Shown: positions 1 through 64,000 of the stretch, one piece after another | How positions within the stretch are numbered: position 1 is the first letter of the stretch | Layout: the number at the start of each line of letters is the position of its first letter | NCBI GenBank assembly: GCA_903901045.1 | Contig: CAIUPP010000108.1 | Span: 3,720-67,719, forward strand | DNA length: 64,000 nucleotides | Direction: 5' to 3' | DNA from: an uncultured Planctomycetota bacterium | GTDB taxonomy: Bacteria; Planctomycetota; Brocadiia; CAIUPP01 | The notes under the pieces: generated by a model | The model's database searches: none | Told to the model about the DNA's origin: nothing | What the model saw: only the letters and a program-made list of their open reading frames with translations | Translations under genes and position numbers: made by a program

Positions 1-32
1 CCACGGTCTGCAATGGTCAAGATGTAGAACAT
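1..32 (-). CDS. 5' end of an unidentified gene running off the left edge (MFYILTIADR...)
   Basis: ATG at 32-30 preceded by GGAGGTGA (complement of 36-43). Only 10 codons are visible. Confidence 0.3.
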   Translation of the reverse strand, partial: MFYILTIADR

Positions 33-123
33 GATTCACCTCCTTCCAATTCTTGCCATGCTGCACGGAGTATTCGGTCAGCCGAAAGAGAGTTATGGAA
101 CCTCTTTCCGTGCATTGAAGAAC

Positions 124-162
124 AAAAAAGGCCCTTCCGGGCTGGTTCAGCCGCAGAAGGGC
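124..162 (-). terminator. Rho-independent-type terminator for the 196-387 gene
   Basis: On the minus strand: GCCCTTC..GGCTG-AAC-CAGCC..GAAGGGC hairpin followed by TTTTTTG (plus-strand A-run 124-129). Confidence 0.6.
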
Positions 163-195
163 ATCTAAGAATGAATGAAATGAAGTTCTTCCGGC

Positions 196-387
196 TTATT
201 CCGCCTTTGGCGCAGCGGAATCAGTCGGCTTTGATACTTTTGTCTTCTTAACGTACGTGAACCGTCGGCCGCATTTCTTGCACTTTCGCAACGGTCGCAA
301 TCCCAATGTCAGGGTCTTGCGTGATCCTTTGTGAACAGTCCTTGAACTATGACAGTACGGGCATAAGACAGGTCTTCCTCTTGGCAT
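196..387 (-). CDS. small zinc-ribbon protein (CPYC...CKKC), possible DNA-binding/IS-type zinc ribbon
   Basis: ORF track 196-396. The ATG at 387 lies 6 nt after GGAGGTG. Two CxxC pairs are about 22 aa apart, followed by a basic tail. Confidence 0.6.
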   Translation of the reverse strand: MPRGRPVLCPYCHSSRTVHKGSRKTLTLGLRPLRKCKKCGRRFTYVKKTKVSKPTDSAAPKAE

Positions 388-420
388 AAATCTCACCTCC
401 GAAGAAGCGAGGTCACGGGG

Positions 421-436
421 CCTTATAAAGCTTTCG
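421..436 (-). promoter_or_regulatory. CGAAAGCTTTATAAGG motif (BRE/TATA-like island motif) upstream of the 196-387 gene
   Basis: Reverse complement of 421-436. The TATA-like core is centred about 28 nt upstream of the SD of the downstream gene. Confidence 0.4.
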
Positions 437-440
437 GTGC

Positions 441-746
441 TCAGTTGCTCCGTTCGACCGGCACAGACATTCCCGCATCGTCACCGTCGTCGCCGGCATC
501 GCCGGATGGGCCGTCGGTTTTCTTGACCATCAGGTATTCATAGGCTTTCTGAAGTGCCAGAATGGCTTTGGGAAGTTCGTTGGCGCTCATACTGTGGGTG
601 CTCTTCCACTGGCCATCCTTGTCTTTGTACCTGACTTCCAGGATCACCTTGCCGATGTTCACGGTCTTGGGGCCGCGCTGCATGGTGTTCATGAAGATGG
701 CCGCTCTGACCGCACCGACCTTGAATGATATTTCGGGTTGGGGCAT
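441..746 (-). CDS. hypothetical protein with acidic tail; weak PC4/YdbC-like ssDNA-binding resemblance
   Basis: 101-aa ORF with AGGAGG upstream. The pattern VILEVRYKDKDGQWKSTHSMSANELPKAILAL resembles PC4-type domains; this rests on pattern memory only. Confidence 0.5.
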   Translation of the reverse strand: MPQPEISFKVGAVRAAIFMNTMQRGPKTVNIGKVILEVRYKDKDGQWKSTHSMSANELPKAILALQKAYEYLMVKKTDGPSGDAGDDGDDAGMSVPVERSN

Positions 747-762
747 TTTCCGCTTATTCCTC

Positions 763-798
763 CTATCGATAGGTGACTACCTATTCGATGCGATCGAT
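763..798. promoter_or_regulatory. cluster of overlapping palindromes (CTATCGATAG, ATAGGT-GACT-ACCTAT, CGATCGAT), candidate operator
   Basis: Read directly, just upstream of the minus-strand gene that starts at 746. Confidence 0.3.
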
Positions 799-1658
799 AA
801 GACGATGCAGTTTATATACCTTGTGGCTGATCCACATACTCAAGCGTAGAGGAAGGCCGGCCGAAGGCCGTGCGTGTCGCTGGACGAGCCTTCATCGAAG
901 CGAAGGAAAGAATGGATCAGCCCGCAAGCACCGTCGGAGCGAGTGCGGAAGTGGGTGCCAGACAGGTAACGTGGAGGGAAATGGCGCCGGGGGACTGGGG
1001 GTCGGTAAGGCCAAGGCTCTGGCTACAGAAGTCGTGTGCCCTTCAGGCGTCAAATGGCGGAAACAGGTGTTTCCGGGCCGGAAGAGAACGTTTTCTCAGA
1101 AAGCACTCTCGGCTGACGTGCCGCAATCGTTCAGGACTCGGCCATGTTTAGTGTTGTGATGGCGTGAATCGCAGTTCGTGCGCAACGATGCAAAGTCGTG
1201 CTTGGCCTATATACGCGAACTGGGCTTATAAACCTTTCGGTCATTTCTGATAACTGCCCTATGCCCAGTCTACAAAGCACCTGCACCCAGCTTGACCAAT
1301 ATGCGATGCCTGCCGAAGGCTCCCGGAGATCGCTGTCCAAACGGCAACGCGCCCTATCAAGCGCCACAGTGCGTCGCGTGGACCCTGTATCAGTCTGGCC
1401 GTTGAAGGTGACGGGGGAACTTGATTTGAGGTTCCCGAGGAAGGAGATATTGATCCCAAGCTGCTTCACCATCTGCCCGGTGCGAGGTGCCAGCGGCGCA
1501 CCATTTCCGCCATTCTCTGTGCCCTCCCCCGCCCGCCCACCGTCCACGGACACATTCAATGAACTTCTGTCGACGGAGGTTCTTGGAAATGTCTGACCCA
1601 GCCGATATACTACAGAGCATCTCGCAATGCTGATGGGCATTCACATCGGAGCCAACAA

Positions 1659-3017
1659 ATGATAGAAGGCCTGCTCGCCCGTGACGAGGGCAAGACGCTG
1701 GAGTTCAAGGAGAACTGCCGTCCGCTGGACCGCATTGTGCGGACCGCCGTGGCGTTCGCCAACACCGCAGGCGGCACTATCGTCATCGGCGTGAAGGACA
1801 AGAGTCGAGAGGTGGCAGGCATTGCCGACCCGTTGACCGACGAAGAGAGACTGGCCAACGCCTTTGCCGAGAACATCCGTCCTTTGCTGCTTCCCGACAT
1901 TCAGATTCAGACGTGGCGCAATCGCCAACTGCTTGTCGTGACGGTGCCCCATGCCGTCGGTCCCTACTTCGTTCGTTCTGAAGGAGCGGAGACCGGCGTC
2001 TATGTTCGGCTCGGTTCCACCAACCGCCCGGCGGGTCCGGAACTCGTTGCCGAGATTCGCCGTCTGACCCGGAATACGTTTTTCGATGAACAGCCTTGCC
2101 CTGAGGCAAGCTCGGAAGACGTTGACTTCCGAGCTGCTTCCGAGTTCTTTGCGGCGGCCTCACGCCCGTTCACGCCGTCGAAGCGACAGTCACTCAACCT
2201 CGTTGTGGGCCGGGGAGCGCATGAACGTCCCACCAACGGGGCAGTGCTCCTATTTGGCAAGACACGCTCTCACGTCTTTCCGTCGGCAACCATCCGGTGC
2301 GCTCGATTTGCCGGAGCGGACACGGCCAGGTTCCTGGATCAAACAGAGATTGACGAGTACATGCCAAGAGCCGTCGAAAGCGCGATTGCTTTCATTGAGC
2401 GCCATACCCGACAAGGCATCGAGATCGGCCGCGTTCGCAGGCGCGAAGTGCCGGAGTACCCCGTCGCGGCCGTACGCGAAGCCGTTATCAATGCCATCGT
2501 TCACGCCGATTACAGCATCGGTGGGGGCGGCACGAAGATCGCCGTCTTCAGTGACCGCATCGAAATCACCAATCCCGGCCTGCTTCCATTTGGTCTGACT
2601 CTGGAGGCGGCCCTATCGGGCGTCTCACGTTTGCGAAACCGTGTGATCGGCCGCACATTCCGAGAACTGGGGCTCATAGAGCAATGGGGTTCCGGCATCG
2701 GACGCATCGTCGCTGTCTGCGCCGCGTCGGGTCTTCCCATACCGCGCTTTGAGGAACTGGGCACCCATTTCAGGGTGACCTTGTTCGGCGAACATCTGGC
2801 CGCCCCCGTGCGCCAGGAGTGGCAAACGCTATTGTTGGAGCATCTTGCCAAGGAAGCCCGGATTTCCACTCAGGCAGCCGCAAAGTTGTGGAATACGTCG
2901 GACCGTACCGCTCGAACCCGCCTGCGCAGGCTTGTGGACGATGGCTTGCTTGCAGAAGTGGGTCGGGGGCCGAGAGATCCCTATCGCGCTTATGTGTTGA
3001 AGACAAAGTTGGCATGA
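1659..3017 (+). CDS. AlbA_2 (Schlafen-type) plus HATPase_c_4 domain protein with C-terminal wHTH; putative ATP-dependent DNA-binding regulator
   Basis: EGKTLEFKE...FANTAGGTIVIGV at the N-terminus, REAVINAIVHADYS...IEITNPG in the middle, and an HTH-like C-terminus (ISTQAAAKLWNTSDRTARTRLRRLVDDGLL). Confidence 0.8.
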   Translation: MIEGLLARDEGKTLEFKENCRPLDRIVRTAVAFANTAGGTIVIGVKDKSREVAGIADPLTDEERLANAFAENIRPLLLPDIQIQTWRNRQLLVVTVPHAVGPYFVRSEGAETGVYVRLGSTNRPAGPELVAEIRRLTRNTFFDEQPCPEASSEDVDFRAASEFFAAASRPFTPSKRQSLNLVVGRGAHERPTNGAVLLFGKTRSHVFPSATIRCARFAGADTARFLDQTEIDEYMPRAVESAIAFIERHTRQGIEIGRVRRREVPEYPVAAVREAVINAIVHADYSIGGGGTKIAVFSDRIEITNPGLLPFGLTLEAALSGVSRLRNRVIGRTFRELGLIEQWGSGIGRIVAVCAASGLPIPRFEELGTHFRVTLFGEHLAAPVRQEWQTLLLEHLAKEARISTQAAAKLWNTSDRTARTRLRRLVDDGLLAEVGRGPRDPYRAYVLKTKLA

Positions 3018-3140
3018 CGACAATGCAGGCCACGGGCCGCATAATCTGGGGAGCGTCCAGGGGAGGGACTCGGAAGACCCCACGAGACCCTGACCGCTGT
3101 ACCTCGGTACACACTGCAACCCTCACTTCTCCCTCTCGAA

Positions 3141-3158
3141 CCGAAAGGTTGATATAGG
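3141..3158 (+). promoter_or_regulatory. CCGAAAGGTTGATATAGG island motif upstream of the short recombinase
   Basis: Motif instance about 40 nt upstream of the ATG at 3195. Confidence 0.35.
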
Positions 3159-3194
3159 ACGGCCACTTCACATTTGTACAGGAATGTGAAGCAA

Positions 3195-3974
3195 ATGGCA
3201 GAAAACGACCATCTCCCCCGCATGGAAGACGTCGCCGGAGAGGCCAAACCGTCAAATGTGAAATCTTCTCAAAAATATGAGCGTTTCGGTGAGACGATAC
3301 GGTATCTCACGCTTCAAGAGCTTCAGCAACTCTTTGACTGCATCGGCAATTATCGGCACAAGCTCGCGACGCGCATGATTTACGAGCTTGGATGCCGGGT
3401 GGGCGAGTTCGTGCGGATTCAGCTCAAACACCTCAACTTCTCCCGCTCAACCGTGCTCTTCCCAGAGCAGAACACCAAGACCAAGCACCGGAGATTCAGT
3501 TTCCTTCCGGTCGGGCTGATGAATGAAGTGAAGAGCATGCTGAAGACAGACGGCAGGATGTCCAAGCGGGAGGAACGCCTCAAGAATGAAGAAGAATATT
3601 TGTTTCATTCGCCGGGCCGCCCCAACTTTCACTATTCTGAGAACAGGATCCGGCAGATCTTTCTGCGGTATGTGCAGAAGGCCGGCCTGGACCGGGAGTA
3701 CGGCCAGGACGTCAGGGGCAGGAAGCTTCACCAATTTACGGTCCATTCCTTGCGTCACAGTCATTGCGGTCATTACGTCCACATCTACAAGGTCCCATTG
3801 CCGATCGTTCAGAAGCAGGTCGGCCACCGCAGTCTGAAGACGACGAGCGTTTATTTGAATCCGTCGGACGAGCTTGTCGCCCAAGCCTATTCCGAGGCCC
3901 GACAGGACGCGCGACCTGCGCCAAAACCGAACGCAAGGTTTATAAGGGCCAGAGGCGTATTCATTCCAGAATGA
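3195..3974 (+). CDS. short tyrosine recombinase (phage-integrase family catalytic domain)
   Basis: Catalytic signature ELGCRVGEF (R), HSLRHSH (HxxR), GHRSLKTTSVYLN (H..Y). The ORF opens at TTG 3174; the first ATG is at 3195. Confidence 0.85.
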   Translation: MAENDHLPRMEDVAGEAKPSNVKSSQKYERFGETIRYLTLQELQQLFDCIGNYRHKLATRMIYELGCRVGEFVRIQLKHLNFSRSTVLFPEQNTKTKHRRFSFLPVGLMNEVKSMLKTDGRMSKREERLKNEEEYLFHSPGRPNFHYSENRIRQIFLRYVQKAGLDREYGQDVRGRKLHQFTVHSLRHSHCGHYVHIYKVPLPIVQKQVGHRSLKTTSVYLNPSDELVAQAYSEARQDARPAPKPNARFIRARGVFIPE

Positions 3975-4156
3975 CGACAGACAAATGCACAAGCAATGGA
4001 GAATTGGAAGGAATCATCGAGAAGCTGGAAGATGCCCGTGATTCCATAGAAGAGGTTCTTACGGAACTCGAAGAAGTCGAGGAAGGCCAGCGGTTTCACA
4101 GAACCGACATGCCGTATGACTTGGCGCCGGACACTGAGTACAACGGAGATGACTAA
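3971..4156 (+). CDS. small acidic helical protein
   Basis: ATGA overlap with the recombinase stop (3971-3974). 61 aa, Glu/Asp-rich, predicted helical. Confidence 0.4.
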   Translation: MTTDKCTSNGELEGIIEKLEDARDSIEEVLTELEEVEEGQRFHRTDMPYDLAPDTEYNGDD

Positions 4157-4158
4157 AA

Positions 4159-4175
4159 GCAAAGCTTATAAAGCC
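4159..4175 (+). promoter_or_regulatory. GCAAAGCTTATAAAGCC island motif; TATA-like core centred 25 nt upstream of ATG 4194 with no SD
   Basis: Read directly. No GGAGG lies between the motif and the ATG. Confidence 0.4.
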
Positions 4176-4193
4176 TGATCGCTTCATCTTGGA

Positions 4194-4502
4194 ATGGAAC
4201 AGGAATGGGCCGCACGCTTCGAGCAGGCGGAAGGAACGCTGAAGAGAATTGGGACACTGTTAGCCTGGCGCGAACTCGAAATCCGCGAGAGACGGGAGAC
4301 CTGCGACACGTCCATGCAGATCGCCACTTCGACAAAGGACGACCTGAAGGCGCAAGTCGGGGCTTTCGTAGGCGCATTCTTCACACTGAACGAGCAACAG
4401 GTGGTTTGCTCGCGGGCGGTGCGAGCGAGACAGACGCCGCACCTTCAGGAATTATGGAAACGGTTCCAATCGCTCGAATTGCGATTGGCAAAAGCTTTAT
4501 AA
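4194..4502 (+). CDS. hypothetical protein
   Basis: 102-aa ORF with no recognisable motif. It lies between two motif instances. Confidence 0.4.
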   Translation: MEQEWAARFEQAEGTLKRIGTLLAWRELEIRERRETCDTSMQIATSTKDDLKAQVGAFVGAFFTLNEQQVVCSRAVRARQTPHLQELWKRFQSLELRLAKAL

Positions 4503-4504
4503 GG
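4488..4504 (+). promoter_or_regulatory. GCAAAAGCTTTATAAGG island motif upstream of the orc1/cdc6-like gene
   Basis: TATA-like core about 28 nt upstream of the weak SD (GGAG 4527-4530). Confidence 0.4.
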
Positions 4505-4541
4505 ACGGGGCGCTTTACGCGTACAGTGGAGTTTGTACGCT

Positions 4542-5627
4542 ATGGACATTCAGGAGTACGTCACCCGACGGGAACAGGAGATCAGCAGGGCAACCGGCGC
4601 CATCCGCGACTTCAAGGTTTTCGATTTCAACTACATTCCCGACAAACCGTTGATGCGCGGGGAGGTCAAGCCTATAGCGGACGCTCTTCTGCGATACCAG
4701 AAGACAGGCATCGCCAATCATCTTCTTGTTTTCGGCAGCCGCGGATCCGGGAAAACGCTCACAGTCAGGTATCTTGCCCAACTACTCGGACAGAGCCATC
4801 TGGAGAGCGTCTACGTCAACTGCCGGAGTCACAACACCAGCTTCAAGCTCCTCGCCTCGCTCCTGGGCGTCAAGCCTCGGGGTTGCTCCCTGGATGAGCT
4901 CTGGCAGCGGTTCTGCGAAAGGCACCGCCAGAAGACCGTCATCGTCCTCGACGAAGCGGACCTTCTCTCGGACAAGGATAAGCACAAGGACATTCTCTAT
5001 CTTATCAGCCGCTCCCCTGAGAACTACATGGCCGTTCTGCTTAGCAACAACCCCAAGCTCCTGAACATGCTCGACGAGAGCGTCCGGAGCACCCTTCAGC
5101 CCGAGGTGGTCCACTTCAAGAACTACACCGCTCCCCAGATGCTCGAAATCCTGAGAGAAAGAGCCGGCACCGGCCTTTCCCGGCATGATCCCAGCCTACT
5201 GCAGCAGATCGCCGCACTGACCGTCAAGAACACCAGTTCGGACGTACGAGTGGCGATCAAGACCCTTTACTACATGGCCATTGAGCCGGGGCAGAATCTC
5301 CAGGCCAACTTCGAACGGGCGCGCCGCGACATCCTGGGCGACGTGATCCAGGACCTCAACGACAAGACGCTCCTCATCCTGCGCGCGGCGCTGGACGACT
5401 GTGCCCGGCATGCACGGTCCGTCTATGAAGCATATTGCGCTGTCAGCGGACAGGTGCATGAGGAACCTTTCAGTTACGTTCATTTCTACTCCAACCTCTC
5501 CTACCTCCAGAGCCTGGGGCTGATCCTGCTGGTCTCCACGAAGGTGGGGAAGACCTACACCAACACGATCCAGCCGCTCTTTGACCGAAGCCTCTTCGAG
5601 GCGGTCTGGCAGGCGCGCTTCGGTTGA
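4542..5627 (+). CDS. Orc1/Cdc6-family AAA+ ATPase (archaeal/eukaryotic-type replication initiator homologue)
   Basis: N-terminal FNYIPDKPLMRGEV, Walker A GSRGSGKT, Walker B VIVLDEADLL, LYLISR, sensor-like DVRVAIKTLY, C-terminal winged-helix-like LSYLQSLGLIL. An alternative TTG start is at 4533. Confidence 0.85.
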   Translation: MDIQEYVTRREQEISRATGAIRDFKVFDFNYIPDKPLMRGEVKPIADALLRYQKTGIANHLLVFGSRGSGKTLTVRYLAQLLGQSHLESVYVNCRSHNTSFKLLASLLGVKPRGCSLDELWQRFCERHRQKTVIVLDEADLLSDKDKHKDILYLISRSPENYMAVLLSNNPKLLNMLDESVRSTLQPEVVHFKNYTAPQMLEILRERAGTGLSRHDPSLLQQIAALTVKNTSSDVRVAIKTLYYMAIEPGQNLQANFERARRDILGDVIQDLNDKTLLILRAALDDCARHARSVYEAYCAVSGQVHEEPFSYVHFYSNLSYLQSLGLILLVSTKVGKTYTNTIQPLFDRSLFEAVWQARFG

Positions 5628-5630
5628 CCG

Positions 5631-5646
5631 GCAGGCTTTTATACTT
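5631..5646 (+). promoter_or_regulatory. GCAGGCTTTTATACTT island motif; core centred about 25 nt upstream of ATG 5665 with no SD
   Basis: Read directly. Confidence 0.35.
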
Positions 5647-5664
5647 CTCCAGCTACGCTTTTTC

Positions 5665-6036
5665 ATGGACCAAGACCACTACCGCAGTAGGAAGGAGGGC
5701 GAGATAGCCGGCATGCTGAGAAGGTACTCCCTGAACTTTCGACACGAGTACCCGTTGGCCGTGCTGGACCGAGAGCAACTTCGCCTATGGTATCCCGATT
5801 TTCTTCTACCCGACCAAGGAGTAATCATCGAATACTGCGGCATGCAGGGCAGTGAAGCTTACGATCAAGGCTGCCTGCACAAGAAGGAGGTTTTAAGACA
5901 GCTTGGTCTGCAGGCTCTGTTTCTTGAACCAGCCGACCTCCACGGATACTGGCCGGACAGGATTTTGGAATGGGTGGAAGGCGTTCAGATGAGGCGACTG
6001 GATGGTCTCCGAACGGCAAAGAAGCTCAAGCCATAG
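5665..6036 (+). CDS. PD-(D/E)xK-fold (TnsA/Vsr-like) nuclease-like protein
   Basis: SRKEGEIAGML...EYPL...WYPDFLLPDQGVIIEYCG matches the S..E...PDF...(I/V)E pattern of TnsA-N/Vsr-like nucleases. The usual Lys after Glu is replaced (EYC). Confidence 0.5.
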   Translation: MDQDHYRSRKEGEIAGMLRRYSLNFRHEYPLAVLDREQLRLWYPDFLLPDQGVIIEYCGMQGSEAYDQGCLHKKEVLRQLGLQALFLEPADLHGYWPDRILEWVEGVQMRRLDGLRTAKKLKP

Positions 6037-6123
6037 GGCTGAAGTATGTATGTACAGTTAATGCGTTGTGTGTTCTTGACATTAGCATTGACTCTCCGGA
6101 AGCAGACCACTTCGAAGTGGCAT

Positions 6124-6140
6124 CGAAAAGTATATAAACC
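6124..6140 (+). promoter_or_regulatory. CGAAAAGTATATAAACC island motif, near-identical to the copy at 8759-8775
   Basis: Read directly. No convincing ORF lies downstream. Confidence 0.3.
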
Positions 6141-6510
6141 CCTCCTGCCTTCCTGCGGCAGCGAAGGCTATCATCATTGGTCGTCTTCATGTCGCAGGCT
6201 CGCGTCGGTGGCCGGTTCCCGTCGCCAACTCAGTTTTGCGCAGCCGGGGCGTTCTTTCTTCTGGTCGGCCCATGACTTCAATGTGGTCGGCCCTCTTTCA
6301 CCTGGCTGTCCATCACGCGTAAACTCCGCACATAGTTCTCAACGGGCTGGAACGCCTCTGCCGAATGACATCCCGGTTCTTCAGAAAGCTCAAGATCGGG
6401 CATGCCGCACGTCCAGAAACCCCATCTGTCCAGGCGGAAATGGATTTCATGTCACGATACAGGCGTTGAGAGGCAAGTACTTCACTGACAGAGAGTTACA
6501 TGGTGAAATT

Positions 6511-6693
6511 CTAATCCGTTTCCAGGGCCTTTCTCTCTCTTTCCATTATTCCCAACCTATTATTAACTATCACCTCCTCCGTCAACACAACTATTTCTCT
6601 ATCATCTACTGTCATATCTAATGCTTCGTCGTCGGCAAGGCGCTCCTTGCCCATCATCGTCATGCGCCTCAGCGCGTTTGGGCAATGGCACAC
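6511..6693 (-). CDS. possible small acidic protein
   Basis: 60-aa ORF in an A/T-richer patch. No motif and the start is uncertain. Confidence 0.25.
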   Translation of the reverse strand: MCHCPNALRRMTMMGKERLADDEALDMTVDDREIVVLTEEVIVNNRLGIMERERKALETD

Positions 6694-7004
6694 CGCCCCC
6701 TTGCGGCCTCAGCCGCTCGTATCTCGCGGTGCGCACACCGCGCTCTCTGCGGCGGATCACCGCCGCCATGCGTGCCGCAGCACACGTCCCATCGGGACCG
6801 GAACGGTCCCGGCTATCTGTCGCCCGCAGGCGACGGCCCCTTCCACGGTCGGAGACCGTGTCGTATAAGCGACTCCCTCTTGTCGAGCTGGATTTCGACC
6901 TCGCCGATGAGAGTGGAGCGAAGCAACCTCCATCGGCAGAGCGGATGGAATCCCTCGACGAGCCAGAGTCGCAGTCTCTTCTTCTTTGGCCCGCGCCCGC
7001 AGGC

Positions 7005-7081
7005 CGAAAGCCCTATAGGGTTAGCTCGCCCACCGATCTTTCATTTCGGTCCCCAAGGGCGAGCGCCTTATACGGCTTTCG
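7005..7081. repeat. inverted pair of island motifs (CGAAAGCCCTATAGGGTTAGCTCGCCC / reverse complement CGAAAGCCGTATAAGGCGCTCGCCC) around a 25-nt spacer
   Basis: Read directly. The right arm continues into GAGGG. Confidence 0.6.
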
Positions 7082-7196
7082 AGGGCCATTGCCCGCCCGG
7101 TCAGCTCTTGCTCTCCTCAGCCATCGGAAGATGCCGGGAGGGTCGCCCCTCCCTGCCTTCCCTCAGGCCTTCTCTTTCAACTCTTGGCCTTTCCGT

Positions 7197-7481
7197 CTAT
7201 TCTTCCTGTGCCATTGCGGCATTGTCAATCAGCTTGGATGCCTGTCGCTTGGTCAGTCCAGGAGCTATCTCGACTCCTAGAGTCTTCAGATACTGCAACT
7301 GCTTGGTAGTCGCAGGCTCTCCGTTCATGCCTTCCCGCTCTTCTCTCATCTGGTCCATCCGTTCATCCTTTGCAATCTCGCCCAGGATTCTTACGGCAGA
7401 TCCTTCATCAGACACCTTGCCTTTCAACTGCGCCAACAGCTCCAGGTAATGGTCCACTTTCGCTTGTATGCTTGCTTTCAT
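7197..7481 (-). CDS. small protein with C-terminal HeH/DUF3072-like motif (ATTKQLQYLKTLGVE..TKRQASKLID); paralogue of 8156-8446
   Basis: The ATG at 7481 lies after GGAGGTGA. Motifs are shared with the paralogue along the whole length. Confidence 0.6.
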   Translation of the reverse strand: MKASIQAKVDHYLELLAQLKGKVSDEGSAVRILGEIAKDERMDQMREEREGMNGEPATTKQLQYLKTLGVEIAPGLTKRQASKLIDNAAMAQEE

Positions 7482-7520
7482 TTTCAGTTCACCTCCTTTC
7501 AATTGCTTGAATTTGCCGCT

Positions 7521-7718
7521 CTATGGAATTGTGCGTGGCAGACTTCCTTTGATGCCGTCATCAACTGGGCTTTCGTCCCGTCCTTTGCCATGCATAGGCG
7601 GGTTCTGAGCTTTGCCTGCAATCTGCGCCATTGCCGTTTGAGCCTCTATCAACGCATATCGCAGTCTTCCGAAGAGCCTGTGAAGTTCCGTCATCAATGC
7701 TTCTGTTTCTTGGTCCAT
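7521..7718 (-). CDS. small helical hypothetical protein
   Basis: The ATG at 7718 lies after AAGGAGGTGA. An alternative ATG is at 7742. Confidence 0.5.
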   Translation of the reverse strand: MDQETEALMTELHRLFGRLRYALIEAQTAMAQIAGKAQNPPMHGKGRDESPVDDGIKGSLPRTIP

Positions 7719-7833
7719 CTTTTCATTCACCTCCTTTGTCATGATCTAAATATAATCAGCCAGGAGGAGCGTCTCCTGGCTTTTTCATCAGCTTCGCCAC
7801 AGCTGACGCACATCATTCCCTGTCCGCTTTTGG

Positions 7834-8121
7834 CTACAGGGTCTCGATAATCGCGTCTGTGATCTCGGACGCTCGCTTCTGGCTCAAGTCCTTGGGAATG
7901 CTCCCATCATGGTCCAGAATGAACGATATCTGATCCAGTGTTGCAGGGGCATTGGTCCCCTTTGCCTCTGGGCCTTCCTCGTTCTGGTCCCGCAGGTTTC
8001 CATTTCGCTTCAGCCTGTGTCTGGCATGAAGCAATTCTTCGATGGCTTTCCCACATTCCACTCTGGCACAATTCAGCAAAGCGATCTGTCGATCCAGCAG
8101 TTCAATGTATTTCTCCACCAT
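7834..8121 (-). CDS. small protein: coiled-coil N-terminus plus degenerate HeH-like C-terminus (ATLDQISFIL..SQKRASEITD)
   Basis: The ATG at 8121 lies after AAGGAGGTGA. Confidence 0.6.
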   Translation of the reverse strand: MVEKYIELLDRQIALLNCARVECGKAIEELLHARHRLKRNGNLRDQNEEGPEAKGTNAPATLDQISFILDHDGSIPKDLSQKRASEITDAIIETL

Positions 8122-8155
8122 TGGTTCTCACCTCCTTGAATATGAAGAGGGGAGG

Positions 8156-8446
8156 TCATCCCTCCCTCTCTCTGGCTTTATCAATCAGCTTCGATGCCTG
8201 CTCGAAGGTAATGCTCGGGCTGAACTCTACTCCCAACCTTCGCAAGTAGGCCTTCTGCTTTTCTGTGGCGCCATCGCCAACGTGCTGTTGCCTTTCCTGC
8301 CTGATCTGGTTGGCCCGAATGTCCTTAGCCATCTCCTGAAAGATGACCAAAGCGACCTCCCGATCTACCCCAAAATCCTTGATCCCTTTGAAGAGTTCAA
8401 GATACTCTGTGGCTGTCATGCCTGTTGTTTCATTCTCGTTTGCCAT
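8156..8446 (-). CDS. small protein with C-terminal HeH/DUF3072-like motif (ATEKQKAYLRRLGVE..FEQASKLID)
   Basis: The ATG at 8446 lies after CAGGAGGTGA. First gene of a four-gene minus-strand array. Confidence 0.65.
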   Translation of the reverse strand: MANENETTGMTATEYLELFKGIKDFGVDREVALVIFQEMAKDIRANQIRQERQQHVGDGATEKQKAYLRRLGVEFSPSITFEQASKLIDKAREREG

Positions 8447-8531
8447 GTTTTTTCACCTCCTGATCATGAGTTTGTGGCTCTTTGCGCCCCAACCACTGTA
8501 TGGGGCCGCAATGAAGTGTGCCCAAACTCAT

Positions 8532-8618
8532 CCGCTCACCCCCCGAGGGCACAGCCCGAAAAGCCTAAAAGGTTAGCTGGCCCAAAGCGCCTTTTACGCT
8601 TTTCAGGGGGGTGAGCGG
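8532..8618. repeat. 87-bp imperfect palindrome: perfect 13-bp outer arms (CCGCTCACCCCCC / GGGGGGTGAGCGG) enclosing an inverted pair of island motifs
   Basis: Read directly. Inner arms are CGAAAAGCCTAAAAGGTTAGC and reverse-complement TGAAAAGCGTAAAAGGCGC. Confidence 0.6.
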
Positions 8619-8677
8619 CTCTCTTTCGTTTCGATTCCTCGTCATGGCGCGCCATCACGAGCCCCGCGCCGATAGGC

Positions 8678-8740
8678 CACAAGCCTTATATGGTTAGCCG
8701 AACATCGCGGTGTGAGGCGCCTTATATGGCTTGAGAGGGG
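8678..8740. repeat. third inverted pair of island motifs (CACAAGCCTTATATGGTTAGC / reverse complement CTCAAGCCATATAAGGCGC) followed by GAGAGGGG
   Basis: Read directly. Confidence 0.55.
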
Positions 8741-8758
8741 CGAGCGAAATCCGGTAGG

Positions 8759-8775
8759 CGAAAGATATATAAACC
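8759..8775 (+). promoter_or_regulatory. CGAAAGATATATAAACC island motif upstream of the 8813 gene
   Basis: About 44 nt upstream of the ATG at 8813. Confidence 0.35.
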
Positions 8776-8812
8776 CCACCCTCTTTGCATTGTCACTCTG
8801 AAGTTACTACAC

Positions 8813-9376
8813 ATGGACGTTTTCACACTCGCACGAATCAAGAACAGGTATCCGGTCGATTTGGATAGTAGTTATGCTCCTCGGAAGTACGCTGCGGACT
8901 ACCTTCTTCAATGGCAAGGTAGACGTTATGGAAATTCATGGGATCGAGAGAGATATGTTCTCTCAGAGGCCCTTGCTCAACCTGGTCCTGAAGTCAAGAC
9001 CCTGGCCGAGCAGGTCTTCGGAAGCCAAGTTCGCGGGCAAAAGCTCCAGGTCATGCATGAAGCCTCTTTGATCTCCGCCCGATACGAGCTTCACCACCGC
9101 ATTCTCAATGATCTCAACCATCGGCTTTACGGCCTGCAAGAGCGGATCAGCATCACGAAGATGCTCGATACCTGGGGACAGTCGAAACAGCTAATCGACT
9201 TGGAGAAGCTTCTGATCAACCTGGAGGCCCAGAAGAATGATGAACGCCTGGCCTTCTGGAAAGACACCCTGAAAGTCAGACAGGAAATGTTCACCGGAGT
9301 CCGGGAATACCAGTCTGCAAGACAGAGAGCAACAATCTTCAAGGACTTGGAGGCGGGCGATGCCAATCAAGCATAG
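8813..9376 (+). CDS. coiled-coil hypothetical protein, translationally overlapped with the downstream ATPase
   Basis: 187-aa ORF with a 17-nt overlap onto 9360. Confidence 0.55.
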   Translation: MDVFTLARIKNRYPVDLDSSYAPRKYAADYLLQWQGRRYGNSWDRERYVLSEALAQPGPEVKTLAEQVFGSQVRGQKLQVMHEASLISARYELHHRILNDLNHRLYGLQERISITKMLDTWGQSKQLIDLEKLLINLEAQKNDERLAFWKDTLKVRQEMFTGVREYQSARQRATIFKDLEAGDANQA

Positions 9377-11051
9377 CGGCAACCCGGACCGCGTCCGAGA
9401 ACTCTGCCGACAGCTCAAGCCCATTCTTGGAGAGAAGATGGAGCAGGTGTTCCAGGCGTACCTGGCTGAGGACGAAACGGGAAAGCAGCAGCTGGAAGCC
9501 TATCTGGAACTGCTTCAGGCAAAGCATATGCCCGTGCGACTCGACGCGGTTGCCACTCAACTCGTTCCCCCGAATCCCGCGCAAGCTCAGGGTGAATATG
9601 AACTGGGCACCATCCTCTATGGCGGGAAGGATCGCGGCACCTTTGGCCTCCGAGAAAATGAATGGATCCAGCATGTGGGCATCTTCGGCAGGACCGGCGC
9701 GGGCAAGACGAATTTGGGTTTCAAGATCGTCGAAGAACTGGTCAAGCATGGAAAACCTGTTCTCATCTTCGACTGGAAAAGGAATTATCGAGACCTACTC
9801 ACCAAGCCGCTCTTCAAGGACGCGAAAGTGTATACGGTCGGCAAGCCCATCTCTCCCTTCACATTCAATCCCTTGATCCCGCCGCCCGGGACCAGTCCGA
9901 AGACGTGGCTCAAGAAACTCGATGAAGTCATCGCGCATTCGTACATGCTGGGGAATGGCGTGCTCTATCTCCTGCAGCAGACTCTTGACCTACTCTACGA
10001 GGAGTTTGGGGTCTACGATGGCACAGTCCAGCACTGGCCGACGTTTCAGGATGTTCTGGACAAGGCCAGAAAGCTCGATGCGCGAGGAAGGGAAGCTGGG
10101 TGGTTGTCATCCACTTTGAGAGCGTTGGCGTCGCTCTGCTTCGGAGACATGGGCGACCTTGTGAATCATCCCTCCGCCAATAGTCCTGATCAACTCCTCG
10201 ACGAGACGGTTATCCTTGAACTGGACGCATTGACTCAACAGGATAAAATCTTCTTCGCCTCGGCGCTACTTCTGTGGATTCATCACCGCAGGATGACCGA
10301 ACCAACCCGAGAACAGTTCAAGCACGCGATCGTAATTGAGGAGGCCCACCATCTCCTCACGGACGAGCGAAAGAGCCTAGTGGGCGGGCAGTCGGTCATG
10401 GAAATTACGTTCCGTGAAATCAGGGAGTTCGGCGAAAGCATGGTCTTGCTCGACCAACATCCGAGTCAGATATCCCTTCCTGCCCTCGGAAACACATTTG
10501 CGACCATATCCCTGAATCTCAAGACTTCGAAAGACGTGACTGCGATGGCTCAGTGCATGCTTCTTGAAAACGAGGAAAAGGATATTCTCGGCAGCCTGGA
10601 AGTCGGTCAGGCCGTAGTCAAGCTGCAGGGAAGAGTCCAAGGGCCGTTCCTGATCCGCATTCCCGAGTTCCAGATCGTGAAGGGCGCGGTTACGGATGAG
10701 ATGATCCGGGCCAGATTACGGACAGAACAGGAGTACGCGCCTGGAATCTCACGTCAGGAGCACAAACCACCGGCGCCGCCAGTGCCTTCTCTGCCATCAA
10801 TCGCACTGGCTAAACCAGAAACGGACGATTTCGTGGCGGCGTTTCTCAATGATGTGGTCGCTCATCCTGAATGCGGCATCGCGGAACGGTACAAGCGACT
10901 CGGCATTAGTGTGCGCCAAGGTCAAAAGATCAAGCTTCGGCTTCTCGAAGCGGGCCTAGTCCATGAGCAGGCAGAGTTCACGAAGACTGGGCGATTGATG
11001 AGACTGGAGTTGACGGGCAAAGGGCACGCAATCGTCGCGGCCTCCACATAG
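9360..11051 (+). CDS. FtsK/HerA-superfamily P-loop ATPase (DUF87-like) with C-terminal winged HTH
   Basis: Walker A GIFGRTGAGKTN, Walker B AIVIEEAHHLL, LLDQHPSQ. C-terminal RYKRLGISVRQGQKIKLRLLEAGLV...LTGKGHAIV. Confidence 0.85.
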   Translation: MPIKHSGNPDRVRELCRQLKPILGEKMEQVFQAYLAEDETGKQQLEAYLELLQAKHMPVRLDAVATQLVPPNPAQAQGEYELGTILYGGKDRGTFGLRENEWIQHVGIFGRTGAGKTNLGFKIVEELVKHGKPVLIFDWKRNYRDLLTKPLFKDAKVYTVGKPISPFTFNPLIPPPGTSPKTWLKKLDEVIAHSYMLGNGVLYLLQQTLDLLYEEFGVYDGTVQHWPTFQDVLDKARKLDARGREAGWLSSTLRALASLCFGDMGDLVNHPSANSPDQLLDETVILELDALTQQDKIFFASALLLWIHHRRMTEPTREQFKHAIVIEEAHHLLTDERKSLVGGQSVMEITFREIREFGESMVLLDQHPSQISLPALGNTFATISLNLKTSKDVTAMAQCMLLENEEKDILGSLEVGQAVVKLQGRVQGPFLIRIPEFQIVKGAVTDEMIRARLRTEQEYAPGISRQEHKPPAPPVPSLPSIALAKPETDDFVAAFLNDVVAHPECGIAERYKRLGISVRQGQKIKLRLLEAGLVHEQAEFTKTGRLMRLELTGKGHAIVAAST

Positions 11052-11115
11052 TTCATAGGACTCAGACCAAATGTGACCGCCGGCCGCTATGTGTGCAACT
11101 CGTATGCCGTAAGGG

Positions 11116-12558
11116 TTATGGTTGGCATGACTTGTCAAGAAGGGTCTCACATAATTTCGCAATCATGGCTTGTCGAGGGTCTTTATACGCCTTGAGATAC
11201 CGACTATTTACGTCCGCGACCCAGGTTTTGGCCTTGCGCGTCAAATCCTGCTCGTGGACAAGGATGTTTCCCAACGCCTGTAATGCTGCCGGATATTTCT
11301 TTTCCCTCATGTGGATTCTGTACAGTTCGATGTTCGCGCGAATGACACCAAAGGTTGCTGAGACCGCTTCAGACTGTACTCTCGCAAGCTTCAGACGCTC
11401 CAGCACATCAGAAACATGGATGTGTCCAATCCCTGCTTCGTATCTGCAATCGTCCAACAACGCCTGTTCGATCGTCATTCGAGCCTCTTCCTCAGGATGG
11501 TCCCTTTCATACACTGTGCCAAGCTGCTTCAACAAATCCCTCGCGGTGTTCATGGTCTCGTCGGCTTTTTCGAAGAGTATCCTCAACCTTTTCCGGTGTT
11601 CACATGGATCGAGACGCACTAAGGATCGTATTTCGTTACGGCAAGCTGAAAGCAGGTCACGATACGCCTTGAATTCCTCCAAGTCGTCCAAATGTGTTCG
11701 TCTGCTTTCGTCGAGATCCTTCAGCAATCGCAGTGATTCCTCTGCAGCGGCGCGAGCCTTTTCGAACTCTCCCGCATGGCGCAATTGCTTTGAGAGCAGT
11801 CGGTAAGCTGTGTAGTGACCTCCTGTTTGCACGAGAAACTCCTCTATCTCCTTTCGTTGACATAGATGCTCTTCGTGCTCAACGTTGCTGGTTGCGCTGC
11901 CCGTGTGCAAGTGGAAATACTGCGCCAAAAGATCCACGAAGAATGGTCTCTTGCCGCGGAGACACAATCGCGCGAGGGCATTGGCGGCGCTTTTCTTGCG
12001 AAAGTATCCCTTTTCCTTACAGATGTGATTCTCGACCAGGAGACCTAGAACGAACCAATCATCGGCAAACTCCATCGCGCTAGCCAACCGCTCCTGAGTT
12101 CCCGTCTGTGCGCCAAGCACGACTTCGCCAAAGCTTCCAAGTAGTTGCTCAACAGTGACATCCGACCCGGGTGGAGAGATGCGTTTGATGCCGCACAACA
12201 GTTGGAGCAACTTCAGGAGTAGCTGTCGTTCCTTCTCCGTATACTGACTGCAGCATCGAGAAAGATCGCGCATCCACCGTTCAGGTTCGGCTGCGCGGGT
12301 ATCGCCCGTAACCAGCGTCGGCATTGGCGTGAGGCCAAGCTTCTCAAAAAGAAGCTTCGCCCTATGGTAACCCAGAGGCGTCGTCTTCGGCTGATTGAGT
12401 ATTCTGGAGATGAACCCTGGGTCAACGCCAAGCTCTCGTGCGAGTTGCACCTGACTCTTGATCTTCCGCCGTTTTTTATACAAACGTATCTGATTTCCGA
12501 TATCCTCCACTTCAATTCCCCACCTCCGCCGCCCCCCCTCACTCTGGTCAAGACTCAT
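11116..12558 (-). CDS. XRE-family HTH regulator fused to a ~400-aa all-helical TPR-like domain
   Basis: IGNQIRLYKKRRKIKSQVQLARELGVDPGFISRILN at the N-terminus. GGAGG lies 8 nt before ATG 12558. The remainder is long and helical-repeat-like. Confidence 0.75.
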   Translation of the reverse strand: MSLDQSEGGRRRWGIEVEDIGNQIRLYKKRRKIKSQVQLARELGVDPGFISRILNQPKTTPLGYHRAKLLFEKLGLTPMPTLVTGDTRAAEPERWMRDLSRCCSQYTEKERQLLLKLLQLLCGIKRISPPGSDVTVEQLLGSFGEVVLGAQTGTQERLASAMEFADDWFVLGLLVENHICKEKGYFRKKSAANALARLCLRGKRPFFVDLLAQYFHLHTGSATSNVEHEEHLCQRKEIEEFLVQTGGHYTAYRLLSKQLRHAGEFEKARAAAEESLRLLKDLDESRRTHLDDLEEFKAYRDLLSACRNEIRSLVRLDPCEHRKRLRILFEKADETMNTARDLLKQLGTVYERDHPEEEARMTIEQALLDDCRYEAGIGHIHVSDVLERLKLARVQSEAVSATFGVIRANIELYRIHMREKKYPAALQALGNILVHEQDLTRKAKTWVADVNSRYLKAYKDPRQAMIAKLCETLLDKSCQP

Positions 12559-12796
12559 CAGTATGCCTCCCCAATCTCGTACTCACAATTGTCACTGTGC
12601 AACATCCAGCATTGTAGTGCGACAATATTACAAAAACAAGTGGCACAGCGACTTGCGAACGACAATTTCTGAGGCACAATAGACTGCAGATGTCATACGT
12701 TAGTAAGTCCAGTGTAAATGAGCGACGCCAGCGAGGTGGCTGCCAAGGACTTTCAACGAATCAAGAACGGCGAGTTGCCCTTAAGGAAGCCTCACG
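12559..12796. promoter_or_regulatory. A/T-rich divergent intergenic region with ACAATTGT palindrome (12585-12592) and further GACAAT/CACAAT half-sites (12621, 12661, 12675)
   Basis: Read directly. Lies between the XRE regulator and the long plus-strand operon. Confidence 0.4.
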
Positions 12797-12967
12797 ATGT
12801 TCAAGGAACTGGGCGACAGATTGGAAGCGGGAATGCGTGGAATGATCATGTTGCTCGTGCTCTTGATGGCGCTGTCCGTCATTGCGCTCGGTACTTATCT
12901 GATAGTGATGGTCTGCTGGCGGATTGGCGTACTGTGTGCCAACAGCATTTTGCAGGGCCCATGGTAG
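12797..12967 (+). CDS. 56-aa single-pass membrane peptide
   Basis: Hand translation gives MFKELGDRLEAGMRGMIMLLVLLMALSVIALGTYLIVMVCWRIGVLCANSILQGPW. Third-position G/C use is better than in the overlapping 88-aa ORF. Below the ORF-track length cut-off. Confidence 0.35.
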   Translation: MFKELGDRLEAGMRGMIMLLVLLMALSVIALGTYLIVMVCWRIGVLCANSILQGPW

Positions 12968-12976
12968 AGGAATCCC

Positions 12977-13567
12977 ATGTTTGAGACCGTGAAACGCCTG
13001 CTGAGCTACTTCCTGGGCCGTTCGTCGCAGGGCGCTGCGCGGCCGCCGGCGTCGGCGCCAAATCAGCCCCTGACCAGCGACGAAATGCCGATCCCTCCCG
13101 GTCGGCCCATCGAGCGCACGGTTGAACGGCAAGTCATTCCGGGGACGAGGCTCTCAATCATGGTTACCCAATCGGCGTATTCTGGCCCGGATGGGTCGCT
13201 CGACCGGGTGCGTGATGTCCGGGGCGTGATGGCTGGCTGCAGCCATCTGGTCACAAGCTATGAGCAACTCGGCGGACGCTGCATCTTCTGTCAGACGGAG
13301 GCCGCGGAGTTGGTGTCGGCTGGCGCGACAGACCTTGCCGCGTTGGAAGCAATGACGCTCTTTTGCGTGTCGTGTATGTCCGAATGCGCATTATGCCGCC
13401 GCACGATATGCCGTCGGCACGCTCTCCAGTGGCAGGATGATGTCGGCGCGGTCGCATATCTCTGTCCGACCTGCCGAGAGGCCGCAGACCGCGCGCGATT
13501 TTTCCAGAAGCTGATGCGCGCGATTACGTTCCCGTTTGTCAACAATCCGGATCAGGAACACAAATGA
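12977..13567 (+). CDS. cysteine-rich zinc-binding protein with RING-like (C4C4) spacing
   Basis: GAGGA lies 5 nt before the ATG. Spacing is C102-x2-C105-x24-C130-x2-C133-x3-C137-x2-C140-x22-C163-x2-C166, plus C145 and H148. Confidence 0.65.
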   Translation: MFETVKRLLSYFLGRSSQGAARPPASAPNQPLTSDEMPIPPGRPIERTVERQVIPGTRLSIMVTQSAYSGPDGSLDRVRDVRGVMAGCSHLVTSYEQLGGRCIFCQTEAAELVSAGATDLAALEAMTLFCVSCMSECALCRRTICRRHALQWQDDVGAVAYLCPTCREAADRARFFQKLMRAITFPFVNNPDQEHK

Positions 13568-15744
13568 GCGCCCTGGATCGAACGATCAACACAGGTTTCC
13601 TCGACAACGGCGACTTCGGGTTCCGAAGGCTGACGCCCGACCCTGAACTCGCCCGTCTGGAGAAGATCCTGGACAAGAAAGGCATGAAACAGCGTCCGGA
13701 AGTCCAGGAACTGGAACTGCAAGCCGCTCTTGGCTGGCCAGGCACGAGGGTATGGGCGCGGGAGCGACTGCAAGCAGCCATTGATGCCGAAGAAATGGAT
13801 GCCGTTCGCAACCCGGATGAGTTCCGGCCGTACGCGCCAAATCATCTGCTGAACGATGGCGACCTCCACGTCTTCAACCAAGTGGACGGGGTAGAACGAC
13901 GGTTGCGTCCTGACGTTCTTCTGCGCGGGACTCTTATCTGTGGCCCTCAGGGCGGCGGCAAGACCAGGCTCGTGGCCTACATTATTAGACAGATTCTGCG
14001 CAACTACCCCTCAATCCGTGTCTTCATGATTGACCCGAAGGGAGAACTTGTCTCGTACGCCGACGATTTTCCCACCACAGTCCATGTTCCCGGTTCGGAG
14101 ATTTCACTCGATTTCGGCGCTCCTGAAGAGAAGGATCGCGCCGCTCACCTACGAGAGAACCTCCAGCATATGAGTGGCGTCTGCCATCTTATTCAGGGAA
14201 CGAGCCTTCTGTACGAAGCCGGTGAGATTGCGCTTCCTCAGCTCGATGTCGCCCGGCGCGTCACCGGTCAGAATCTCGAAGTCTGCATCCGCGACATTCG
14301 ACTTGCATTGCCGATGGTTCCGGATACTTCAGATTACAAGCGCCAGGGCTTCCTGCAATCGACTCAGACGGCCACGCTGCGAATCGAACTCGGGAGCGGC
14401 AAGCTCTTCGTATGCAGAAAAGGCGCCTCAATGCGTCGATTGTTCGGTGCCAATCCCATTCTCACTACGCAGGACCTTGTTGACCCGTGGCCTTGCGAAA
14501 TGCTGCTGCTCACGATCTTCAACTGGCTCCGTCGGGACGCGCGTAGCCAGCCGACGACGAATGAACTGCGGGCACTTGTGGTCATTGATGACGCGCACCT
14601 GTACATGAGCAAAGAGGTCAGCGCGGTTATCACGGCCCCACTCGAATGGACGTTGGCGATTCTGCGCAGCAGTGGCGTTGGCGTCATTCTGGTGAGCCAT
14701 CTGCCAAGCCAAATTCAGCCGGGCGTGCTGGCTCTGTGCCAATTGATGCTGATTGTCGGAGGCGTGCATGGCGGCCCTGATCGGGAGGTGATCGCGAAGG
14801 CACTTTCACTGAATCACGAGCAAGAGCGGCAGCTTGGGCGCATGCAGCCGCGTGAGGTCGTGGGTTTCTACGCCGGGTCGCGATGGCCGTTACCCATTCA
14901 TGGGTGGACTGCAGATATGCCAGACCCCCGTCCCGACTGGTCAGCGATTGCGGAGCGCAGCAAGGCGTTCATCGCCAGTCTGGGCATACTTCCCTACCAG
15001 AACCTGTGGGAGTACCGGGAGGTGGTTGTTGTCCAAAACCCGCCTGCCCAACCCCAGGTACCCGCCGCCGGGGACTCGTCGATGGAACGCCCGACGGCCG
15101 AAGGCCTGCCAGCGAACGCCAATCGACTGCTATGGGATTGCATCTCCTATCCTTTTGATAAGTACACGGCCAGGTTGGATCGTCTCGAACTGTCCGGTCG
15201 CGACGGACAGACCGCACGGCGTGTCCTCGAACAGAGCGACTTGGTCCGTTCTCTGGACGTCGGACAAGCAATCTATTTGATCGTCACGCGTGATGGCTAC
15301 AAGGTTCACCAGCAAGCACCCCACGCTCACTTCAGTGAACAACTTCTAGAGCACAACTACCTAGAAGCTCTGGCCCGACATTATCTACTCCAGGAGCCTT
15401 CCGTAGACCGAGTGGAATTGCACGTGCCGGTCAATGACAAAGGAGCTTGCGTGGACATGGTCGTATACCGGAAAGACGGATCCATGGAGGCTTGGGAGCT
15501 CACGATCAGCACCGGCAATGTAACCGGGAACGCAATCAAGTGTGGCGGCGAAGGCTTCCGTCGCATCGTCTTTCTGTGCAGGGACCACGCCGTGCGGCAG
15601 GCTGTGTCAAAGCGCATCGAACGATCGGGACTGCCACCGGACCTGAAACACCGCCTGCGGTACGTGTTGTTTAGCACACTGACGCGCAAGGACCAAGAGG
15701 CGCGACGTGAACGCGGTTGGCCCCGGAACGAAGTGAGACACTGA
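13564..15744 (+). CDS. FtsK/HerA-superfamily ATPase with wHTH and C-terminal PD-(D/E)xK-like domain
   Basis: ATGA overlap with the upstream gene. Walker A GPQGGGKT, Walker B LVVIDDAH, VSHLPSQ (paralogous to 9360-11051). C-terminal EHNYLEALARHYL..VELHVP..VDMVVY..AWELTIS..NAIKC. Confidence 0.85.
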   Translation: MSALDRTINTGFLDNGDFGFRRLTPDPELARLEKILDKKGMKQRPEVQELELQAALGWPGTRVWARERLQAAIDAEEMDAVRNPDEFRPYAPNHLLNDGDLHVFNQVDGVERRLRPDVLLRGTLICGPQGGGKTRLVAYIIRQILRNYPSIRVFMIDPKGELVSYADDFPTTVHVPGSEISLDFGAPEEKDRAAHLRENLQHMSGVCHLIQGTSLLYEAGEIALPQLDVARRVTGQNLEVCIRDIRLALPMVPDTSDYKRQGFLQSTQTATLRIELGSGKLFVCRKGASMRRLFGANPILTTQDLVDPWPCEMLLLTIFNWLRRDARSQPTTNELRALVVIDDAHLYMSKEVSAVITAPLEWTLAILRSSGVGVILVSHLPSQIQPGVLALCQLMLIVGGVHGGPDREVIAKALSLNHEQERQLGRMQPREVVGFYAGSRWPLPIHGWTADMPDPRPDWSAIAERSKAFIASLGILPYQNLWEYREVVVVQNPPAQPQVPAAGDSSMERPTAEGLPANANRLLWDCISYPFDKYTARLDRLELSGRDGQTARRVLEQSDLVRSLDVGQAIYLIVTRDGYKVHQQAPHAHFSEQLLEHNYLEALARHYLLQEPSVDRVELHVPVNDKGACVDMVVYRKDGSMEAWELTISTGNVTGNAIKCGGEGFRRIVFLCRDHAVRQAVSKRIERSGLPPDLKHRLRYVLFSTLTRKDQEARRERGWPRNEVRH

Positions 15745-15980
15745 TGGAAAGAATCAACTGGCGTGCCGTCTTGCTCGTGGCTGGCGTCATCTTCCTGCTC
15801 GCCTATCGCCGCGCTCTCGGCGAGTTGCTCTCTGAACTCCGCATCCACGAAATGTGGCGCGAATTCTGCGGAAGCATCTGGGCCATGCCATCGCTTGGCC
15901 GGTTCACCTTGATCGTTATGGTCATGGCGCTTCTCTACGTCACTGCATACTTCCTGGTCCTGAACCGGAGACAGCGATGA
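15744..15980 (+). CDS. 78-aa two-TM membrane protein
   Basis: TGATG overlap with the ATPase stop. Two hydrophobic segments. Confidence 0.55.
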   Translation: MERINWRAVLLVAGVIFLLAYRRALGELLSELRIHEMWREFCGSIWAMPSLGRFTLIVMVMALLYVTAYFLVLNRRQR

Positions 15981-16156
15981 ACTGCATGGGAACCTACGTC
16001 AATGATACGAAAGGGATAGGCGCATCGCTGGCGGGCGTACACCGCTCGTGTGCACCGCCCCCAGCAAAAGAACCGCCGCTTGGAGCGCACGAAGGCGAGC
16101 TTTTGGCGCGACGGCCCTGCCACGCCGTGAAGTGGCCGAGGAACTGTGCAGAATGA
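15977..16156 (+). CDS. possible 59-aa coupled ORF
   Basis: ATGA overlap with the 15744-15980 stop. No motif found. Confidence 0.3.
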   Translation: MNCMGTYVNDTKGIGASLAGVHRSCAPPPAKEPPLGAHEGELLARRPCHAVKWPRNCAE

Positions 16157-16244
16157 AGAATGCGGGACACGCATGCTATGCGAACTGATTTCGCAACACA
16201 CGGGAATCGTCCAAAGGCCCTCTTTAAAATGAAAGGAGGTAAGC

Positions 16245-16475
16245 ATGGGGTTCTTTGAACTCGTTGGCCTCGTCACTGCCCTCGTCTTCACCTACAGGGT
16301 TTTGCGGCGGCGTGGCCTGTCGGGGACGCGTTTGGGGCCCGAGTCCCGGACTCGCACCATCGGCCGAAGTTTGAAAACAATAGGTGGTCAAGATGAGATG
16401 TACTGGTCTTTTACACGAGGACGCCAGTACTCTTCCGGCAGACCAGTCGGGAAACGCGTTTCTGGTAAGGAGTGA
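16245..16475 (+). CDS. 76-aa protein with N-terminal TM segment and basic tail
   Basis: Strong SD (AAAGGAGGTAAGC-ATG). Confidence 0.55.
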   Translation: MGFFELVGLVTALVFTYRVLRRRGLSGTRLGPESRTRTIGRSLKTIGGQDEMYWSFTRGRQYSSGRPVGKRVSGKE

Positions 16476-16480
16476 AAGCC

Positions 16481-16702
16481 ATGCGATTAATCAGTGCTAA
16501 TGGCGAGGTACACGAAGTAGAAGAAGATGCTGACGGATATGTGGATATCGGCCGAATGCACAGTGACAGTGGATCAGCCGGACGTGCGCTGATCGTACAA
16601 CACGCCGACGGCAGTAATGAGATTCTTCCGCCAGCCGGAAAGAGTTTGGTCAGGCCCGGCGATGTCTTCGTTGACGCGCCTCGCGCCGAGCGAGGGAGAT
16701 AG
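16481..16702 (+). CDS. 73-aa ubiquitin-like (beta-grasp, ThiS/MoaD/multi-ubiquitin-like) candidate
   Basis: AAGGAG lies 8 nt before ATG 16481. The C-terminus LVRPGDVFVDAPRAERGR resembles the ThiS/MoaD/Ub last strand plus tail. Sits immediately upstream of the E2-like and JAB-E1 genes. Confidence 0.5.
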   Translation: MRLISANGEVHEVEEDADGYVDIGRMHSDSGSAGRALIVQHADGSNEILPPAGKSLVRPGDVFVDAPRAERGR

Positions 16703-16704
16703 CA

Positions 16705-17094
16705 ATGGGCTTGTGTAACAACACCATCTTGCTCCGGGACCTCAAGGAGCTTTCGATCGTGTGTAAGGTGCTGGCTTCGCGCGACTTGCGCACCGTCATT
16801 GTCGAAGATGTGCGGTTGCCTCCGGGCTGGAATCGCACACACACGCGGATGCGCATCCAGATCCCGGAGGACTATCCACTCAGTCCTCCGGGCGTGTCGT
16901 CCAGCCCAATCTTTCTTGAGACGGGCTTGCGGTATCACGGGCAGGTACCCAGAGATTATCACAAAAACTGCACGGTCGCAGAAGAGGGGTGGGCGTGGCT
17001 CTGTTACGAGAGCATTGATTGGGCGCCTAACCGGGATAACCTTATCTCTCTGCTCGAGCGGGTTCGCGCTGACCTGACGAATCCGCGGCTCTGA
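16705..17094 (+). CDS. UBC/E2-like protein (prokaryotic E2 family)
   Basis: IQIPEDYPLSPP followed by WAWLC(100)YESIDWAPNRDNLISLLERV parallels the UBC pattern YPxxPP ... C ... WxP. Confidence 0.65.
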   Translation: MGLCNNTILLRDLKELSIVCKVLASRDLRTVIVEDVRLPPGWNRTHTRMRIQIPEDYPLSPPGVSSSPIFLETGLRYHGQVPRDYHKNCTVAEEGWAWLCYESIDWAPNRDNLISLLERVRADLTNPRL

Positions 17095-17105
17095 AGGAGA
17101 CGATT

Positions 17106-18686
17106 ATGAAAACAACTGTCTTGCGCCTGACCCAAAACCAATGGGCGCAAATATGTGACTCCATTAGGAACGCCCGCCAAGTGGAACAGTTCGGCTTCTT
17201 GTTAGCCCGCCGAGCGGTTTCACATCTGGGAGAAGATATTTTCTTGGGCCAAAAGATGATCTTCGCTGAAAGAAGAGACATGGAGGTCCAGTCCGCCGGG
17301 TATGCGCGGCCAGGCCGTAAACTCCAGGGGCTGGCTTACCAGTTGGCATATAACGGGAACTTGTCCATCATTGATTTTCATACGCATACGCATTCGGGGC
17401 AGCCGCATTTCAGTTCTATTGATGACCACCACGGTCAGATGAACGCCGCCTATGTCACCGAACATTTCCCCGCACAGTGCCAGATGGGAATGGTAGTTCT
17501 CAATCAGGATGCCACGGCCTATGAGGGAAGAATATACGATCCAAAGGCGAGGCGCTTCGACACTCTGCACCGAGTCGAACTCCTTGGGTCGCCAATCTCT
17601 TGTATGCCAGCACCTGATAAGTTGACCGCTTCCGATCAGGAACTTTTCGCTCGACACAGCCTAATTGCTGGGTGGAACCAGTCCCGCCTAGCCACCATCC
17701 GTGTGGGTCTTGCAGGTTGTGGCGGAACGGGTGCTCTCATGCTGCAGGGGCTAGTGGGCATGGGCGTGGGAAGGCACGCTGGCATCATCGTTTGCGATCC
17801 AGACCGCGTGGAGAAGTCCAACCTGCCGAGACTGCCTTATGCTGAAGGCAAGGACGCCGGCCATTTCAAAGTGCGCGTCGCAAAGCTCTTCCATTATCGG
17901 CGCGACCGGCACGTCCGAATCCGTCCTTACTGCTTGGGGGTGCAGTCGTTCTGGGCTCGGGAGGCGCTCAAGACGGCGCACCTGCTCGTCGGTTGTGTGG
18001 ACTCCGAAGCGGCTCGTAGCGTTCTGATGGAACTCTCCCTCCGCTACTTGATCCCCTATCTCGATGTCGCCACAGAGATCGTTCCAGTGGGTGGCGGCAA
18101 GTATGACGCCGTCGGTCAAGTCCGCGTGGTCCTCCCTGGCAAGACTGGATGCCTTTTTTGTTGTGGTGGAATCGATACACAAGAGGTCGCCGCGGAGCGG
18201 ATGCCTCACCGTTGGCGCCGCCAGCGAGAACGGGCAGGGTATGTTCGTAATACTCAGGTCACGCCGACGCCGGCAGTCATTCATCTTAACGCGGTTCTCA
18301 CCGGCCTGGCTCTATCTCACCTGGCGAAGCTTATCCAGGGAGAGGATTTCTCCGGTCACGAGCACTTGTACTACAGCCGCAACCGCGATGCCATCATGGC
18401 TGTGGCCTGCAAACCGAATCCGGAGTGTTCTGCGTGCGGTCCTGGTGGAATTCTCGGAGCTGGAGACCCCATTGAGGAGAACCCCGGATCGGGCTCAACG
18501 GAGTTGATGGAGGTCGGCCCAACCGAATGTCCAGAAGGAGGGGACAGTGGCAAGGTTACAGACATGGAGGTCGCCCAGGTGTCGAACCATGACTCTGGAA
18601 CGGCAAAGGCCGACGATGAAACTCATCGCATGCCCTTTTGGTCGTGGCTGTGTGGGAGAAGATCGCGTATTCACAAGTTGAACTGA
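17106..18686 (+). CDS. JAB/JAMM metallopeptidase - ThiF/E1-like adenylyltransferase fusion
   Basis: AAGGAG SD. JAMM motif: E27, H94-T-H96-x7-S104-x2-D107. E1 part: GLAGCGGTG, DPDRVEKSNLPR, LLVGCVDSEAAR, and CxxC pairs C349/C352 and C441/C444. Acidic disordered tail. Confidence 0.9.
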   Translation: MKTTVLRLTQNQWAQICDSIRNARQVEQFGFLLARRAVSHLGEDIFLGQKMIFAERRDMEVQSAGYARPGRKLQGLAYQLAYNGNLSIIDFHTHTHSGQPHFSSIDDHHGQMNAAYVTEHFPAQCQMGMVVLNQDATAYEGRIYDPKARRFDTLHRVELLGSPISCMPAPDKLTASDQELFARHSLIAGWNQSRLATIRVGLAGCGGTGALMLQGLVGMGVGRHAGIIVCDPDRVEKSNLPRLPYAEGKDAGHFKVRVAKLFHYRRDRHVRIRPYCLGVQSFWAREALKTAHLLVGCVDSEAARSVLMELSLRYLIPYLDVATEIVPVGGGKYDAVGQVRVVLPGKTGCLFCCGGIDTQEVAAERMPHRWRRQRERAGYVRNTQVTPTPAVIHLNAVLTGLALSHLAKLIQGEDFSGHEHLYYSRNRDAIMAVACKPNPECSACGPGGILGAGDPIEENPGSGSTELMEVGPTECPEGGDSGKVTDMEVAQVSNHDSGTAKADDETHRMPFWSWLCGRRSRIHKLN

Positions 18687-18924
18687 CTTCACAAGACCTC
18701 ACTTGTTCGCCCGGAAAAGAGGTGAGGCTGACGACGTGGCCGACCCTTGAAAGGAGATGGACGAAAATGGCGAGTGTGAAATGTGAGAACTGCAATTGCC
18801 GGATCGGTTTCATGTCGTTCAGAAAGACCGCTTACAGCAAAACCATACTGGTCGTGCGGCCGCGATGATCCAGCCGTGAAATCCTATCGTAACTCGAAAT
18901 GTCCGAGGTCTCAATAAGCGAGGC

Positions 18925-19614
18925 ATGAATATGCCAGAGTCAACCAATGATCGAGCGCATAAGGTTGTCCTCTATGCGAGGGTCAGCACGCACGATCAGT
19001 CTGTAGACATGCAGCTCGTGGAACTCAGACGCTTCGCAGAGGCGAGAGTATGGAAGGTAGTCGGCGAGTTCGCGGACAAAGGCATCTCCGGCGCCAGAAC
19101 TTCTCGCCCGGAGTTTGACCGGATGATGAAAATGCTTAGGCGGCGCGACGCCGACGTGCTGCTCTGCTGGAAATACGACCGCGTGGGTCGGAGTACGAGC
19201 CACCTCCTCAGCATCCTGGAGGAACTGCGCGCGCTCAACGTAGGGTTCTGCTCCATGACTGAGGGCGTAGACACAACAACGCCCGCCGGCAAAATGGTCT
19301 TCACATTTCTCGCTGGCATCGCTGAGTTTGAGCGGGGCCTCACCCGGGAGCGCGTTCTGGCAGGAATCCAGAATGCCCGTGCACGCGGAGTCCGGTTTGG
19401 CAGACCGCGCGTCGGCTTTGACATTGCCGCGGCAGTGGTGTTTCGCAAGCAAGGCATGTCCATGCGGGAGGTTGCGAGAACTGTCGGCGTCAGTCCTGCC
19501 ACGGTCTTCCGCGTTCTGAAAGCACTCGAGCAATCAAGGGAGACCGCCAGCAGTGCTCCAGAAGGCGCCGCAAAAACCTGCGGCAAGGATTCTGAAACAA
19601 CGGTGCAATCATGA
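18925..19614 (+). CDS. small serine recombinase (resolvase/invertase family) with C-terminal HTH
   Basis: VVLYARVSTHDQ catalytic serine motif, DRVGRS, GRPRV, HTH (REVARTVGVSPATVFRVL). Confidence 0.9.
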   Translation: MNMPESTNDRAHKVVLYARVSTHDQSVDMQLVELRRFAEARVWKVVGEFADKGISGARTSRPEFDRMMKMLRRRDADVLLCWKYDRVGRSTSHLLSILEELRALNVGFCSMTEGVDTTTPAGKMVFTFLAGIAEFERGLTRERVLAGIQNARARGVRFGRPRVGFDIAAAVVFRKQGMSMREVARTVGVSPATVFRVLKALEQSRETASSAPEGAAKTCGKDSETTVQS

Positions 19615-19700
19615 ACGTTGGGGAAGACAAGACCCGTGAAAAGGTCTCGTCCCATACGGCGTGTGAAAAGGTGAAGGTTCTGAAACGTTGCGTGGGATGC

Positions 19701-19716
19701 CACAACTTATACAGTG
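19701..19716 (+). promoter_or_regulatory. CACAACTTATACAGTG, island-motif-like box centred 25 nt upstream of ATG 19735 with no SD
   Basis: Read directly. Confidence 0.3.
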
Positions 19717-19734
19717 GACTGAAAAGATCTCAAG

Positions 19735-20034
19735 ATGGCCGCGAACATCACACTTGCTGAATACCCACAAACGCCCTGGATGACCATTGACCAAGTGGCT
19801 GCGTATCTCTCCGTCAGCGCAGGCACGGTTCGCAATTGGGTCAGCCAGAGGTACATTCCATTCGTCCGCCGTGGCCGCGTCGTGCGGTTCCATCGCGAAA
19901 GAGTCGACCAGTGGATCAGCGCTGGCGCCTGCGCCGGACGGCGCAGGGTTCCTGCTCCCCCTCCCACCGGAGCTACGACGCTGATTTCCGAACGACAACG
20001 CTTAGGACAGGATCCGCTTTCAGCATCCGGCTGA
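19735..20034 (+). CDS. xis: excisionase/AlpA-type MerR-like HTH protein
   Basis: MTIDQVAAYLSVSAGTVRNWVSQRYIPFVRRGRVVRFHRERVDQW. The 3' end overlaps the convergent integrase by 62 nt. Confidence 0.7.
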   Translation: MAANITLAEYPQTPWMTIDQVAAYLSVSAGTVRNWVSQRYIPFVRRGRVVRFHRERVDQWISAGACAGRRRVPAPPPTGATTLISERQRLGQDPLSASG

Positions 20035-21346
20035 CCGCCTGGCGTTTCGCCTCCATGCCGAAATGCGTATACCTCTGCGTCATGTCCAGCGAGGCGTGTC
20101 CCAGGATGCTCTGCACAAGAATAGGATTCATGCCTTGTTCCTGCGCCCGCGTGGAGAAAAGATGCCTGAGCGAATGTGCTTTCGTCAGGTCCGGCCGACC
20201 GATTTTCTTCGTCAGCTTCATAAACTCCTGTCGAATTCGTTTCTCAGGAATCTGCCCCATCCCACGGAGAAACGGGAGCATCTTTCGCATGACTTCCTTT
20301 TCGTTCAAAGCCCCCTCGGTCCGCGCCTGGTCGGCCATTTCTCTCAGGTGATTGGAGAACGCCTGCGCAGAGACAAAGCGTTCCATTTCTCGCTGCTTGC
20401 CCTCCACGGATTCCCGGTTCAGAAAAATAAACCCTTCCTTCCGGCCGTCAACGCACCTCAGCAGCATCTCTTTGATCTCCGGCAGGATTGGCAGGGCGCG
20501 CTCGTCACGGGTCTTCACGTTCCAGAACATCTCCGGCTTTGAGCGAATGTGAAAAACCCCTTCCTCAAAATTGACGTCCGAGACCAGAAGATGGGTCAAT
20601 TCCCCCACCCGAAGGCCGTAAGCCGCCAGCATGAAGAAGACAGGCTTCTGCCATTCATCGCAAGCCTTGAAAAACGCCTGTTGTTCTTCAACCGACAGCA
20701 TCTCAGGCTTGCGACCATCATCTCTGCCAATCTTGTCTATCTGGACCGTGCCGAATGGATTCTCTGCATAGGGGGGCAGGTAGTGCCGTTTCCGCGCCCA
20801 ATTGAACGCCGTGCGGCACGTGCTCAAGATGAATGCAATACCGCCCGCGCGATAGGGGCGTTGCGGCCCCTTCTGACTGCCGTTACGGGTTCGAGTCAGT
20901 GCCCGCATCCATTTGATGAAGTCCTCGACAGTCCCTTGGTCGACATGGGCGGCTGTGGAAATGCCGCCTCGGGTGCGGGAGAACTCAGTAAAATGAGACA
21001 GTGCTGCGCGATATCGGTCCACCGTGCGAACGGCGAGCCGCTGCACTTTCTCGGCGTGGTCCACATATTCTTCCACCAATCTGTCAACGCCGACGTGGGT
21101 ATAGCCGAATGGAGAGGGGCGGTCTTCCTCAAGGCTTTGATTTGAGCCGCTGGCTGCCGCGCGAGCGGAATTCAGGTTACCTTCGACACGCTGCCGAATG
21201 CTTCGCCCTTTTTCCCGGTAGTAAAGATAATATGTTCGGCCGCGCTTGTAGATGGTGACGTTGCCAAGCCGCTCAACCTTGGCGTCGCGGGTATGCCCCT
21301 TCTCCGTCTGTCCTGTGTGGCCTTTGGGTAGGTGTTCTTGGGCCAT
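19973..21346 (-). CDS. int: tyrosine integrase adjacent to tRNA-Ser
   Basis: GLRVGELTHL (R), HSLRHLFST (HxxR), GHASLDMTQRYTHF (H..Y). The ATG at 21346 lies after GGAGGATATCAG. The ORF opens at 21391. Confidence 0.9.
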   Translation of the reverse strand: MAQEHLPKGHTGQTEKGHTRDAKVERLGNVTIYKRGRTYYLYYREKGRSIRQRVEGNLNSARAAASGSNQSLEEDRPSPFGYTHVGVDRLVEEYVDHAEKVQRLAVRTVDRYRAALSHFTEFSRTRGGISTAAHVDQGTVEDFIKWMRALTRTRNGSQKGPQRPYRAGGIAFILSTCRTAFNWARKRHYLPPYAENPFGTVQIDKIGRDDGRKPEMLSVEEQQAFFKACDEWQKPVFFMLAAYGLRVGELTHLLVSDVNFEEGVFHIRSKPEMFWNVKTRDERALPILPEIKEMLLRCVDGRKEGFIFLNRESVEGKQREMERFVSAQAFSNHLREMADQARTEGALNEKEVMRKMLPFLRGMGQIPEKRIRQEFMKLTKKIGRPDLTKAHSLRHLFSTRAQEQGMNPILVQSILGHASLDMTQRYTHFGMEAKRQAVSRMLKADPVLSVVVRKSAS

Positions 21347-21465
21347 CTGATATCCTCCAGTGGGTCGGAAAGTTTTCACAAATTCTTTCACAAACCGTTA
21401 CAAAGGAGGATAGCAAATGGAATAGACCTTGTCAACTCAGGGCTATTCCAATAGGTCGGCAAACA

Positions 21466-21555
<90 letters not shown>

Positions 21556-21678
21556 GCGACGCATGAAGTCACCGGCTTTTACAAGCGCCCCAGGGTCTTA
21601 TCCGCCGGTAATTTTCCAATGATACCGGCACGCCTGTTGAAAGGCAAGTCACGCCGCGAACCTTCACCGAGCGGGCCG

Positions 21679-24600
21679 TCATTTCATCGGCGTGTAGAGC
21701 GGGTCGCCGACGACGACCGCCTGCCAGGAGAGGTTCTCAATGCTCATGTAGGCGATTTCGGCCCAGGTGTAGCCGGCTTTGGTGTAGCGGTAGAGGTTGT
21801 CCACGGAGAGCGTCTCAAACGGGCCGGGGTCGTAGACGGTGCCCATCGTGGCGGTGACGCCGGCTCCCAGCGCGCCGGCAGTCCATGAGCCGCTGGCCTG
21901 GCGCAGCGTCGAGGCGCTGGAGGGGTCCAGGTCCACTGCGATGGCGCCTTTGACCCAGAAGAAGACTTCCGGGCGGTATTCGTATGCGCCCCATCCGAGA
22001 TAGAAGAAGGTGTTGTAGCCGGAGCCGATGCGGAAGAGGGGCAAGAGCGTGCGCTCCGGCGGCACGACGCGGCCAAGCAGCCGCTCCTGCCGCGAGAGCA
22101 GTTTGTAGTTGCGGAGTATCCCGGCGTTGATCCTGTCGGCGACTTTGTCTTCGATCGGATACAGGTCGAACCGGGCGAAGCCGCGCGAGCCCAGGGAGCG
22201 TTCCTCCTCGACGGTGATGGCGTCCTTGTACAGCGCGGTGGTGGTGTTGAGGGTGGGCCCGTCCAGGCGCGTCACCAGGAACATTCCGAGGACGTTCGAG
22301 TTGAAGGGCTGGTCGCGGTGGAGGTACGGGTTCGGCATGGGCCCTCCGATGGAGTACTCTCTGCCCACGAGGGCCAGTTCGGAGTCGACGGAGGCCTCGG
22401 TGCGCAGGCGGCCCCCTTCCTGAGGCTCCCCCGCCTCGGGGGCGATGCGCAATGGCACGCCGCGCGTGGTGACGATGAAGGAGATTTTCCGCGCGAGTCC
22501 CTTGTCGAACAGATAGTCGCGAATGGGGTCGCGCACGTCGCGGTTGAAGAGGGCGCGGCTGATGGTTTCCTGCGTGGAGCAGTTGATGCGGCAGAGGTTC
22601 ACTTCGGGGATGTTGCGCGCTTTGGCGTACTCCTCCCCGACGAGGCCGGATTCGGCCGATTTGTCGTTGATCACCACGAGGACCCCTTCGGGGCCGCGCA
22701 GGGAGCTTTCCGATTCGGCCAGGGCGGGGGGCTCGGCGGAGTCGTGCAGGACTTTGGTGACCCCTTTGCGGGTGGCCGCCCAGAGGTCGGGGCCGTCGAT
22801 GAAGACGCGCAGGACGTCGTTGTCGTCGAGGGGGGAGTTGTCGCGCTGGAGGTGATGACGGGTGACGCCGTCCCGGTCGAGGGCGCGCACGCCCCGGTCG
22901 GTGGCGAAGTATTCCCGCGCTTCGCCAAGGGCCAGGTCGGCGACCGTTTCTTCGGCCATGGGGGGCGGAAGCACTTTCAGCAGGCCGTCTTCGTCGACGC
23001 GGAATGCGCCATGCCGGGTGCCGCCCCAGACGGTCTTGCCGTCAAAACCCAGGCAGGTGACGCGGTCGTCGGGCAGTGCGGAGTTGTCGGTGCGCAGGGT
23101 CTCCCATACGCCGGTGGCGGGGTTGAAGGTATTCAGGCCGGTGTCGGTACCGACCCAGAGAAGACCGCGGGCAACGACGAGGGCGCGGACGGGGACGCTC
23201 AGCAATTGCCGGGTGTCGGGACGCCAGGAATTCACGCGGTCCCGGCGGTCGCTGAAATAGAGGCCGCGCGAGGTGCCGAACCACATTCCGTCGGGAGCGT
23301 CCGCCATGGCGAGAATGTCTTCACCGTGGAATCTGGCGAAGGCCTCGATGCTGACGGGCGTCCGGTCGGCGCTCCAGGCGTGCCGCCACGGCTCCAGCAG
23401 GGGCACGTCTTTGTTCATTGCGCCCGCCCCGATGGAGCCAAACCAGAGCGTGGGGCCATGAATGGCGTAACGGTCCACCATGCCGGTGATGCCCAACTGG
23501 TCGGGCCGGTACGTGGAGGCGGCAAAGGCGGCGATGCGGTTCCAGGCGAGCCAACTGTTCCGCGCGGAACGCAGGTCTCTTTCGAAGCCGTCATACGCGG
23601 CGACGGTGCCGCGCAACAGGTTCGCTTCCAATTGCGTTTCAGCCGTCCCGACCATCAGGCGGTCTCCCTTGACCAGGAGTCCCTGCACCTGGCCGGGCAG
23701 CGGAGCGGCCAGGACGGTCCAACTTCTCCCGCCGTCGCGCGTGACGTTGAGGAAGGCCATCAATGACGGGGGGTCCATCGGCACGCTCTGGACGCAGAGC
23801 ATGTTGTCGGGCCCGCGGCACATGCGCGTCACGCGGGTGGCCCAGAGGGTTTCGTCGGCGAATTTAGCCCAGGTGGCGCCGCCATTGCGCGTGCGAAACA
23901 GCCCTTCGTCGCCGGCGAGCCACAGGTCCTCTCCCACGTCGAGCAGTTGGTTTATGTGGAGGCTTTCCCTGCCCTGGACCTGAAGCGATTGCCACTTGTC
24001 CGTCTCCGGATTGCCGGAGATCAGGCGCATTTCGCCGCGGAAGTCAAAGTTGTCCACGACGGCGCCGTACATGACCCCCTGCACCAAGCAGATGGCGCGC
24101 CATTCCAGGTTACTTTGAATCGCGCGCCATTCCGGCTGCCTTTCCTGCAGCCAGGCGAGTCCATGGTCGGTGGCGGCCCAGACGTCCTTGGGACCGGCGA
24201 TGATTTCGCGGATGACCAGTCCGCGCAGGCCGGTCTCTTTGCCGAAGCGCCTCCCTCCCTCCCCCCCCTTGGTGGACAGCCAGACTCCGCCGTCGGTGCC
24301 GGCCCAGACGCGGTCTCCGTCGGCGGCGAGGCAGAGGATGAGGTTGCTGGGGAGCCCGTCGGCCACGGTCAGCGTGCGCCAGTTCTGCCCGCCGTCGCGG
24401 CTGCGGGCCAGTCCTCCGGTGGTGCCGACCCACCAGACGTCCACGCCGTCCTCCCGGGTGACGGCCATGCACAGCGCGTTGGCGCAGGTGCTGTAGCTCT
24501 GCCATTCGCCGGCGCGAGATCGGACAATGAGGCCCCCCTCGGTGGCCAGCCAGAGGCGGCTCTCGGCGGCGATGCCGGCGCGCACGGGGCAGCGAAGCCG

Positions 24601-25596
24601 CGAATCGTGGGTCCACGTCTCGCCCCGGTTGGTGCTGAAATACAGCCCCTCGCGGGTGGTGAGCCAGAGGCCCTCTTCCCACGCGGCAATGTCGAAGATA
24701 TCATCCGTCTCGATGCCCGCCTTTCCCTTGATGCGGGACCAGCTTTCCCCCCAGTCGGTGCTGCGCGTCACGCCATGCCGCGTGCAGGCCCAGAGCACGC
24801 CGTCGATCAGCGCAACACGATTGACTCGGGAGGAGACGGGCTGGGCGATGGCGGAGGCGGTGCCGGTTTTCAGGGCGCGCCAGGAGTGCCCGCCGTCGGT
24901 GCTGCACAGCAGGTCGGGTCCGCCGCCGAAACGAGGCGGCGCGTCAAATCCGGCCAGCCAGACCATCCGGCCATGGGCGGTGTCGGCCACGGTGATGGAG
25001 GAGATGAACGCCGGAAATGCGCCGGGCAGCTTCTCCCATCGCGTTCCCCCATTGTTGGACTTGAAGATGCCCGAAGCGGAACTGGCCCAGACTTCCCCCA
25101 TGTATTCCGTCACGGCCCAGATTTCGGGGCCGGGGCCTTCCGTCTCGGGGGAGAACAGGGTCCAGTTTTTCAGGTCGTCGCTGCCGAAGCAGAGGCCGTT
25201 CAGGGTGCCCACCCAGATGCCGTTGCGTCCGGCGGAGATGGAGGTGATGTTGTTGCGCCGCATGAGCGGTTCGCCTCCAAGCGCGCGGCCGGCGGGCCGG
25301 GAGGGAAGGTCGGAGCGAGCCTTCGGCGGGTGGGCGAACGCCAGGTTCACCACGTTCCACGTGGCCCCGTTGTCCGCGGTCCAGACGAGGCCGCGGTCGG
25401 TGCCCACCCAGAGCCGCCTGGAGGCGTCGCGGTCCAGGCAGGTGACGATGTGCGAGATGAAGGCGCCCGAGGCCAGTTGCGGGAACTGCTGCCACTCCCC
25501 CACGAGCCCCAATTCCGCAGGGGCGCAGCGCGCCCCGGCGAAAAAGAGCGCCAGCAAGAGCGGCCAGCACAGCGGGAACCGTCCTCTTACAACCAT
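21679..25596 (-). CDS. large secreted BNR/Asp-box beta-propeller repeat protein with C-terminal TIGR03790-like domain
   Basis: Signal peptide. At least 8 SxDxGxTW-type boxes (STDGGHSW, SRDGGQNW, TRDGGRSW and others). The C-terminus VLVVINDKSAESGLVGEEYAKARNIP...GDPLYTP is recalled as TIGR03790-like. Confidence 0.8.
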   Translation of the reverse strand: MVVRGRFPLCWPLLLALFFAGARCAPAELGLVGEWQQFPQLASGAFISHIVTCLDRDASRRLWVGTDRGLVWTADNGATWNVVNLAFAHPPKARSDLPSRPAGRALGGEPLMRRNNITSISAGRNGIWVGTLNGLCFGSDDLKNWTLFSPETEGPGPEIWAVTEYMGEVWASSASGIFKSNNGGTRWEKLPGAFPAFISSITVADTAHGRMVWLAGFDAPPRFGGGPDLLCSTDGGHSWRALKTGTASAIAQPVSSRVNRVALIDGVLWACTRHGVTRSTDWGESWSRIKGKAGIETDDIFDIAAWEEGLWLTTREGLYFSTNRGETWTHDSRLRCPVRAGIAAESRLWLATEGGLIVRSRAGEWQSYSTCANALCMAVTREDGVDVWWVGTTGGLARSRDGGQNWRTLTVADGLPSNLILCLAADGDRVWAGTDGGVWLSTKGGEGGRRFGKETGLRGLVIREIIAGPKDVWAATDHGLAWLQERQPEWRAIQSNLEWRAICLVQGVMYGAVVDNFDFRGEMRLISGNPETDKWQSLQVQGRESLHINQLLDVGEDLWLAGDEGLFRTRNGGATWAKFADETLWATRVTRMCRGPDNMLCVQSVPMDPPSLMAFLNVTRDGGRSWTVLAAPLPGQVQGLLVKGDRLMVGTAETQLEANLLRGTVAAYDGFERDLRSARNSWLAWNRIAAFAASTYRPDQLGITGMVDRYAIHGPTLWFGSIGAGAMNKDVPLLEPWRHAWSADRTPVSIEAFARFHGEDILAMADAPDGMWFGTSRGLYFSDRRDRVNSWRPDTRQLLSVPVRALVVARGLLWVGTDTGLNTFNPATGVWETLRTDNSALPDDRVTCLGFDGKTVWGGTRHGAFRVDEDGLLKVLPPPMAEETVADLALGEAREYFATDRGVRALDRDGVTRHHLQRDNSPLDDNDVLRVFIDGPDLWAATRKGVTKVLHDSAEPPALAESESSLRGPEGVLVVINDKSAESGLVGEEYAKARNIPEVNLCRINCSTQETISRALFNRDVRDPIRDYLFDKGLARKISFIVTTRGVPLRIAPEAGEPQEGGRLRTEASVDSELALVGREYSIGGPMPNPYLHRDQPFNSNVLGMFLVTRLDGPTLNTTTALYKDAITVEEERSLGSRGFARFDLYPIEDKVADRINAGILRNYKLLSRQERLLGRVVPPERTLLPLFRIGSGYNTFFYLGWGAYEYRPEVFFWVKGAIAVDLDPSSASTLRQASGSWTAGALGAGVTATMGTVYDPGPFETLSVDNLYRYTKAGYTWAEIAYMSIENLSWQAVVVGDPLYTPMK

Positions 25597-25601
25597 GGGC
25601 C

Positions 25602-27002
25602 TCAGTCCATCTTCGGCAGGTGCGTCAGCGCCTCGGCAATCGCCTCCTCCGGATGTTCGTAGTCGCTCAACTGTTTGTTCAGGTAGGCGTCATAGGCGGA
25701 CAGGTCGAAGTGCCCGTGTCCGCTGAGGTTGAAGACGATCGTCCTGGCTTTCTTCTCCGCCTTGCAGCGAAGCGCCTCGTCGATGGCGGCGCGCACGGCA
25801 TGGGCGGTCTCGGGGGCGACGACGATCCCCTCGGTCATGGCGAACATGACGGCCGCCTCGAAGACCGGGTTCTGCGCGTAGGCCACGGCTTCGCACAGTC
25901 CGTTCTCCTTGAGGTGGCTGACGATGGGGGACATGCCGTGGTAGCGCAGTCCGCCCGCGTGGATGCCGGAGGGCATGAAGGTATGGCCCAGCGTGTTCAT
26001 CTTGAGCAGCGGGGTCATGCCGGCGGTGTCGCCGAAGTCGTAACGGAACGGCCCCTTGGTCAGCGACGGGCAAGCCGTGGGCTCAACCGCCACGAAGCGC
26101 AGGTCGGGACGCCCCTTGAGCTTCAGCGGGACGAAGGGGAGGACCAGTCCGGAGAAATTGCTTCCGCCGCCGGTGCAGCCGATGAGCACATCGGGCTTCT
26201 CGCCGGCCATCGCCAACTGCTTTTCCACTTCCAGGCCGATCACGGTCTGGTGCAGCATCACGTGGTTGAGCACGCTGCCCAGGGTGTACTTGGTGTCCTC
26301 ATGCTTCGCGGCGTCCTCGACCGCTTCGCTGATGGCGATGCCGAGGGAGCCGGTGGAATTCGGGTTCGCGGCCAGGATATTGCGCCCGGCTTCGGTGTCC
26401 TTGCTGGGGCTGGCGACCACTTCCCCGCCCCACAGGCGCATGAGCGACTTGCGGTAGGGCTTCTGGTCGTAGCTGACGCGCACCATGTACACCTTGCATT
26501 TCAGTCCGAACTGGGCGCAGGCGAAGGAGATGGCGCTCCCCCACTGCCCCGCCCCCGTCTCGGTGGTGAGGCGGGTGACCCCCTCCATCTTGTTGTAGTA
26601 CGCCTGGGCGATGGCGGTGTTGGGCTTGTGGCTGCCCGCGGGGCTGACCGATTCGTTCTTATAGTAGATGTGCGCGGGGGTTCCCAGTTTCTTTTCCAGG
26701 TTGAGCGCGCGCACCAGCGGAGTCGGACGCCAGAGTTTGAGGACTTCCTGCACCGGCTGGGGGATGGCGATCCAGCGCTCGGTGCTGACTTCCTGCTTGA
26801 TGAGTTCCATCGGGAAGATCGGCGCCAGGTCCTGCGGTCCCACCGGCTTCTTGGTGACTGGATGGATCGGCGGCGCCAGCGGCGTCGGCAGATCGGCGGC
26901 CACGTTGTACCACGCCTGCGGCATTTCCTTTTCGGACAGCAGAATCTTGCGTTCCATGAGTCTCTCCTCAAGGGCCTCGACATAGGGGAAATACCGCGGC
27001 AT
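25602..27002 (-). CDS. trpB2: TrpB2-type tryptophan synthase beta-like PLP enzyme
   Basis: [40 protein letters not shown]. An alternative start is at 26957. The ORF upstream of 27002 is read-through of a repeat element. Confidence 0.9.
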
Positions 27003-27057
27003 CGTATCAAAACGGCGCACGGCTCGCAAGAAGCGCGGGGGGACGGATAGGGTCGAG

Positions 27058-27100
27058 GTGGGGACACAAAACTTTCCTTTGGAAAGTATTGTGTCCCCAC
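27058..27100. repeat. 43-nt REP-like palindrome, copy 1 (GTGGGGACACAAAACTTTCC-TTT-GGAAAGTATTGTGTCCCCAC)
   Basis: 20-nt arms with 19 of 20 positions paired and one conserved A-A mismatch. Confidence 0.85.
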
Positions 27101-27195
27101 CGGACCGGCCTGCCAACCAGGATGATTTCAACAGAGCAACCGAAATCTCACTTCTTCCTAACGAATCACCAGCGCGGACGTTATATGCTTTCAGC

Positions 27196-27687
27196 ATGAC
27201 ACGCTGTCTCACATTGAAGGTGACCAAGGGCCCCGAGGCCGGGCGCAAGTTGTTGACGCCCCCTGAGGGCGCGACGATCGGGCGCAGTCCGCAGGCGGAT
27301 ATTGTCATTCGGGACACGCGCCTTTCGCGGCAGCACGTCTGCATTTACCAACGGCGCGGCAAGGATTGGATTATCGAGGACCTCGGCAGCCGCAATGGAA
27401 TGCTGGTGAACGGCGAGCCGGTGGAGAAGGGCGCGCTGTACCCCGGCGACCGAGTCGAAATCGGCTCCGTAACGCTGCGCGTGGGAGAGGGCTTCCCGCT
27501 CAAGCCGGCGTTGGCCGCGGCGCTCGGTGTGGTTCTAATAGGGATCCTCGCGCTGGTCGTCCACGCCCACACGACGCCGGCCGCAGGCGCCGGGGCGCTC
27601 GTTCCCGCGTCCGCCGGCGCAAAGTCCTCTGAGCCAAACTGGTACAACCAGAGGAAGGCGGCGATCGACCGGGAATCGCAGAAGTGA
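27196..27687 (+). CDS. FHA-domain protein with C-terminal TM segment
   Basis: [22 protein letters not shown]...[15 protein letters not shown], followed by a hydrophobic stretch ([15 protein letters not shown]). Confidence 0.8.
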
Positions 27688-27880
27688 AGCCCCCACCGCT
27701 TGTCTCGAACACTGTGAGTTTGCGGAACCATCCGAGAAGTGTAGAATACCATCCACAAGGCTCGCGCCGGCCGTGAGCCGATTTTCACCCGGACAATTCA
27801 GGTTTATTTGGCCAGGGGAGAACTGCATGGCAATGGACAGGTGTGGACGACGTGACGGGAACGGGGATTCCATCAATATC

Positions 27881-29887
27881 ATGAAGACATTGGCAATCCT
27901 ATTGTGTGTGCCGCTCCTGTCCTTCACCGCCCTGGCCGCCGATCCGGCGACGAGTGCGACGCGCGCTGACAAAGGGCCCTCGTATCCGATCTCGGACAAT
28001 GTCCTGACGACCGTCGACCAGATGGTCCTGCCAACGGCCCTGCCTCAGGGGACAGCGACGCTGCTCCCGTGCCAGGTTTCTCAGTACGCGGCCAACCACT
28101 ACGGCGAGTGGACGATTGGGTCCGGCTATTCCTACGTCAAAACGGATATGGAAACTGGAGACGTTGCGCCATCCACCCCGGATCCTGAGGCCGCCACGCT
28201 TCTGACGTTCTTCACGATGAGCGACGTCCATATCGACGACAAGGAATCCCCGGCTCAGGTGCCCTACTACGGTTACCAGAATGGGCCTTTGGCCAATTCA
28301 TCCTCCTATTCAGCGATCATCCTATATACGACCCACGTCCTGGATGCCGCAGTCCAGACGGTCAACGCCCTGCACAATAGCCAGCCGTTCGATTGCGGCA
28401 TTTTTCTCGGAGACGCGGTCAACAACAACCAGTACAACGAACTCCGATGGTATATCGACGTCATCGACGGCAAGAAGATCACCCCCAGCTCCGGCGCGCA
28501 CCGGGGCGCCAAGACCATCGATTATCAGAGGCCGTACCAGGCCGCCGGGCTCGACAAGTCGATCCCGTGGTATCAGACCATCGGCAACCACGATCAATTC
28601 TTTGTGGGCTGTCTCCGGCCGGACGATTACATCCGCAAGACCATGGTCGGCTCCAGCATCCTGAACCTGAGTGACACGCCCCCCACCACGGTGGGCGCGC
28701 TGAGCGGCCGAGGGTTCTATATGGGAGTCGTGGATGGCACAACGGAGTTCGGCGACATCATCGACGTCGGGCCGGTCGATTACTTCCGCAAACCTCCGAA
28801 GGTGGCCGCCGACCCGAACCGCCACTCGCTCTCGGTGAGGGATTGGATGAGCGAATTCCTGAAGACCACCTCGTCACCGGTGGGTCATGGATTCACCAAG
28901 GAGATGGCCAACCAGGGATTCGCCTGCTATCACTTCTATCCCAAGGCGGATGTTCCGATCAAGATCATCGTGCTCGACGATACCGACAAGTCCGGCAGCG
29001 CAGGCGCCGCGCTGGATTATCAACGCTACAACTGGCTCGTAAAAGAACTCGACGATGGCGAGCAGGCAAACGAACTCATGATCATCTGCGCTCATATCCC
29101 GGTGCGCCCCTATGCCCAGAATCCGCCGCCCGCTAACAACCCCTATACTCCCTTGATGACCATGTTTGAATCGTATTCCATGATCTCCGAACAGACCTTG
29201 CTGGACAAGCTCCACACCTATAAGAACCTCATCATGTGGGTGTCGGGACATGTGCATCGCAACGCCATCACGCCACAACCGGCGTCGAATGGTGATCCCG
29301 AATACGGCTTCTGGGAAGTCGAGACCCCCTCGTTGCGCGACTTGCCCCAGGAGTTCCGGCGCTTCCAGATCGTTCGCAACAGCGACAACACGACCATTTC
29401 CATCTTCGCGACCGATATCGATCCTGCGGTCAATACCACCCCGCTCGAACGCGGATCGTCGTCGCCCGCGCTGATCTCGCGTTCCTATGCGATCGCAACC
29501 ATGCAGATATTCAACAATATCGTGGCGCAGGCGCCCCATATCGATGCCACTTCCGGCGTCTACAATGCGGAGCTTGTCAAACAACTTAGCCCGGCCATGC
29601 AAGCGAGGCTCGCGCAAATCTCACCGGCTGTCAGTGCGTTCACAATCAATGGCAATGCCGCCTCGTCCGCGAGCACATCGGTTACGCTGAACAACGCCGT
29701 GGCGGGCAGCACGCCGACGCAGTACATGGCCAGCGAATCCGCCGACTTCGACGACGCCGTCTGGTCGCCCTGGTCGAAAGCTCCCTCATTTACCGTGAGC
29801 TCAACCCCTGGAACCAAGACCGTCTACTTCAAAGTGAAAGACGGCTCGGGAGCGGAATCGGCCGTTGCCAGCGCATCGTATCGTTGA
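27881..29887 (+). CDS. secreted calcineurin-like metallophosphoesterase
   Basis: Signal peptide MKTLAILLCVPLLSFTALA. Motifs SDVHID, GDAVNN, GNHD, CAHIP, SGHVHRN. Confidence 0.8.
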   Translation: MKTLAILLCVPLLSFTALAADPATSATRADKGPSYPISDNVLTTVDQMVLPTALPQGTATLLPCQVSQYAANHYGEWTIGSGYSYVKTDMETGDVAPSTPDPEAATLLTFFTMSDVHIDDKESPAQVPYYGYQNGPLANSSSYSAIILYTTHVLDAAVQTVNALHNSQPFDCGIFLGDAVNNNQYNELRWYIDVIDGKKITPSSGAHRGAKTIDYQRPYQAAGLDKSIPWYQTIGNHDQFFVGCLRPDDYIRKTMVGSSILNLSDTPPTTVGALSGRGFYMGVVDGTTEFGDIIDVGPVDYFRKPPKVAADPNRHSLSVRDWMSEFLKTTSSPVGHGFTKEMANQGFACYHFYPKADVPIKIIVLDDTDKSGSAGAALDYQRYNWLVKELDDGEQANELMIICAHIPVRPYAQNPPPANNPYTPLMTMFESYSMISEQTLLDKLHTYKNLIMWVSGHVHRNAITPQPASNGDPEYGFWEVETPSLRDLPQEFRRFQIVRNSDNTTISIFATDIDPAVNTTPLERGSSSPALISRSYAIATMQIFNNIVAQAPHIDATSGVYNAELVKQLSPAMQARLAQISPAVSAFTINGNAASSASTSVTLNNAVAGSTPTQYMASESADFDDAVWSPWSKAPSFTVSSTPGTKTVYFKVKDGSGAESAVASASYR

Positions 29888-29947
29888 AGTGGCTTCCATT
29901 AGGTGGCGTCGAACAGGGGGCCGTGTCAACTCCGTAGCTGGAGGTCG

Positions 29948-30604
29948 ATGGTGCCGCGAATGAAGCCGACGCATGTCGAGATCGAGGCGAAGCTCATTCT
30001 CCCGAAGGCGGAGCGGCTCAAACAACTGCCGCAGGCGCTTCGGAGCGTCTGTTGCTCGACCAGGAAGCTGGGGCTGGCGCTCATCCGCGATACGTATTAT
30101 GACACCCCCCACTGGCGGCTGCACCGGGCGGGCTTTGCCTGCCGGATCAGGCGCACGGAGGGCAGGGCGATGCTGGTCCTCAAGTCGCTCCGCCGCCCCA
30201 GCGGAGGCGTCAGCGTGCGCGCCGAGTATGAGCAACCGCTCCGCACGCCGATTGGCGGCTTTCTGCGCAGGCTGACCGGCCCCGTCGGGGGCAAGGTGAA
30301 GAAGTTCTGCGGGGGCGAGCCGCTGCAGGCGCTGTTCGTCGTGCGCAACCGGCGGCGGACTTTCGAAGTGACCTGCGCGGACGGGCTGGTGGCGCAGGTC
30401 TGCGCCGATGATTTCACGGTAACCGCTGGCGGCAATTCGCGCGAGCTGGCGGAACTGGAACTGGAGGTCGTGCGGGGAGACCGCCGCCAACTGCAGCGGC
30501 TCGCGCGCGCGCTATCCGCCCGATTGAAGCTCTCCCCCGGATCGCGCGCGAAATTCCAGCAAGGGCTGGAAGTCGGAGGACACAGGCCACACGCCGCGCG
30601 GTAG
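29948..30604 (+). CDS. CYTH-domain (triphosphate tunnel metalloenzyme) protein
   Basis: EIEAK (ExExK) signature, RDTYYDTP, ELELE. The start is uncertain (29948 or 29960). Confidence 0.75.
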   Translation: MVPRMKPTHVEIEAKLILPKAERLKQLPQALRSVCCSTRKLGLALIRDTYYDTPHWRLHRAGFACRIRRTEGRAMLVLKSLRRPSGGVSVRAEYEQPLRTPIGGFLRRLTGPVGGKVKKFCGGEPLQALFVVRNRRRTFEVTCADGLVAQVCADDFTVTAGGNSRELAELELEVVRGDRRQLQRLARALSARLKLSPGSRAKFQQGLEVGGHRPHAAR

Positions 30605-30628
30605 GGCAAAGTGGGGACGCTGGCGGAG

Positions 30629-30671
30629 GTGGGGACACAAAACTTTCCTACGGAAAGTATTGTGTCTCCAC
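30629..30671. repeat. REP-like palindrome, copy 2 (loop TAC; one C-to-T change in the right arm)
   Basis: Same 43-nt element. Preceded by a partial left arm at 30610-30619. Confidence 0.85.
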
Positions 30672-30712
30672 CGTGCGCCATCAGGTCACGCCGCGTGCGC
30701 CGGCGAAGCGAA

Positions 30713-30755
30713 GTGGGGACACAAAACTTTCCTTCGGAAAGTATTGTGTCCCCAC
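30713..30755. repeat. REP-like palindrome, copy 3 (loop TTC)
   Basis: Same element, 41 nt after copy 2. Followed by CCACCGTGCG, which is also repeated. Confidence 0.85.
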
Positions 30756-30798
30756 CGTGCGTCGTGCCCCACCGTGCGACTGCCTTGCGAAACCGGCG

Positions 30799-31317
30799 CT
30801 ACGCTTTCTTCCGCTTCATGCGCTTGGATACCTTCGCGCGCTTCGCGGCCTTCGCCGGATTCGCGACCTTCCTGGCGGCGGCTTTCTGCTCATCCAACAG
30901 GCGTCGCACGTCGCGGCGGCCCAGCGAACGCAGTCCGATAATCTTCGCCTTCATCTCCGGGCGCGGGCGCACGCGACCGCTTTCCCAGAAGCCGACGGCG
31001 CTCACGCTGACGCTCAGAAGTTTGGCCAGTTCCGGCTGCGTGAGCTTCAGTTTGCGACGCAGCTTCTTGATGAGGCCGGGCGACAGCCGCGCGCTCTCCG
31101 CCGCTTCCACGGCCACCCCGCCGGCCGCCTGCTGAAACCGCGTGCGCGTGCTTTCCTGCGCCAGACGGCTCTTGATGGCGTTGACTTCGCCGGCGATCTG
31201 CGCCAGCTTCTTATTGAGCCGTCGCACTTCCTCGACGGACTTCGCGAGGATTTGTCTGGCTTCGCGGCGGGCAAGGCGGCTGATTTCCATCTTGATGGCC
31301 GACTCAACTTTACCCAT
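30799..31317 (-). CDS. coiled-coil plus XRE-type HTH protein with Lys/Ala-rich tail
   Basis: LKLTQPELAKLLSVSVSAVGFWESGRVRP. Confidence 0.6.
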   Translation of the reverse strand: MGKVESAIKMEISRLARREARQILAKSVEEVRRLNKKLAQIAGEVNAIKSRLAQESTRTRFQQAAGGVAVEAAESARLSPGLIKKLRRKLKLTQPELAKLLSVSVSAVGFWESGRVRPRPEMKAKIIGLRSLGRRDVRRLLDEQKAAARKVANPAKAAKRAKVSKRMKRKKA

Positions 31318-31486
31318 TTTGCATCCTTCCCTGGAACCTGTTCATTCGAGAACTGCCCGCCGAAGTCAGGATATCGCTATGAGGAACTGCTGTCAAGCAA
31401 CGACGGCGCGGAGGTGCATTAGAAATGCGCGGGATAATTGGGTACAATTCTTCTCCATGACTTTTTTGGCGCAGGGGAGGAATCCC

Positions 31487-32578
31487 ATGAAGAAGGCGAT
31501 GGTCCATTTCATTCCGGTCCGCGACGGCGAGGCAACGGCCTCCGTGGCGGAGAAGACGGCGCGCATCCTGGATGCGGCCGGCTTCGAGCGGCTGCTGCGC
31601 AAGGGGTGCGCGTGCGCGGTGAAGACGCATTTCGGCGAGAAGGACTGCGACGGCTACGTGAAGCCGGAGATCGCCGCCGAGGTCTGCCGGTTCGCCAGGA
31701 CGCTCGGAACGCTCCCCTTCGTGACCGATACCAACACGCTGTATCGCGGGAGGCGCAGCAACGCGGTGGACCACCTCCTGCAGGCGGAGGACCACGGCTT
31801 TACCACGGCGCGTCTTGGCGCGCCGGTGATCATCGCCGACGGCCTGCACGGCGCCGACCAGGTGAGCGTGCCGGTGCAGAAGACGAAGCACTTCCCGGAG
31901 GTGCGCATCGCGACGGCGCTGCACCAGGCCCCCTGCTCCATCGTTCTGTCGCACGTGAAGGGGCATATGGTGGTGGGTCTCGGGGCGGCGATCAAGAACA
32001 TCGGGATGGGCTGCGCGGCGCGCGCGGGCAAGCTGGCGCAGCACCAGGGGGGTGTGCCCATTTTCCGCAAGGAGAAATGCGTCGCTTGCGGCATCTGCGC
32101 GCGCTGGTGCCCCACCAACGCCATCCAGATCGAGGCGGATTCGGCGAAGAAGAAGCATGCCTTGCTCGCTCCCGAGAAGTGCATCGGTTGCGGCGAGTGC
32201 CTGGCGCTCTGCCCGGAGGACGCCGTCGGTTTCGCCTGGGGCGATGACGGGACGGCGTTGTGCGAGAAGATCGTCGAGCATGCGCTGGGATTCTCGCTCA
32301 CCAAGCCGTGCGGGGTCGGCTATCTCAATTATGTGATCGACGTCACCCGCAACTGCGATTGCATGGGAATGAAGCAGAAGGCGGAGTGGCCGAACGTGGG
32401 CATCCTGGCCTCCACCGACCCGGTCGCCGTGGACAAGGCGTCCGCCGACCTGTGCCTGAAGGAGTACGGGCGCGATATCTGGAGCGAGTGGTGGCCGAAG
32501 TCGAGATACGAGATTCTGTTCCGCTATGGCGAGGAAGTGGGGCTCGGCTCCACGCGGTACGAGTTGGTTGAGTTATAA
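31487..32578 (+). CDS. DUF362-domain protein with two 4Fe-4S ferredoxin motifs
   Basis: GGAGG before the ATG. AVKTHFGE...FVTDTNTLY, CVACGICARWCP and CIGCGECLALCP. Confidence 0.8.
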   Translation: MKKAMVHFIPVRDGEATASVAEKTARILDAAGFERLLRKGCACAVKTHFGEKDCDGYVKPEIAAEVCRFARTLGTLPFVTDTNTLYRGRRSNAVDHLLQAEDHGFTTARLGAPVIIADGLHGADQVSVPVQKTKHFPEVRIATALHQAPCSIVLSHVKGHMVVGLGAAIKNIGMGCAARAGKLAQHQGGVPIFRKEKCVACGICARWCPTNAIQIEADSAKKKHALLAPEKCIGCGECLALCPEDAVGFAWGDDGTALCEKIVEHALGFSLTKPCGVGYLNYVIDVTRNCDCMGMKQKAEWPNVGILASTDPVAVDKASADLCLKEYGRDIWSEWWPKSRYEILFRYGEEVGLGSTRYELVEL

Positions 32579-32603
32579 CAAGGGACATTCTGGAGATAGT
32601 GCA

Positions 32604-33923
32604 ATGACGAACGAGACGCGAGTCGGGAACCGCTGGATTGTCGCGCTGGCCGGCACCGCCCTGCAGATGTGCCTGGGCACGGTGTACGCCTGGAGCGTCT
32701 TTCAGAAGCCACTGGTCGCAAACTTCCATTGGAGCCAGACGTGGACGGCGATGACGTTCAGCCTTGCCATCGTCTTCCTGGGGCTGGCCGCGGCGGCCGG
32801 CGGGATGCAACTGGGGCGTTTCGGCCCGCGGAAGCTGGCGGTGACCGGCGGAGCGCTGTTCGGAGCGGGGTACCTTGTCGCCGCCTTCGCTCTATCCATC
32901 AAGTCGCTGCCCTTGCTCTACCTGGGCTATGGAGTGATAGGAGGCGTGGGGCTGGGCTTGGGCTACGTCACCCCCGTCGCGACCGCGGCGAAGTGGTTCC
33001 CGGACAAGAAGGGGCTCGTGACCGGGATGGTGGTGATGGGGTTCGGCTTCGGCGCGCTGCTGATGAGCCTGTTCTTCGCGCCGATGCTCATGAAGGCCAC
33101 CCACGGCAATCTGGTCGCCGTCTTCGCATGGCTGGGGGTCATTCTGGGGACGCTGGCCATCGTGGCGGCGCTGTTCCTGCGCAATCCGCCGGCGGGGTAT
33201 GTGCCGGCCGGATATGTCCCGCGCCAGGCTCCCCTGGTAACGGACGGACTGAAGGAAATTCAGAAGGAGCGTTCCGCCGCTGACAGCATTTTCTCCAGCC
33301 GGTTCGCGATCATGTGGCTGGTCTTCTTCTGCAACATCACCGCGGGGATCGCCATGGTGAGCTTCACCTCGCCGCTGATGCAGGAGGTGTGGGTCCGGGC
33401 GCATCCGCCGATGAACGCAACCAAGGAGGCGCTGGCGGCCTACTGGCTGAGCGTGGCCTCCATCGGCGCAACGCTGGTGGCGATCAGTTCGCTGTTCAAC
33501 GGAATCGGGCGGTTCTTCTGGGGAGCCGTTTCCGACCGCATCGGGCGGGCGCAGACTTTTCAAACCATGCTGGCCAGCCAGGTGCTGGTGTTCACGGCGC
33601 TGATGGTGACGCACAATCCCATTCTGTTCGCGGTCCTGATCTGCTACATCCTGCTCTGTTACGGCGGCGGGTTCGGGACGATGCCTTCCTTCGTCCTGGA
33701 TGCGTACGGCCCGAAGCGGATGCCGGTGATGTATGGGACCATCCTGACGGCCTGGTCCGCGGGCGGGTTCGTCGGGCCGCTGATCATCGGCTTCCTGAAG
33801 GACCACTTCGCGTCGCAGGCGTCCTATTTCGCCTTCCTGCTGGCGGCGGGCGTCCTGATTATCGGCCTGGTGCTCAGCACGGCGCTGTCCAATGAGACGG
33901 AGCGCGGAGCGGGACGGGCGTAA
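32604..33923 (+). CDS. MFS transporter (oxalate/formate antiporter-like)
   Basis: About 12 hydrophobic segments. N-terminus NRWIVALAGTALQMCLGTVYAWSVF. Confidence 0.8.
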   Translation: MTNETRVGNRWIVALAGTALQMCLGTVYAWSVFQKPLVANFHWSQTWTAMTFSLAIVFLGLAAAAGGMQLGRFGPRKLAVTGGALFGAGYLVAAFALSIKSLPLLYLGYGVIGGVGLGLGYVTPVATAAKWFPDKKGLVTGMVVMGFGFGALLMSLFFAPMLMKATHGNLVAVFAWLGVILGTLAIVAALFLRNPPAGYVPAGYVPRQAPLVTDGLKEIQKERSAADSIFSSRFAIMWLVFFCNITAGIAMVSFTSPLMQEVWVRAHPPMNATKEALAAYWLSVASIGATLVAISSLFNGIGRFFWGAVSDRIGRAQTFQTMLASQVLVFTALMVTHNPILFAVLICYILLCYGGGFGTMPSFVLDAYGPKRMPVMYGTILTAWSAGGFVGPLIIGFLKDHFASQASYFAFLLAAGVLIIGLVLSTALSNETERGAGRA

Positions 33924-33977
33924 CGAACGGCGATTTGCGATTACTGATTTCTGATTACTGAATTGCGATTAGTGAAA

Positions 33978-34020
33978 GTGGGGACACAAAACTTTCCTTC
34001 GGAAAGTATTGTGTCCCCAC
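33978..34020. repeat. REP-like palindrome, copy 4 (loop TTC; the GAAA/TTTC flanks extend the stem)
   Basis: Lies between convergent genes. Preceded by an A/T-rich GATTACTGA direct-repeat patch (33925-33970). Confidence 0.85.
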
Positions 34021-34026
34021 TTTCGT

Positions 34027-35058
34027 TTATTTCGCTCTTTGGGCGAGATAGAACTCCGCCATTTCGGAGCAGGTGGGGACCCAGAGCTTGCGCGCTTTCT
34101 GTAGTTCCGCCAGCCGGTCGAAGACTTTGAACATGAAGTCATCCACCGGGTCGCCGCTCCAGCGTTCGGAGCGCACGGTGAGGTTGATCGGGTGGCAGAG
34201 CAGCGTGAACACGGACTGGCTCTCCACGGTGGCGCGGATCCGCTCCTCCCAGACCGTGACCGCGCCCGCCGGGGTGCGCGGGGCGTGCAGGCCACGACTC
34301 TGCATGAAGGCGTTGACGCGCTCGACGAAGCTGGGGTTCTTGCCGTCGGCCACCCACATAGCCCAATCGTAGGTCTGACTGTCCAACGGGATTTCCACAA
34401 TGTCGCAGACTTTCCCCCCGATGACGGGGCGGAACGGCGCGGGGCCGAAGGCGCATTCGGGGTGGATGAAGTTGTCGATCTCCATATTGCTGGCCCATGC
34501 CAGGCCGAGGCGCTCCATGGCGCGGTAGCTGTGCTCGTTGAAATGGCCATAGGGGAGGCGCACACCGCGCACGGGAATGCCGGTGATCGCCTGAATCGCC
34601 TCCACGCCGCGCCCGAGGTCCTCCAGGTTCTCCTTCAAACCGTAATGGCCGTGGTAGGTGAAGCCGTCCGCCGCGCGGTTCATCTCATGATCGTACCCAT
34701 GGGTGGCCAGTTCCATCCCGGCCTGATGCAGGATGCGGACGAACTCCGGCCCCTTCTCTTCGGCCATCCGCCCCACCACGTTGAAGGTCGCCTTGAGCCC
34801 CAGGGCGGTGAGCCGCTCGGCCAGCCGGGAATAGTTGCGAATCTCCAGCGCCTCGCTGCCGGAGCCGTTGCCGTAGAACCCCTCCACGTCGTACGTCATC
34901 ATCACCGCGGCCCGCGCGCCGTTGGGGAACGTGGCCGGCAGCGGCAGAGGCTCGACCGCCTCCACGCCGACGGGCCTGCCGAAGAAGGAGGAGCCACCAC
35001 AGCAGCCGTTGCGCACGGTCGCCGTCGCCGTAATGTCCGAGGATGCATCACGCGCCAT
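34027..35058 (-). CDS. polysaccharide deacetylase (NodB homology domain)
   Basis: MMTYDVEG and ELATHGYDHE motifs. Confidence 0.8.
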   Translation of the reverse strand: MARDASSDITATATVRNGCCGGSSFFGRPVGVEAVEPLPLPATFPNGARAAVMMTYDVEGFYGNGSGSEALEIRNYSRLAERLTALGLKATFNVVGRMAEEKGPEFVRILHQAGMELATHGYDHEMNRAADGFTYHGHYGLKENLEDLGRGVEAIQAITGIPVRGVRLPYGHFNEHSYRAMERLGLAWASNMEIDNFIHPECAFGPAPFRPVIGGKVCDIVEIPLDSQTYDWAMWVADGKNPSFVERVNAFMQSRGLHAPRTPAGAVTVWEERIRATVESQSVFTLLCHPINLTVRSERWSGDPVDDFMFKVFDRLAELQKARKLWVPTCSEMAEFYLAQRAK

Positions 35059-35241
35059 CGTTTCCCTTCCTCTGTGGAAAGCCCCGTCCTCAAGGGTAGG
35101 TTAACATGACGCGCGCGACGCGGTCAACTTGAGGCAACGCCCCCGCCGACGCCTCAGTTGCACCGAGTTCGGCGCTTGCTTTTCATATGTCCCTGCGACG
35201 ATAATCGCCGCGTCATCCGGACATTCATGAGGAGAGAAGGT

Positions 35242-36372
35242 ATGGGCAAGCCGAAGAAGGTTCTGATCATCTCGGTCAAGGCAGGCGCGGGGCACCTGCG
35301 CGCCGCCGAGGCGCTGGAAAGCACGCTGCTCAATTCCTTCCCGCAGGTGCACGTCCAGAACATCAACGCGCTCGAATACGCGAACGCCGCCTATGCCCGC
35401 AATTACAGCAGCACCTACGAGAAACTCGCCACCAATCTGCCGTCGGTCTGGAAGTTCATCTACGAGCAATTCGAGAAGAAGAGCGTGGACAGCAAGACGA
35501 AGAAGCTGGCGGCGATGTTCGACCGACTCCAGACGCGGCCGCTGGTGGATTATGTGAAGCGCTATGACCCGGACGCAATTCTCTGCACGCACTATCTGCC
35601 GGCGGAGATCTTCGGGCCGCGCCGCCTGGCGGGGAAGTTGCGCGCGAGCCTGAGCGTGGTGCTGACCGACTACGACGTCCACACGATGTGGATCACCCCC
35701 GGGGTGGACCAGTATTTCGTGGCGACGGAGGAGGTGGCGTACGCGCTGCGCGCGAAGGGGGTCGGCGACGCCGCGGTGAGCGCCACCGGGATTCCGCTGA
35801 TGCCGGTATTCTCCAAGCGCTACCCCTCCCAGCAGGCGATGCGCCGCCATCTGGGGCTGAACCCGGAACCCCGCACGGTGCTGATCGCGGCGGGAGGCTT
35901 CGGCCTGTCGCACCTGGACCAGACCGTCCGCACGATCGCCGAGCAGGTCAAGGGGGCGCAACTGCTGGCGCTCGCGGGACGCAATGAGAAGCTGCTCAAG
36001 GGGCTGCAGGCGGTGGCGAAGGACCATCCCAACGTGACCCCCTTCGGCTTCATGAACAACATGCATGAATTGATGGCCGCCAGCGACCTGATGGTTTCCA
36101 AGAGCGGCGGACTGACCAGCAGCGAGTGCCTGGCGATGGGTCTGCCGATGGTGATCTTCAATCCGATCCCGGGGCAGGAGGAACGCAACAGCGATTATCT
36201 GCTGGAGAGCGGCGTGGCCATGCGCGCCAACTCCCCCGCACACCTGGTCTACAAGGTGGTGCGGCTGCTGGAGGAGCCGGCGCTGCTGGCGCGAATGGCG
36301 GAGGCGGCGCGCGCCATCGCGCGGCCGCGCGCAGCGCATGAGATCGTGACGAAGGTGCTGGGGAAGATGTGA
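35242..36372 (+). CDS. MGDG-synthase/UgtP-like diacylglycerol glycosyltransferase (GT28)
   Basis: KVLIISVKAGAGHLRAAEAL at the N-terminus, a C-terminal GT-B pattern, and an SD before ATG 35242. Confidence 0.8.
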   Translation: MGKPKKVLIISVKAGAGHLRAAEALESTLLNSFPQVHVQNINALEYANAAYARNYSSTYEKLATNLPSVWKFIYEQFEKKSVDSKTKKLAAMFDRLQTRPLVDYVKRYDPDAILCTHYLPAEIFGPRRLAGKLRASLSVVLTDYDVHTMWITPGVDQYFVATEEVAYALRAKGVGDAAVSATGIPLMPVFSKRYPSQQAMRRHLGLNPEPRTVLIAAGGFGLSHLDQTVRTIAEQVKGAQLLALAGRNEKLLKGLQAVAKDHPNVTPFGFMNNMHELMAASDLMVSKSGGLTSSECLAMGLPMVIFNPIPGQEERNSDYLLESGVAMRANSPAHLVYKVVRLLEEPALLARMAEAARAIARPRAAHEIVTKVLGKM

Positions 36373-36508
36373 GGCGGCGGGCAGCGGCGGGACCGGGCCG
36401 GCGCAGGCGCTGGGTTCAGCCCGTGCAATGCATGGCCCGCTTAATCCCGAGCCAGGGCGCAGCATGCTGCGCCCCTACATTGGACGATGGCGTCGCGTTT
36501 GCGTCTTC

Positions 36509-37408
36509 TCATCCGCAGGTGATAAGCCGCAGCGTGGAAGGAAGTATCTCCACCTCCGCCGGAGCCCAGCCGCCCGCGTCCCCGTCCACCTGCAAGGGGA
36601 CGGTGTCCAGCGAGGTGATGCGGACTCGTCGCGCGCGCCCGTGGCGCACGTCGGGCCGCGCGAGGCACCGCCCCATCCGCACCGCCATGAAGTAGCTCAC
36701 AAGCCGCCACAGCCCGGGCCGTTCCAGCACCAGCCAGTCCAGCATCCCGTCATCGGGCCGGGCGTCCGGGAGGAAGTTCAGCCCCATGGCATACCGCGGG
36801 GTATTGAAGACGAAGACATGCACCCCCTCCCAACTCTGCCCATCCGCCTCCAGACGAACGCGCGGATAATGGTAGCGGAGGAGCGTGTTCAGGACGGGGC
36901 CGACGAAGGCGATGCGCCCGCCGCGTCCGACGCAGACGCCGTGCTTCCGGCGCGCCTGCGTCGCGCGGTGCGCCACTTCGGAATCGAAGCCCGCGCTGAC
37001 CATCAGGCTGAAGCGACGCCCGTTCACCGCTCCCAGGTCGATGGTTTGGCAATCGCAGCGCGTCACCGCCCGCACAAGGCGGTCCATGTCGTGCGTGAAG
37101 CCGAATTCCTTGGCGAAGAGGTTCTCCGTCCCCAGCGGCGCCACCGCCAGCGGAAGCGCCGGCTGCTCATTCAGCACGTCGCCGACCGTGCCGTCGCCGC
37201 CGGCGACGATGATGCAGCGATACTCGCGGGCCAGGCCGGCCCGCCCCAGCAGTTCCTTCCGCTCCGCCTGGTCCCAGATGACGCGCGGCTCCAGCCCCCC
37301 CGCCACCAGGGCGGCGGAAAGCCGCTCCACGAGCCGACGATTTCCCCTCTGGCCGCTGAACGGATTGGCCGCGACGATCACGCTTTTCGACTCGTTCGGT
37401 CCGGACAC
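36509..37408 (-). CDS. diacylglycerol-kinase-family lipid kinase (YegS/BmrU-like)
   Basis: IIVAGGDGTVGDVLN motif. Confidence 0.85.
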   Translation of the reverse strand: MSGPNESKSVIVAANPFSGQRGNRRLVERLSAALVAGGLEPRVIWDQAERKELLGRAGLAREYRCIIVAGGDGTVGDVLNEQPALPLAVAPLGTENLFAKEFGFTHDMDRLVRAVTRCDCQTIDLGAVNGRRFSLMVSAGFDSEVAHRATQARRKHGVCVGRGGRIAFVGPVLNTLLRYHYPRVRLEADGQSWEGVHVFVFNTPRYAMGLNFLPDARPDDGMLDWLVLERPGLWRLVSYFMAVRMGRCLARPDVRHGRARRVRITSLDTVPLQVDGDAGGWAPAEVEILPSTLRLITCG

Positions 37409-37603
37409 GCGATGGCTCCCGCAAGGGCAGATTCAACCCGGTGCGCCAGTGTAATCGAGCGCGGACGGTTACGCAACAACCCGGGGCCGCCTCGCCGGCT
37501 GGCAGGTCAAGTTGCCGACATTTCATACGACGGGTTACAATATGGCCGAACGAGTTTCGAGGATGAATCCGCCAATCAATATGGATCATGGGAGGGTCAC
37601 CAA

Positions 37604-38950
37604 ATGAGTTCAGCCCTGCAAGCCGGTTTCGCCCGCCGCGTCATCAACCCGCCGAAAGGAATTTCGCTGGTGGGTTATTTCAACCCGCGCCCGAATCAGG
37701 GAGTGATGGACGATATCTGCGTGAAGGCGCTCCTGCTGACGCAGGGGAAGGAGGTCGCCGGGATCATCAGTTACGACCTGGCGCTCCTTTCGGACGTGCT
37801 CCTCAAGCGCATCCGCGAGGATCTGCGCAAGGCCGGCTTTGCCTTTGCCGATCGCATTCCCCTGTGCGCAACGCACACGCACACGGGGCCGGAGGTTGGG
37901 GGCATCTTCGACGGGGCCGCACTCGGCGATGAGAAGTACCTGAAGTTCGTCACGAGCCAGACCGTTGAGGCGGTGAAGGAAGCGCTGGCGCAGATGGCGC
38001 CGGCCGAACTGCGCTGCGGCGCAGCGAACGACAACCCGCTCGCCTTCAACCGCCGGTACTGGATGAAGGATGGCACGGTGGTGACGAACCCCGGCAAGGG
38101 AAACCCCCAGGTGGTCAAGCCCGAAGGCCCCGTTGACCGGGAGGTGTCGCTCCTGGCGATTGACCGCGAGGGCAAGCCGCTGTGCATCGTGGCGAATATC
38201 TGCAACCATACCGATACGACCAGCGGCGACCTGGTCTCCGCCGACTGGCCCGGCCACTTCGAGCGCGCCATCCAGGAGAAGCTCGGGGGAGCGGTTTCCG
38301 TGATAACCCTCATTGCGCCGGCGGGGAACATCAATCACGTTGACATCCACAACCTGGAGCAGCCCGTTTACGGCGTGGCGGAGTCCAAGCAGATAGGGCG
38401 CGGCTACGCGGAGATTCTCCTGCGCGTGCTGGCGCAAGCAAAGCCGATGGGGCCGGTGCCCATGAAACTGGCCGTCCGGCAAGTCAGTATCGGCAGGCGC
38501 ATCTTCACTCCCGAGCAATTGGAGAAAGCGCGCCGCACGCTGGCCGCGGCGGCGGAAGATGCCCAGGGAGGCAATTTGACTTCGGAGGATATCGCCCGGG
38601 GCAGCGGAGAAGTTGCGCGCTTTTTCGCGCAGCAGCTTCTGAACTACGACGCGCATGCGCCCAAGGGCGGGCGCTCCTTCGACCTGGCGGCGCTGATGTT
38701 CGGAAAGGAAGCGGCGATTGTGTTTCTCCCGGGCGAGCCGTTCACCGAAATCGGCCTGAGCATCAAGAAGGCCTCACCCTTCCGGCGGACGCTGGTCGCC
38801 ACGCTTGCCAACGGCGAATGCGGTTACGTGCCGCTCAAGGAATGCTTCAGCCGCGGCGGTTACGAAATCCTGCCGGTCGTCGGGGGCGGTCCCAGGGAGG
38901 ATACGGCGGAGTTGCTGATCGCGGAAGCCGGGAAGCTTCTGACCGCCTGA
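37604..38950 (+). CDS. neutral/alkaline-ceramidase-like hydrolase family protein
   Basis: GGGAGG SD. GFARRVINPPKGISLVGY...CATHTHTGPE. Paralogous in pattern to 54996-56378. Confidence 0.6.
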   Translation: MSSALQAGFARRVINPPKGISLVGYFNPRPNQGVMDDICVKALLLTQGKEVAGIISYDLALLSDVLLKRIREDLRKAGFAFADRIPLCATHTHTGPEVGGIFDGAALGDEKYLKFVTSQTVEAVKEALAQMAPAELRCGAANDNPLAFNRRYWMKDGTVVTNPGKGNPQVVKPEGPVDREVSLLAIDREGKPLCIVANICNHTDTTSGDLVSADWPGHFERAIQEKLGGAVSVITLIAPAGNINHVDIHNLEQPVYGVAESKQIGRGYAEILLRVLAQAKPMGPVPMKLAVRQVSIGRRIFTPEQLEKARRTLAAAAEDAQGGNLTSEDIARGSGEVARFFAQQLLNYDAHAPKGGRSFDLAALMFGKEAAIVFLPGEPFTEIGLSIKKASPFRRTLVATLANGECGYVPLKECFSRGGYEILPVVGGGPREDTAELLIAEAGKLLTA

Positions 38951-39014
38951 GAATCTCGTCGGCCGCCACGCCGTGCGCCTCGGGCGCAAGTTGTAACACC
39001 CCGCTCCATGGGGG

Positions 39015-39057
39015 ACAGAAAAGGCCCTGCATCACAATCTGATGCAGGGCCTTCTGT
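39015..39057. terminator. strong hairpin (14-bp perfect stem AAGGCCCTGCATCA / TGATGCAGGGCCTT, loop CAATC)
   Basis: Read directly. Lies between the 38950 stop and the tRNA fragment. The T-tract is weak. Confidence 0.5.
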
Positions 39058-39063
39058 TAACAA

Positions 39064-39120
39064 TGGTGCCCGAGACTGGATTTGAACCAGCATGGGTTTG
39101 ACCCCACCAGGCCCTCAAAA
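39064..39120 (-). pseudogene. 3' fragment of a type II tRNA (T-arm, acceptor 3' strand, ACCA); possible att remnant
   Basis: The reverse complement of 39064-39091 is GCTGGTTCAAATCCAGTCTCGGGCACCA. No complementary 5' acceptor strand (GCCCGAG) lies within 200 nt. Confidence 0.5.
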
Positions 39121-39588
39121 CACAAGTCAATTCCAGACACAACCAACGTTGCTGTTGGAACTTACGGTACGACAATGCCCTTACGTCAATTCCCTGAAGT
39201 TGTACTCATTTGTAATAAAGCGTTACAAAAGGCAGTCATTCGCACTTCCATGTGCCGCTAACGTGCCGCGCCCCAGAGCCATTTCTGGTCGTCTACTTGT
39301 GGAACTTGGGGGCGCTCTTTTTACCTACCGCGCAAGACCACAAAGAACTAAGTACGCTGCGTTGCGACCTCTGCACGCCGACTAGTACCGCCTCCGGCGT
39401 TGATCGCCACTTCGTTGCGGATTTCTAGGCACAACCCACTCGGTAGAATCGCGCGCAGAACGAGAACGGCCGTCGAACTTTCTTGAATCGGCGGATACCC
39501 ACTGCGACGCTCGTTGTGAACAAAGGAAGTCGGCCATCTGCGACATATCGAAGAAGACCACGGCAGAGGGACAGAAAGGGAAACCGCT

Positions 39589-40593
39589 ATGACACGTGTG
39601 GTAAGTCACGAGATTCGGTTGGCCTCCCGCCCCAATGGGCTTCCAACCGCAGCCAACTTTGCGCTGGCTCGGACCGAACTAGAGCCATTGCAGGACCACG
39701 AGGTGATGGTTCGCAACCTCTTTATGTCGGTGGACCCATACATGCGTGGTCGCATGAACGACGGGAAGTCGTATGTCCCGCCGTTCGAGTTGGGCAGACC
39801 GCTCGACGGCGGCGCCGTCGGCGAGGTCATCGAGTCGCGCGCCAAGTCATTCAAGCCGGGCGATGCCGTCACTTCCAACTTTGGCTGGCGGGAATACTTC
39901 ATTGCCTCGCCGAAAGAACTCCACCCGGTCAGCCGTGAGGTCCAGCCGCTTTCGGTCTATCTTGGCGCCCTCGGCATGACGGGCATGACCGCTTGGGTCG
40001 GGTTGAATGTGGCGGAGGTCAAAGCCGGCGACGTCGTTTATATTTCGGGAGCCGCCGGCGCCGTGGGCAATGTGGCCGGGCAACTCGCAAAACTGCGCGG
40101 GTGCCGTGTCATAGGGTCAACCGGATCAATGCAGAAGGTCTTGTTTCTGCGAGAAGAATGTGGATTTGATGTCGCCTTCAATTACAAGGGTGGCCCGGTA
40201 CTCCAACAACTGAATGTGGCGGCGCCGGACGGGATCGATGTCTATTTCGACAACGTGGGAGGCGAAGCGCTCGAAGCGGCGCTCTCGGCTTTGCGGGCGC
40301 ATGGTCGGATCATCGCTTGCGGCGGCATCTCAGGTTACAACGAGAAGACGCCGCGACCCGGCCCCTCTAATCTATTCAACATGATCACCAAGCGGCTGAC
40401 GATGAAAGGAATGCTCGTTCGCGATTGGCTGGACCACCAGGAAAAGTTTGAACAGGAAGTGGGCGGCTATTTCCGAGCTGGGAAACTGAAGAACAAGGAA
40501 ACGGTAGAGGAAGGGATCGACAAAGCGGTTGACGCTTTTCTCGGTCTCTTCCAAGGGAAGAATGTGGGCAAGATGGTTGTGAAATTGACTTGA
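39589..40593 (+). CDS. NADP-dependent oxidoreductase (medium-chain, YncB/CurA-like)
   Basis: LFMSVDPYMRGRM and AAGAVGNVAGQLAKLRGCRVIG. Confidence 0.85.
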   Translation: MTRVVSHEIRLASRPNGLPTAANFALARTELEPLQDHEVMVRNLFMSVDPYMRGRMNDGKSYVPPFELGRPLDGGAVGEVIESRAKSFKPGDAVTSNFGWREYFIASPKELHPVSREVQPLSVYLGALGMTGMTAWVGLNVAEVKAGDVVYISGAAGAVGNVAGQLAKLRGCRVIGSTGSMQKVLFLREECGFDVAFNYKGGPVLQQLNVAAPDGIDVYFDNVGGEALEAALSALRAHGRIIACGGISGYNEKTPRPGPSNLFNMITKRLTMKGMLVRDWLDHQEKFEQEVGGYFRAGKLKNKETVEEGIDKAVDAFLGLFQGKNVGKMVVKLT

Positions 40594-40901
40594 ATCCCGC
40601 GGGCGACCAGAGAGGATGTTCGTTATGCAAGCATGGTGGCTTCGCAATTCATGATGGCGGCATCATTCGACAACCGCACGTCACCATTGGAAAGGGATAG
40701 AGCCATGGCCTACCAAAGCGTCACCCCGTGCGACGGAAGAATCCCGAAAACGTTCAAGGAAGTTGCCGGGCGCGGTATCCGGAAGAGCTGGAACGGATGA
40801 CTGGTCGTTGAACGACAGGAACGCAATCTCTGGTTGCATGGAGAACACGATCCGACCACCACCGGACAGGCAGTCTGAACGATGTCAGAGAGGAGAGTGA
40901 A

Positions 40902-41459
40902 ATGAAGGCATCGAACATATTCGCAGTGGCGTCCTCTCTGATTCTTGCCGGATGTACAGGCATTCCATCTGGCGTTCAGGTCGTGGAAAGATTCGACATC
41001 CAGCGCTATCAGGGGACGTGGTACGAGGTCGCCCGATTGGACCATAGCTTCGAAAGGGGCCTTACCAGCGTATCTGCGACATACACGCCGAGAGATGATG
41101 GCGGCATCGCCGTACATAACCGGGGCTATGACCCGAAGAGCGGTCGTTGGAAGGAAGTCGAGGGCCGGGCCTATTTCGTGGAAGAGCCGACTAAAGGCCA
41201 CCTGAAGGTGACGTTCTTCTGGCCCTTCTACGGAGCCTACAACGTGATCGCCTTGGACCGTGAGGCTTATTCCTGCGCAATGGTCTGCGGTCCAAGCAAG
41301 TCTTACCTCTGGATCCTTGCGCGGGAGAAGACACTTCCAGCGCCCGTCCTGGATGGCCTGATCTCAGAGGCTCTGCGGTTTGGGTTCCAGACCGATGGCC
41401 TGATCTTCGTTACACAGGATGCCGGCGCCATTCCTCCCAACAGTGACGGACAGCGTTGA
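40902..41459 (+). CDS. blc: bacterial lipocalin lipoprotein
   Basis: Lipobox LILAGC. RYQGTWYEVARLDHSFERG, YLWILAR. Confidence 0.9.
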   Translation: MKASNIFAVASSLILAGCTGIPSGVQVVERFDIQRYQGTWYEVARLDHSFERGLTSVSATYTPRDDGGIAVHNRGYDPKSGRWKEVEGRAYFVEEPTKGHLKVTFFWPFYGAYNVIALDREAYSCAMVCGPSKSYLWILAREKTLPAPVLDGLISEALRFGFQTDGLIFVTQDAGAIPPNSDGQR

Positions 41460-41917
41460 ATTCCGCCGCTGACCATGATGAAGAAGCCGACCCGTAGTTT
41501 CACCGCGCAATGCCTGTGGAACTTGCCCGTCACTGGTTTGGGCCTCTTTTTTTTGCTGGCCCCTCCGGCCGTCGAAGCTCCCAGACACTTCGCCCCATGT
41601 GGACTTCACGTTCCACGCGTCAATCTCTGGCTGCGTCAGTGCCAGTTGCGCGCGCCTCAGCATCTGACTTGGGCATCTTCAACATGTTCACCGCCCCTGC
41701 GGTGTCCACCAGTTCGAGGTGCTGGTAGAGTCCCCCACCTGTCCTGCCCGATTGAGTACGGCGACTCAATTAGCGCCACATCGGACCTGGCGGTCGCGGG
41801 GGCAAGTCCCGCCCGAGTCTTTCCATCATTGCATGCTATCACGCAAGCTCCTCCCGTGCCTCGCGAGGAGCGTTCCGATGCCCGTGGCAAACCGCTCTTC
41901 GGCGAATCGCCGATGGA

Positions 41918-43081
41918 TCACGTGCGGTCCATCAGATACTCCTTGAGCGCCGCGCACAACGGGCCGAGGAGAATCAGGAAACCATAGAGGGCCGGCAAGG
42001 TCGGCAGAAAGACGGCGTCGGCAACTGCGGGGGTCGAAACGCGACCGCCCGTACGGAGCCGATGGTCCATGATGAGCGCGCCATAGAACAAGACTGGCAC
42101 GACGGCCAGCCACGGCAGTTCGCACAGGACTGTCACGCTGACCAGCACCACCCCCTCCGCGAACAACAGGGCGCTGCGCTTGCGAAATATAACTGCGCAG
42201 ACCGAGAGGAAGAGAAGGGCAACGCCCAGTCCCACGGTGAGTTCATCCAGTTCCAGTTCGAACGATCCGCAGAAGAAAGCGACCGCAATCGTCGACAAGC
42301 AGACAACTATGCGGATCGCCGGGTGGCGCACGGCGGCAGGCAGGATGAGTTGGCCGCGTTTGAGATGCTGCCGGAACTCCAGGGACAAGCCATACAAGAG
42401 AACCAACCCGGACAAGGCCAGGATGTGAACGTGATAGGCGTCTGAGAGGAACCGGCCGCCATCCGACCACAGTCGGCCCCAGACAAAGAACACCAGCGGG
42501 TATGCGAGCAGTCTGAAGGCGCGAGGCACTTCCATGCCTTCGGCAATGTTATGATTCTTCCACGAGAACCCTTCGCCGTTGGGCGGGAGGGGGCGGCGGA
42601 AAGGAATGAGCCGGGGAATGTGTTTCATGTAGTCGCGATACGCGTCTCCGAAGATGCCAATAAGGTGCTGTTCCTCCCCGCGCATGACCGGGATGTAGAC
42701 CGCCAGCCACCAGAAGGGCAATACCAGCATCAGCAGCCACCACCCCGACATCACGGCAATGGCGAAGTCTATGAGTGCGTTGCCCAGGTAGAATGGGTGA
42801 CGGACATAACGGTAGGGGCCGATCACCGCCACGACCCGATTTTGCATCAGGCAACCTTTTGCCCAGAAATGGATTGCCGTGCCGAGCAGAATCAGAGGCA
42901 GGGAGAGAAGTATCGACAGGGCCGTCATGTTCCCCTTCAGCAGCCCCACGACAGCCGGCGGGGCGCTATTGAAGAAGGCAAGGTGGGAAATGGCTCCGTT
43001 GATCAAGACAATCAGCGCGAGGTAGAAGCGAAGGCCGCCGCGATCAATGGGTGACTTGGGCATAGTCTTCGAACCTGCCAA
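41918..43081 (-). CDS. polytopic membrane protein with isoprenylcysteine carboxyl / phospholipid methyltransferase-like domain
   Basis: GPYRYVRHPFYLGNAL motif with multiple TM segments. Confidence 0.7.
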   Translation of the reverse strand: MAGSKTMPKSPIDRGGLRFYLALIVLINGAISHLAFFNSAPPAVVGLLKGNMTALSILLSLPLILLGTAIHFWAKGCLMQNRVVAVIGPYRYVRHPFYLGNALIDFAIAVMSGWWLLMLVLPFWWLAVYIPVMRGEEQHLIGIFGDAYRDYMKHIPRLIPFRRPLPPNGEGFSWKNHNIAEGMEVPRAFRLLAYPLVFFVWGRLWSDGGRFLSDAYHVHILALSGLVLLYGLSLEFRQHLKRGQLILPAAVRHPAIRIVVCLSTIAVAFFCGSFELELDELTVGLGVALLFLSVCAVIFRKRSALLFAEGVVLVSVTVLCELPWLAVVPVLFYGALIMDHRLRTGGRVSTPAVADAVFLPTLPALYGFLILLGPLCAALKEYLMDRT

Positions 43082-43451
43082 TAACCATGAGACTGGTTGC
43101 GGTCACAATGCGGACATGCACAAATGAAAGTGTGAACGGTTTCAGAATGAGGACTCAAACCGCATCACTGAAGCTTCCCGGTGTTCATCCCAGCGTCATT
43201 GCTGACGGCATGTCGTGGCGGTCATCTCCAGAACATCCCCTTTCGTCTTGGCGCTGATGACGCCACGGTCCGTCAAACGAGGTTATTAGCATAGCACGTG
43301 AACCTTAAGGCAACCTTAATTCCAGGTTGTACCGGTGCGGGGAATCCGTAGCGCAAGAAATGGCTTCGGAAGGATCGAGAAGCGCGAGTGGGTGGACAGA
43401 GGGCGACGTGATTGGCTCAGAACCTCAGAGGGTAGGAACTGCCGCGGCCTC

Positions 43452-44864
43452 TTACACTGTGGGCAACCGAACGCAGAAACTGGTCCCCTCCTCCGGCGCG
43501 GAGGACGCGGTAATGTCCCCGCCGTGGCGGAGGGCGATCTCGCGAGCGATGCTCAGGCCCAGGCCGGTCCCTCCAGTGGAGCGGCTGCGCGCGGGATCTG
43601 CGCGATAGAAGCGTTCGAAGAGATGCGGCAAGGCGTCGGCCGGGATAGCCCCCCCCTCGTCATGGACGCAGATGACGACCACGCCGTCTTTCTCCGCCCG
43701 GATGGATATCTCAATCACGCCTCCCTTCGGGCCGTGCCGGACCGCATTGTCAAGGAGATTGGAGAACAGGCGCATCAACTGTGCGCTGTCCGCGCGCACG
43801 GTGACCGCGCTGAGACTTAATCTAATCATTCCACCGGCCTCAACCACCCGCGTCCGGCAACCCTCGGCGACACTCTCGATCAGTGGCGCAAGTTCGACGG
43901 GTTCGAGCTCCCGCTCGGGCATCGTCTCATCCAGCCGTGCCAATACTAGCAGTTCCTCGATCATCCGCCCCATTCGGTCTAAGTCTTCGTGAATCTCTGC
44001 CAGCGCAGCGCGGTACTCACGCGGCGTCCGCTCCTTAACCAGCGTAGCATCGATGGTGCTTTGTGCGACGGACAACGGCGTGCGCAATTCGTGGGAAGCG
44101 TCCGAAACAAATCGCTTCTGCTCCTGCAAGGCTTTGGCCAAGCGCGCCAGCAGGTCGGAGACCGCCCGCACAAAAGGCTTGATCTCGACCGGCACACCGT
44201 CGGGTTCGATCCGGACTTCGCCGACGTTCCGCTCCGTGATGACACTGAGCATCTGGGCCGTCCGGCCGATCGGGCGCAGGCCGAGCCACACCAGCAGCGT
44301 CGCGGCGGCAATTGTCATCAGCAGCATGGAGCCGGCGCCCCACAAGAGCGTATTGCGGTACTCGGCCAGATCCTCGTAGATGTAATGGCTCGATTCGGCG
44401 ATGGCCACGTTGGTGGCGCCCACGCCACTGCGGGAACGCGCCCAGATCGCCCGGTACTCATCTCCCGCCTTGCCGCAGTCAAAGCGAACATTCTTCCCCG
44501 GCGCGGGCGTTGCCACGCGCGCCAGAACCGAGGCGTCAAGAATCCGGGCCGACGCCTCCCCTTCTATCTGGCTCGAAGGCACGTCGGCGGCATTGCCATC
44601 AATCCACACACGGAAAACGGACACGCGCCGGTGTGCGGAGATTCCGACGATCGCTCGGACTTCCTCCTTCGTCTCCTCATCCGTCAGGTGCTCATCGAGA
44701 ACGGCAAAGGTGCCAGTGGTCATGGATTGAAGCCTGTGGTCCGTGGCGCGGATGAGCAGTTCCTTCATGTCAAGGTAGGCCGTTACCCCGTTGAGGGCGG
44801 CGGCGGCCAGAATCGCCGAAGCGACCATCAGGGAGATGCGCCACTTAAGCGGCCACTGGCTCAT
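43452..44864 (-). CDS. sensor histidine kinase
   Basis: ATGA overlap with the response-regulator stop. H-box SDASHELRTPLS, N-box LLDNAVRH, G-boxes DEGGAIP and GGTGLGLSIA. Confidence 0.85.
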   Translation of the reverse strand: MSQWPLKWRISLMVASAILAAAALNGVTAYLDMKELLIRATDHRLQSMTTGTFAVLDEHLTDEETKEEVRAIVGISAHRRVSVFRVWIDGNAADVPSSQIEGEASARILDASVLARVATPAPGKNVRFDCGKAGDEYRAIWARSRSGVGATNVAIAESSHYIYEDLAEYRNTLLWGAGSMLLMTIAAATLLVWLGLRPIGRTAQMLSVITERNVGEVRIEPDGVPVEIKPFVRAVSDLLARLAKALQEQKRFVSDASHELRTPLSVAQSTIDATLVKERTPREYRAALAEIHEDLDRMGRMIEELLVLARLDETMPERELEPVELAPLIESVAEGCRTRVVEAGGMIRLSLSAVTVRADSAQLMRLFSNLLDNAVRHGPKGGVIEISIRAEKDGVVVICVHDEGGAIPADALPHLFERFYRADPARSRSTGGTGLGLSIAREIALRHGGDITASSAPEEGTSFCVRLPTV

Positions 44865-45541
44865 GCCGCCCGCTCCCCAAGCATATATCCGTGCCCTTTC
44901 AGAGTGTGGATCAGTTTGTACGGAGGGGCGGGGTCGAACCGGCGGCGCAACGCGGAGATGTACACTTCGATCACGTTGGAGAAACGCTCCGCATGGAAAT
45001 CGTACAGATGGTCCAAGATCTCCGTCTTGGAAATCACTTCGCCCGACCGCATTGCCAGGTATTCCAGCAAACGGTACTCCATGGCAGGCAGCAGGAACGA
45101 TTGCCCCCCGAACTCCACCTGCCGGGAGAGCGTGTTGATCGCCAGCGGGCCGACGCGGATGAGCGATGAAGCCTGGCCATGGCAACGCCGAATCAGCGCT
45201 TTGCAGCGGGCCACGAGTTCGCCCATGTCGAACGGCTTCGTCACGTAGTCGTCGCAGCCCAGGTTCAGACCGCGAATCACTTCGCTGCCGGCGTCTCGGG
45301 CCGTCAGGACCAGCACAGGGGTTTGGATTTTACGGGTGCGTAGACGCGCCAGGAGCGTCAGCCCATCCACCTTGGGAAGCATCAGGTCCAGAATGATCAG
45401 GTCATAGGAGTTGGTCAGGGCCATGTGCAGGCCGTCTTCTCCGTCATGCGAAAGGTCCACCGCGCTGGAGGCCACCTCTTTCAAGACCGAGGCGACATTC
45501 CGGGCCAGCTTCTCCTCATCCTCGACGATAAGCACACGCAT
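44861..45541 (-). CDS. OmpR-family response regulator
   Basis: MRVLIVEDEE...DLIILDLMLP receiver domain and a winged-helix C-terminus. Confidence 0.9.
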   Translation of the reverse strand: MRVLIVEDEEKLARNVASVLKEVASSAVDLSHDGEDGLHMALTNSYDLIILDLMLPKVDGLTLLARLRTRKIQTPVLVLTARDAGSEVIRGLNLGCDDYVTKPFDMGELVARCKALIRRCHGQASSLIRVGPLAINTLSRQVEFGGQSFLLPAMEYRLLEYLAMRSGEVISKTEILDHLYDFHAERFSNVIEVYISALRRRFDPAPPYKLIHTLKGHGYMLGERAA

Positions 45542-45735
45542 AGCAAGCGCCCTCAGGTCAACTCAATCCACCTGCGAGGCATCTTAGATCGCTCCGCAGG
45601 GCCATAGGCCATTATATACTCTCGAAGCCTCTCAGGGTGGTCCTGACTTCCGACGCCAGGCACGACCAGGTTCGGCTTGTTCTCAAAGCGGTCCATGATG
45701 CCGGGTGCGCGCGCGCAGGCCAGGCGTCCCGACAG

Positions 45736-46827
45736 CTACTGGCGGAGGCCGATCCGCGCATGAGTGATGGGCTGGCCGGGGACCACCGGCGCGCCGCCCA
45801 GCGCGGCGGACTCATACAGCGCCGTGAGAATTTCGATGCTCTTCTTCCCCTCGGCCCCTTCCACCAGGCCCGGGCGGTTGTTCCGGATGGCGTCAATAAC
45901 CGTAGCGATGTACGGCTCATGCCCGTTCCCATAGACGGACGCCACCTGCTGCGAGTGCGTCTTTCGCATGTCGGCGTCCTCGGGCCGCTTCTTCTCAAAC
46001 TCCCAGTGTGCGATCTCGTTGACGGCAATGCCGCCGACGACGACCGATCCCCCCTCGCCCAGCAGGCTCATCGTCCCGCACATATCCTTCGGCCGGGTCG
46101 CCACGGTCGCCTCGAAAATACCGAGCGCGCCGGACTTGAACTTGAGAATTGCGGCGGCGGTGTCCTCGGCCTCGATGTTCATCAGGCGCGTGGCGGCCTG
46201 ACACTGCACGGTTTCCACCGGGCCCATGAACCACTGCATCAGGTCGAGGTGGTGCGTGGCCTGCTGCGAGAGCACGCCGCCGTCAAGCGCCCAGGTGCCG
46301 CGCCAGGCAGCCTGGTCATAATACGCCTGGTCGCGGCGCCAGCGCACGCAGACCGTGGCCATGACCATCTTTCCGAAGCGGCTATCCTCCAGCGCCTTTC
46401 GCGCGGCTACCACGGCAGGGTTGAACCGGTTCTGCTTGACCACGAAGAGGCGGCAGCCGTTCTTGCGGCAAGCCTCGATCATTGCGTCACAGTGCTCCAC
46501 GCGCAGCGCCATCGGCTTCTCCACGAGGATGTTCTTGCCGTACCGGGCCAGATCCACGACATGGTCCACGTGGTAGCCCGACGGGGTCAGGACGCTGATC
46601 ACGTCCACTTCGGGATGCGCGTCGAGCATCTCATGGTAGTCCCGGTAGTGCGGGACGCCGTACTTTTCCCCCTTGGCTTTCGCCTTCGATTCGTCAATAT
46701 CGGCGACGGCGATCAGCTTTGCCGGCAGTTTGCCGCTAGTCAGCGCCGTGAGGTGTTTCTCGGAAATCCGCCCGCAACCGATGAGCGCGAAATTGAGAAC
46801 GGAACTGCTATCCTTTGACGGTGCCAT
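45736..46827 (-). CDS. Gfo/Idh/MocA-family sugar-nucleotide oxidoreductase
   Basis: FALIGCGRISEKH Rossmann motif. Confidence 0.85.
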   Translation of the reverse strand: MAPSKDSSSVLNFALIGCGRISEKHLTALTSGKLPAKLIAVADIDESKAKAKGEKYGVPHYRDYHEMLDAHPEVDVISVLTPSGYHVDHVVDLARYGKNILVEKPMALRVEHCDAMIEACRKNGCRLFVVKQNRFNPAVVAARKALEDSRFGKMVMATVCVRWRRDQAYYDQAAWRGTWALDGGVLSQQATHHLDLMQWFMGPVETVQCQAATRLMNIEAEDTAAAILKFKSGALGIFEATVATRPKDMCGTMSLLGEGGSVVVGGIAVNEIAHWEFEKKRPEDADMRKTHSQQVASVYGNGHEPYIATVIDAIRNNRPGLVEGAEGKKSIEILTALYESAALGGAPVVPGQPITHARIGLRQ

Positions 46828-47560
46828 TCTGTTTCTCCATAGGCTGACTTGCAGGAAGGTCCATCTCTTTGACGGCCGACGACTTGCGATACCGCTTCAC
46901 GGCAAAGCCCGCCGCCAGCATGAGCACGACGGCGATCAAGCCGAAGCCGATGCCTCGGCCCAGCGAATTCTGGCCGATGCCCGCACCGGCGAGCACGGCG
47001 GGGATGGCCTCCGGCAGGAAACCGATGGCCGAGGCCAGCAGAAAATCGCGATGCCTGACGGTGGTGAGCGCCAGCGTCGCGTTCACCAACAACCCGCTGA
47101 TGGGCAAGAGCCGCGAAATCAGGACCGTCGACCACGCCCCTTTTCCCAGCGCCTGCGCGTAGCGGTTCAGCCAGGGCCACCGCAGCAGCACCATCTCTCG
47201 CCCGGCCCAGCGAACGAAGCAGAACATCGCGTAAGAACCGACTACGGTGGCGATCTCCGACCAGATCAATCCGCGCACGAAGCCGAAGGCCAGACCGGCG
47301 ATGGAGCAGAGCACCAGGCGCGGGAACCCCACCGCGATGAGGAGGGCGCTCAGACCGATGAAGACCAGCGGCCCGGCCCAGCCGTACTGCGCCAGCTTCG
47401 GCTGCGGGGTGCGCCATTCCTTGACTAAGTCGCACAGGGGAGTCAGGTGGACCAGGAAGACGGCGGCGGCCAGGAGCGCCGCCAGCAGGCATATTCTCCC
47501 CCACGGGAGCCGGCGAGCGGCCGGCAGAGCGATGGCCTCGTCGTGGGGCAGTTCATTCAT
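46808..47560 (-). CDS. DedA/TVP38-TMEM64-family membrane protein
   Basis: ATGA overlap with the GT2 stop. Hydrophobic, with LISRLLPISG-type motif. Confidence 0.7.
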   Translation of the reverse strand: MNELPHDEAIALPAARRLPWGRICLLAALLAAAVFLVHLTPLCDLVKEWRTPQPKLAQYGWAGPLVFIGLSALLIAVGFPRLVLCSIAGLAFGFVRGLIWSEIATVVGSYAMFCFVRWAGREMVLLRWPWLNRYAQALGKGAWSTVLISRLLPISGLLVNATLALTTVRHRDFLLASAIGFLPEAIPAVLAGAGIGQNSLGRGIGFGLIAVVLMLAAGFAVKRYRKSSAVKEMDLPASQPMEKQNGTVKG

Positions 47561-48282
47561 GATGGACGGCACCGATTGGCTGGGACGCATCGCGCGCGGT
47601 ACCAGCGCATGGCCAGGCAGTCCACGATCCCCCGCCACATGCGGTTCCCGACACCGTATTTCGACTTTCCGCGCGTCCTCGGGCGGTGATTCACCATGAT
47701 CTCCACGACCTGAAAGCCCTGGAGGCGCAGCAATGTCGGAAGGAAGCGGTGCAGCCCGTTGAAGACCGGCACCTCCCCCAGCGCGTCGCGGCGCAGTGCG
47801 CGGAAGGTGCATCCGGCGTCCGCGATACGGTCCCCCGTGAGGGTGTTGCGAAAGCGGTTGGCGATTCGCGAGGAGATGCGGCGCACCCGGCTGTCCTCAC
47901 GCTTGCGCCGCACGCCACACACCGCGGCGACCTCCCCCTGCAACCCGTCCAGAAGCATCGGGATGTCGGCGGGATCGTTCTGCTGGTCCGCGTCCATGGT
48001 GATGATGGCGTCCCCCCTGGCATGGCGGAACCCGGAGGCCTGCGCGGCGCTCTCGCCGCAATTGACATTATGCCGCACGATGCGCAGGTGCGGGCGGCTG
48101 GCCCGGAGGCGCTCCAGGAGAAGCAGACTGTCATCTGTGCTCTTGTCGTCCACGCAGATCACCTCGAAGTCGCGGCCGACGCCGCGCAACACCGCTTCGA
48201 GCTCATCCAGCATCGGCGTCAGGTTGTCGCGTTCGTTGTAGACGGGAATGACCACAGAGAGAGCGGGGCGCGGCTCCGTCAT
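47557..48282 (-). CDS. GT2 polyprenyl-phosphate glycosyltransferase (ArnC/DPM1-like)
   Basis: LSVVIPVYNE, VDDKSTDDS, MDADQQND. Confidence 0.85.
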   Translation of the reverse strand: MTEPRPALSVVIPVYNERDNLTPMLDELEAVLRGVGRDFEVICVDDKSTDDSLLLLERLRASRPHLRIVRHNVNCGESAAQASGFRHARGDAIITMDADQQNDPADIPMLLDGLQGEVAAVCGVRRKREDSRVRRISSRIANRFRNTLTGDRIADAGCTFRALRRDALGEVPVFNGLHRFLPTLLRLQGFQVVEIMVNHRPRTRGKSKYGVGNRMWRGIVDCLAMRWYRARCVPANRCRPS

Positions 48283-49400
48283 GATGCCTTCCCCCCGCGG
48301 TAGAACTTACGGATGACTCCACCCACCGCGCGCACTTCATCGCGAGTCATCGCGGGGTGCATCGGCAGGGAGAGCATGTGCTCGCAGGCGCGCTCCGCGA
48401 GAGGGAAGCATCCCTTCCCCTGGCCCAACCGTGCAAAAGCGGGCAATGTGTTCAGCGAGCAGGGGTAGTGGACTCCGCTTTCAATGCCATTTCGCATCAG
48501 TTCCGTCCGCAGCGCCTCGCGGTCCGGGACCAGGCAGACATAGACATGGTAGACCGGCTCCGTGCCGGGCAGGTCGGCCGGGCGGAGGACCTCGGAGACG
48601 CCCGCAAGTTCCTCGCCATACCATTCGGCGACGGACCTTCGCGCTGCGTTCCATCGGTCCACCTGCGGAAGGATGACGCGCAGCAGCGCCGCCTGGATGG
48701 CGTCAAGCCGGCTGTTGATTCCCTCGAACTCATGGAGATACTTGGACTCGCGTCCGTGGTTGCAGAACATGCGAAGCCAGCGCATCCGCTCCGGGTCGCG
48801 CATCGCCACCGCGCCGCCGTCGCCGAACCCACCGAGGTTCTTGGAGGGGAAGAAACTGAACACGGCGGCGTCGCCGAACAGGCCGACGTATCGCCCGCCG
48901 TAGCGCGCCCCTTGCGCCTGCGCGCAGTCCTCGATAACGCGCAGCCCGTGCGCCTTCGCCAGGGCGCAGATGCGATCCAACTCGACCGGCTGGCCGTAGA
49001 GATGCACCGGGATCAACGCCTTCGTGCGGGGGGTGATCTTGCGCTCCACCTCATCCGCGTCCAGGAAGAAGTAACCCGGTTTCAGGTCGCAGAAGACGAC
49101 CTGCGCGCCCGTGAGGCCGATCGCCTCCGCTGTGGCAATGGCGGTGTGGACAGTCGTGATCACCTCGTCACCGGGGCCGATGCCGAAGCTCTTGAGCGCG
49201 GCAAACAGCCCGAACGTTGCGCAGGAAACGCCGCAGACCTCCGGCGCCCCCATCCAGGAGGCCATTTCCTTCTCGAAATTCTTGACCTGTTCCCCGCCAA
49301 TGTAATGCCCGCCGTCAATCACCTCCAACGCGGCGCGGTGCAACTGGCCGCGAAGGGGGTCGTGCATTCGTTTGATGTCCAAAAACGCGATCTTCGTCAT
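48279..49400 (-). CDS. DegT/DnrJ/EryC1-family sugar aminotransferase (ArnB-like)
   Basis: FSFFPSKNLG PLP-lysine motif. The family pattern runs along the whole length. Confidence 0.9.
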   Translation of the reverse strand: MTKIAFLDIKRMHDPLRGQLHRAALEVIDGGHYIGGEQVKNFEKEMASWMGAPEVCGVSCATFGLFAALKSFGIGPGDEVITTVHTAIATAEAIGLTGAQVVFCDLKPGYFFLDADEVERKITPRTKALIPVHLYGQPVELDRICALAKAHGLRVIEDCAQAQGARYGGRYVGLFGDAAVFSFFPSKNLGGFGDGGAVAMRDPERMRWLRMFCNHGRESKYLHEFEGINSRLDAIQAALLRVILPQVDRWNAARRSVAEWYGEELAGVSEVLRPADLPGTEPVYHVYVCLVPDREALRTELMRNGIESGVHYPCSLNTLPAFARLGQGKGCFPLAERACEHMLSLPMHPAMTRDEVRAVGGVIRKFYRGGKAS

Positions 49401-49455
49401 GAGGTACTCCTATTTGTCTTGGCCTTCATCTTGATGCCGAAGCTGAGACTTCCCT

Positions 49456-49536
49456 CCTAAGAGGGCTCCTATGGTTGTATTCATTCCGCCACGCGTCCAC
49501 TTTCTTCTGAGTACCGGCCAGGGACATAAGCACGTG
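49456..49536 (-). pseudogene. about 27-codon remnant resembling the C-terminus of an rve/IS3-type transposase
   Basis: ...AGTQKKVDAWRNEYNHRSPL resembles the conserved (I/V)(E/D)xWRxxYNxxRPH tail. No intact ORF. Confidence 0.3.
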
Positions 49537-49550
49537 CTCCGAGGTATGGT

Positions 49551-51290
49551 TCACTTGGTCGCAATATAGTAGAGTATCTTTCTTCCCTCCATGACCGAGT
49601 CCAAGTCGCGGGTGCGCAGAAGCTTCCGTATGTCGGCGGCGGTCCATTCCCTGTACGAGCAACCGCACGGCTGGAACTGGTAGCCTTCGAGATTCCACTT
49701 ATCCCTATACTCCTGCGAAAGGAGGATCACCGGGTACTTCTGCACGTCGCCGAAGGTCACTTTATCCGTCGTGCCGTGAATCTGAATCCGTCCTTCCGAC
49801 AACACGTTGATTTGGCTTGCCGCGCGAGTTGGAAGCCCCACTCCGGCGACTTTTGAGCCGTCCAAACCCGCACTCGCAAGCTGTCGGGTTATGCCCGGAA
49901 GAGGAGAAACGTCGAAGGCCGGTTTCACGAGAACGGTGTACACGCTAACTGCAATAAGAAGCGAGGCGGCAAGGCCGCAAAAGCAGAAAGAATCCTTGCG
50001 GCGCAGAGAAGCAAGGAAGAACGCAAGGGCGGCGATGGACAGGATGAGGCCCCCCACGACAAGTGCCGTGCCGCACCACACTCCCACCAGGCCGATCACC
50101 AGCCCGAACAGCGCCATGAGCAGAAGCATCCCTTTGCACGTCTTGCGGACCCAGCGACTGCTCCTGCCTTTCTCGATGATCTCGGCCAGCAAAGCACCGA
50201 CGATGACGGCGAGCATCGGATAGACCGGCATCAGATACCGCCCACGAACCTGCTTGCTCATGGAGAAGATCAGGACCAGGAGCGCGCCCCAGCAGAGAAT
50301 GAACAGCAGCTTCGCCTTGTGTTCCCGCCAGAAATTTCTGAAAAGACTGAAGTCGGGGATCAACGCCATGGCAAGGAAGAGCAGCCACGGCGCAAAATGG
50401 CTGCAAGGGGATTGGAGGTAAAACAGGACATTGCTCAGCCGATGGGCCTTCCCCTTTCCGGGAAGTTCATCGCCGATCTGGTCGGCGAGGAACCCGTCCA
50501 GCTTATGCGGATGGCCGAATATCGCCGCGCTCTTGTACTGAATGGTGATGATCACAAACCACGAGAAGGCCACGACCGCTCCCAGCAGCAGCATCTTCCA
50601 TTCCACCAGGTTGCGGCAGCGAACCCCCGTCTTCTGCCTGAGAAGCAGACAGAAGCAGAAGACGTAGGCTACCAGGATCAGGCCGGGGAGTCCCTTCGTT
50701 TCCACCGCCAGTCCCGCGCCGACGTACGCCAGGGCATAGTTCAGCAGGGAGTGATCCTTGTTGAACAGGATGGCGGCAAAGCCGCAGAAGCTAGCCGTCA
50801 GGAACAGCGTCTGGAAGATATCCGGCATTGAAACGACGGAGTAATTGATGATCAGAAAGTTGGAGAGAAGGACCAGAGTGGCCAGAGTGGCGCTTTCCTT
50901 CCTTCGGAACAGGACGCGCGCGAGTCGGAATGTAATCCACGCGAGCAGACAGCCGGCGAGAAGGGAGGGCAGCCGCGACGTGAAGAAGTTGATGCCCATC
51001 AGCTTGTAGCTGGCGGCGATCATCCAGTACGTGACAATCGGCTTGTTGAAATGCGGGAGCCCATCGGAGAGGTAATGGGGGATAACGTAGTCGCCCGTCT
51101 GCACCATTCGGATCGCGACGTCGTCATAGTAGGACTCGTCAGCGTAATAGCCCAGGTCCCTCCCGAGAGTCGGCAGCAACACCGCGACAAACAGGAGCGC
51201 CACAAGGACCGCGCAAAGCAGCCCTCTCCTCGACGCGCTCTCAGGCGTCAGCGCGTCCGGGCCGAGCGACTCATCCCGATTTCCCAGCAT
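49551..51290 (-). CDS. GT39/ArnT-like polyprenyl-phosphate-sugar:acceptor glycosyltransferase
   Basis: ADESYYDDVAIRMVQTGDYVIPHY...FNKPIVTYW, many TM segments. An alternative start is at 51332. Confidence 0.8.
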   Translation of the reverse strand: MLGNRDESLGPDALTPESASRRGLLCAVLVALLFVAVLLPTLGRDLGYYADESYYDDVAIRMVQTGDYVIPHYLSDGLPHFNKPIVTYWMIAASYKLMGINFFTSRLPSLLAGCLLAWITFRLARVLFRRKESATLATLVLLSNFLIINYSVVSMPDIFQTLFLTASFCGFAAILFNKDHSLLNYALAYVGAGLAVETKGLPGLILVAYVFCFCLLLRQKTGVRCRNLVEWKMLLLGAVVAFSWFVIITIQYKSAAIFGHPHKLDGFLADQIGDELPGKGKAHRLSNVLFYLQSPCSHFAPWLLFLAMALIPDFSLFRNFWREHKAKLLFILCWGALLVLIFSMSKQVRGRYLMPVYPMLAVIVGALLAEIIEKGRSSRWVRKTCKGMLLLMALFGLVIGLVGVWCGTALVVGGLILSIAALAFFLASLRRKDSFCFCGLAASLLIAVSVYTVLVKPAFDVSPLPGITRQLASAGLDGSKVAGVGLPTRAASQINVLSEGRIQIHGTTDKVTFGDVQKYPVILLSQEYRDKWNLEGYQFQPCGCSYREWTAADIRKLLRTRDLDSVMEGRKILYYIATK

Positions 51291-51291
51291 G

Positions 51292-53199
51292 TCATGTTCC
51301 CTTACCTTGCGCAGACTGAACGGAGCCGTCACGCAGCGGCGCGCCTCCGTTCAATGTCGAAACCCACTCCAGCCATTCGCTCAGTACGATCAGCGTCCAC
51401 AGGGCGCGCCCATGATCGGCAACGCGGTCGTGGTTCTCCTGCAACAACTCGACGGCCGCTTTCCGGTTCACCCCCGCCTCCTCCAGAAGTTCGGAGTCGA
51501 GGCGAGAGCGGGCCCAGTCGTACAAGGGGTCGCGCAACCACGCGTTGAACGGCACGGACAGCCCCCGCTTCTTCCGGTGAACCACCCAATGCGGAAGATA
51601 GCGAAGCGAGTACCGCTTCAAGAATGCCTTCGTTGTCACGCCGCGGACCCGTTCGTTCACGGGGAGCGACGCCGCAAACTCCAGAACGTCTTTATCGAGA
51701 AAGGGCGTGCGCAGTTCCAGCGCGCAACTCATGCTGCCGTGGTCCTTCTCCATGAGCAGACCTTCCGCCAGCGATGTCTCAAGGTCCAGTTCCTGGATCG
51801 CGTCCAGCAACTCCGTGTATGAGCGATCCACCTCGCGCGGAGACGCGGGCGCGACGCCGAGTCGCTCCAGGAGCGGCGGCGAGATGTTCGCCGTCCAGAG
51901 CAGATGACGGGAGATGGCGTCGTATTCCCATCCCTGCACGAATCGTTTAAGGAGGAAAGAGAAGCTCACCTTCTTGTCGCTGGGGGGCCATTTCTCCACG
52001 GCCCACGTAAAGCCGCGCTTGAACCATCCCGGAAGCCGCGCGTAGTGTTCTCCCACGCGTGCACCGATGTACGTCGGGTAGCCGCCGAACAACTCATCGC
52101 TTCCTTCGCCCACAAGCGCCAGCTTGGCTTCCTGCGCCGCCCTTTGCGCCAGCAGAACGGTGGGCACCCAGGACTGGTCCGCCAGGGGTTCTCCGACCAT
52201 GCGGACGATTCGGGCGATTTCTGCTGGGACCATCTCCGCCTTCACCAGGACCGTCGCTAGAGGAATGCCCAGTTCCCGCGCGATTCGTTCCGCATACTCC
52301 CCTTCGTCATAGGACGGTTCGCAGAAGCGAAGGGTGTAACCCTTCAGGGCGTATCCCGGGCGGACGCTTTTCGTCACGGCGGCCACCAGCGACGAGTCCA
52401 GCCCCCCACTCAGGAACACGCCATATTCGACATCCACGTCCGTCTGCTTCCGCACAGCCCCGCGGAATATCTCGTCGAATGCGTCCAGGCTCGGGTGAGG
52501 AATCTTTTCGACGTTTCGAATGTTCCAATGCCAATAACGACGCCGCGATAGGCCATCGGCGCTGATCGCCACAATCTCGGCCGGGCCGACTTTCTGAATC
52601 CCGGCAAACGGGGAGGCTGGAGCAAAGAAACAGCCGCTCTCGATGTAACCCGCCACCGCCGGCACGGATATCTCCAGCGGAAACGAACGATCCAGGGCAA
52701 ACCCGGAGATTTCCGTGGAGAAACGCACCTCATCCTTCCCCGCCGCGAAGAAAAGGGGCCGTTCCCCGGCGCGGTCCCTCGCCAGCAGCAGCCGGTTGCC
52801 GCGCGGGTCCCACACGGCCAGGGCGAAGACCCCCACCAGCCGTTCGACGAAAGCGTCTCCCAACTCCAGATAGAGGCCGGGGATGACCGCCACGTCGGTC
52901 GCCATCTCCACGGGCCGGCCACGGGACGCCAGCCATTCCCGCAATTCCTTGTGATTGTCAATCTCCCCGTTACAGACGACCACAATGCCGCTCTCGCTCT
53001 CCACCAGCGGCTGAGCGCCGTCCTGGAGCCCCCGGATGGCCAGGCGCGTCGCCCCCAGGACGGCGGAGCCGGAAGTGACCATGCCGTGTTCATCCGGACC
53101 TCGGTGAGTGACCGCTGCCACCATCGCGGCGACCGTGTCCTTTATGTCGTCGCTCGGCTCATTGCCGGCCAGTGAGACAATACCGCAGATACCGCACAT
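51292..53199 (-). CDS. asnB: asparagine synthase (glutamine-hydrolysing) family protein
   Basis: N-terminal MCGI nucleophile and SGGLDSS PP-loop. Confidence 0.9.
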   Translation of the reverse strand: MCGICGIVSLAGNEPSDDIKDTVAAMVAAVTHRGPDEHGMVTSGSAVLGATRLAIRGLQDGAQPLVESESGIVVVCNGEIDNHKELREWLASRGRPVEMATDVAVIPGLYLELGDAFVERLVGVFALAVWDPRGNRLLLARDRAGERPLFFAAGKDEVRFSTEISGFALDRSFPLEISVPAVAGYIESGCFFAPASPFAGIQKVGPAEIVAISADGLSRRRYWHWNIRNVEKIPHPSLDAFDEIFRGAVRKQTDVDVEYGVFLSGGLDSSLVAAVTKSVRPGYALKGYTLRFCEPSYDEGEYAERIARELGIPLATVLVKAEMVPAEIARIVRMVGEPLADQSWVPTVLLAQRAAQEAKLALVGEGSDELFGGYPTYIGARVGEHYARLPGWFKRGFTWAVEKWPPSDKKVSFSFLLKRFVQGWEYDAISRHLLWTANISPPLLERLGVAPASPREVDRSYTELLDAIQELDLETSLAEGLLMEKDHGSMSCALELRTPFLDKDVLEFAASLPVNERVRGVTTKAFLKRYSLRYLPHWVVHRKKRGLSVPFNAWLRDPLYDWARSRLDSELLEEAGVNRKAAVELLQENHDRVADHGRALWTLIVLSEWLEWVSTLNGGAPLRDGSVQSAQGKGT

Positions 53200-53592
53200 T
53201 CGACCAGTCCCAAGACGCAGCCAAGGGCGAGCAGCTGCGTTGCCAAGTAAAGAAGCGAAAATTAAAGAAGTGTTCTACCCATCGTGCTTGATCTTCATCA
53301 AATGAAATTGTGTAAGCATAGGCGTTCATGGCTTAAGCCAGCCTTAAGCCATGATTCCCCAAGTTGTCCCTGTCCCTCTTGAAGACCTTGTCTGCCTCTG
53401 AATCGCGGGAAATTGAGAAGAATGTGGGTACCGGTGGAGTTGTGAAGCGGGCTCACGGTCGAGAGCAAAGTCACCCGTGTCGACGCATCGGCGTGGAAGT
53501 GCAGAGTGCGGGCACACTGTGGGATGAAAAGCGGCACTGGCATCCCTGCGAGACGGAAACATGCGGGACTATACCGGTTACCGCGATACGAT

Positions 53593-54999
53593 TTACTGGT
53601 GGGTTGACGTCAAACCCGAAATACGCCTGCCCTCAGCAGGCGGCTTCTCGACATAGATTGACTTCCCGTGCGATTCGCGAAGGCACAGCGCGCAGATGAA
53701 CGCCGCCAACGCAAGGAAGAAGCAACCGATGAAGATCGTCTCGTACGCCGCACGAGGGTAGATGACGGCGGTGGCCGTCCTCTTGGCGCTCGCGCTGAAA
53801 CAATCCATCGCGTACGCGGCGAAGTTCGTGATGACCGCGACCGCCAGGTAGGACGCGCCGTTGAGCACTCCGATGGCTGTGCCCACCGACCCGGATGGGT
53901 TTGACTCCTTCATCAGGACGGAGCAGATCGGCGATCCGATGGTGGACAACCCCAGGACGACGTAGCACAGCAGGAACCAGCCGCGCCCGAGGCCAAACCG
54001 GGCGCACACTTCCAACAGGGCGATGGAGAACAGCGCCAGCCCGACCGCCACGACGATCACCGGCTTGCGGCGGTTCTCCAGCAGGCGTGATACAAACCCT
54101 GCGGACAATACCATGATCATCGTGACGAGCATCATTACGAATGTGAACGTCGCCGACAGGGCGGAACTCATCCCGCAATAGTCCGCCAGGAATTTCTTGC
54201 CGATCGTCGCCTGAACGAGGAAGTAGACGCCGAAGGTGACCGGACCGACGACTAGAAGGAGCCGGGACTGCCTCCCCCCGAGGATCTTCCGGAACTTCAG
54301 GTCCGAAAGCGGGATGCGCCGCTGGCGGATGCGGCGGTTCTTCCGGAAGAGCAGCGCCGCAGCGAGGAACGCCGCCGTGCAAAGGATGCCCGCCGTGAGC
54401 AACGCCATGCGCCAGCCCACTCCGTTCACCAGGCGCTCGAAGGGGAACGTGCCTGCCAGCCCCCCCGAGTATCCCAGGAAGAGCGTCACGCCGAGAAAGA
54501 TGGCGAAGTGCTTCTCGCCGAAGAGGCTGTCCAATGCCTTGACGATACTCAGGTAGATCAGCCCCGCGCCGAGTCCGACGAGGGCGCGCGTTGCGTAGAG
54601 CATCCCCAGCGAAGGCGAGAGCGGGAACAGCACCGAGCCGACGCTCATGATCAGGCCGCCGGCCAGGAGGACTTTCACCGACCCGAACCGGTCGCTCAGG
54701 ACCCCCGCAAGCAGCGCGGTGCCGCCGTAGATGTAGAGGTAGAGCGCGGCAAGCCAGGCCACCGCTCCTGCGGAGGTATGGAATGAGCTTTGCAGTTCGT
54801 CGAAGATCGTTCCCGGGACCGCTATTCGCTGGAAGTAGGCGAAGAAGTAGAGGGCGGACATGCTGACCAGGATCAGCATCTCCGTCCGGTTGCGGCGAAG
54901 ATACTCCGCCACCGCGCCCCCCGCCGGGTCGGGTGCCGGGATTTCAGCAGGAGGAGCTTCACGTCCGGTTGGAGCAGGTGGCACGGGGATCTGTCTCAT
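53593..54999 (-). CDS. MFS transporter
   Basis: About 12 TM segments. 4-nt overlap with the upstream gene. Confidence 0.8.
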   Translation of the reverse strand: MRQIPVPPAPTGREAPPAEIPAPDPAGGAVAEYLRRNRTEMLILVSMSALYFFAYFQRIAVPGTIFDELQSSFHTSAGAVAWLAALYLYIYGGTALLAGVLSDRFGSVKVLLAGGLIMSVGSVLFPLSPSLGMLYATRALVGLGAGLIYLSIVKALDSLFGEKHFAIFLGVTLFLGYSGGLAGTFPFERLVNGVGWRMALLTAGILCTAAFLAAALLFRKNRRIRQRRIPLSDLKFRKILGGRQSRLLLVVGPVTFGVYFLVQATIGKKFLADYCGMSSALSATFTFVMMLVTMIMVLSAGFVSRLLENRRKPVIVVAVGLALFSIALLEVCARFGLGRGWFLLCYVVLGLSTIGSPICSVLMKESNPSGSVGTAIGVLNGASYLAVAVITNFAAYAMDCFSASAKRTATAVIYPRAAYETIFIGCFFLALAAFICALCLRESHGKSIYVEKPPAEGRRISGLTSTHQ

Positions 55000-56378
55000 G
55001 CGCGCCGCTGTGTCCGGCGTGGTTTCGCGGCCCGGGCCCCGATGCGGCGGGAGCCCGTCCCGGACGCAGGCGATTGTCGCCCCGGGACGGCCACAACGGC
55101 TTCGGCCAGCAACTTCTCCAACCCCGGCAGCAGCGGCCCCGTCCAGGGCTGGAACAGGTAGGAGGTCGTTTCATACCCCCCGCGCTTCATCTCCGCCGAG
55201 TCGGGCGCATAGCACAGGGCGCCGTTGGTGTACCCCAGGAGAATGGCGCGGCGCGGCGGCGCGATGGCGGATTCCACGTAAGCCCCCAGCGCCAGCAACG
55301 GCTCGACGTTGAGGCCGATCAGGGCGAACTCGCGGCTCAGCCAGAGCGTCTGAACATGAAGGTCTGCATGATCGGGGACTTCCTTGCCTGATTCGATCAA
55401 TCGCAGGCATTCCTGGGCGTAGAGCCGTTCATACCTGTTGTCGCTCTGAAGCAACGGCTTGAGTTGCGCTGCCTGCGTGTACCGCTTCCGGCAAGGGGCG
55501 CAGACTGTGTTGATCTTCCCCTGGAGTATGAGGTCGCTGATCTGCAATTGCTTCCCGGAGGTGAGAATCGCGAGCGATTCGGCAAGGAGTTCTCGGCCGA
55601 TCGGTTCCAGTTCGGCGTGGTTGAGTTCCCGCCAGCGGTCGCCGTTTGCCGCGTGTCGCGGGCGAGTGTCCGCGCCAGATCCCTGCAGGAAGAAGGGGAT
55701 GACCTTTGGCCCGAAGGCGCGCGACATCTCCGCGCGCCATGCGCCGACGAAGTCGGCGGTGATCAAGTGCTGCGCCCCCGTCGCGACCGGGTGGCAGGAG
55801 AGCCGCATGCCGATCGCCGCGATCTCCCCGGCCTTGTTCCGGATGGTCAGCGTTTGCATTCTGCCGTCAATCGGCCCGTCCGGGCGCGGCGCGTTGACGA
55901 CTTCCCCGTTCCGCTCCAACCGGCGGTTCATGGGGAAGCCCGTCTTTCCTTCGGCGAACCAGAGGGTGCCTTCGAACAGGGACCCCGCCGCCTCGTGCGC
56001 CGCTTCCGCGACCTGGTCGAACAGCCACGCCTTGTAGCGCTTGGCCGACTCAATGTCCTGCGTGAAGCTATCGAAGATGCTCCGGTCAACGATGTGAGGT
56101 CCGCCGTGCGTGTGGGAGGCGTTCAGAAGGACATTCTCTTCCGGGCAACCGACGATCCTGGCGAGCCGCTTGTGCAGGGAGGGGGGGCTTGCATAGTCGG
56201 TGAAGCCGATGAGGTCCGCCGCGCCGATCAGCGCCCGCCGCGGCCCCTCCTCGATCACGATGGCCGTAAACGTCAGGGGATCGTGTACGCCGTCAAAATG
56301 GTCCTGTCTTGCGCCATACCCCCCCATCGTCGTGCGGAACGGCGGGGTGATGTTCCGGCAAGCCAATCCGATGCGCAT
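54996..56378 (-). CDS. neutral/alkaline-ceramidase-like hydrolase family protein
   Basis: RNITPPFRTTMGGYG...NASHTHGGP. Same pattern as 37604-38950. Confidence 0.6.
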   Translation of the reverse strand: MRIGLACRNITPPFRTTMGGYGARQDHFDGVHDPLTFTAIVIEEGPRRALIGAADLIGFTDYASPPSLHKRLARIVGCPEENVLLNASHTHGGPHIVDRSIFDSFTQDIESAKRYKAWLFDQVAEAAHEAAGSLFEGTLWFAEGKTGFPMNRRLERNGEVVNAPRPDGPIDGRMQTLTIRNKAGEIAAIGMRLSCHPVATGAQHLITADFVGAWRAEMSRAFGPKVIPFFLQGSGADTRPRHAANGDRWRELNHAELEPIGRELLAESLAILTSGKQLQISDLILQGKINTVCAPCRKRYTQAAQLKPLLQSDNRYERLYAQECLRLIESGKEVPDHADLHVQTLWLSREFALIGLNVEPLLALGAYVESAIAPPRRAILLGYTNGALCYAPDSAEMKRGGYETTSYLFQPWTGPLLPGLEKLLAEAVVAVPGRQSPASGTGSRRIGARAAKPRRTQRRA

Positions 56379-56438
56379 GGGGCCTCCTTTTAATGAACGG
56401 GGAGCGCGATGGGCGCGCGGGGCAGGCGGACCGCATCC

Positions 56439-57611
56439 TCATGGGTGCGGTTCCAGCAGAGGCCCCACGCTGCGCCTCAGCAGTAGGCGCGGCTCGAATT
56501 CCCGCCTCTCCGGCGGGCGCCAGCCATTCGTAACCTGATCGATGAGCATCTCCGCAGCGCCCGCCCCCAACTCGTACGCCGGCTCGCGGAACGTCGTGAG
56601 CACGGGGTCCGCGGCCCAATCCCCCAACGCGCCGAATCCGATGATTGAAACGTCGCGCCCGACCACGCGTCCCGCTTCAGTCGCCGCCTGGCATGCTCCC
56701 CCCGCGTGCTCGTCGCGGGCGCAAACGATGCCCGTGGGAGGCTCCGCCCTCTTGAAGAACTCCCGCGCGAGGATGTATGCTGGAAAAGAATCCGTCTTGA
56801 TGCAGATCGCAACCAAACCTTCGTCCACTACGAGGCCCGCTCTCGCCATCCCCTGGCGGAATCCATCCAGCGTCTTGGCGTAGAAGTTGTACTGCGGATC
56901 CGTCCCGATATAGGCGATGCGCTTGTGCCCCATGGACGCCAGAATGTTCACCGCCTCCATCGTCGTCTTGCGATGGTCCACCCAGGTGGAGCATGTCTCC
57001 ACATCCGGCTGTTCCAGGTTCGCCACCACCACGGGCACCCTGCGGGATTGGATGCTCAGGATCTCCTCTATCGCATCCGTCCCCTCAATGAAGAGAAACG
57101 CGCCGAACCGGCCCACCAGGGAGGGTACATCCTTTACGGCAACGGAGCGCTCGCTTCGCGGGGAGAGCAAGTCCCCCTCTGTAATCAGGGGAACCAGGGT
57201 GAACCGATAGGCATTCCTGCTCAGGGTATCCTGGATTCCCTCGAAGATCACCTGCCCCTCTTCCGACAGGCTCGCGCGTCCGGCAACGTTGTAGAGGACC
57301 GCAAGTTCCGGTCGCGCAGGGGGATCCCTCTGCGGCAGGACCAGAGCGCTGCGCCCCGGCGCCCTCATCACCACCCCGTCCTTGGCCAATAGGTTGATCG
57401 CCGCGGAAATAGTAGGTCGGCTGTACCCGCACTCCTCGGCCAGCTTTCTTTCCGGTGGCAGGTATGAATTGACCGGGAATATCCCCTCCTTGATGCGCCG
57501 TCGGATATCCTCGGCGACTGTTTCGCACGCACGCGACCTGCGCCCTCGTTTTTCAAGCACTTTAGTAATTCTCTTTGGTAACAGATATAACCATCGGCCA
57601 ACTGGCAGCAA
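56439..57611 (-). CDS. GntR-type HTH regulator fused to a LacI/periplasmic-binding-type sugar-sensor domain
   Basis: ERKLAEECGYSRPTISAAINLLAKDGVV, then a PBP-like domain. Confidence 0.8.
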   Translation of the reverse strand: MLPVGRWLYLLPKRITKVLEKRGRRSRACETVAEDIRRRIKEGIFPVNSYLPPERKLAEECGYSRPTISAAINLLAKDGVVMRAPGRSALVLPQRDPPARPELAVLYNVAGRASLSEEGQVIFEGIQDTLSRNAYRFTLVPLITEGDLLSPRSERSVAVKDVPSLVGRFGAFLFIEGTDAIEEILSIQSRRVPVVVANLEQPDVETCSTWVDHRKTTMEAVNILASMGHKRIAYIGTDPQYNFYAKTLDGFRQGMARAGLVVDEGLVAICIKTDSFPAYILAREFFKRAEPPTGIVCARDEHAGGACQAATEAGRVVGRDVSIIGFGALGDWAADPVLTTFREPAYELGAGAAEMLIDQVTNGWRPPERREFEPRLLLRRSVGPLLEPHP

Positions 57612-57674
57612 TATTATCTGATGGGCCAGTATTTGTCAAGGAACAATACGTGGAAAATTATGCTGTATGCCATC

Positions 57675-57703
57675 TTGACATTGGGCTATTTATGCGATAT
57701 TAT
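57675..57703 (+). promoter_or_regulatory. sigma70-type promoter TTGACA-N17-TATTAT
   Basis: -35 box at 57675-57680 and -10 box at 57698-57703. Leaves a ~150-nt leader before ATG 57859. Confidence 0.5.
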
Positions 57704-57858
57704 CCAGTGGAGAATTATGGTTAGCCTACGATTGCCGATGGTAAAGCAACACTTGGGAGGAGGTGAACGGCACCAAGGATTGTCGCTGCTTTTCCTGTGT
57801 AGCTTCCGGAGAAGTCTTTGGCTACGGTTGTCAGCAAGGTTCAAAGGAGGTTCATGAG

Positions 57859-59115
57859 ATGAGATCCTTCAAGAGATGGGTGAGCGCCTTTACGCTGATT
57901 GAGTTGCTTGTGGTGATCGCGATCATAGCAATCCTCGCCGGGATGCTGCTGCCCGCCTTGGCGGCCGCGCGCGAGAAAGCTCGCCGCGCATCCTGCATGA
58001 ACAACCTCAACCAGTTTGGCAAGGCGCTCCAGAGCTACTGCGGCGACTACGGGGAATACTTCCCTTCCTACACGGCCTACGGAACCTACATCGCAGATTA
58101 CAGCGTTCATGTGGCTGGGCGCTATTACCGCCCGTCCGACATGGGGGCCTACAAAGACGGCAAGGGCGCAACAGTTTATACGAACGTCCTTTGGGATGAG
58201 GGATCTTGGTCGCAGAACAACGGCAGTTACTCCACGGCCGGAAGTTTTCTGACGGACTTCCGCTCGATCTTCCTGGGCAGCAGCAGGAGCGACGACGTGG
58301 GAGGCTTGAACGCTGCCCCGACAGGCACGTTGAATCTGGCGCCCCACGGCCTCGGGTTCCTCACGAGCGCGGGCTACTTGCCCGATGGCGCGGGCTTTTT
58401 CTGCCCCTCCTCGACGAATATGCCTTCCACCCGGATCCGGAGCGTTTTCAACGGTCTCATCAAGTCGAACACGTTCACCAGCATTGTGGACTTGAAGTCG
58501 GCGGGTGGGACGGATGCGCACTCCATAATGTACGGCAATTGGAGCATTGCCTCGTCGCTGGGCTCAGCGGCAAACTCATGGGCAGGCGGAAACTACTGGG
58601 GGCGGGTGGTTCAGTCCAACTACGCGTACCGCCTGATGCCGATGGGCCTGTTCCCGGACGATCCACGCGGGTCATATATCGGCTCCACTGTGCGCGTCGC
58701 CTGGACTTCTCCGGCGGTCACCAAGACGCTTGGGACCCAGGTTGGCCCTCCGCTCTTCAAGACGCAGAAGCAGCTGGCGGGTCGCGCTGTCGTCGCCGAT
58801 TCCTTCGGCAAGAATCTCTCGGAGTTGACGACGGTTGCCGGCAACGGCTTCTATGGCCATCGTGACGGTTACAACGTTCTCTACGGCGATTGGCACACGA
58901 AGTGGTACGGCGATCCGCAGCAGAGCTTCATCTGGTGGGCACAGATCGGAACCGGCGTATCCTCGAAGGCATACGGCTTGGACAACAACATCATTGGCGG
59001 CTACGACTGGATAGGCAATTCCAGTTGGAGCCAGTGGAATCACGGCTCACTGTATGCATGGCACCTGCTTGACGTTGACACGGGCGTGGATGTGGGGGTA
59101 GACGCGACGCATTGA
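57859..59115 (+). CDS. DUF1559-family protein with prepilin-type N-terminal cleavage/methylation signal
   Basis: [25 protein letters not shown]...NNLNQ, a near H-x9-DG motif ([14 protein letters not shown]), and GGAGG 8 nt before the ATG. Confidence 0.9.
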
Positions 59116-59139
59116 TCACATTGACGGATGCGCTCTGTT

Positions 59140-59171
59140 CCCCGGCGTCGGGCTGCGGCCTGACGCCGGGG
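59140..59171 (+). terminator. GC-rich hairpin (CCCCGGCGTC / GACGCCGGGG, 12-nt loop) after the DUF1559 gene
   Basis: Read directly. Only a short T-containing tail follows. Confidence 0.45.
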
Positions 59172-59313
59172 AATTTGAGTGCGTCTCCCGCTGCAAGGCA
59201 GATGAATTCCCTGTAGCAACCATCCCAGAGCAAATCAACCGGGGGCTGCTGTCTCCACCGCGACGAGTGCGGAGGAAGCGCTTGACGGAAGCCCCGATTG
59301 CCGGAGGAAGTAA

Positions 59314-61401
59314 ATGCGTCGAATCACTGCTGGCTTGTTCCTCCTTCTGCTGTGCCTGCCGTTGTGCGCGTCGGCGGCTGGCGAGGGCCGGCCCCTGCCC
59401 GCCGCCTCCCTTCAAGGAGATGGTTTCAGGATACTGGTCACCCCATGCGGCGCGTTGCAGATTCAGAAAGGAGAGGAACTTTTCAGCATTGAGAGCTCCT
59501 TCTCCAGTCCCGGAGCAACCATCGGCTTCAACGCACTTTCGGAGCAGCCGGGCAGGAACCAGGACGCATTATGGAAGCCGGCGGTGCGGGCCATGGACAA
59601 GGATAGCGCCGTTATCTCCGCCCGCTGCAACTCCTATACGTTCGAGCGAACCGTGCGCATCGAGGGGGACAAGGCGCGCGTGCTCGACAAATTCACCAAC
59701 CTCTCGCCGGAGGCCGTTGCGATCGGAATGGAGCACGCCCTCTCCACACGCAAGCCGTTCCTCAGTTGCCTGCTGGGAGGCATGCCGGAACAGAGCGCAT
59801 CCAACCGCGCAGAGAACCCCACCCTCTTCGTCGCGGCCGAGGACGCCGCGCTCGGGGTCCTTGCCGTGGACGATGTCTTCCGCCTGCGCCTATCCATCCT
59901 GGCGCAGCCGGCTCGTGCCCTTCTGAAGCAGGATCACTTCGGCATGGACAAGGGGAAGAGCTACACCTTCGAGTGGGCGCTGTATCCGCTGGACCGGAAG
60001 GCGGACTATTGGACGTTCATCAACCGCGTGCGCAAGGATTTGAAGCTCGACTTTGCGATCCAGGGCCCCTGGAGCTTCTTCGACGTGCAGACGAACGCCC
60101 GCCTTGTCAATGACCCGCAGGCATTGAAGGCTTACTTGCAGCGAAAGAAGCTCGGGATTGTCGCACTGACCCCCTGGTTGGATTACGAGAACCTGGACCG
60201 GGCGACCGGCAAGCTCGTAACGCGCGACCAATACAAGCAGATGATGCAGAAAGCAGCGCGAGCGTTCCGCATGGCCGATCCGAACATCCTAGTCACCGGC
60301 TGCATCGAGTCGTTCCCGATGCCTCTGTCGCTTGAAGAGGCGCAGAAACTGTACAGCCGGCTGCCGGAGAAGGCGCAGGGATACCCCGCCGTCACTCCCG
60401 CCATGCTGGAGGGGATTGCGGGAATGGACGCACGGCGGCGTGACTCCCTGATTCAAACCGCCGACGGCAAGATTCTCTCGGAGATTTATCTCCGGGCCCT
60501 GATGAATCCGGACGGCAGCCTGAATTACGAGAAGAAAATCCCGCTGGCGGCCCTCATGGCCTACGCCGCGCCAGGCAATGCGCAGCAGGAATTCCTCCTC
60601 GGGCAGGCCCGCTTCATCATCGAGGAAGTCGGTCTGGACGGCATCTACATCGACTCCTTCAGTTTCGCCTGCGACGGCTATACTGCGGAGCAGCGCTTCA
60701 GTTACCATGGATGGGACGGGACCACCGTGGACGTGGACCCGGCCACCGGGCGCATCGCGAAGAAATACGTGGATGTGGAGTTGGCGGGCGCGCCAGCCAA
60801 AGCGGAGTTGATCAACTACGTCCTGAAGACGGGGAAGGTGTTCGTGGCAAACGGATACAGCCCCACGCGGGAGGCGCAGTCGCTCCCGGCATTTCGCTTC
60901 GAGGAAGCGGAGTGGTGTTTCGAACCGCTGGAGCTCGGCCGCGGGGAGAAGCCGCCGCTCTTCTACCGTATGTGCCAGGGGCACCTGAGCACCCCCATCG
61001 GCCTGGGCTTCCGTCCCGAGCGGCTGAAGAACGGCCAGGAAGCTTACGCCAAAGCCATCATGAAATCCGTCATCACCTACCTGCGCCACGGGGGGCTTTA
61101 TTATCACTACACCACCGACATTCCCTCCGCGGGCCCCGGCGCGGGCGAGTACGGTCCGCTCAATCACATGTACCCGATCACCCCGATGGAACTGCACGAG
61201 GGATACATTGTCGGGAAGGAAAGGATCATCACGGCCGTCTCGGGCACTTACCTCTGGAAGACCCCCGCGAGGCCGAAAGTGCTGCTATTCGATATCACGG
61301 GCCGGCAGATCGATGCCCGAGCGGAGATTCAAGCCGTCGAAGGCGGCTGGTCGGTCAAACTGAACATCGAAGACTGGGAAAGCGTGGCGGTGATCGAGTA
61401 A
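59314..61401 (+). CDS. secreted hypothetical protein (possible glycan-active enzyme), paralogue of 62798->64000
   Basis: Signal peptide MRRITAGLFLLLLCLPLCASA. Blocks shared with the downstream paralogue. Confidence 0.7.
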   Translation: MRRITAGLFLLLLCLPLCASAAGEGRPLPAASLQGDGFRILVTPCGALQIQKGEELFSIESSFSSPGATIGFNALSEQPGRNQDALWKPAVRAMDKDSAVISARCNSYTFERTVRIEGDKARVLDKFTNLSPEAVAIGMEHALSTRKPFLSCLLGGMPEQSASNRAENPTLFVAAEDAALGVLAVDDVFRLRLSILAQPARALLKQDHFGMDKGKSYTFEWALYPLDRKADYWTFINRVRKDLKLDFAIQGPWSFFDVQTNARLVNDPQALKAYLQRKKLGIVALTPWLDYENLDRATGKLVTRDQYKQMMQKAARAFRMADPNILVTGCIESFPMPLSLEEAQKLYSRLPEKAQGYPAVTPAMLEGIAGMDARRRDSLIQTADGKILSEIYLRALMNPDGSLNYEKKIPLAALMAYAAPGNAQQEFLLGQARFIIEEVGLDGIYIDSFSFACDGYTAEQRFSYHGWDGTTVDVDPATGRIAKKYVDVELAGAPAKAELINYVLKTGKVFVANGYSPTREAQSLPAFRFEEAEWCFEPLELGRGEKPPLFYRMCQGHLSTPIGLGFRPERLKNGQEAYAKAIMKSVITYLRHGGLYYHYTTDIPSAGPGAGEYGPLNHMYPITPMELHEGYIVGKERIITAVSGTYLWKTPARPKVLLFDITGRQIDARAEIQAVEGGWSVKLNIEDWESVAVIE

Positions 61402-61449
61402 GCCACCGGCGCATGGTGGAAACCATTCCGTTAATGGGAGAACGAGGTC

Positions 61450-62772
61450 ATGCGAAAACACTGGAGAGGTTGGAAGACGCTGGCAGCGAGCGCGGCATTG
61501 TTCCTCTTCCCGCTACTGGCTGCGGCGGAGTGCACGATTACGGTGACGTCGGACCCGGCCATGCCGGTGGCGAACTTGGTCAAGAACCCCGGCTTTGAGG
61601 AGGGCGTTACGGGATGGGACCAGTTCAGCATGACCGCCGCCGACGGCGTGACCGACGCCGAGGCCCACTCCGGCAAGTTCAGCTTCAAGCTGATCGGCCA
61701 GAAAGGGGTGAACAAGGGAATTCGTCAGGGGCGCATCGGGCCGCAGGAGTTCAATCCCCCCATTCCCGCCGGCACCCCCATCACCGTCAGCGCCTGGTGC
61801 AAAAGCGTCGGCATGAACCCCGACGGCGGCGCGTGCAGCCTCAGCGGAACCATCTCGTACGTCGATGGCACCGACAGCTACATCACCACCCCCGTCTTCC
61901 CCAAGGTGGCGCACGATTGGATCAAACAGACTGCCTGCTACGTCCCGAAAAAGGATGTGAAGTGGATCGACCAGCTCTATGGCGCGCTCTATTATGACCA
62001 GGCAGGCCAAGCCTGGTTCGACGACCTCTTCATGGCGGTCGGCAAGCTCAAACTCGCCTACAAGGTCGCCTGCCCGAACATCAAGTCCGTCCGGCTGTAC
62101 AGCGAAGAGCGGGGGCTCCTCAAGGACTCCGGCCTGCTCGCCAAGGGAACCAATGCCGCAGAAGGCTCCATCGAAAGCCCGATCCTGTTGGACCATTTCA
62201 TCGTGCAGGTCGAGGACGCCGACGGCAATGTGTATCGGGAGCGCTATCCGAAGGAGGAGCCGGCGTTCGCCAAGGCGGCGGAAGGAGAAACTCCCCTCTT
62301 CGATCGCTTCCCCCGCGAGATACTGGCTGCCGGCACGACCGAGAGCTATGCCGCCACACTGCCTGCGATTCCCGCCGGCAAAAGCGTGACGCTTGAACTG
62401 AAGGCGCGCGCCGATTCGGAAAATATCGCCGGCTGCGCCCCTGTCCTGCAGATGCAGCTGAACGGGAAAGACGTCACGCTGGACAAGCTGGTCGAGCGGA
62501 AGGCGCGCTTCACCTTCGCCGACGGCCGGGACAATCCGGTCGCGCAGGGCATCAAGGTCTTCTATCTCTATTACGCCCCGAACTTTTTCCCCATCGACCC
62601 CCAGAATCCGTACTTCCCCACCGACATCCCGCGCAACGATCCCTATACTTTCAAATTCAACGTGACCGCCCTGGCGAAGGAAGGGAAGAACCTCTTCACG
62701 CTCCAGAACGCCGGCGTGGCGGGGAAGGGATCCGCCATGATTGTCGAGGGTGCGAAATTGGTCATTCGGTAA
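61450..62772 (+). CDS. secreted protein with CBM4_9-like N-terminal carbohydrate-binding module
   Basis: Signal peptide. NLVKNPGFEEGVTGWDQF...AHSGKFSFKL. Confidence 0.65.
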   Translation: MRKHWRGWKTLAASAALFLFPLLAAAECTITVTSDPAMPVANLVKNPGFEEGVTGWDQFSMTAADGVTDAEAHSGKFSFKLIGQKGVNKGIRQGRIGPQEFNPPIPAGTPITVSAWCKSVGMNPDGGACSLSGTISYVDGTDSYITTPVFPKVAHDWIKQTACYVPKKDVKWIDQLYGALYYDQAGQAWFDDLFMAVGKLKLAYKVACPNIKSVRLYSEERGLLKDSGLLAKGTNAAEGSIESPILLDHFIVQVEDADGNVYRERYPKEEPAFAKAAEGETPLFDRFPREILAAGTTESYAATLPAIPAGKSVTLELKARADSENIAGCAPVLQMQLNGKDVTLDKLVERKARFTFADGRDNPVAQGIKVFYLYYAPNFFPIDPQNPYFPTDIPRNDPYTFKFNVTALAKEGKNLFTLQNAGVAGKGSAMIVEGAKLVIR

Positions 62773-62797
62773 CATAAGGTAACCAAGTGAGGCCACT

Positions 62798-64000
62798 ATG
62801 ATGACGAAGACGATTTTCGCGTGCGTGTTAAGCGTTTGCATTCTCTCCGCGGCGCCGCAGGGTGCGCGCGCGGCGGACAACGACCTACCCTTCATCGCGC
62901 CGAAAACGGTCGCCGCCGCGCCGTACACGGTGGAACTGACTCCGGGCGCTGCGGTGAAGATCGCGCTCAAGGGGAACACTTACGTGTTGACCTCCGAGTT
63001 CTCGACGATTCCCGGGTGGGCCAAACTGGAGGAGCAGGCCGCGACGGGATTCAACCCGGTGAAGGTCGCCGGAAGCACCGCGACGGCGGAGACGGCCTCC
63101 TTCACGCTGAAGCGGGAAATCCGCAAGCAGCCGGAATGCGTCGAAGTCTGCGACACCCTCACCAACAAGAGCGGCGAGAATCTTCCCGTTATCATCCGGC
63201 ATCAGGCGCGCCTGCCGGACTTCACCAGCTTCCGCCTCGGCGGACGCAAGATCGCCCTGAAGCGCGCCCAGGCCGCGGAGCCGCAGAACCCCACCACCAT
63301 CGTGCTGACTCCGACGGGTTCCGTAGGGCTCCTGGCGCTCGATGACGCCTTCCGCATCCACGTCCTCAACTATGGACTGAACGGCGTCTTCGGCGTCGCC
63401 GACCAGAACCGCGTGCTCGCCCCCCACGCCTCGACGACGGTGCGCTTCGCCATCTTCCCAAGCGATGTCTCCGATTACTACGCGCAGATCAACGCCATGC
63501 GCCGCTTCCTCGGCGTCAACTTCCGCATCGACGGCGGCTTCGCTTTCGGCGGCGGACGTGTTGATCACGAGAAGAACAACGAGGGGCGCGAACTGCTCAA
63601 CCGCAAGAGTTCGCTGGAGGACTTCAAAACCTTCATCGGCAACAAAGACGCCAAGTTCTGCCCCTCCAGCCGCGTGGAACGCTACAAGGGCAAGTACGCC
63701 GAAGGGCCGGACTGGCTGATGGTGGCGAACGCCGATTTCTACAAAGAGCAGTTTGCCCGGGAGAAAGAAGCCGTTCCATGGGTCCAGACCGCCCTTTACT
63801 TCTCCAACAACTTCTATGCGGCGGAGGACGGCAAGGAGAAATACGCCGAGTGCCGCTTGATGAACCCGGATGGATCGCAGGCGGACTACCGCGACCCGAA
63901 CTACCCGCTCTGGCTGGCGATCGACGGCAATGCGTACGCGAAGGATCTGGAGAAGACGCTTGACTTCATCATGTTTACCGTCGGGACGGACGGCGTCTAC
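62798..64000 (+). CDS. secreted hypothetical protein, partial (runs off the right edge); paralogue of 59314-61401
   Basis: Hand translation shows the frame open from ATG 62798 to the window end; it is absent from the ORF track because there is no stop. Signal peptide MMTKTIFACVLSVCILSAAPQGARA. Confidence 0.65.
   Translation, partial: MMTKTIFACVLSVCILSAAPQGARAADNDLPFIAPKTVAAAPYTVELTPGAAVKIALKGNTYVLTSEFSTIPGWAKLEEQAATGFNPVKVAGSTATAETASFTLKREIRKQPECVEVCDTLTNKSGENLPVIIRHQARLPDFTSFRLGGRKIALKRAQAAEPQNPTTIVLTPTGSVGLLALDDAFRIHVLNYGLNGVFGVADQNRVLAPHASTTVRFAIFPSDVSDYYAQINAMRRFLGVNFRIDGGFAFGGGRVDHEKNNEGRELLNRKSSLEDFKTFIGNKDAKFCPSSRVERYKGKYAEGPDWLMVANADFYKEQFAREKEAVPWVQTALYFSNNFYAAEDGKEKYAECRLMNPDGSQADYRDPNYPLWLAIDGNAYAKDLEKTLDFIMFTVGTDGVY

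Follow-up and report, generated by a model that had tools for sequence, protein, structure and literature searches.

One operon in the window (the whole 64,000-nucleotide stretch analyzed here) appears to encode a two-part machine that combines a Bub-like ubiquitin-like protein (Ubl) pathway with a membrane-associated DNA module; we put the probability of this reading, with a role likeliest in DNA conflict, at roughly one half. The combination of Ubl tagging, a zinc protein, a DNA-motor ATPase and a membrane protein appears to be undescribed, as the original prediction had claimed, since no account of an operon combining a Ubl pathway, a Cys-rich protein, an ATPase and membrane proteins was found in the literature searched.

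Organization of the cassette

The open reading frames of the cassette are:
12797..12967, + strand: g1, 56-aa hydrophobic peptide with 1-2 transmembrane (TM) segments, first gene of the cassette
12977..13567, + strand: g2, 196-aa Cys-rich protein
13564..15744, + strand: g3, 726-aa HerA/FtsK-superfamily P-loop ATPase
15744..15980, + strand: g4, 78-aa protein with two TM helices
15977..16156, + strand: g5, 59-aa ORF, doubtful as a gene
16245..16475, + strand: g6, 76-aa protein, TM segment at the N-terminus, basic tail
16481..16702, + strand: g7, 73-aa ubiquitin-like protein candidate, Multi_ubiq-like
16705..17094, + strand: g8, 129-aa E2, UBC-fold, Prok-E2_E/BubB-like
17106..18686, + strand: g9, 526-aa fusion of a JAB/JAMM peptidase and an E1 adenylation domain

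All nine plus-strand ORFs are present in the ORF listing of the window, and their coordinates and junctions read as originally claimed. The stop codon of g1 (TAG, 12965-12967) is followed by GAGGA and the ATG of g2 at 12977. Overlaps join g2 to g3 (ATGA, 13564-13567), g3 to g4 (TGATG, 15742-15746, with the g4 start overlapping the ATPase stop) and g4 to g5 (ATGA, 15977-15980). An intergenic gap of 88 nt (16157-16244) is followed by AAAGGAGG, with a strong Shine-Dalgarno sequence ahead of g6. The remaining genes are separated by 5 nt (g6/g7, 16475 to 16481) and 2 nt (g7/g8, 16702 to 16705), and AAGGAG precedes the g9 start at 17106. An alternative GTG start for g7 at 16472, overlapping the g6 stop, would give a protein of 76 aa; it lies at the position of the start used by a 76-aa ORF in the related locus L037.

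That the ORF set g1-g9 is beyond chance is confirmed by synteny conserved across many diverged loci. All but one of the nine ORFs are conserved genes. The exception, g5, is only 35% similar to the corresponding stretches of L037 and L117, compared with 71% for the neighbouring genes. It has no counterpart called in relatives and would not fit between its neighbours in L058, so that g5 is probably not a gene and the nine-gene operon first proposed is probably one gene too long.

Conservation of the gene set

The same set recurs in all 21 informative diverged loci (L001, L004, L006, L007, L012, L014-L017, L037, L039, L041, L044-L047, L050, L053, L058, L117 and L124), mostly from Planctomycetota: a small TM peptide, a Cys-rich protein with eight ligands, an ATPase with a winged helix and an endonuclease-like tail, a 2-TM protein, Ubl, E2 and JAB-E1. 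It is retained at a JAB-E1 identity of only about 33-40%. Gene order is permuted once (L006), with the set still complete, and the linkage withstands gene splitting or fusion (ATPase tail, Ubl-E2) as well as the swapping of one ATPase paralogue for the other. For both g3 and g2, all five homologues in the database are located inside such cassettes. The linkage of the 5' half (g2-g4) to the Ubl half is not fortuitous, because the same set is found in all 21 of these diverged loci; a lack of conservation beside JAB-E1 had been named as the outcome that would make it so, and the linkage is kept on unrelated contigs. Identity to the closest relatives, L037 and L117, is 84-93% for the Ubl, E2 and JAB-E1, but 66% for g2 and about 55% for the ATPase, whose gene is mosaic.

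The ATPase and its small partners

The g3 protein consists of a P-loop ATPase domain (about residues 120-460), a winged helix (about residues 517-574, nt 15112-15285) and a restriction-endonuclease-like domain (about residues 594-716, nt 15343-15711). It matches HerA_C, DUF87 and FtsK in Pfam, and mad8 (5.6e-14) and HerA in PADLOC, and it carries a Walker A motif (GPQGGGKT) at residue 127 and a Walker B motif (VVIDDA). The top Foldseek matches of its AF2 model (pLDDT 65.6) are HerA, TrwB, VirB4 and DndH. The secondary-structure elements of the modelled tail run H-H-H-b-b followed by a-bbb-a-b-a. All sequences in the tail alignment share His597 and Asp631, and Glu645 and Lys659 are conserved save in L001-type split proteins, where E-x-T is Q-C. 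As its model reaches moderate confidence and its profile matches (MarR/IclR, REase_MTES_1575) are weak, the tail is best termed endonuclease-like; it is encoded by a separate gene in L001, L004, L014 and L041. Pfam, AF2/Foldseek and the tail alignment support the FtsK/HerA ATPase with winged helix and endonuclease-like tail that had been read by eye.

HerA-containing anti-phage systems give the best Foldseek E-values and PADLOC matches for g3. As in Sir2-HerA/Nezha, DUF4297-HerA and PADLOC mad8, a HerA-fold P-loop ATPase is paired with a nuclease-type domain. In contrast to those systems, there is no Sir2 or DUF4297 partner, the model of g3 shows no HAS barrel at the N-terminus, the winged-helix and endonuclease-like domains are fused C-terminally, and the operon couples g3 with TM proteins and with a Ubl pathway. 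PADLOC families gave no match other than to generic HerA and E1 regions.

The g2 gene lies directly upstream of the ATPase gene in all loci compared. Its eight ligands are invariant in 11 homologues (C102xxC105...C137xxC140x4C145xxH148...C163xxC166), and the protein is predicted from this pattern to bind two zinc ions. No family match was found in Pfam (including RING), NCBIfam or PADLOC, and the AF2 model, with a pLDDT of 48.6, is too poor to use and makes a fold search meaningless; "RING-like" is accordingly a description of the sequence pattern.

Hydropathy segments of g1 span residues 15-33 and 34-52; copies at the equivalent position are found in L117 (43% identical) and, weakly, L014, and L001 and L004 have analogous TM ORFs of 59-62 aa ahead of the Cys-rich gene. 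The TM segments of g4 (8-26 and 50-68) have equivalents in a 64-86-aa 2-TM protein occupying the same slot in L007, L012, L014, L015, L017, L044-L047 and L050. The g6 protein, with a TM segment at 2-20 and 12 Arg, is 71% identical in L037 and L117 and 36% in L058; it is absent from deeper relatives and specific to the subclade of the window.

A conserved core of a tRNA-integrating island family

The cassette lies within an island together with the following features, the integration module spanning 18925..21555:
8813-9376, + strand: 187-aa ORF, upstream neighbour
9360-11051, + strand: second HerA-like ATPase (DUF87 1.2e-12, CedD 2.2e-22)
11116-12558, - strand: divergent HTH_3+TPR protein, upstream neighbour
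18638..18868, + strand: remnant (5' part) of a Cys-rich gene, by similarity to a 157-aa ORF of L037
18925-19614, + strand: serine resolvase (Pfam, NCBIfam)
19735-20034, + strand: HTH_17 excisionase-like gene (Pfam, NCBIfam)
19973-21391, - strand: tyrosine integrase (Pfam, NCBIfam)
21466-21555, - strand: tRNA-Ser (ARAGORN, Rfam)

The tRNA island of the original prediction was recovered with its tRNA-Ser, its integrase and a G+C content lower than that of the flank, the step lying at about 22 kb. Among the loci with at least 3 kb of downstream sequence, 15/16 have a recombinase downstream of the cassette, adjoining a tRNA gene in 12, and upstream genes differ even among close relatives. These tRNA-integrating islands form a family, found mostly in Planctomycetota, of which the cassette is the conserved core on the recombinase side. 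Neighbouring genes include AbiE, a PLD nuclease, helicases, MmeI-type restriction-modification and NACHT- or SLFN-like proteins. The second ATPase is 80% identical in nucleotide sequence to copies upstream of the cassettes of L118/L119, where the minus-strand HTH_3+TPR gene is swapped for a NACHT-like protein, and is the paralogue adjoining Ubl-E2 in L001, L004, L041 and L053. In the closest relative, L037, a Cys-rich gene follows JAB-E1; the window keeps its 5' part, which shares RLTTWP.LERRW.KMASVKCENCNCRIGFMSFRKTAY with the 157-aa ORF. Nucleotide homology to L037 ends at 18834, and the remnant marks a recombination breakpoint.

Such a setting raises a close rival to a conflict role, which we regard as possible though doubtful, namely that the element uses the cassette for its own propagation or maintenance. 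The ATPase, winged helix and small membrane proteins would then move, process or segregate excised island dsDNA under regulation by the Ubl pathway, on the model of the FtsK-like TraB, which acts with Spd proteins in integrative elements of actinomycetes, or of Ced-type ATPases. In 15/16 informative loci the cassette has variable cargo on one side and xis/int/tRNA on the other, a PriCT-like (primase) gene lies between JAB-E1 and xis in some elements, and JAB-E1 distances correlate with integrase distances (Mantel r 0.61, p 0.0008). NCBIfam matches include CedD, CedB, TraD, VirB4 and TrbB/E, and the Foldseek TM-scores for TrwB and VirB4 are as good as that for HerA. As in FtsK/TraB and type IV coupling proteins, with which it shares the motor fold, the ATPase has its winged helix C-terminal to the motor, is coupled to a two-helix membrane protein and belongs to an integrative element backbone. 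Given the xis/int adjacency, the primase-like gene and this FtsK/TraB-like layout, propagation fits about as well as defence.

Other observations speak against propagation. Integrases have been swapped between near-identical cassettes (window vs. L037: JAB-E1 0.91, integrase 0.03), the breakpoint at 18834 is visible, and no att repeats were found. Genes for a relaxase, pilus, capsid or terminase were not seen, PHROG gave no structural matches, and no relatives turned up in viral contigs. The resemblance to FtsK/TraB and coupling proteins is incomplete, as the TM helices are here on a separate small protein, g3 has an extra endonuclease-like domain and the relaxase and other transfer genes are absent. 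Transfer of dsDNA by a single ATPase is known from mycelial actinomycetes and is not known from diderm bacteria, and no precedent for Ubl conjugation linked to an FtsK/TraB-type translocase was found in the literature searched. A role in conflict with other DNA, i.e. defence or exclusion of incoming DNA, remains the most likely.

The conjugation half and its relation to Type I Bub

The proposed set of Ubl, E2 and JAB-E1 fusion with intact motifs is supported by profiles and invariant catalytic residues. In g9 the JAB/JAMM domain (about residues 1-165) is followed by the E1 domain (about 170-455) and a variable C-terminal tail. It matches ThiF (1.6e-27) and, weakly, Prok-JAB, and its best PDB match, spanning both domains, is Citrobacter BubCD (4e-10). 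The JAB residues E27, H92, H94, S103 and D106 are invariant in the family; the JAMM histidines, first given as H94/H96, are H92/H94, aligned to BubCD H91/H93. The E1 motifs comprise GxGxxG at 204-209, R242, K255, D299 and two CxxC pairs. G378-Y379 is in register with BubCD Tyr370, and neither the family alignment nor the BubCD comparison revealed a conserved Cys in the crossover loop.

The E2 matches Pfam Prok-E2_E at E 6.5e-5, which falls below Pfam's cut-off, and its family profile matches Citrobacter BubB (1.5e-5), with Cys100 aligned to BubB Ser333. WAWWCY is nearly invariant in the family of g8, and the catalytic column among 132 representatives holds Cys in 98 and Ser in 19. The candidate Ubl g7 ends in ...ERG-R, i.e. 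Gly72 plus one extra residue. Arg71-Gly72 is invariant in 25 homologues; after it come 0-4 residues or, in relatives, a fused E2. For g7 "beta-grasp" is likewise a description of the sequence pattern, and a Ubl fold is suggested by genomic context, one alignment (g7 and the L009 protein assigned to Pfam Multi_ubiq align over their whole lengths) and weak profile scores (4.8% probability in hhalign; for one clade member, Multi_ubiq at E 0.018).

These sequence comparisons show the Ubl, E2 and JAB-E1 half to be distantly related to Type I Bub (6E.1) and not to Bil or CBASS; PDB and profile matches thus replace the comparators first proposed, BilA-D and Cap2/Cap3. Type I Bub (6E.1/DUF6527), listed as row 6e by Iyer et al. 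2006 (PMC1779556), consists of BubAB (a Ubl-E2 fusion), BubCD (a JAB-E1 fusion) and BubE (PMC11601596). The likeness covers g9 over both domains, with its JAMM ligands and the Tyr in register, a crossover loop that keeps the Tyr and lacks the Cys in both, an E2 homologous to BubB/Prok-E2_E, a Ubl Gly that is extended or fused to E2 and so requires JAB processing, and a site on tRNA-inserted mobile islands. There are also differences. According to the Bub paper (PMC11601596), which makes no mention of any ATPase, every Bub operon carries BubE/DUF6527 and a catalytic Ser in its E2. Here, the E2 has Cys (WAWWCYE) in place of the Ser-x-His of BubB, the window Ubl is a single small domain, no BubE/DUF6527 homologue was found in the window or in the searched loci (L001-L063, L117, L118), the CapH/CapP or CapW regulator is absent, and linkage to the Cys-rich protein, ATPase and TM proteins is obligate. 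The conjugation chemistry is predicted from sequence to be a hybrid of a Bub-type E1 tyrosine and a cysteine E2.

It is improbable that the operon is a plain Type I Bub, Bil or Type II CBASS set with unrelated 5' neighbours. BubCD and BubB are the closest solved structures, a Ubl separate from or fused to E2 beside a JAB-E1 fusion is the Type I Bub layout, and more distant JAB-E1 homologues sit in canonical Bub operons with BubE; however, the E2 Cys and the lack of BubE set the cassette apart, and its 5' genes are conserved partners. Bil (BilABCD) likewise unites Ubl, E2, JAB and E1 activities in one operon with a cysteine-based E2, but its E1 is multidomain (IAD-AAD-CYS) with JAB as a separate gene, whereas the E1 of g9 has one adenylation domain, lacks a Cys domain and is joined to JAB in the same protein, and the PDB search gave no match to a Bil protein. 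Type II CBASS requires a CD-NTase and an E1-E2 fusion, neither of which was found in a Pfam profile search of the window proteins. As the cassette falls outside Bub, Bil and CBASS on these grounds, such an assignment is contradicted. Sulfur transfer or peptide/cofactor biosynthesis by a ThiF-like enzyme and a small beta-grasp protein (ThiF/ThiS, MoeB/MoaD, MccB-like) is very improbable: ThiF, MoeB and MccB models do match the E1 domain, each of them under its cut-off, but a conserved-Cys E2 and a fused or adjacent JAMM peptidase occur in every locus, the best match is the conjugating enzyme BubCD, and thiamine, molybdopterin and microcin genes are absent from what is a mobile island.

Proposed mechanism

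Motifs and the published BubAB/BubCD biochemistry suggest the following model of the two-part machine. In the Bub-like part, the JAB domain of g9 would trim the residue after Gly72 of the Ubl or, in relatives, release the Ubl from the Ubl-E2 fusion. The invariant Arg-Gly with its extensions or E2 fusions matches the published cleavage of BubAB after Gly by BubCD (PMC11601596). The E1 domain would then adenylate Gly72, carry the Ubl on Tyr379 as an oxyester and hand it to Cys100 of g8 as a thioester for attachment to a target. The second part would be a membrane-associated DNA-handling module around the ATPase g3 with its winged helix and endonuclease-like domain; g2 may be its obligate two-zinc partner, the translationally coupled g4 its likely membrane anchor, and the small TM proteins g1 and g6 further members. 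Functional coupling of the halves is suggested by the recurrence of the set in every informative locus despite divergence, reordering and split or fused genes. The likeliest link is modification or licensing of the ATPase complex by the Ubl pathway, or use of g2 as an adaptor or target-recognition subunit. The conflict flavour of the model is drawn from the defence-type neighbours and from the lower identity of g2 and the ATPase to the closest relatives compared to the Ubl, E2 and JAB-E1.

Organization of the cassette and its setting

All nine + strand ORFs that the original prediction had read between 12797 and 18686 were found in place: g1 (56-aa TM peptide), g2 (196-aa Cys-rich protein), g3 (726-aa ATPase), g4 (78-aa 2-TM protein), g5 (59-aa ORF) and g6 (76-aa TM protein) in the 5' half, and g7-g9 in the 3' half. 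The junctions also proved to be as described, with GAGGA before the ATG at 12977, ATGA overlaps at 13564-13567 and 15977-15980, a TGATG overlap at 15742-15746, short gaps ahead of 16481, 16705 and 17106 (AAGGAG stands in the third), and a sole 88-nt gap (16157-16244) followed by AAAGGAGG. The genes of the 3' half and the features downstream of the cassette are:

16481-16702, + strand, g7, candidate Ubl (73 aa)
16705-17094, + strand, g8, E2 (129 aa)
17106-18686, + strand, g9, JAB-E1 fusion (526 aa)
19973-21391, - strand, tyrosine integrase
21466-21555, - strand, tRNA-Ser, adjoining the tyrosine integrase
downstream of the cassette, HTH_17 excisionase-like gene and serine resolvase

The G+C content of the window is 0.51-0.61 as far as approximately 22 kb and about 0.65 from there on. 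Because of this step and of the integrase and tRNA downstream, we place the cassette in a genomic island, at the end nearer the recombinase. A search for attL upstream of the tRNA in the window returned no copy of the tRNA end of at least 14 nt, and in 11 related loci there was nothing in the corresponding sequence above 12-14-nt matches at chance level. Scanning 12400-19000 for promoters and terminators gave no excess over the shuffled expectation, and the tRNA was the sole Rfam match in window positions 1-22000.

The genes g1, g4 and g6 encode small membrane proteins. One of the nine genes of the original prediction, g5, is doubtful: it is weakly conserved, missing from one related locus (L058) and uncalled in relatives, and is probably not a gene. 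Directly upstream of g6, the 3' part of the one intergenic gap of any size (16130-16250) has 77% nucleotide identity to the closest relatives of the cassette (L037 and L117), in contrast to the poorly conserved 59-aa ORF that overlaps it, and an internal promoter or a regulatory element may lie there.

Conserved linkage of the conjugation genes and the ATPase genes

Related loci were collected by JAB-E1 alone. The relatives with 33-40% identity in this protein are mostly Planctomycetota MAGs (Pirellulales, Sedimentisphaerales, Anaerohalosphaeraceae). Wherever enough sequence was available (21/21 loci) the full set was present, comprising the Cys-rich protein, the HerA-like ATPase with the same tail, an approximately 70-aa 2-TM protein, the Ubl, the E2 and JAB-E1. 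Conversely, every database homologue found of g2 and g3 belongs to such a cassette. The linkage of the 5' and 3' halves put forward in the original prediction is therefore upheld, the flanking genes being conserved beside the JAB-E1 homologues.

The association also withstands rearrangement. It is kept in L006, where the order is permuted to Ubl-E2, JAB-E1, zinc-ribbon protein and ATPase, and in L001, L004, L014 and L041, where the ATPase tail is a gene of its own; it survives fusion of the Ubl to the E2, and exchange of the ATPase for a paralogue that also lies at 9360-11051 of the window and, in the close relatives L118 and L119, upstream of the cassette. Divergence from L037 and L117 is uneven along the cassette, with 84-93% identity for the Ubl, E2 and JAB-E1, about 71% for g4 and g6, 66% for g2 and about 55% for the ATPase. 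In the literature searched we found no described partnership of such a conjugation core with a zinc protein, a HerA/FtsK-type ATPase and membrane proteins; the 2011 Aravind work on RING proteins might mention one.

The conjugation core is related to Type I Bub

Pfam assigns to g9 a strong ThiF domain (residues 190-442) and a weak Prok-JAB match. Among PDB structures its top match is Citrobacter BubCD, with an E-value of 4e-10 over query residues 67-401, which span both domains. The JAMM residues E27, H92, H94, S103 and D106 do not vary in alignments of 25 and of 16 homologues (the histidines had earlier been numbered H94 and H96), nor do those that bind nucleotide or act in catalysis in the adenylation domain, G204/G207/G209, R242, K255 and D299. 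The only conserved cysteines of the homologues form two CxxC zinc pairs and none lies in the crossover loop. Gly378-Tyr379 in this loop is invariant and aligned with BubCD Tyr370; this is the catalytic Tyr370 of the Bub paper (PMC11601596), because the numbering of the PDB chain is offset by +2 from that of the paper, as judged by the His and Asp ligands.

The g8 protein matches Pfam Prok-E2_E slightly under the cut-off, and the best PDB sequence for a profile of its 27-member family is Citrobacter BubB (1.5e-5). Its nearly invariant Cys100 (WAWWCYE) is aligned to the catalytic Ser333 of BubB (WS-RH), and the next two residues are Tyr-Glu in place of x-His. HMMER, run in full on 1.84 billion representative proteins, returned only 132 E2 relatives, with Cys in the catalytic column of 98/132 and Ser in 19/132.

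The g7 protein itself has no Pfam or other family match, and a profile of its family found no match among PDB sequences. The family can be aligned end to end with a Pfam Multi_ubiq protein that precedes the E2 in a distant locus, L009. This L009 homologue scores 4.5e-11 against the Multi_ubiq profile and one member of the window clade scores weakly (0.018), while hhalign of the Ubl family against three Multi_ubiq proteins was in register at a non-significant probability of 4.8%. A beta-grasp fold is likely for g7. In its homologues a C-terminal Arg-Gly is invariant. It ends the protein, precedes one to four further residues (in the window, a single Arg) or, in nine loci (L001, L004, L006, L014-L016, L039, L042 and L060), leads into a fused E2. 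The JAB domain of BubCD cuts BubAB after a Gly, freeing the Ubl (PMC11601596), and the pattern of extension and fusion in the g7 family agrees with this, cleavage being a prediction here.

On sequence comparison, Type I Bub (formerly 6E.1) is thus nearer to the 3' half than any other described family, Bil and CBASS included. The 3' half and Type I Bub share a JAB/JAMM domain fused to a single, homologous E1 adenylation domain, a crossover loop lacking Cys and carrying an invariant Tyr at the catalytic position, and, at the level of sequence, a Ubl with a C-terminal Gly that JAB cleavage of an extension or E2 fusion could expose. They differ in two respects. Bub E2s (BubB) use Ser-x-His and have no catalytic Cys, whereas g8 has Cys100; and BubE/DUF6527 (PF20137), a serine protease stated to be present in all Bub operons (PMC11601596), is lacking in the cassette. 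None of g1-g6 matched PF20137 in Pfam, and phmmer with two BubE sequences (E <= 1) detected no homologue in the window, L001-L063, L117 or L118. As a positive control, distant JAB-E1 homologues (27-33% identity) were found in canonical operons of Multi_ubiq, Prok-E2_E (WSRH), JAB-E1 and BubE; BubE is present in distant loci L120-L123, and the E2s of L120 and L122 read WSRH. The Bub paper makes no mention of an ATPase and found no biological function or target (PMC11601596).

The original prediction had taken Bil and CBASS as comparators, a choice that gives way to Bub, since BubCD is the top PDB match and the features of Bil or CBASS membership are absent. Bil (BilABCD) has a multidomain E1, with inactive and active adenylation domains and a Cys domain, and a separate JAB gene (PMC11601596), whereas g9 has one ThiF domain fused to JAB. 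Type II CBASS (Cap2/Cap3) has CD-NTase and effector genes and an E1-E2 fusion (Cap2), whereas the E1 of g9 is fused to JAB instead. No CD-NTase domain was found in any cassette protein by Pfam or PADLOC, and the PADLOC 'E1-E2' matches to g9 are partial, covering the adenylation domain. A sulfur-carrier or biosynthetic role of the E1 and Ubl was rejected on account of the E2, the JAB domain and the context.

Having a Bub-like core but a Cys E2 and no BubE, the window clade appears as a sister of Bub with a predicted hybrid chemistry (E1 Tyr, E2 Cys), and its conjugation core as a new Cys-E2, BubE-less branch of the Bub/6E kind. The distant locus L009 (8246-11389) encodes Multi_ubiq, a Ser-x-His E2 and JAB-E1, with an HTH and Peptidase_M78 pair upstream (CapH/CapP-like), no called BubE and no ATPase; it may be a minimal three-gene form.

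The ATPase and its predicted zinc partner

The g3 protein is a HerA/FtsK-superfamily P-loop ATPase with a RecA-like fold of the HerA/FtsK/TrwB type. It matches HerA_C, DUF87 and FtsK in Pfam and mad8 and HerA in PADLOC, and carries Walker A (GPQGGGKT at residue 127) and Walker B (VVIDDA) motifs. Its AlphaFold model has a mean pLDDT of 65.6 (75-87 in the ATPase core), and Foldseek matched it at probability 1.0 to HerA of the Sir2-HerA and NurA-HerA complexes, TrwB, VirB4 and DndH, so that the modelled fold does not tell a defence HerA from a conjugative translocase. Residues 1-120 gave no profile match and are modelled as largely helical (pLDDT 37-77); an N-terminal HAS-barrel is a feature of HerA proper.

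In the model the tail consists of a winged helix at 517-574 and, C-terminal to it, an alpha-beta-beta-beta-alpha-beta-alpha unit at 594-716, whose order of secondary structure agrees with a PD-(D/E)xK core at a pLDDT of about 50-70. His597 and Asp631 are invariant throughout the tail alignment; Glu645 and Lys659 are kept in most members and missing in L001-type proteins. Profile matches of the tail are weak (MarR/IclR, and one to REase_MTES_1575 with E 0.0084), and against PDB there were marginal wHTH-type matches only. The tail is likely a wHTH with a predicted restriction-endonuclease-like fold.

Eight ligands are invariant in g2, arranged as CxxC, 31 residues, CxxC-x4-CxxH, 14 residues and CxxC, a PHD/RING-like spacing of the cross-brace type. 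The protein has no Pfam RING, PHD or U-box match and no other profile match; an AF2 model from a shallow alignment was poor (pLDDT 48.6), and Foldseek found nothing below E 0.1.

Within g3, positions 13847-15394 are strongly diverged from L037 and L117, with flanks that are 83% identical, and 13847-15023 is 79% identical to L058. This mosaic structure of the gene indicates recombination among cassette variants inside the ATPase.

Proposed mechanism and role

Going by the motifs and by analogy with Bub biochemistry, the JAB domain of g9 would probably trim Arg73 of g7 and expose Gly72, after which the E1 domain would adenylate the Ubl and hold it on Tyr379. From there the Ubl would move to Cys100 of g8 and finally be conjugated to a target. 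Because of the obligate co-occurrence and translational coupling of the two halves, we consider that the ATPase complex (g2, g3 and g4) is either the effector of the pathway, its target or the device that directs it to targets.

With regard to its role, the cassette could serve the element's own DNA handling, which is favoured by its fixed backbone position beside xis/int and by an arrangement of motor, winged helix and membrane partner like that of FtsK/TraB. Defence or exclusion nevertheless has a slight edge, since the characterised relatives are all reported as immune pathways, the neighbours resemble conflict genes, the ATPase and the zinc protein are mosaic and fast-evolving, and the pairing of HerA with a nuclease is familiar from defence systems.

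We tentatively propose, with a probability of roughly 0.3, that the cassette represents a new bacterial Ubl class, in which a Bub-related hybrid cascade (E1 Tyr oxyester to E2 Cys thioester) is dedicated to a membrane-anchored DNA translocase-nuclease and its zinc partner, the two together defining the engine of a new tRNA-integrating family of Planctomycetota elements. If this is true, Ubl conjugation would directly control DNA translocation or cleavage, excluding foreign DNA or moving the element. The CBASS type II, Bil and Bub pathways are the nearest prokaryotic relatives of eukaryotic ubiquitination, and the natural change from Ser to Cys in the E2 active site, with the E1 Tyr kept, bears on how oxyester and thioester chemistries interconvert in evolution. 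The fixed partner genes are concrete candidates for an effector or target and make the action of orphan Bub-like pathways testable. As a conserved part of the backbone, the cassette can also serve as a marker of an undescribed family of integrative islands in Planctomycetota, a phylum in which mobile elements and defence systems have, to our knowledge, received little study.

The element and its neighbourhood

In the deeper relatives JAB-E1 is followed by the gene of a conserved, approximately 95-aa membrane protein, in some by a PriCT-like gene as well, and then by an HTH_17 excisionase-like gene and the integrase. A recombinase was present in 15/16 loci with at least 3 kb downstream (once, in L046, a serine recombinase), and a tRNA gene of varying identity abuts it in 12 loci. 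The upstream genes vary even among close relatives and are often defence-like (AbiE, PLD nuclease, helicases, MmeI-type R-M, NACHT-like, SLFN-like). A viral or satellite origin was rejected for want of evidence: PHROGs gave no structural or packaging matches except a generic P-loop, the BFVD fold search HerA-like proteins only, and a JAB-E1 profile scan of viral contigs no relative. Capsid, terminase, relaxase and pilus genes were not found.

Divergence of JAB-E1 and of the integrase is correlated overall (Mantel r 0.61), and near-identical cassettes also stand beside unrelated integrases, as in the window and L037. Positions 18638-18868 hold a truncated 5' remnant of a 157-aa Cys-rich gene that lies 3' of JAB-E1 in L037 (4584-5057). 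Nucleotide homology to L037 stops at 18834 and is followed by a different resolvase/xis/integrase/tRNA-Ser module (tRNA-Met in L037); going by this breakpoint, the integration module has been exchanged. In L013 (4366-4441), L015 (15480-15551) and L047 (4810-4882) the integrase ORF runs at its 3' end into the neighbouring tRNA gene, which puts the attachment site within the integrase coding region.

Upstream of the cassette, 8813-11051 contains the second HerA-like ATPase (DUF87 1.2e-12, best NCBIfam match CedD) and, upstream of it, an overlapping 187-aa ORF (8813-9376). The ATPase gene has 80% nucleotide identity to what precedes the cassettes of L118 and L119. Since this ATPase is the paralogue that directly adjoins Ubl-E2 in L001, L004, L041 and L053, the window element carries both ATPase paralogues, this one beside g3. 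Between the two ATPase modules lies a divergently oriented 480-aa HTH_3 and TPR protein (11116-12558, - strand); the slot is taken in L118 and L119 by an unrelated NACHT-like protein of 1117-1245 aa, with no homology between the window protein and that of L118, and is a variable sensor or regulator position.

The first part of the window (1-6036) holds further genes of the island and may be a second, tandem or degraded element. It encodes an SLFN/AlbA_2 and HATPase_c_4 protein (1659-3017), a second tyrosine recombinase (3174-3974) and a Cdc6/Orc1-like AAA ATPase (4533-5627), as well as a homologue (441-746, - strand) of the approximately 105-aa ORF placed between JAB-E1 and the integrase in L001-type elements. 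It is followed by a stretch without convincing genes (6046-8614), with no Rfam family match, only + strand ORFs of Pro/Ser/Arg-rich low complexity, and strongly negative AT skew (-0.32) and GC skew. Upstream cargo is apparently shared by L007 (1-6100) and L046 (240-6050), judged by ORF lengths and order; as annotated with Pfam from L007 only, it comprises a large AAA_11/12 helicase (seen in L007), an ORF of about 420 aa, a PLD-family nuclease and, on the opposite strand, an RtcR-like sigma-54 activator.

Follow-up and report, generated by a model that had tools for sequence, protein, structure and literature searches.

Zinc-finger protein encoded beside a HerA/FtsK-type ATPase and a Bub-like gene set: a probable ATPase subunit rather than a RING-type E3

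Type I operons of the Bub (6E) group are recognised by a Ubl-E2 protein (BubAB), a JAB-E1 fusion (BubCD), and a DUF6527 protease (BubE). No E3 is known for the Bub and Bil pathways (PMC11601596), so that this role is vacant, and a candidate would be valuable, since none is established for the bacterial ubiquitination-like pathways (Bil, Bub, and Type II CBASS). RING and Prok-RING E3 domains (Burroughs 2011, cited in PMC10557695) are cross-braced binuclear treble clefs in the broad sense, follow a cysteine spacing rule, and belong to operons with E2 and E1 genes. The fingers of RIM and rabphilin-3A (2a20, 2cjs_C, 1zbd_B) are protein-protein interaction modules; their eight ligands form four CxxC-type pairs with 1+3 and 2+4 ligation, and a C-terminal helix bears the last pair at its N-terminus. 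In the UBR-box (PMC4506424), extensions of the binuclear RING-like core hold a third zinc; the UBR-box has one ligand that is shared by two metals, and its first site is circularly permuted. In HerA-partner systems (HerA-NurA, and defence HerA with Sir2 or DUF4297), the gene of a HerA-superfamily ATPase adjoins that of a dedicated small partner.

The genes concerned in the window, i.e., the whole stretch of 64,000 nt that was analysed, are:

11116-12558, divergently transcribed: HTH-TPR protein
12797-12967, + strand: TMup, small single-pass membrane protein of 56 aa, first gene of the conserved core, recognised by homologous ORFs and a hydrophobic helix
12977-13567, + strand: zinc-finger protein of 196 aa, recognised by homologue alignment and AlphaFold2
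13564-15744, + strand: P-loop ATPase of the HerA/FtsK superfamily, 726 aa, with 4 nt (ATGA) shared with the zinc-protein gene
15744-15980, + strand: TMdn, small two-helix membrane protein of about 78 aa, with its ATG at 15744 (the listed ORF begins at TTG 15717)
16245-16475, + strand: small ORF of 76 aa with an N-terminal hydrophobic helix
16472-16702, + strand: candidate ubiquitin-like protein of 76 aa, probably starting MRLISANG
16705-17094, + strand: E2-like protein of 129 aa, Prok-E2_E/BubB type
17106-18686, + strand: JAB peptidase-E1 (ThiF) fusion of 526 aa, BubCD-like

The downstream part of the operon resembles Bub operons (PMC11601596; Iyer 2006, PMC1779556, row 6e) in its combination of a Prok-E2_E-type E2 with a JAB-E1 fusion, and like Bub operons (PMC11601596) it is on an island at a tRNA gene, in this case tRNA-Ser. 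No att repeats of at least 18 nt were found for this island within positions 1-22000. The E2-like protein matched Pfam Prok-E2_E with E 6.5e-5, below the gathering cut-off, and its matches to PDB sequences were weak (UBC E2s, E 0.043; Citrobacter BubB, E 0.7). The fusion protein matched Pfam ThiF (E 1.6e-27) and Prok-JAB (E 0.026), with Citrobacter BubCD (9ea4_A) as its best PDB sequence match (E 4e-10, residues 67-401). The candidate Ubl is assigned by position and size only; its gene ends 2 nt before the E2 gene and is 96% conserved in the close homologue locus L003. The preceding ORF (16245-16475) is conserved only in L003, and neither of these two small proteins has a Pfam match. Unlike in Bub, the candidate Ubl and the E2 are separate ORFs, and the published Bub gene sets (PMC11601596; PMC1779556) include neither a HerA-like ATPase nor the zinc protein; the metal-binding protein of the 6e operons (PMC1779556) has another signature, C-x3-C-x35-38-H-x2-C. 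No DUF6527/BubE was detected by Pfam among the nine operon proteins scanned.

The product of 13564-15744 can be assigned to the HerA/FtsK superfamily by its Walker motifs and HerA/DUF87 profiles. Its Pfam scores are 24.0 bits for HerA_C (cut-off 22) and 23.2 bits for DUF87 (cut-off 23.2). Among PADLOC models it matched mad8 (E 5.6e-14) as well as HerA, and in this it resembles the ATPases of HerA-partner systems. Walker A GPQGGGKT (GxxGxGK[TS]) and Walker B IDDA are conserved in the orthologues. The ATPase gene lies directly downstream of the zinc-protein gene in about 25 loci, with distant and short variants included, and in every informative locus the zinc-protein gene is directly upstream of, or fused to, that of a HerA/FtsK-like ATPase, usually between two small membrane proteins. 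In the natural fusion P0043, the finger occupies residues 7-188 and ATPase homology extends over residues 297-709 (E 6e-25). The initial annotation had proposed a tie to the ATPase as a fallback, and this part is strongly supported by the 4-nt overlap, by the constant gene order, and by the fusion. A physical complex of the zinc protein with the ATPase is suggested by gene order and this one fusion.

The two membrane proteins extend the pair to a core of four genes. In L003, L133, L130, and L132 the zinc protein is directly preceded by a homologue of TMup (56-68 aa, with a hydrophobic helix and the C-terminal motif ...(H/G)(S/P)W); TMup itself has no Pfam match. The TMdn gene shares 1 nt with the stop codon of the ATPase (TGATG), and a TMdn homologue (68-84 aa) comes after the ATPase in L003, L133, L130, L132, L006, L008, and L050. 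Membrane association of the core seems probable from these genes, and it could have a conflict or defence role. In contrast to HerA-partner systems, the partner is here a zinc finger lacking a recognisable enzymatic domain, and the pair stands between two small membrane proteins and is followed by interchangeable modules. No description of the core as a HerA + Hsp70/vWA/GrpE or a HerA + Ubl/E1/E2 system was found in the literature searched.

The core is located on integrative islands, mostly of Planctomycetota, together with variable modules. The E2/E1 module was found beside it in the window, L003, L133, and L006, a GrpE-Hsp70-vWA module in L130, L040, L074, and L078, a reverse transcriptase in L132, and a kinase-like protein in L008; ThiF is encoded upstream of the core in L026, L077, and L106. 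What accompanies this core around a HerA/FtsK-type ATPase thus varies between a Ubl conjugation, an Hsp70/vWA, a reverse transcriptase, and a kinase module. The genome scan with the cysteine DNA pattern returned 120 stretches, about 18 of them true family members and the rest unrelated or chance matches, and the short-variant loci found in this way are a sample biased to one spacing. An E1-like gene is nearby in about 7 of the 17 informative loci, so that a functional link to Ubl conjugation is plausible in the E1-carrying subset.

The translated product of 12977-13567 has Cys at residues 88, 102, 105, 130, 133, 137, 140, 145, 163, and 166, and His at 90, 148, and 195. Residues 102-166 (nt 13280-13474) read C-x2-C-x24-C-x2-C-x3-C-x2-C-x22-C-x2-C, exactly the C4C4 spacing reported in the initial annotation, with C145 and H148 located in between. 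This region fits the RING spacing rule: when 565 open segments from all six frames of the window were compared with the regular expression C-x2-C-x(9-39)-C-x(1-3)-[HC]-x(2-3)-C-x2-C-x(4-48)-C-x2-C, its sole match was at this place. When the protein was shuffled 200,000 times with its composition preserved, only 69 shuffles had four C-x2-C motifs, and the spacing is beyond chance.

The exhaustive profile search yielded 104 representatives, with lengths of about 130-250 aa in nearly all. No name or description of this family of about 105 homologues was found; it is without Pfam or PDB assignment and absent from the literature searched. Its members have up to six two-ligand knuckles, designated K0 to K5, which in the window protein are:

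13238-13246, + strand: K0 (C88, H90), putative ligands of zinc site II, with K2
13280-13291, + strand: K1 (C102, C105), putative ligands of zinc site I (universal), with K4
13364-13375, + strand: K2 (C130, C133), putative ligands of site II, with K0
13385-13396, + strand: K3 (C137, C140), putative ligands of site III, with K5; knuckle of a treble clef
13409-13420, + strand: K4 (C145, H148), putative ligands of site I, with K1
13463-13474, + strand: K5 (C163, C166), putative ligands of site III, with K3

The pair K0 had been overlooked in the initial annotation; residue 88 is C in the window protein and D in close homologues.

The eight cysteines of the C4C4 spacing, C145, and H148 are invariant in four close homologues and in the 48 full members, which retain all six knuckles. 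K1 is invariant in 102 of 102 full-length representatives. In K4, C145 is likewise invariant, while residue 148 is H in 100 and C in two of the 102. These two residues had been described as extra, yet apart from them and C102/C105 no ligand position is retained in effectively every member. K0 and K2 are missing jointly in 23 representatives, with K1 still invariant there, and K3 and K5 are missing jointly in 31; the only exceptions to the joint losses are three truncated sequences. Where K2 is kept (79 members), position 88 is always occupied by C or D and position 90 by H, C, or D, whereas the 23 members without K2 have unrelated residues at both positions. Substitutions in the ligand columns are limited to C, H, and D. 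The loss pattern represents only about three evolutionary events, as class C is monophyletic and class B corresponds to two changes in the neighbour-joining tree. Because K1 is invariant where K2 is gone, and K2 vanishes with K0, K1 must pair with K4. If pairings are conserved in the family, the universal K1 and K4 and the joint losses leave only K1+K4, K0+K2, and K3+K5, and C145 and H148 would therefore be core ligands. The window protein would then have three interleaved sites and bind three zinc ions per chain, a reading that agrees with the modelled secondary structure. The family, with its putative forms of two and three zinc sites, is a clean natural experiment on their gain and loss.

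The AlphaFold2 model of the window protein has a mean pLDDT of 90.6 and a pTM of 0.72, and its pLDDT averages 92-98 per block for residues 41-180; that of a short-variant homologue has a pLDDT of 86.8. The predicted layout is an N-terminal helix, a conserved proline-rich linker, a three-stranded sheet, the putative three-zinc module, a long C-terminal helix, and a PFV tail. The linker (residues 18-52) is conserved among homologues, modelled with low confidence, and probably disordered. In the model, K1 is at the N-terminus of helix 103-114, K3 forms a knuckle, K4 is within the following hairpin turn (143-145/150-153), and K5 is placed where the C-terminal helix (164-184) begins. Broadly speaking, the cysteine region is supported as a conserved zinc-binding module, a binuclear treble clef with cross-braced (interleaved) sites.

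The most similar structures are the RIM and rabphilin fingers. In Foldseek searches of the PDB, the zinc module of the window model matched 2a20 (probability 0.96, target-normalised TM-score 0.50), and the short variant matched 2cjs_C (0.71) and 2a20 (0.66, rmsd 2.4 A over 55 columns). These matches have probabilities of 0.96-0.99 but E values of 0.18-0.45, which are statistically marginal. A profile of 94 sequences compared with PDB sequences gave rabphilin-3A (1zbd_B, HMM E 0.044, marginal) and RIM2 as the best matches; K3, K4, and K5 were aligned with their CxxC pairs, K3 with the second CxxC of rabphilin-3A. The putative pairing K1+K4 and K3+K5, with K5 starting the C-terminal helix of the model, corresponds to the FYVE-type arrangement of RIM and rabphilin. 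The window protein differs from these fingers in a helical insert of 24 residues that separates K1 from K2, a likely third interleaved site (K0+K2), an N-terminal sheet, and His instead of Cys at ligand 6, and it is bacterial and coupled to an ATPase. The UBR-box shares the elaboration by a third zinc, but in the window protein the three interleaved sites seem to use twelve ligands, none of them shared; the profile and Foldseek results included no match to the UBR-box in sequence or fold. Foldseek against viral structures gave nothing at E <= 0.001, the best match being a Siva-like protein with E 5.9e-3.

Other finger types were considered and rejected. The PI3P-binding motifs of the FYVE domain proper are WxxD, R(R/K)HHCR, and RVC, and all are absent from the zinc protein sequence. 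The B-box was tested as C-x2-H-x7-C-x2-[CD]-x4-C-x2-C-x3-6-H-x2-4-H with ligation 1+3 and 2+4; the only match, to TRIM28 B-box 2, was weak (E 0.79). This reading was rejected because its register (K2+K4, K1+K3) conflicts with the loss pattern and the match vanished with the deeper profile. A Pfam match of the window protein to zf-4CXXC_R1 (E 0.07) was not reproduced across family members.

The zinc protein is quite probably a fixed, zinc-stabilised accessory subunit of the HerA/FtsK-type ATPase with a three-zinc FYVE/RIM-like finger, and not a RING E3. C102, C105, C145, and H148 would bind zinc in site I, universal in the family; C88, H90, C130, and C133 would form site II, an optional elaboration; and C137, C140, C163, and C166 would form site III. 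The three sites would be interleaved and doubly cross-braced, with sites I and III in the FYVE-type topology of a knuckle, a hairpin carrying the knuckle of the second site, and a C-terminal helix giving the last two ligands at its N-terminus. The rigid finger, the C-terminal helix, and the PFV tail may dock on the ATPase, while the N-terminal sheet and the conserved proline-rich linker may stay free for a ligand or the neighbouring variable module. The pair and the two small membrane proteins would act as a four-gene core on an integrative island to which different modules attach; the one attached in the window would be the Bub-like Ubl/E2/JAB-E1 conjugation set. Recognition that the protein is most likely no E3 avoids a wrong annotation, and the locus offers a testable link between the Bub-like pathway and an ATP-driven motor.

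A more far-reaching and doubtful proposal is that the zinc protein bridges a membrane-tethered HerA/FtsK-type motor and interchangeable protein-modifying modules, and that in the window it recruits, or is modified by, the Bub-like Ubl machine, as an E3-like adaptor or as a primed target. If true, a bacterial ubiquitination-like pathway would here be linked to a motor ATPase for the first time, and the four-gene core would be an undescribed modular conflict system, mostly of Planctomycetota.

It is improbable that the zinc protein is a substrate or regulatory target of the variable module instead of an enzyme partner, for example conjugated to Ubl or remodelled by Hsp70/vWA so that the ATPase is switched on. 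The constant core beside interchangeable protein-modifying or protein-binding modules and the probably disordered linker are consistent with such a role, and there is a precedent in Type II CBASS, where Cap2 conjugates the enzyme of its own system (PMC11601596, discussion). This role is compatible with an accessory subunit and does not exclude it.

An E3 role is unlikely. The initial annotation had proposed a RING-like E3 or E2 adaptor, the finger of which would bind the E2-like protein and promote or direct Ubl transfer, perhaps onto the ATPase or a cargo. The RING regular expression, the E2-like protein and JAB-E1 fusion in the same operon, the E1-like genes recurring near family members, and the vacant E3 role in Bub and Bil all favour it. 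What stands of the proposed RING-like domain is the broad class of the module, a binuclear treble clef with cross-bracing; its eight-cysteine C4C4 assignment is contradicted by the loss pattern. A RING cross-brace on those cysteines would pair K1+K3 and K2+K5, and the losses point to K1+K4, K0+K2, and K3+K5 instead. A lack of conservation of the cysteines in homologues had been named as refuting the RING, and this is the case: C130/C133 are absent in 23 representatives and C137/C140/C163/C166 in 31. C130/C133 are missing even in P0112, a member in an E2/ThiF operon. The treble-clef helix, which in the model comes after the last ligand pair, is a further difference from RING and Prok-RING domains.

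Profile and fold comparisons also argue against a RING or U-box. The Prok-RING families (Burroughs, Iyer and Aravind 2011, cited in PMC10557695) were compared via their Pfam models; zf-C3HC4, zf-RING_2, Prok-RING_1/2/4, and U-box gave no match to the window protein at E <= 1. Among 94 members scanned there was one match to Prok-RING_4 (E 0.029) and one to Pellino_RING (E 0.0012). No RING or U-box fold is among the best 50 PDB matches of either the window or the short-variant model. Hsp70/vWA, reverse transcriptase, or kinase modules are equally found with the family where there is no E2, and the natural fusion is to the ATPase and to neither E2 nor E1. Because the family also occurs without E1/E2 downstream of the core, the zinc protein is probably no dedicated E3.

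A nucleic-acid-binding finger or transcription factor, loading the ATPase on DNA or regulating the operon, is very unlikely. HerA/FtsK ATPases are usually DNA pumps, and the N-terminal sheet of the short variant weakly resembles Pur-alpha in Foldseek (E about 0.08), but such matches are not significant, no DNA-binding family was matched in Pfam, and the operon already has the divergently transcribed HTH-TPR protein.

Two independent, sequential zinc ribbons (C102/C105+C130/C133 and C137/C140+C163/C166) merely tethering the ATPase, the other possibility raised initially, are hardly credible: the sequential reading also predicts K3+K5, Zn_Ribbon_TF was weakly matched in six of 94 members (E at least 0.0048), and the ATPase link is strong, but the coupling of K2 to K0 and not to K1 contradicts the first ribbon, the most conserved pair, C145/H148, is left unexplained, and the best structural matches are cross-braced fingers.

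The ORF at 12977-13567 (+) encodes a zinc protein of 196 aa, with cysteines at positions 88, 102, 105, 130, 133, 137, 140, 145, 163, and 166 and histidines at 90, 148, and 195. The cysteine spacing described in the initial annotation is exact, with C102 to C166 coded at nt 13280-13474. Four C-x2-C motifs arose by chance in 69 out of 200,000 composition-preserving shuffles of the protein, and when the 565 open segments in the window's six frames were scanned with a RING regular expression, this cysteine region gave the single match. Four close homologues with 57-66% identity were recognized in a word-indexed search, and all the cysteines and histidines listed above are invariant in them except C88, which is replaced by Asp. 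When 1.8 billion representatives were searched exhaustively with a profile, the family came to 104 proteins, nearly all 130-250 aa long, none of which has an informative name in the sources searched. No Pfam family matched the zinc protein beyond zf-4CXXC_R1 at chance level, and none recurred among 94 family members. The genome matches of the family are mostly Planctomycetota (Phycisphaerae, Planctomycetales, and Kuenenia), with others in Nitrospirales, Bryobacterales, and Ca. Multivoraceae.

The ligands of the zinc protein were tabulated on an alignment of 108 sequences as two-ligand knuckles.

Knuckles of the zinc protein
K0: residues 88/90
K1: residues 102/105
K2: residues 130/133
K3: residues 137/140
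K4: residues 145/148
K5: residues 163/166

All full-length members keep K1 and K4. K0 and K2 co-occur (both in 79 members, neither in 23, designated class B), as do K3 and K5 (both in 71, neither in 31, class C), and the exceptions are three truncated sequences only. Where a site is present, its columns contain C, H, or D only; where it is absent, unrelated residues are found. If the pairings are conserved family-wide, K0+K2, K1+K4, and K3+K5 is the sole combination in which every knuckle retained has a partner, whatever the class, and the sequences then suggest three interleaved sites forming two chained cross-braces. The loss pattern splits the eight cysteines first read as one unit over different sites, and C145 and H148, regarded as extra in that reading, are core ligands on the K1+K4 pairing. 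Two independent zinc ribbons, the other arrangement proposed, fail because this pairing spans K2 and K3. When the ligand columns were left out of a neighbour-joining tree, class C came out as monophyletic and class B required two changes, so the loss pattern amounts to about three events and not dozens.

The AlphaFold2 model of the zinc protein, based on 94 sequences, has mean pLDDT of 90.6 and pTM of 0.72.

Elements of the AlphaFold2 model
Residues 2-13: helix
After this helix: linker of low confidence
Residues 43-82: three strands
K1: N-terminal end of helix 103-114
K2 and K3: knuckles flanked by short strands
K4: turn of hairpin 143-145/150-153
K5: N-terminal end of helix 164-184

In the model, a classical treble clef is made up of K3, the hairpin, and the K5 helix. 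One knuckle of the second site lies on the hairpin, which is the design of RING-like binuclear treble clefs (PMC4506424), but the helix comes after the last ligand pair, the order seen in FYVE-type fingers. Foldseek found nothing in PDB at E <= 0.001; the best matches were the FYVE-type fingers of RIM2, RIM, and rabphilin (2a20 with probability 0.96 and target-normalised TM-score, TMt, of 0.50), and RING and U-box were absent from the top 50. The model of P0107, a short family member (pLDDT 86.8), matched the same fingers across almost their entire length, with TMt of 0.71 for 2cjs_C and 0.66 for 2a20 (rmsd 2.4 A, 55 columns). Rabphilin-3A (E 0.044) and RIM2 were also the best PDB sequence matches of the 94-sequence profile, and their CxxC pairs align with K3, K4, and K5. 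As all these matches are marginal, the finger resembles FYVE-type fingers and is not assigned as a member of them. A weak early match to the TRIM28 B-box was gone with the 94-sequence profile. For the N-terminal three-stranded sheet (residues 43-82; 14-58 in P0107), Foldseek listed Borrelia Pur-alpha and COMM domains as weak matches below significance (E about 0.08-0.3, P0107 model). The proline-rich linker at residues 18-52 (window 13028-13132, QGAARPPASAPNQPLT.DEMPIPPGRPIERTVERQ) is nearly unchanged between homologues with just 57-66% overall identity; AlphaFold2 confidence there is only about 70, and the stretch may act as a short linear interaction motif.

Operon and island in the window
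12797-12967 (+): 56-aa membrane protein, first in gene order
12977-13567 (+): zinc protein
13564-15744 (+): HerA/FtsK-type ATPase, 726 aa, ATGA overlap with the zinc-protein gene
Next (+): two-helix membrane protein, about 78 aa, TGATG overlap with the ATPase stop
Next (+): 76-aa ORF
Next (+): candidate Ubl, 76 aa
16705-17094 (+): E2-like protein (Prok-E2_E, E 6.5e-5)
Next (+): JAB-ThiF fusion
18925-19614: serine resolvase, island end
19735-20034: HTH_17 excisionase-like ORF, island end
19973-21391 (-): tyrosine integrase, island end
21466-21555 (-): tRNA-Ser(GGA), island end

The last four features, following the operon, place it on an integrative island; no att-like repeats of at least 18 nt were found in window 1-22000. 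The conjugation module is Bub-like (6E type of Iyer 2006, PMC1779556; Ye et al. 2024, PMC11601596), as the best PDB sequence match of the fusion is Citrobacter BubCD (E 4e-10) and the E2-like protein weakly matches BubB, as well as UBC enzymes. Unlike in Bub, Ubl and E2 are separate genes, and DUF6527 was not detected in the window module. In the E2-like protein, Cys100 (WAWLCYES) is conserved in a close homologue; in the E2 of homologous locus L133 (6429-6827), a Ser (YAWYSLH) stands opposite when aligned by eye, which recalls the serine oxyester chemistry described for E2s of Bub (PMC11601596). The C-terminal ~200 residues of the ATPase (window 15100-15744) are conserved in orthologues, e.g., IEH...KG..ID....K.G.M.AYEIT.N...NA.K....LCRD; by eye they resemble a winged helix with a PD-(D/E)xK-like nuclease fold after it, and no Pfam family matched them.

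Wherever a locus extends far enough (about 25 cases, ranging from close homologues to 20%-identity and short variants), the gene directly after that of the zinc protein encodes a HerA-like ATPase, and most informative full-length loci also have the two small membrane proteins. In family member P0043, the finger (residues 7-188) is naturally fused to an orthologue of the ATPase (residues 297-709, E 6e-25). The module beyond this core varies between loci.

Modules beside the core
Ubl/E2/E1, after the core: window, L003, L133, L006
GrpE-Hsp70-vWA, after the core: L130, L040, L074, L078
Reverse transcriptase and vWA, after the core: L132
Kinase-like protein, after the core: L008
ThiF, upstream side: L026, L077, L106

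Zinc-site class does not go with the attached module; P0112, from an E2/ThiF operon, is of class B and lacks C130/C133. The reading that accounts best for the zinc protein makes it an accessory subunit of the ATPase, stabilised by zinc, and one component of a conserved four-gene core (membrane protein, finger, ATPase, membrane protein) that carries different modules. E1-like genes recur near the core, and in that subset the protein may bridge to the conjugation module or be its target. A composite bridge, linking the motor to interchangeable modules and recruiting or being modified by Bub-like machinery, is unlikely; a conjugation target is quite improbable, and about equally so is an E3-like adaptor. 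The E3 role first suggested fails on four points: how the ligands pair, profile matches, fold, and an obligate link to an E2. Neither cross-braced treble-clef fingers nor HerA-partner pairs are new as kinds. In the literature searched, no description was found of this zinc-protein family with its optional third interleaved site, nor of the core with its interchangeable modules, and within that literature both appear undescribed.

Beside the core, a divergent gene at 11116-12558 (-) encodes an HTH-TPR protein; a large NACHT-type NTPase occupies this position in L001, L002, L130, and L132. A second small-protein and HerA pair is at 8813-11051 (+), where a 187-aa protein, with no cysteines and no zinc module, overlaps a DUF87/HerA ATPase of 563 aa; in other genomes, short zinc-finger variants have ATPases of this second type as their partners. 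Towards the left of the region, a 452-aa protein (1659-3017, +) combines Schlafen AlbA_2, HATPase_c_4, and a winged helix. Three paralogous ORFs of 95-101 aa (7197-7502, 7834-8121, and 8156-8446, -) share the C-terminal motif AT.KQ..YL..LG....L....AS.LID, and the first has a weak DUF3072 match (E 9.5e-5). The block of small minus-strand ORFs is bracketed by a 22-nt direct repeat, CGAAAAGTATATAAACCCCTCC, at 6124-6145 and 8759-8780 (second copy 86% identical), which may be a shared promoter or operator.
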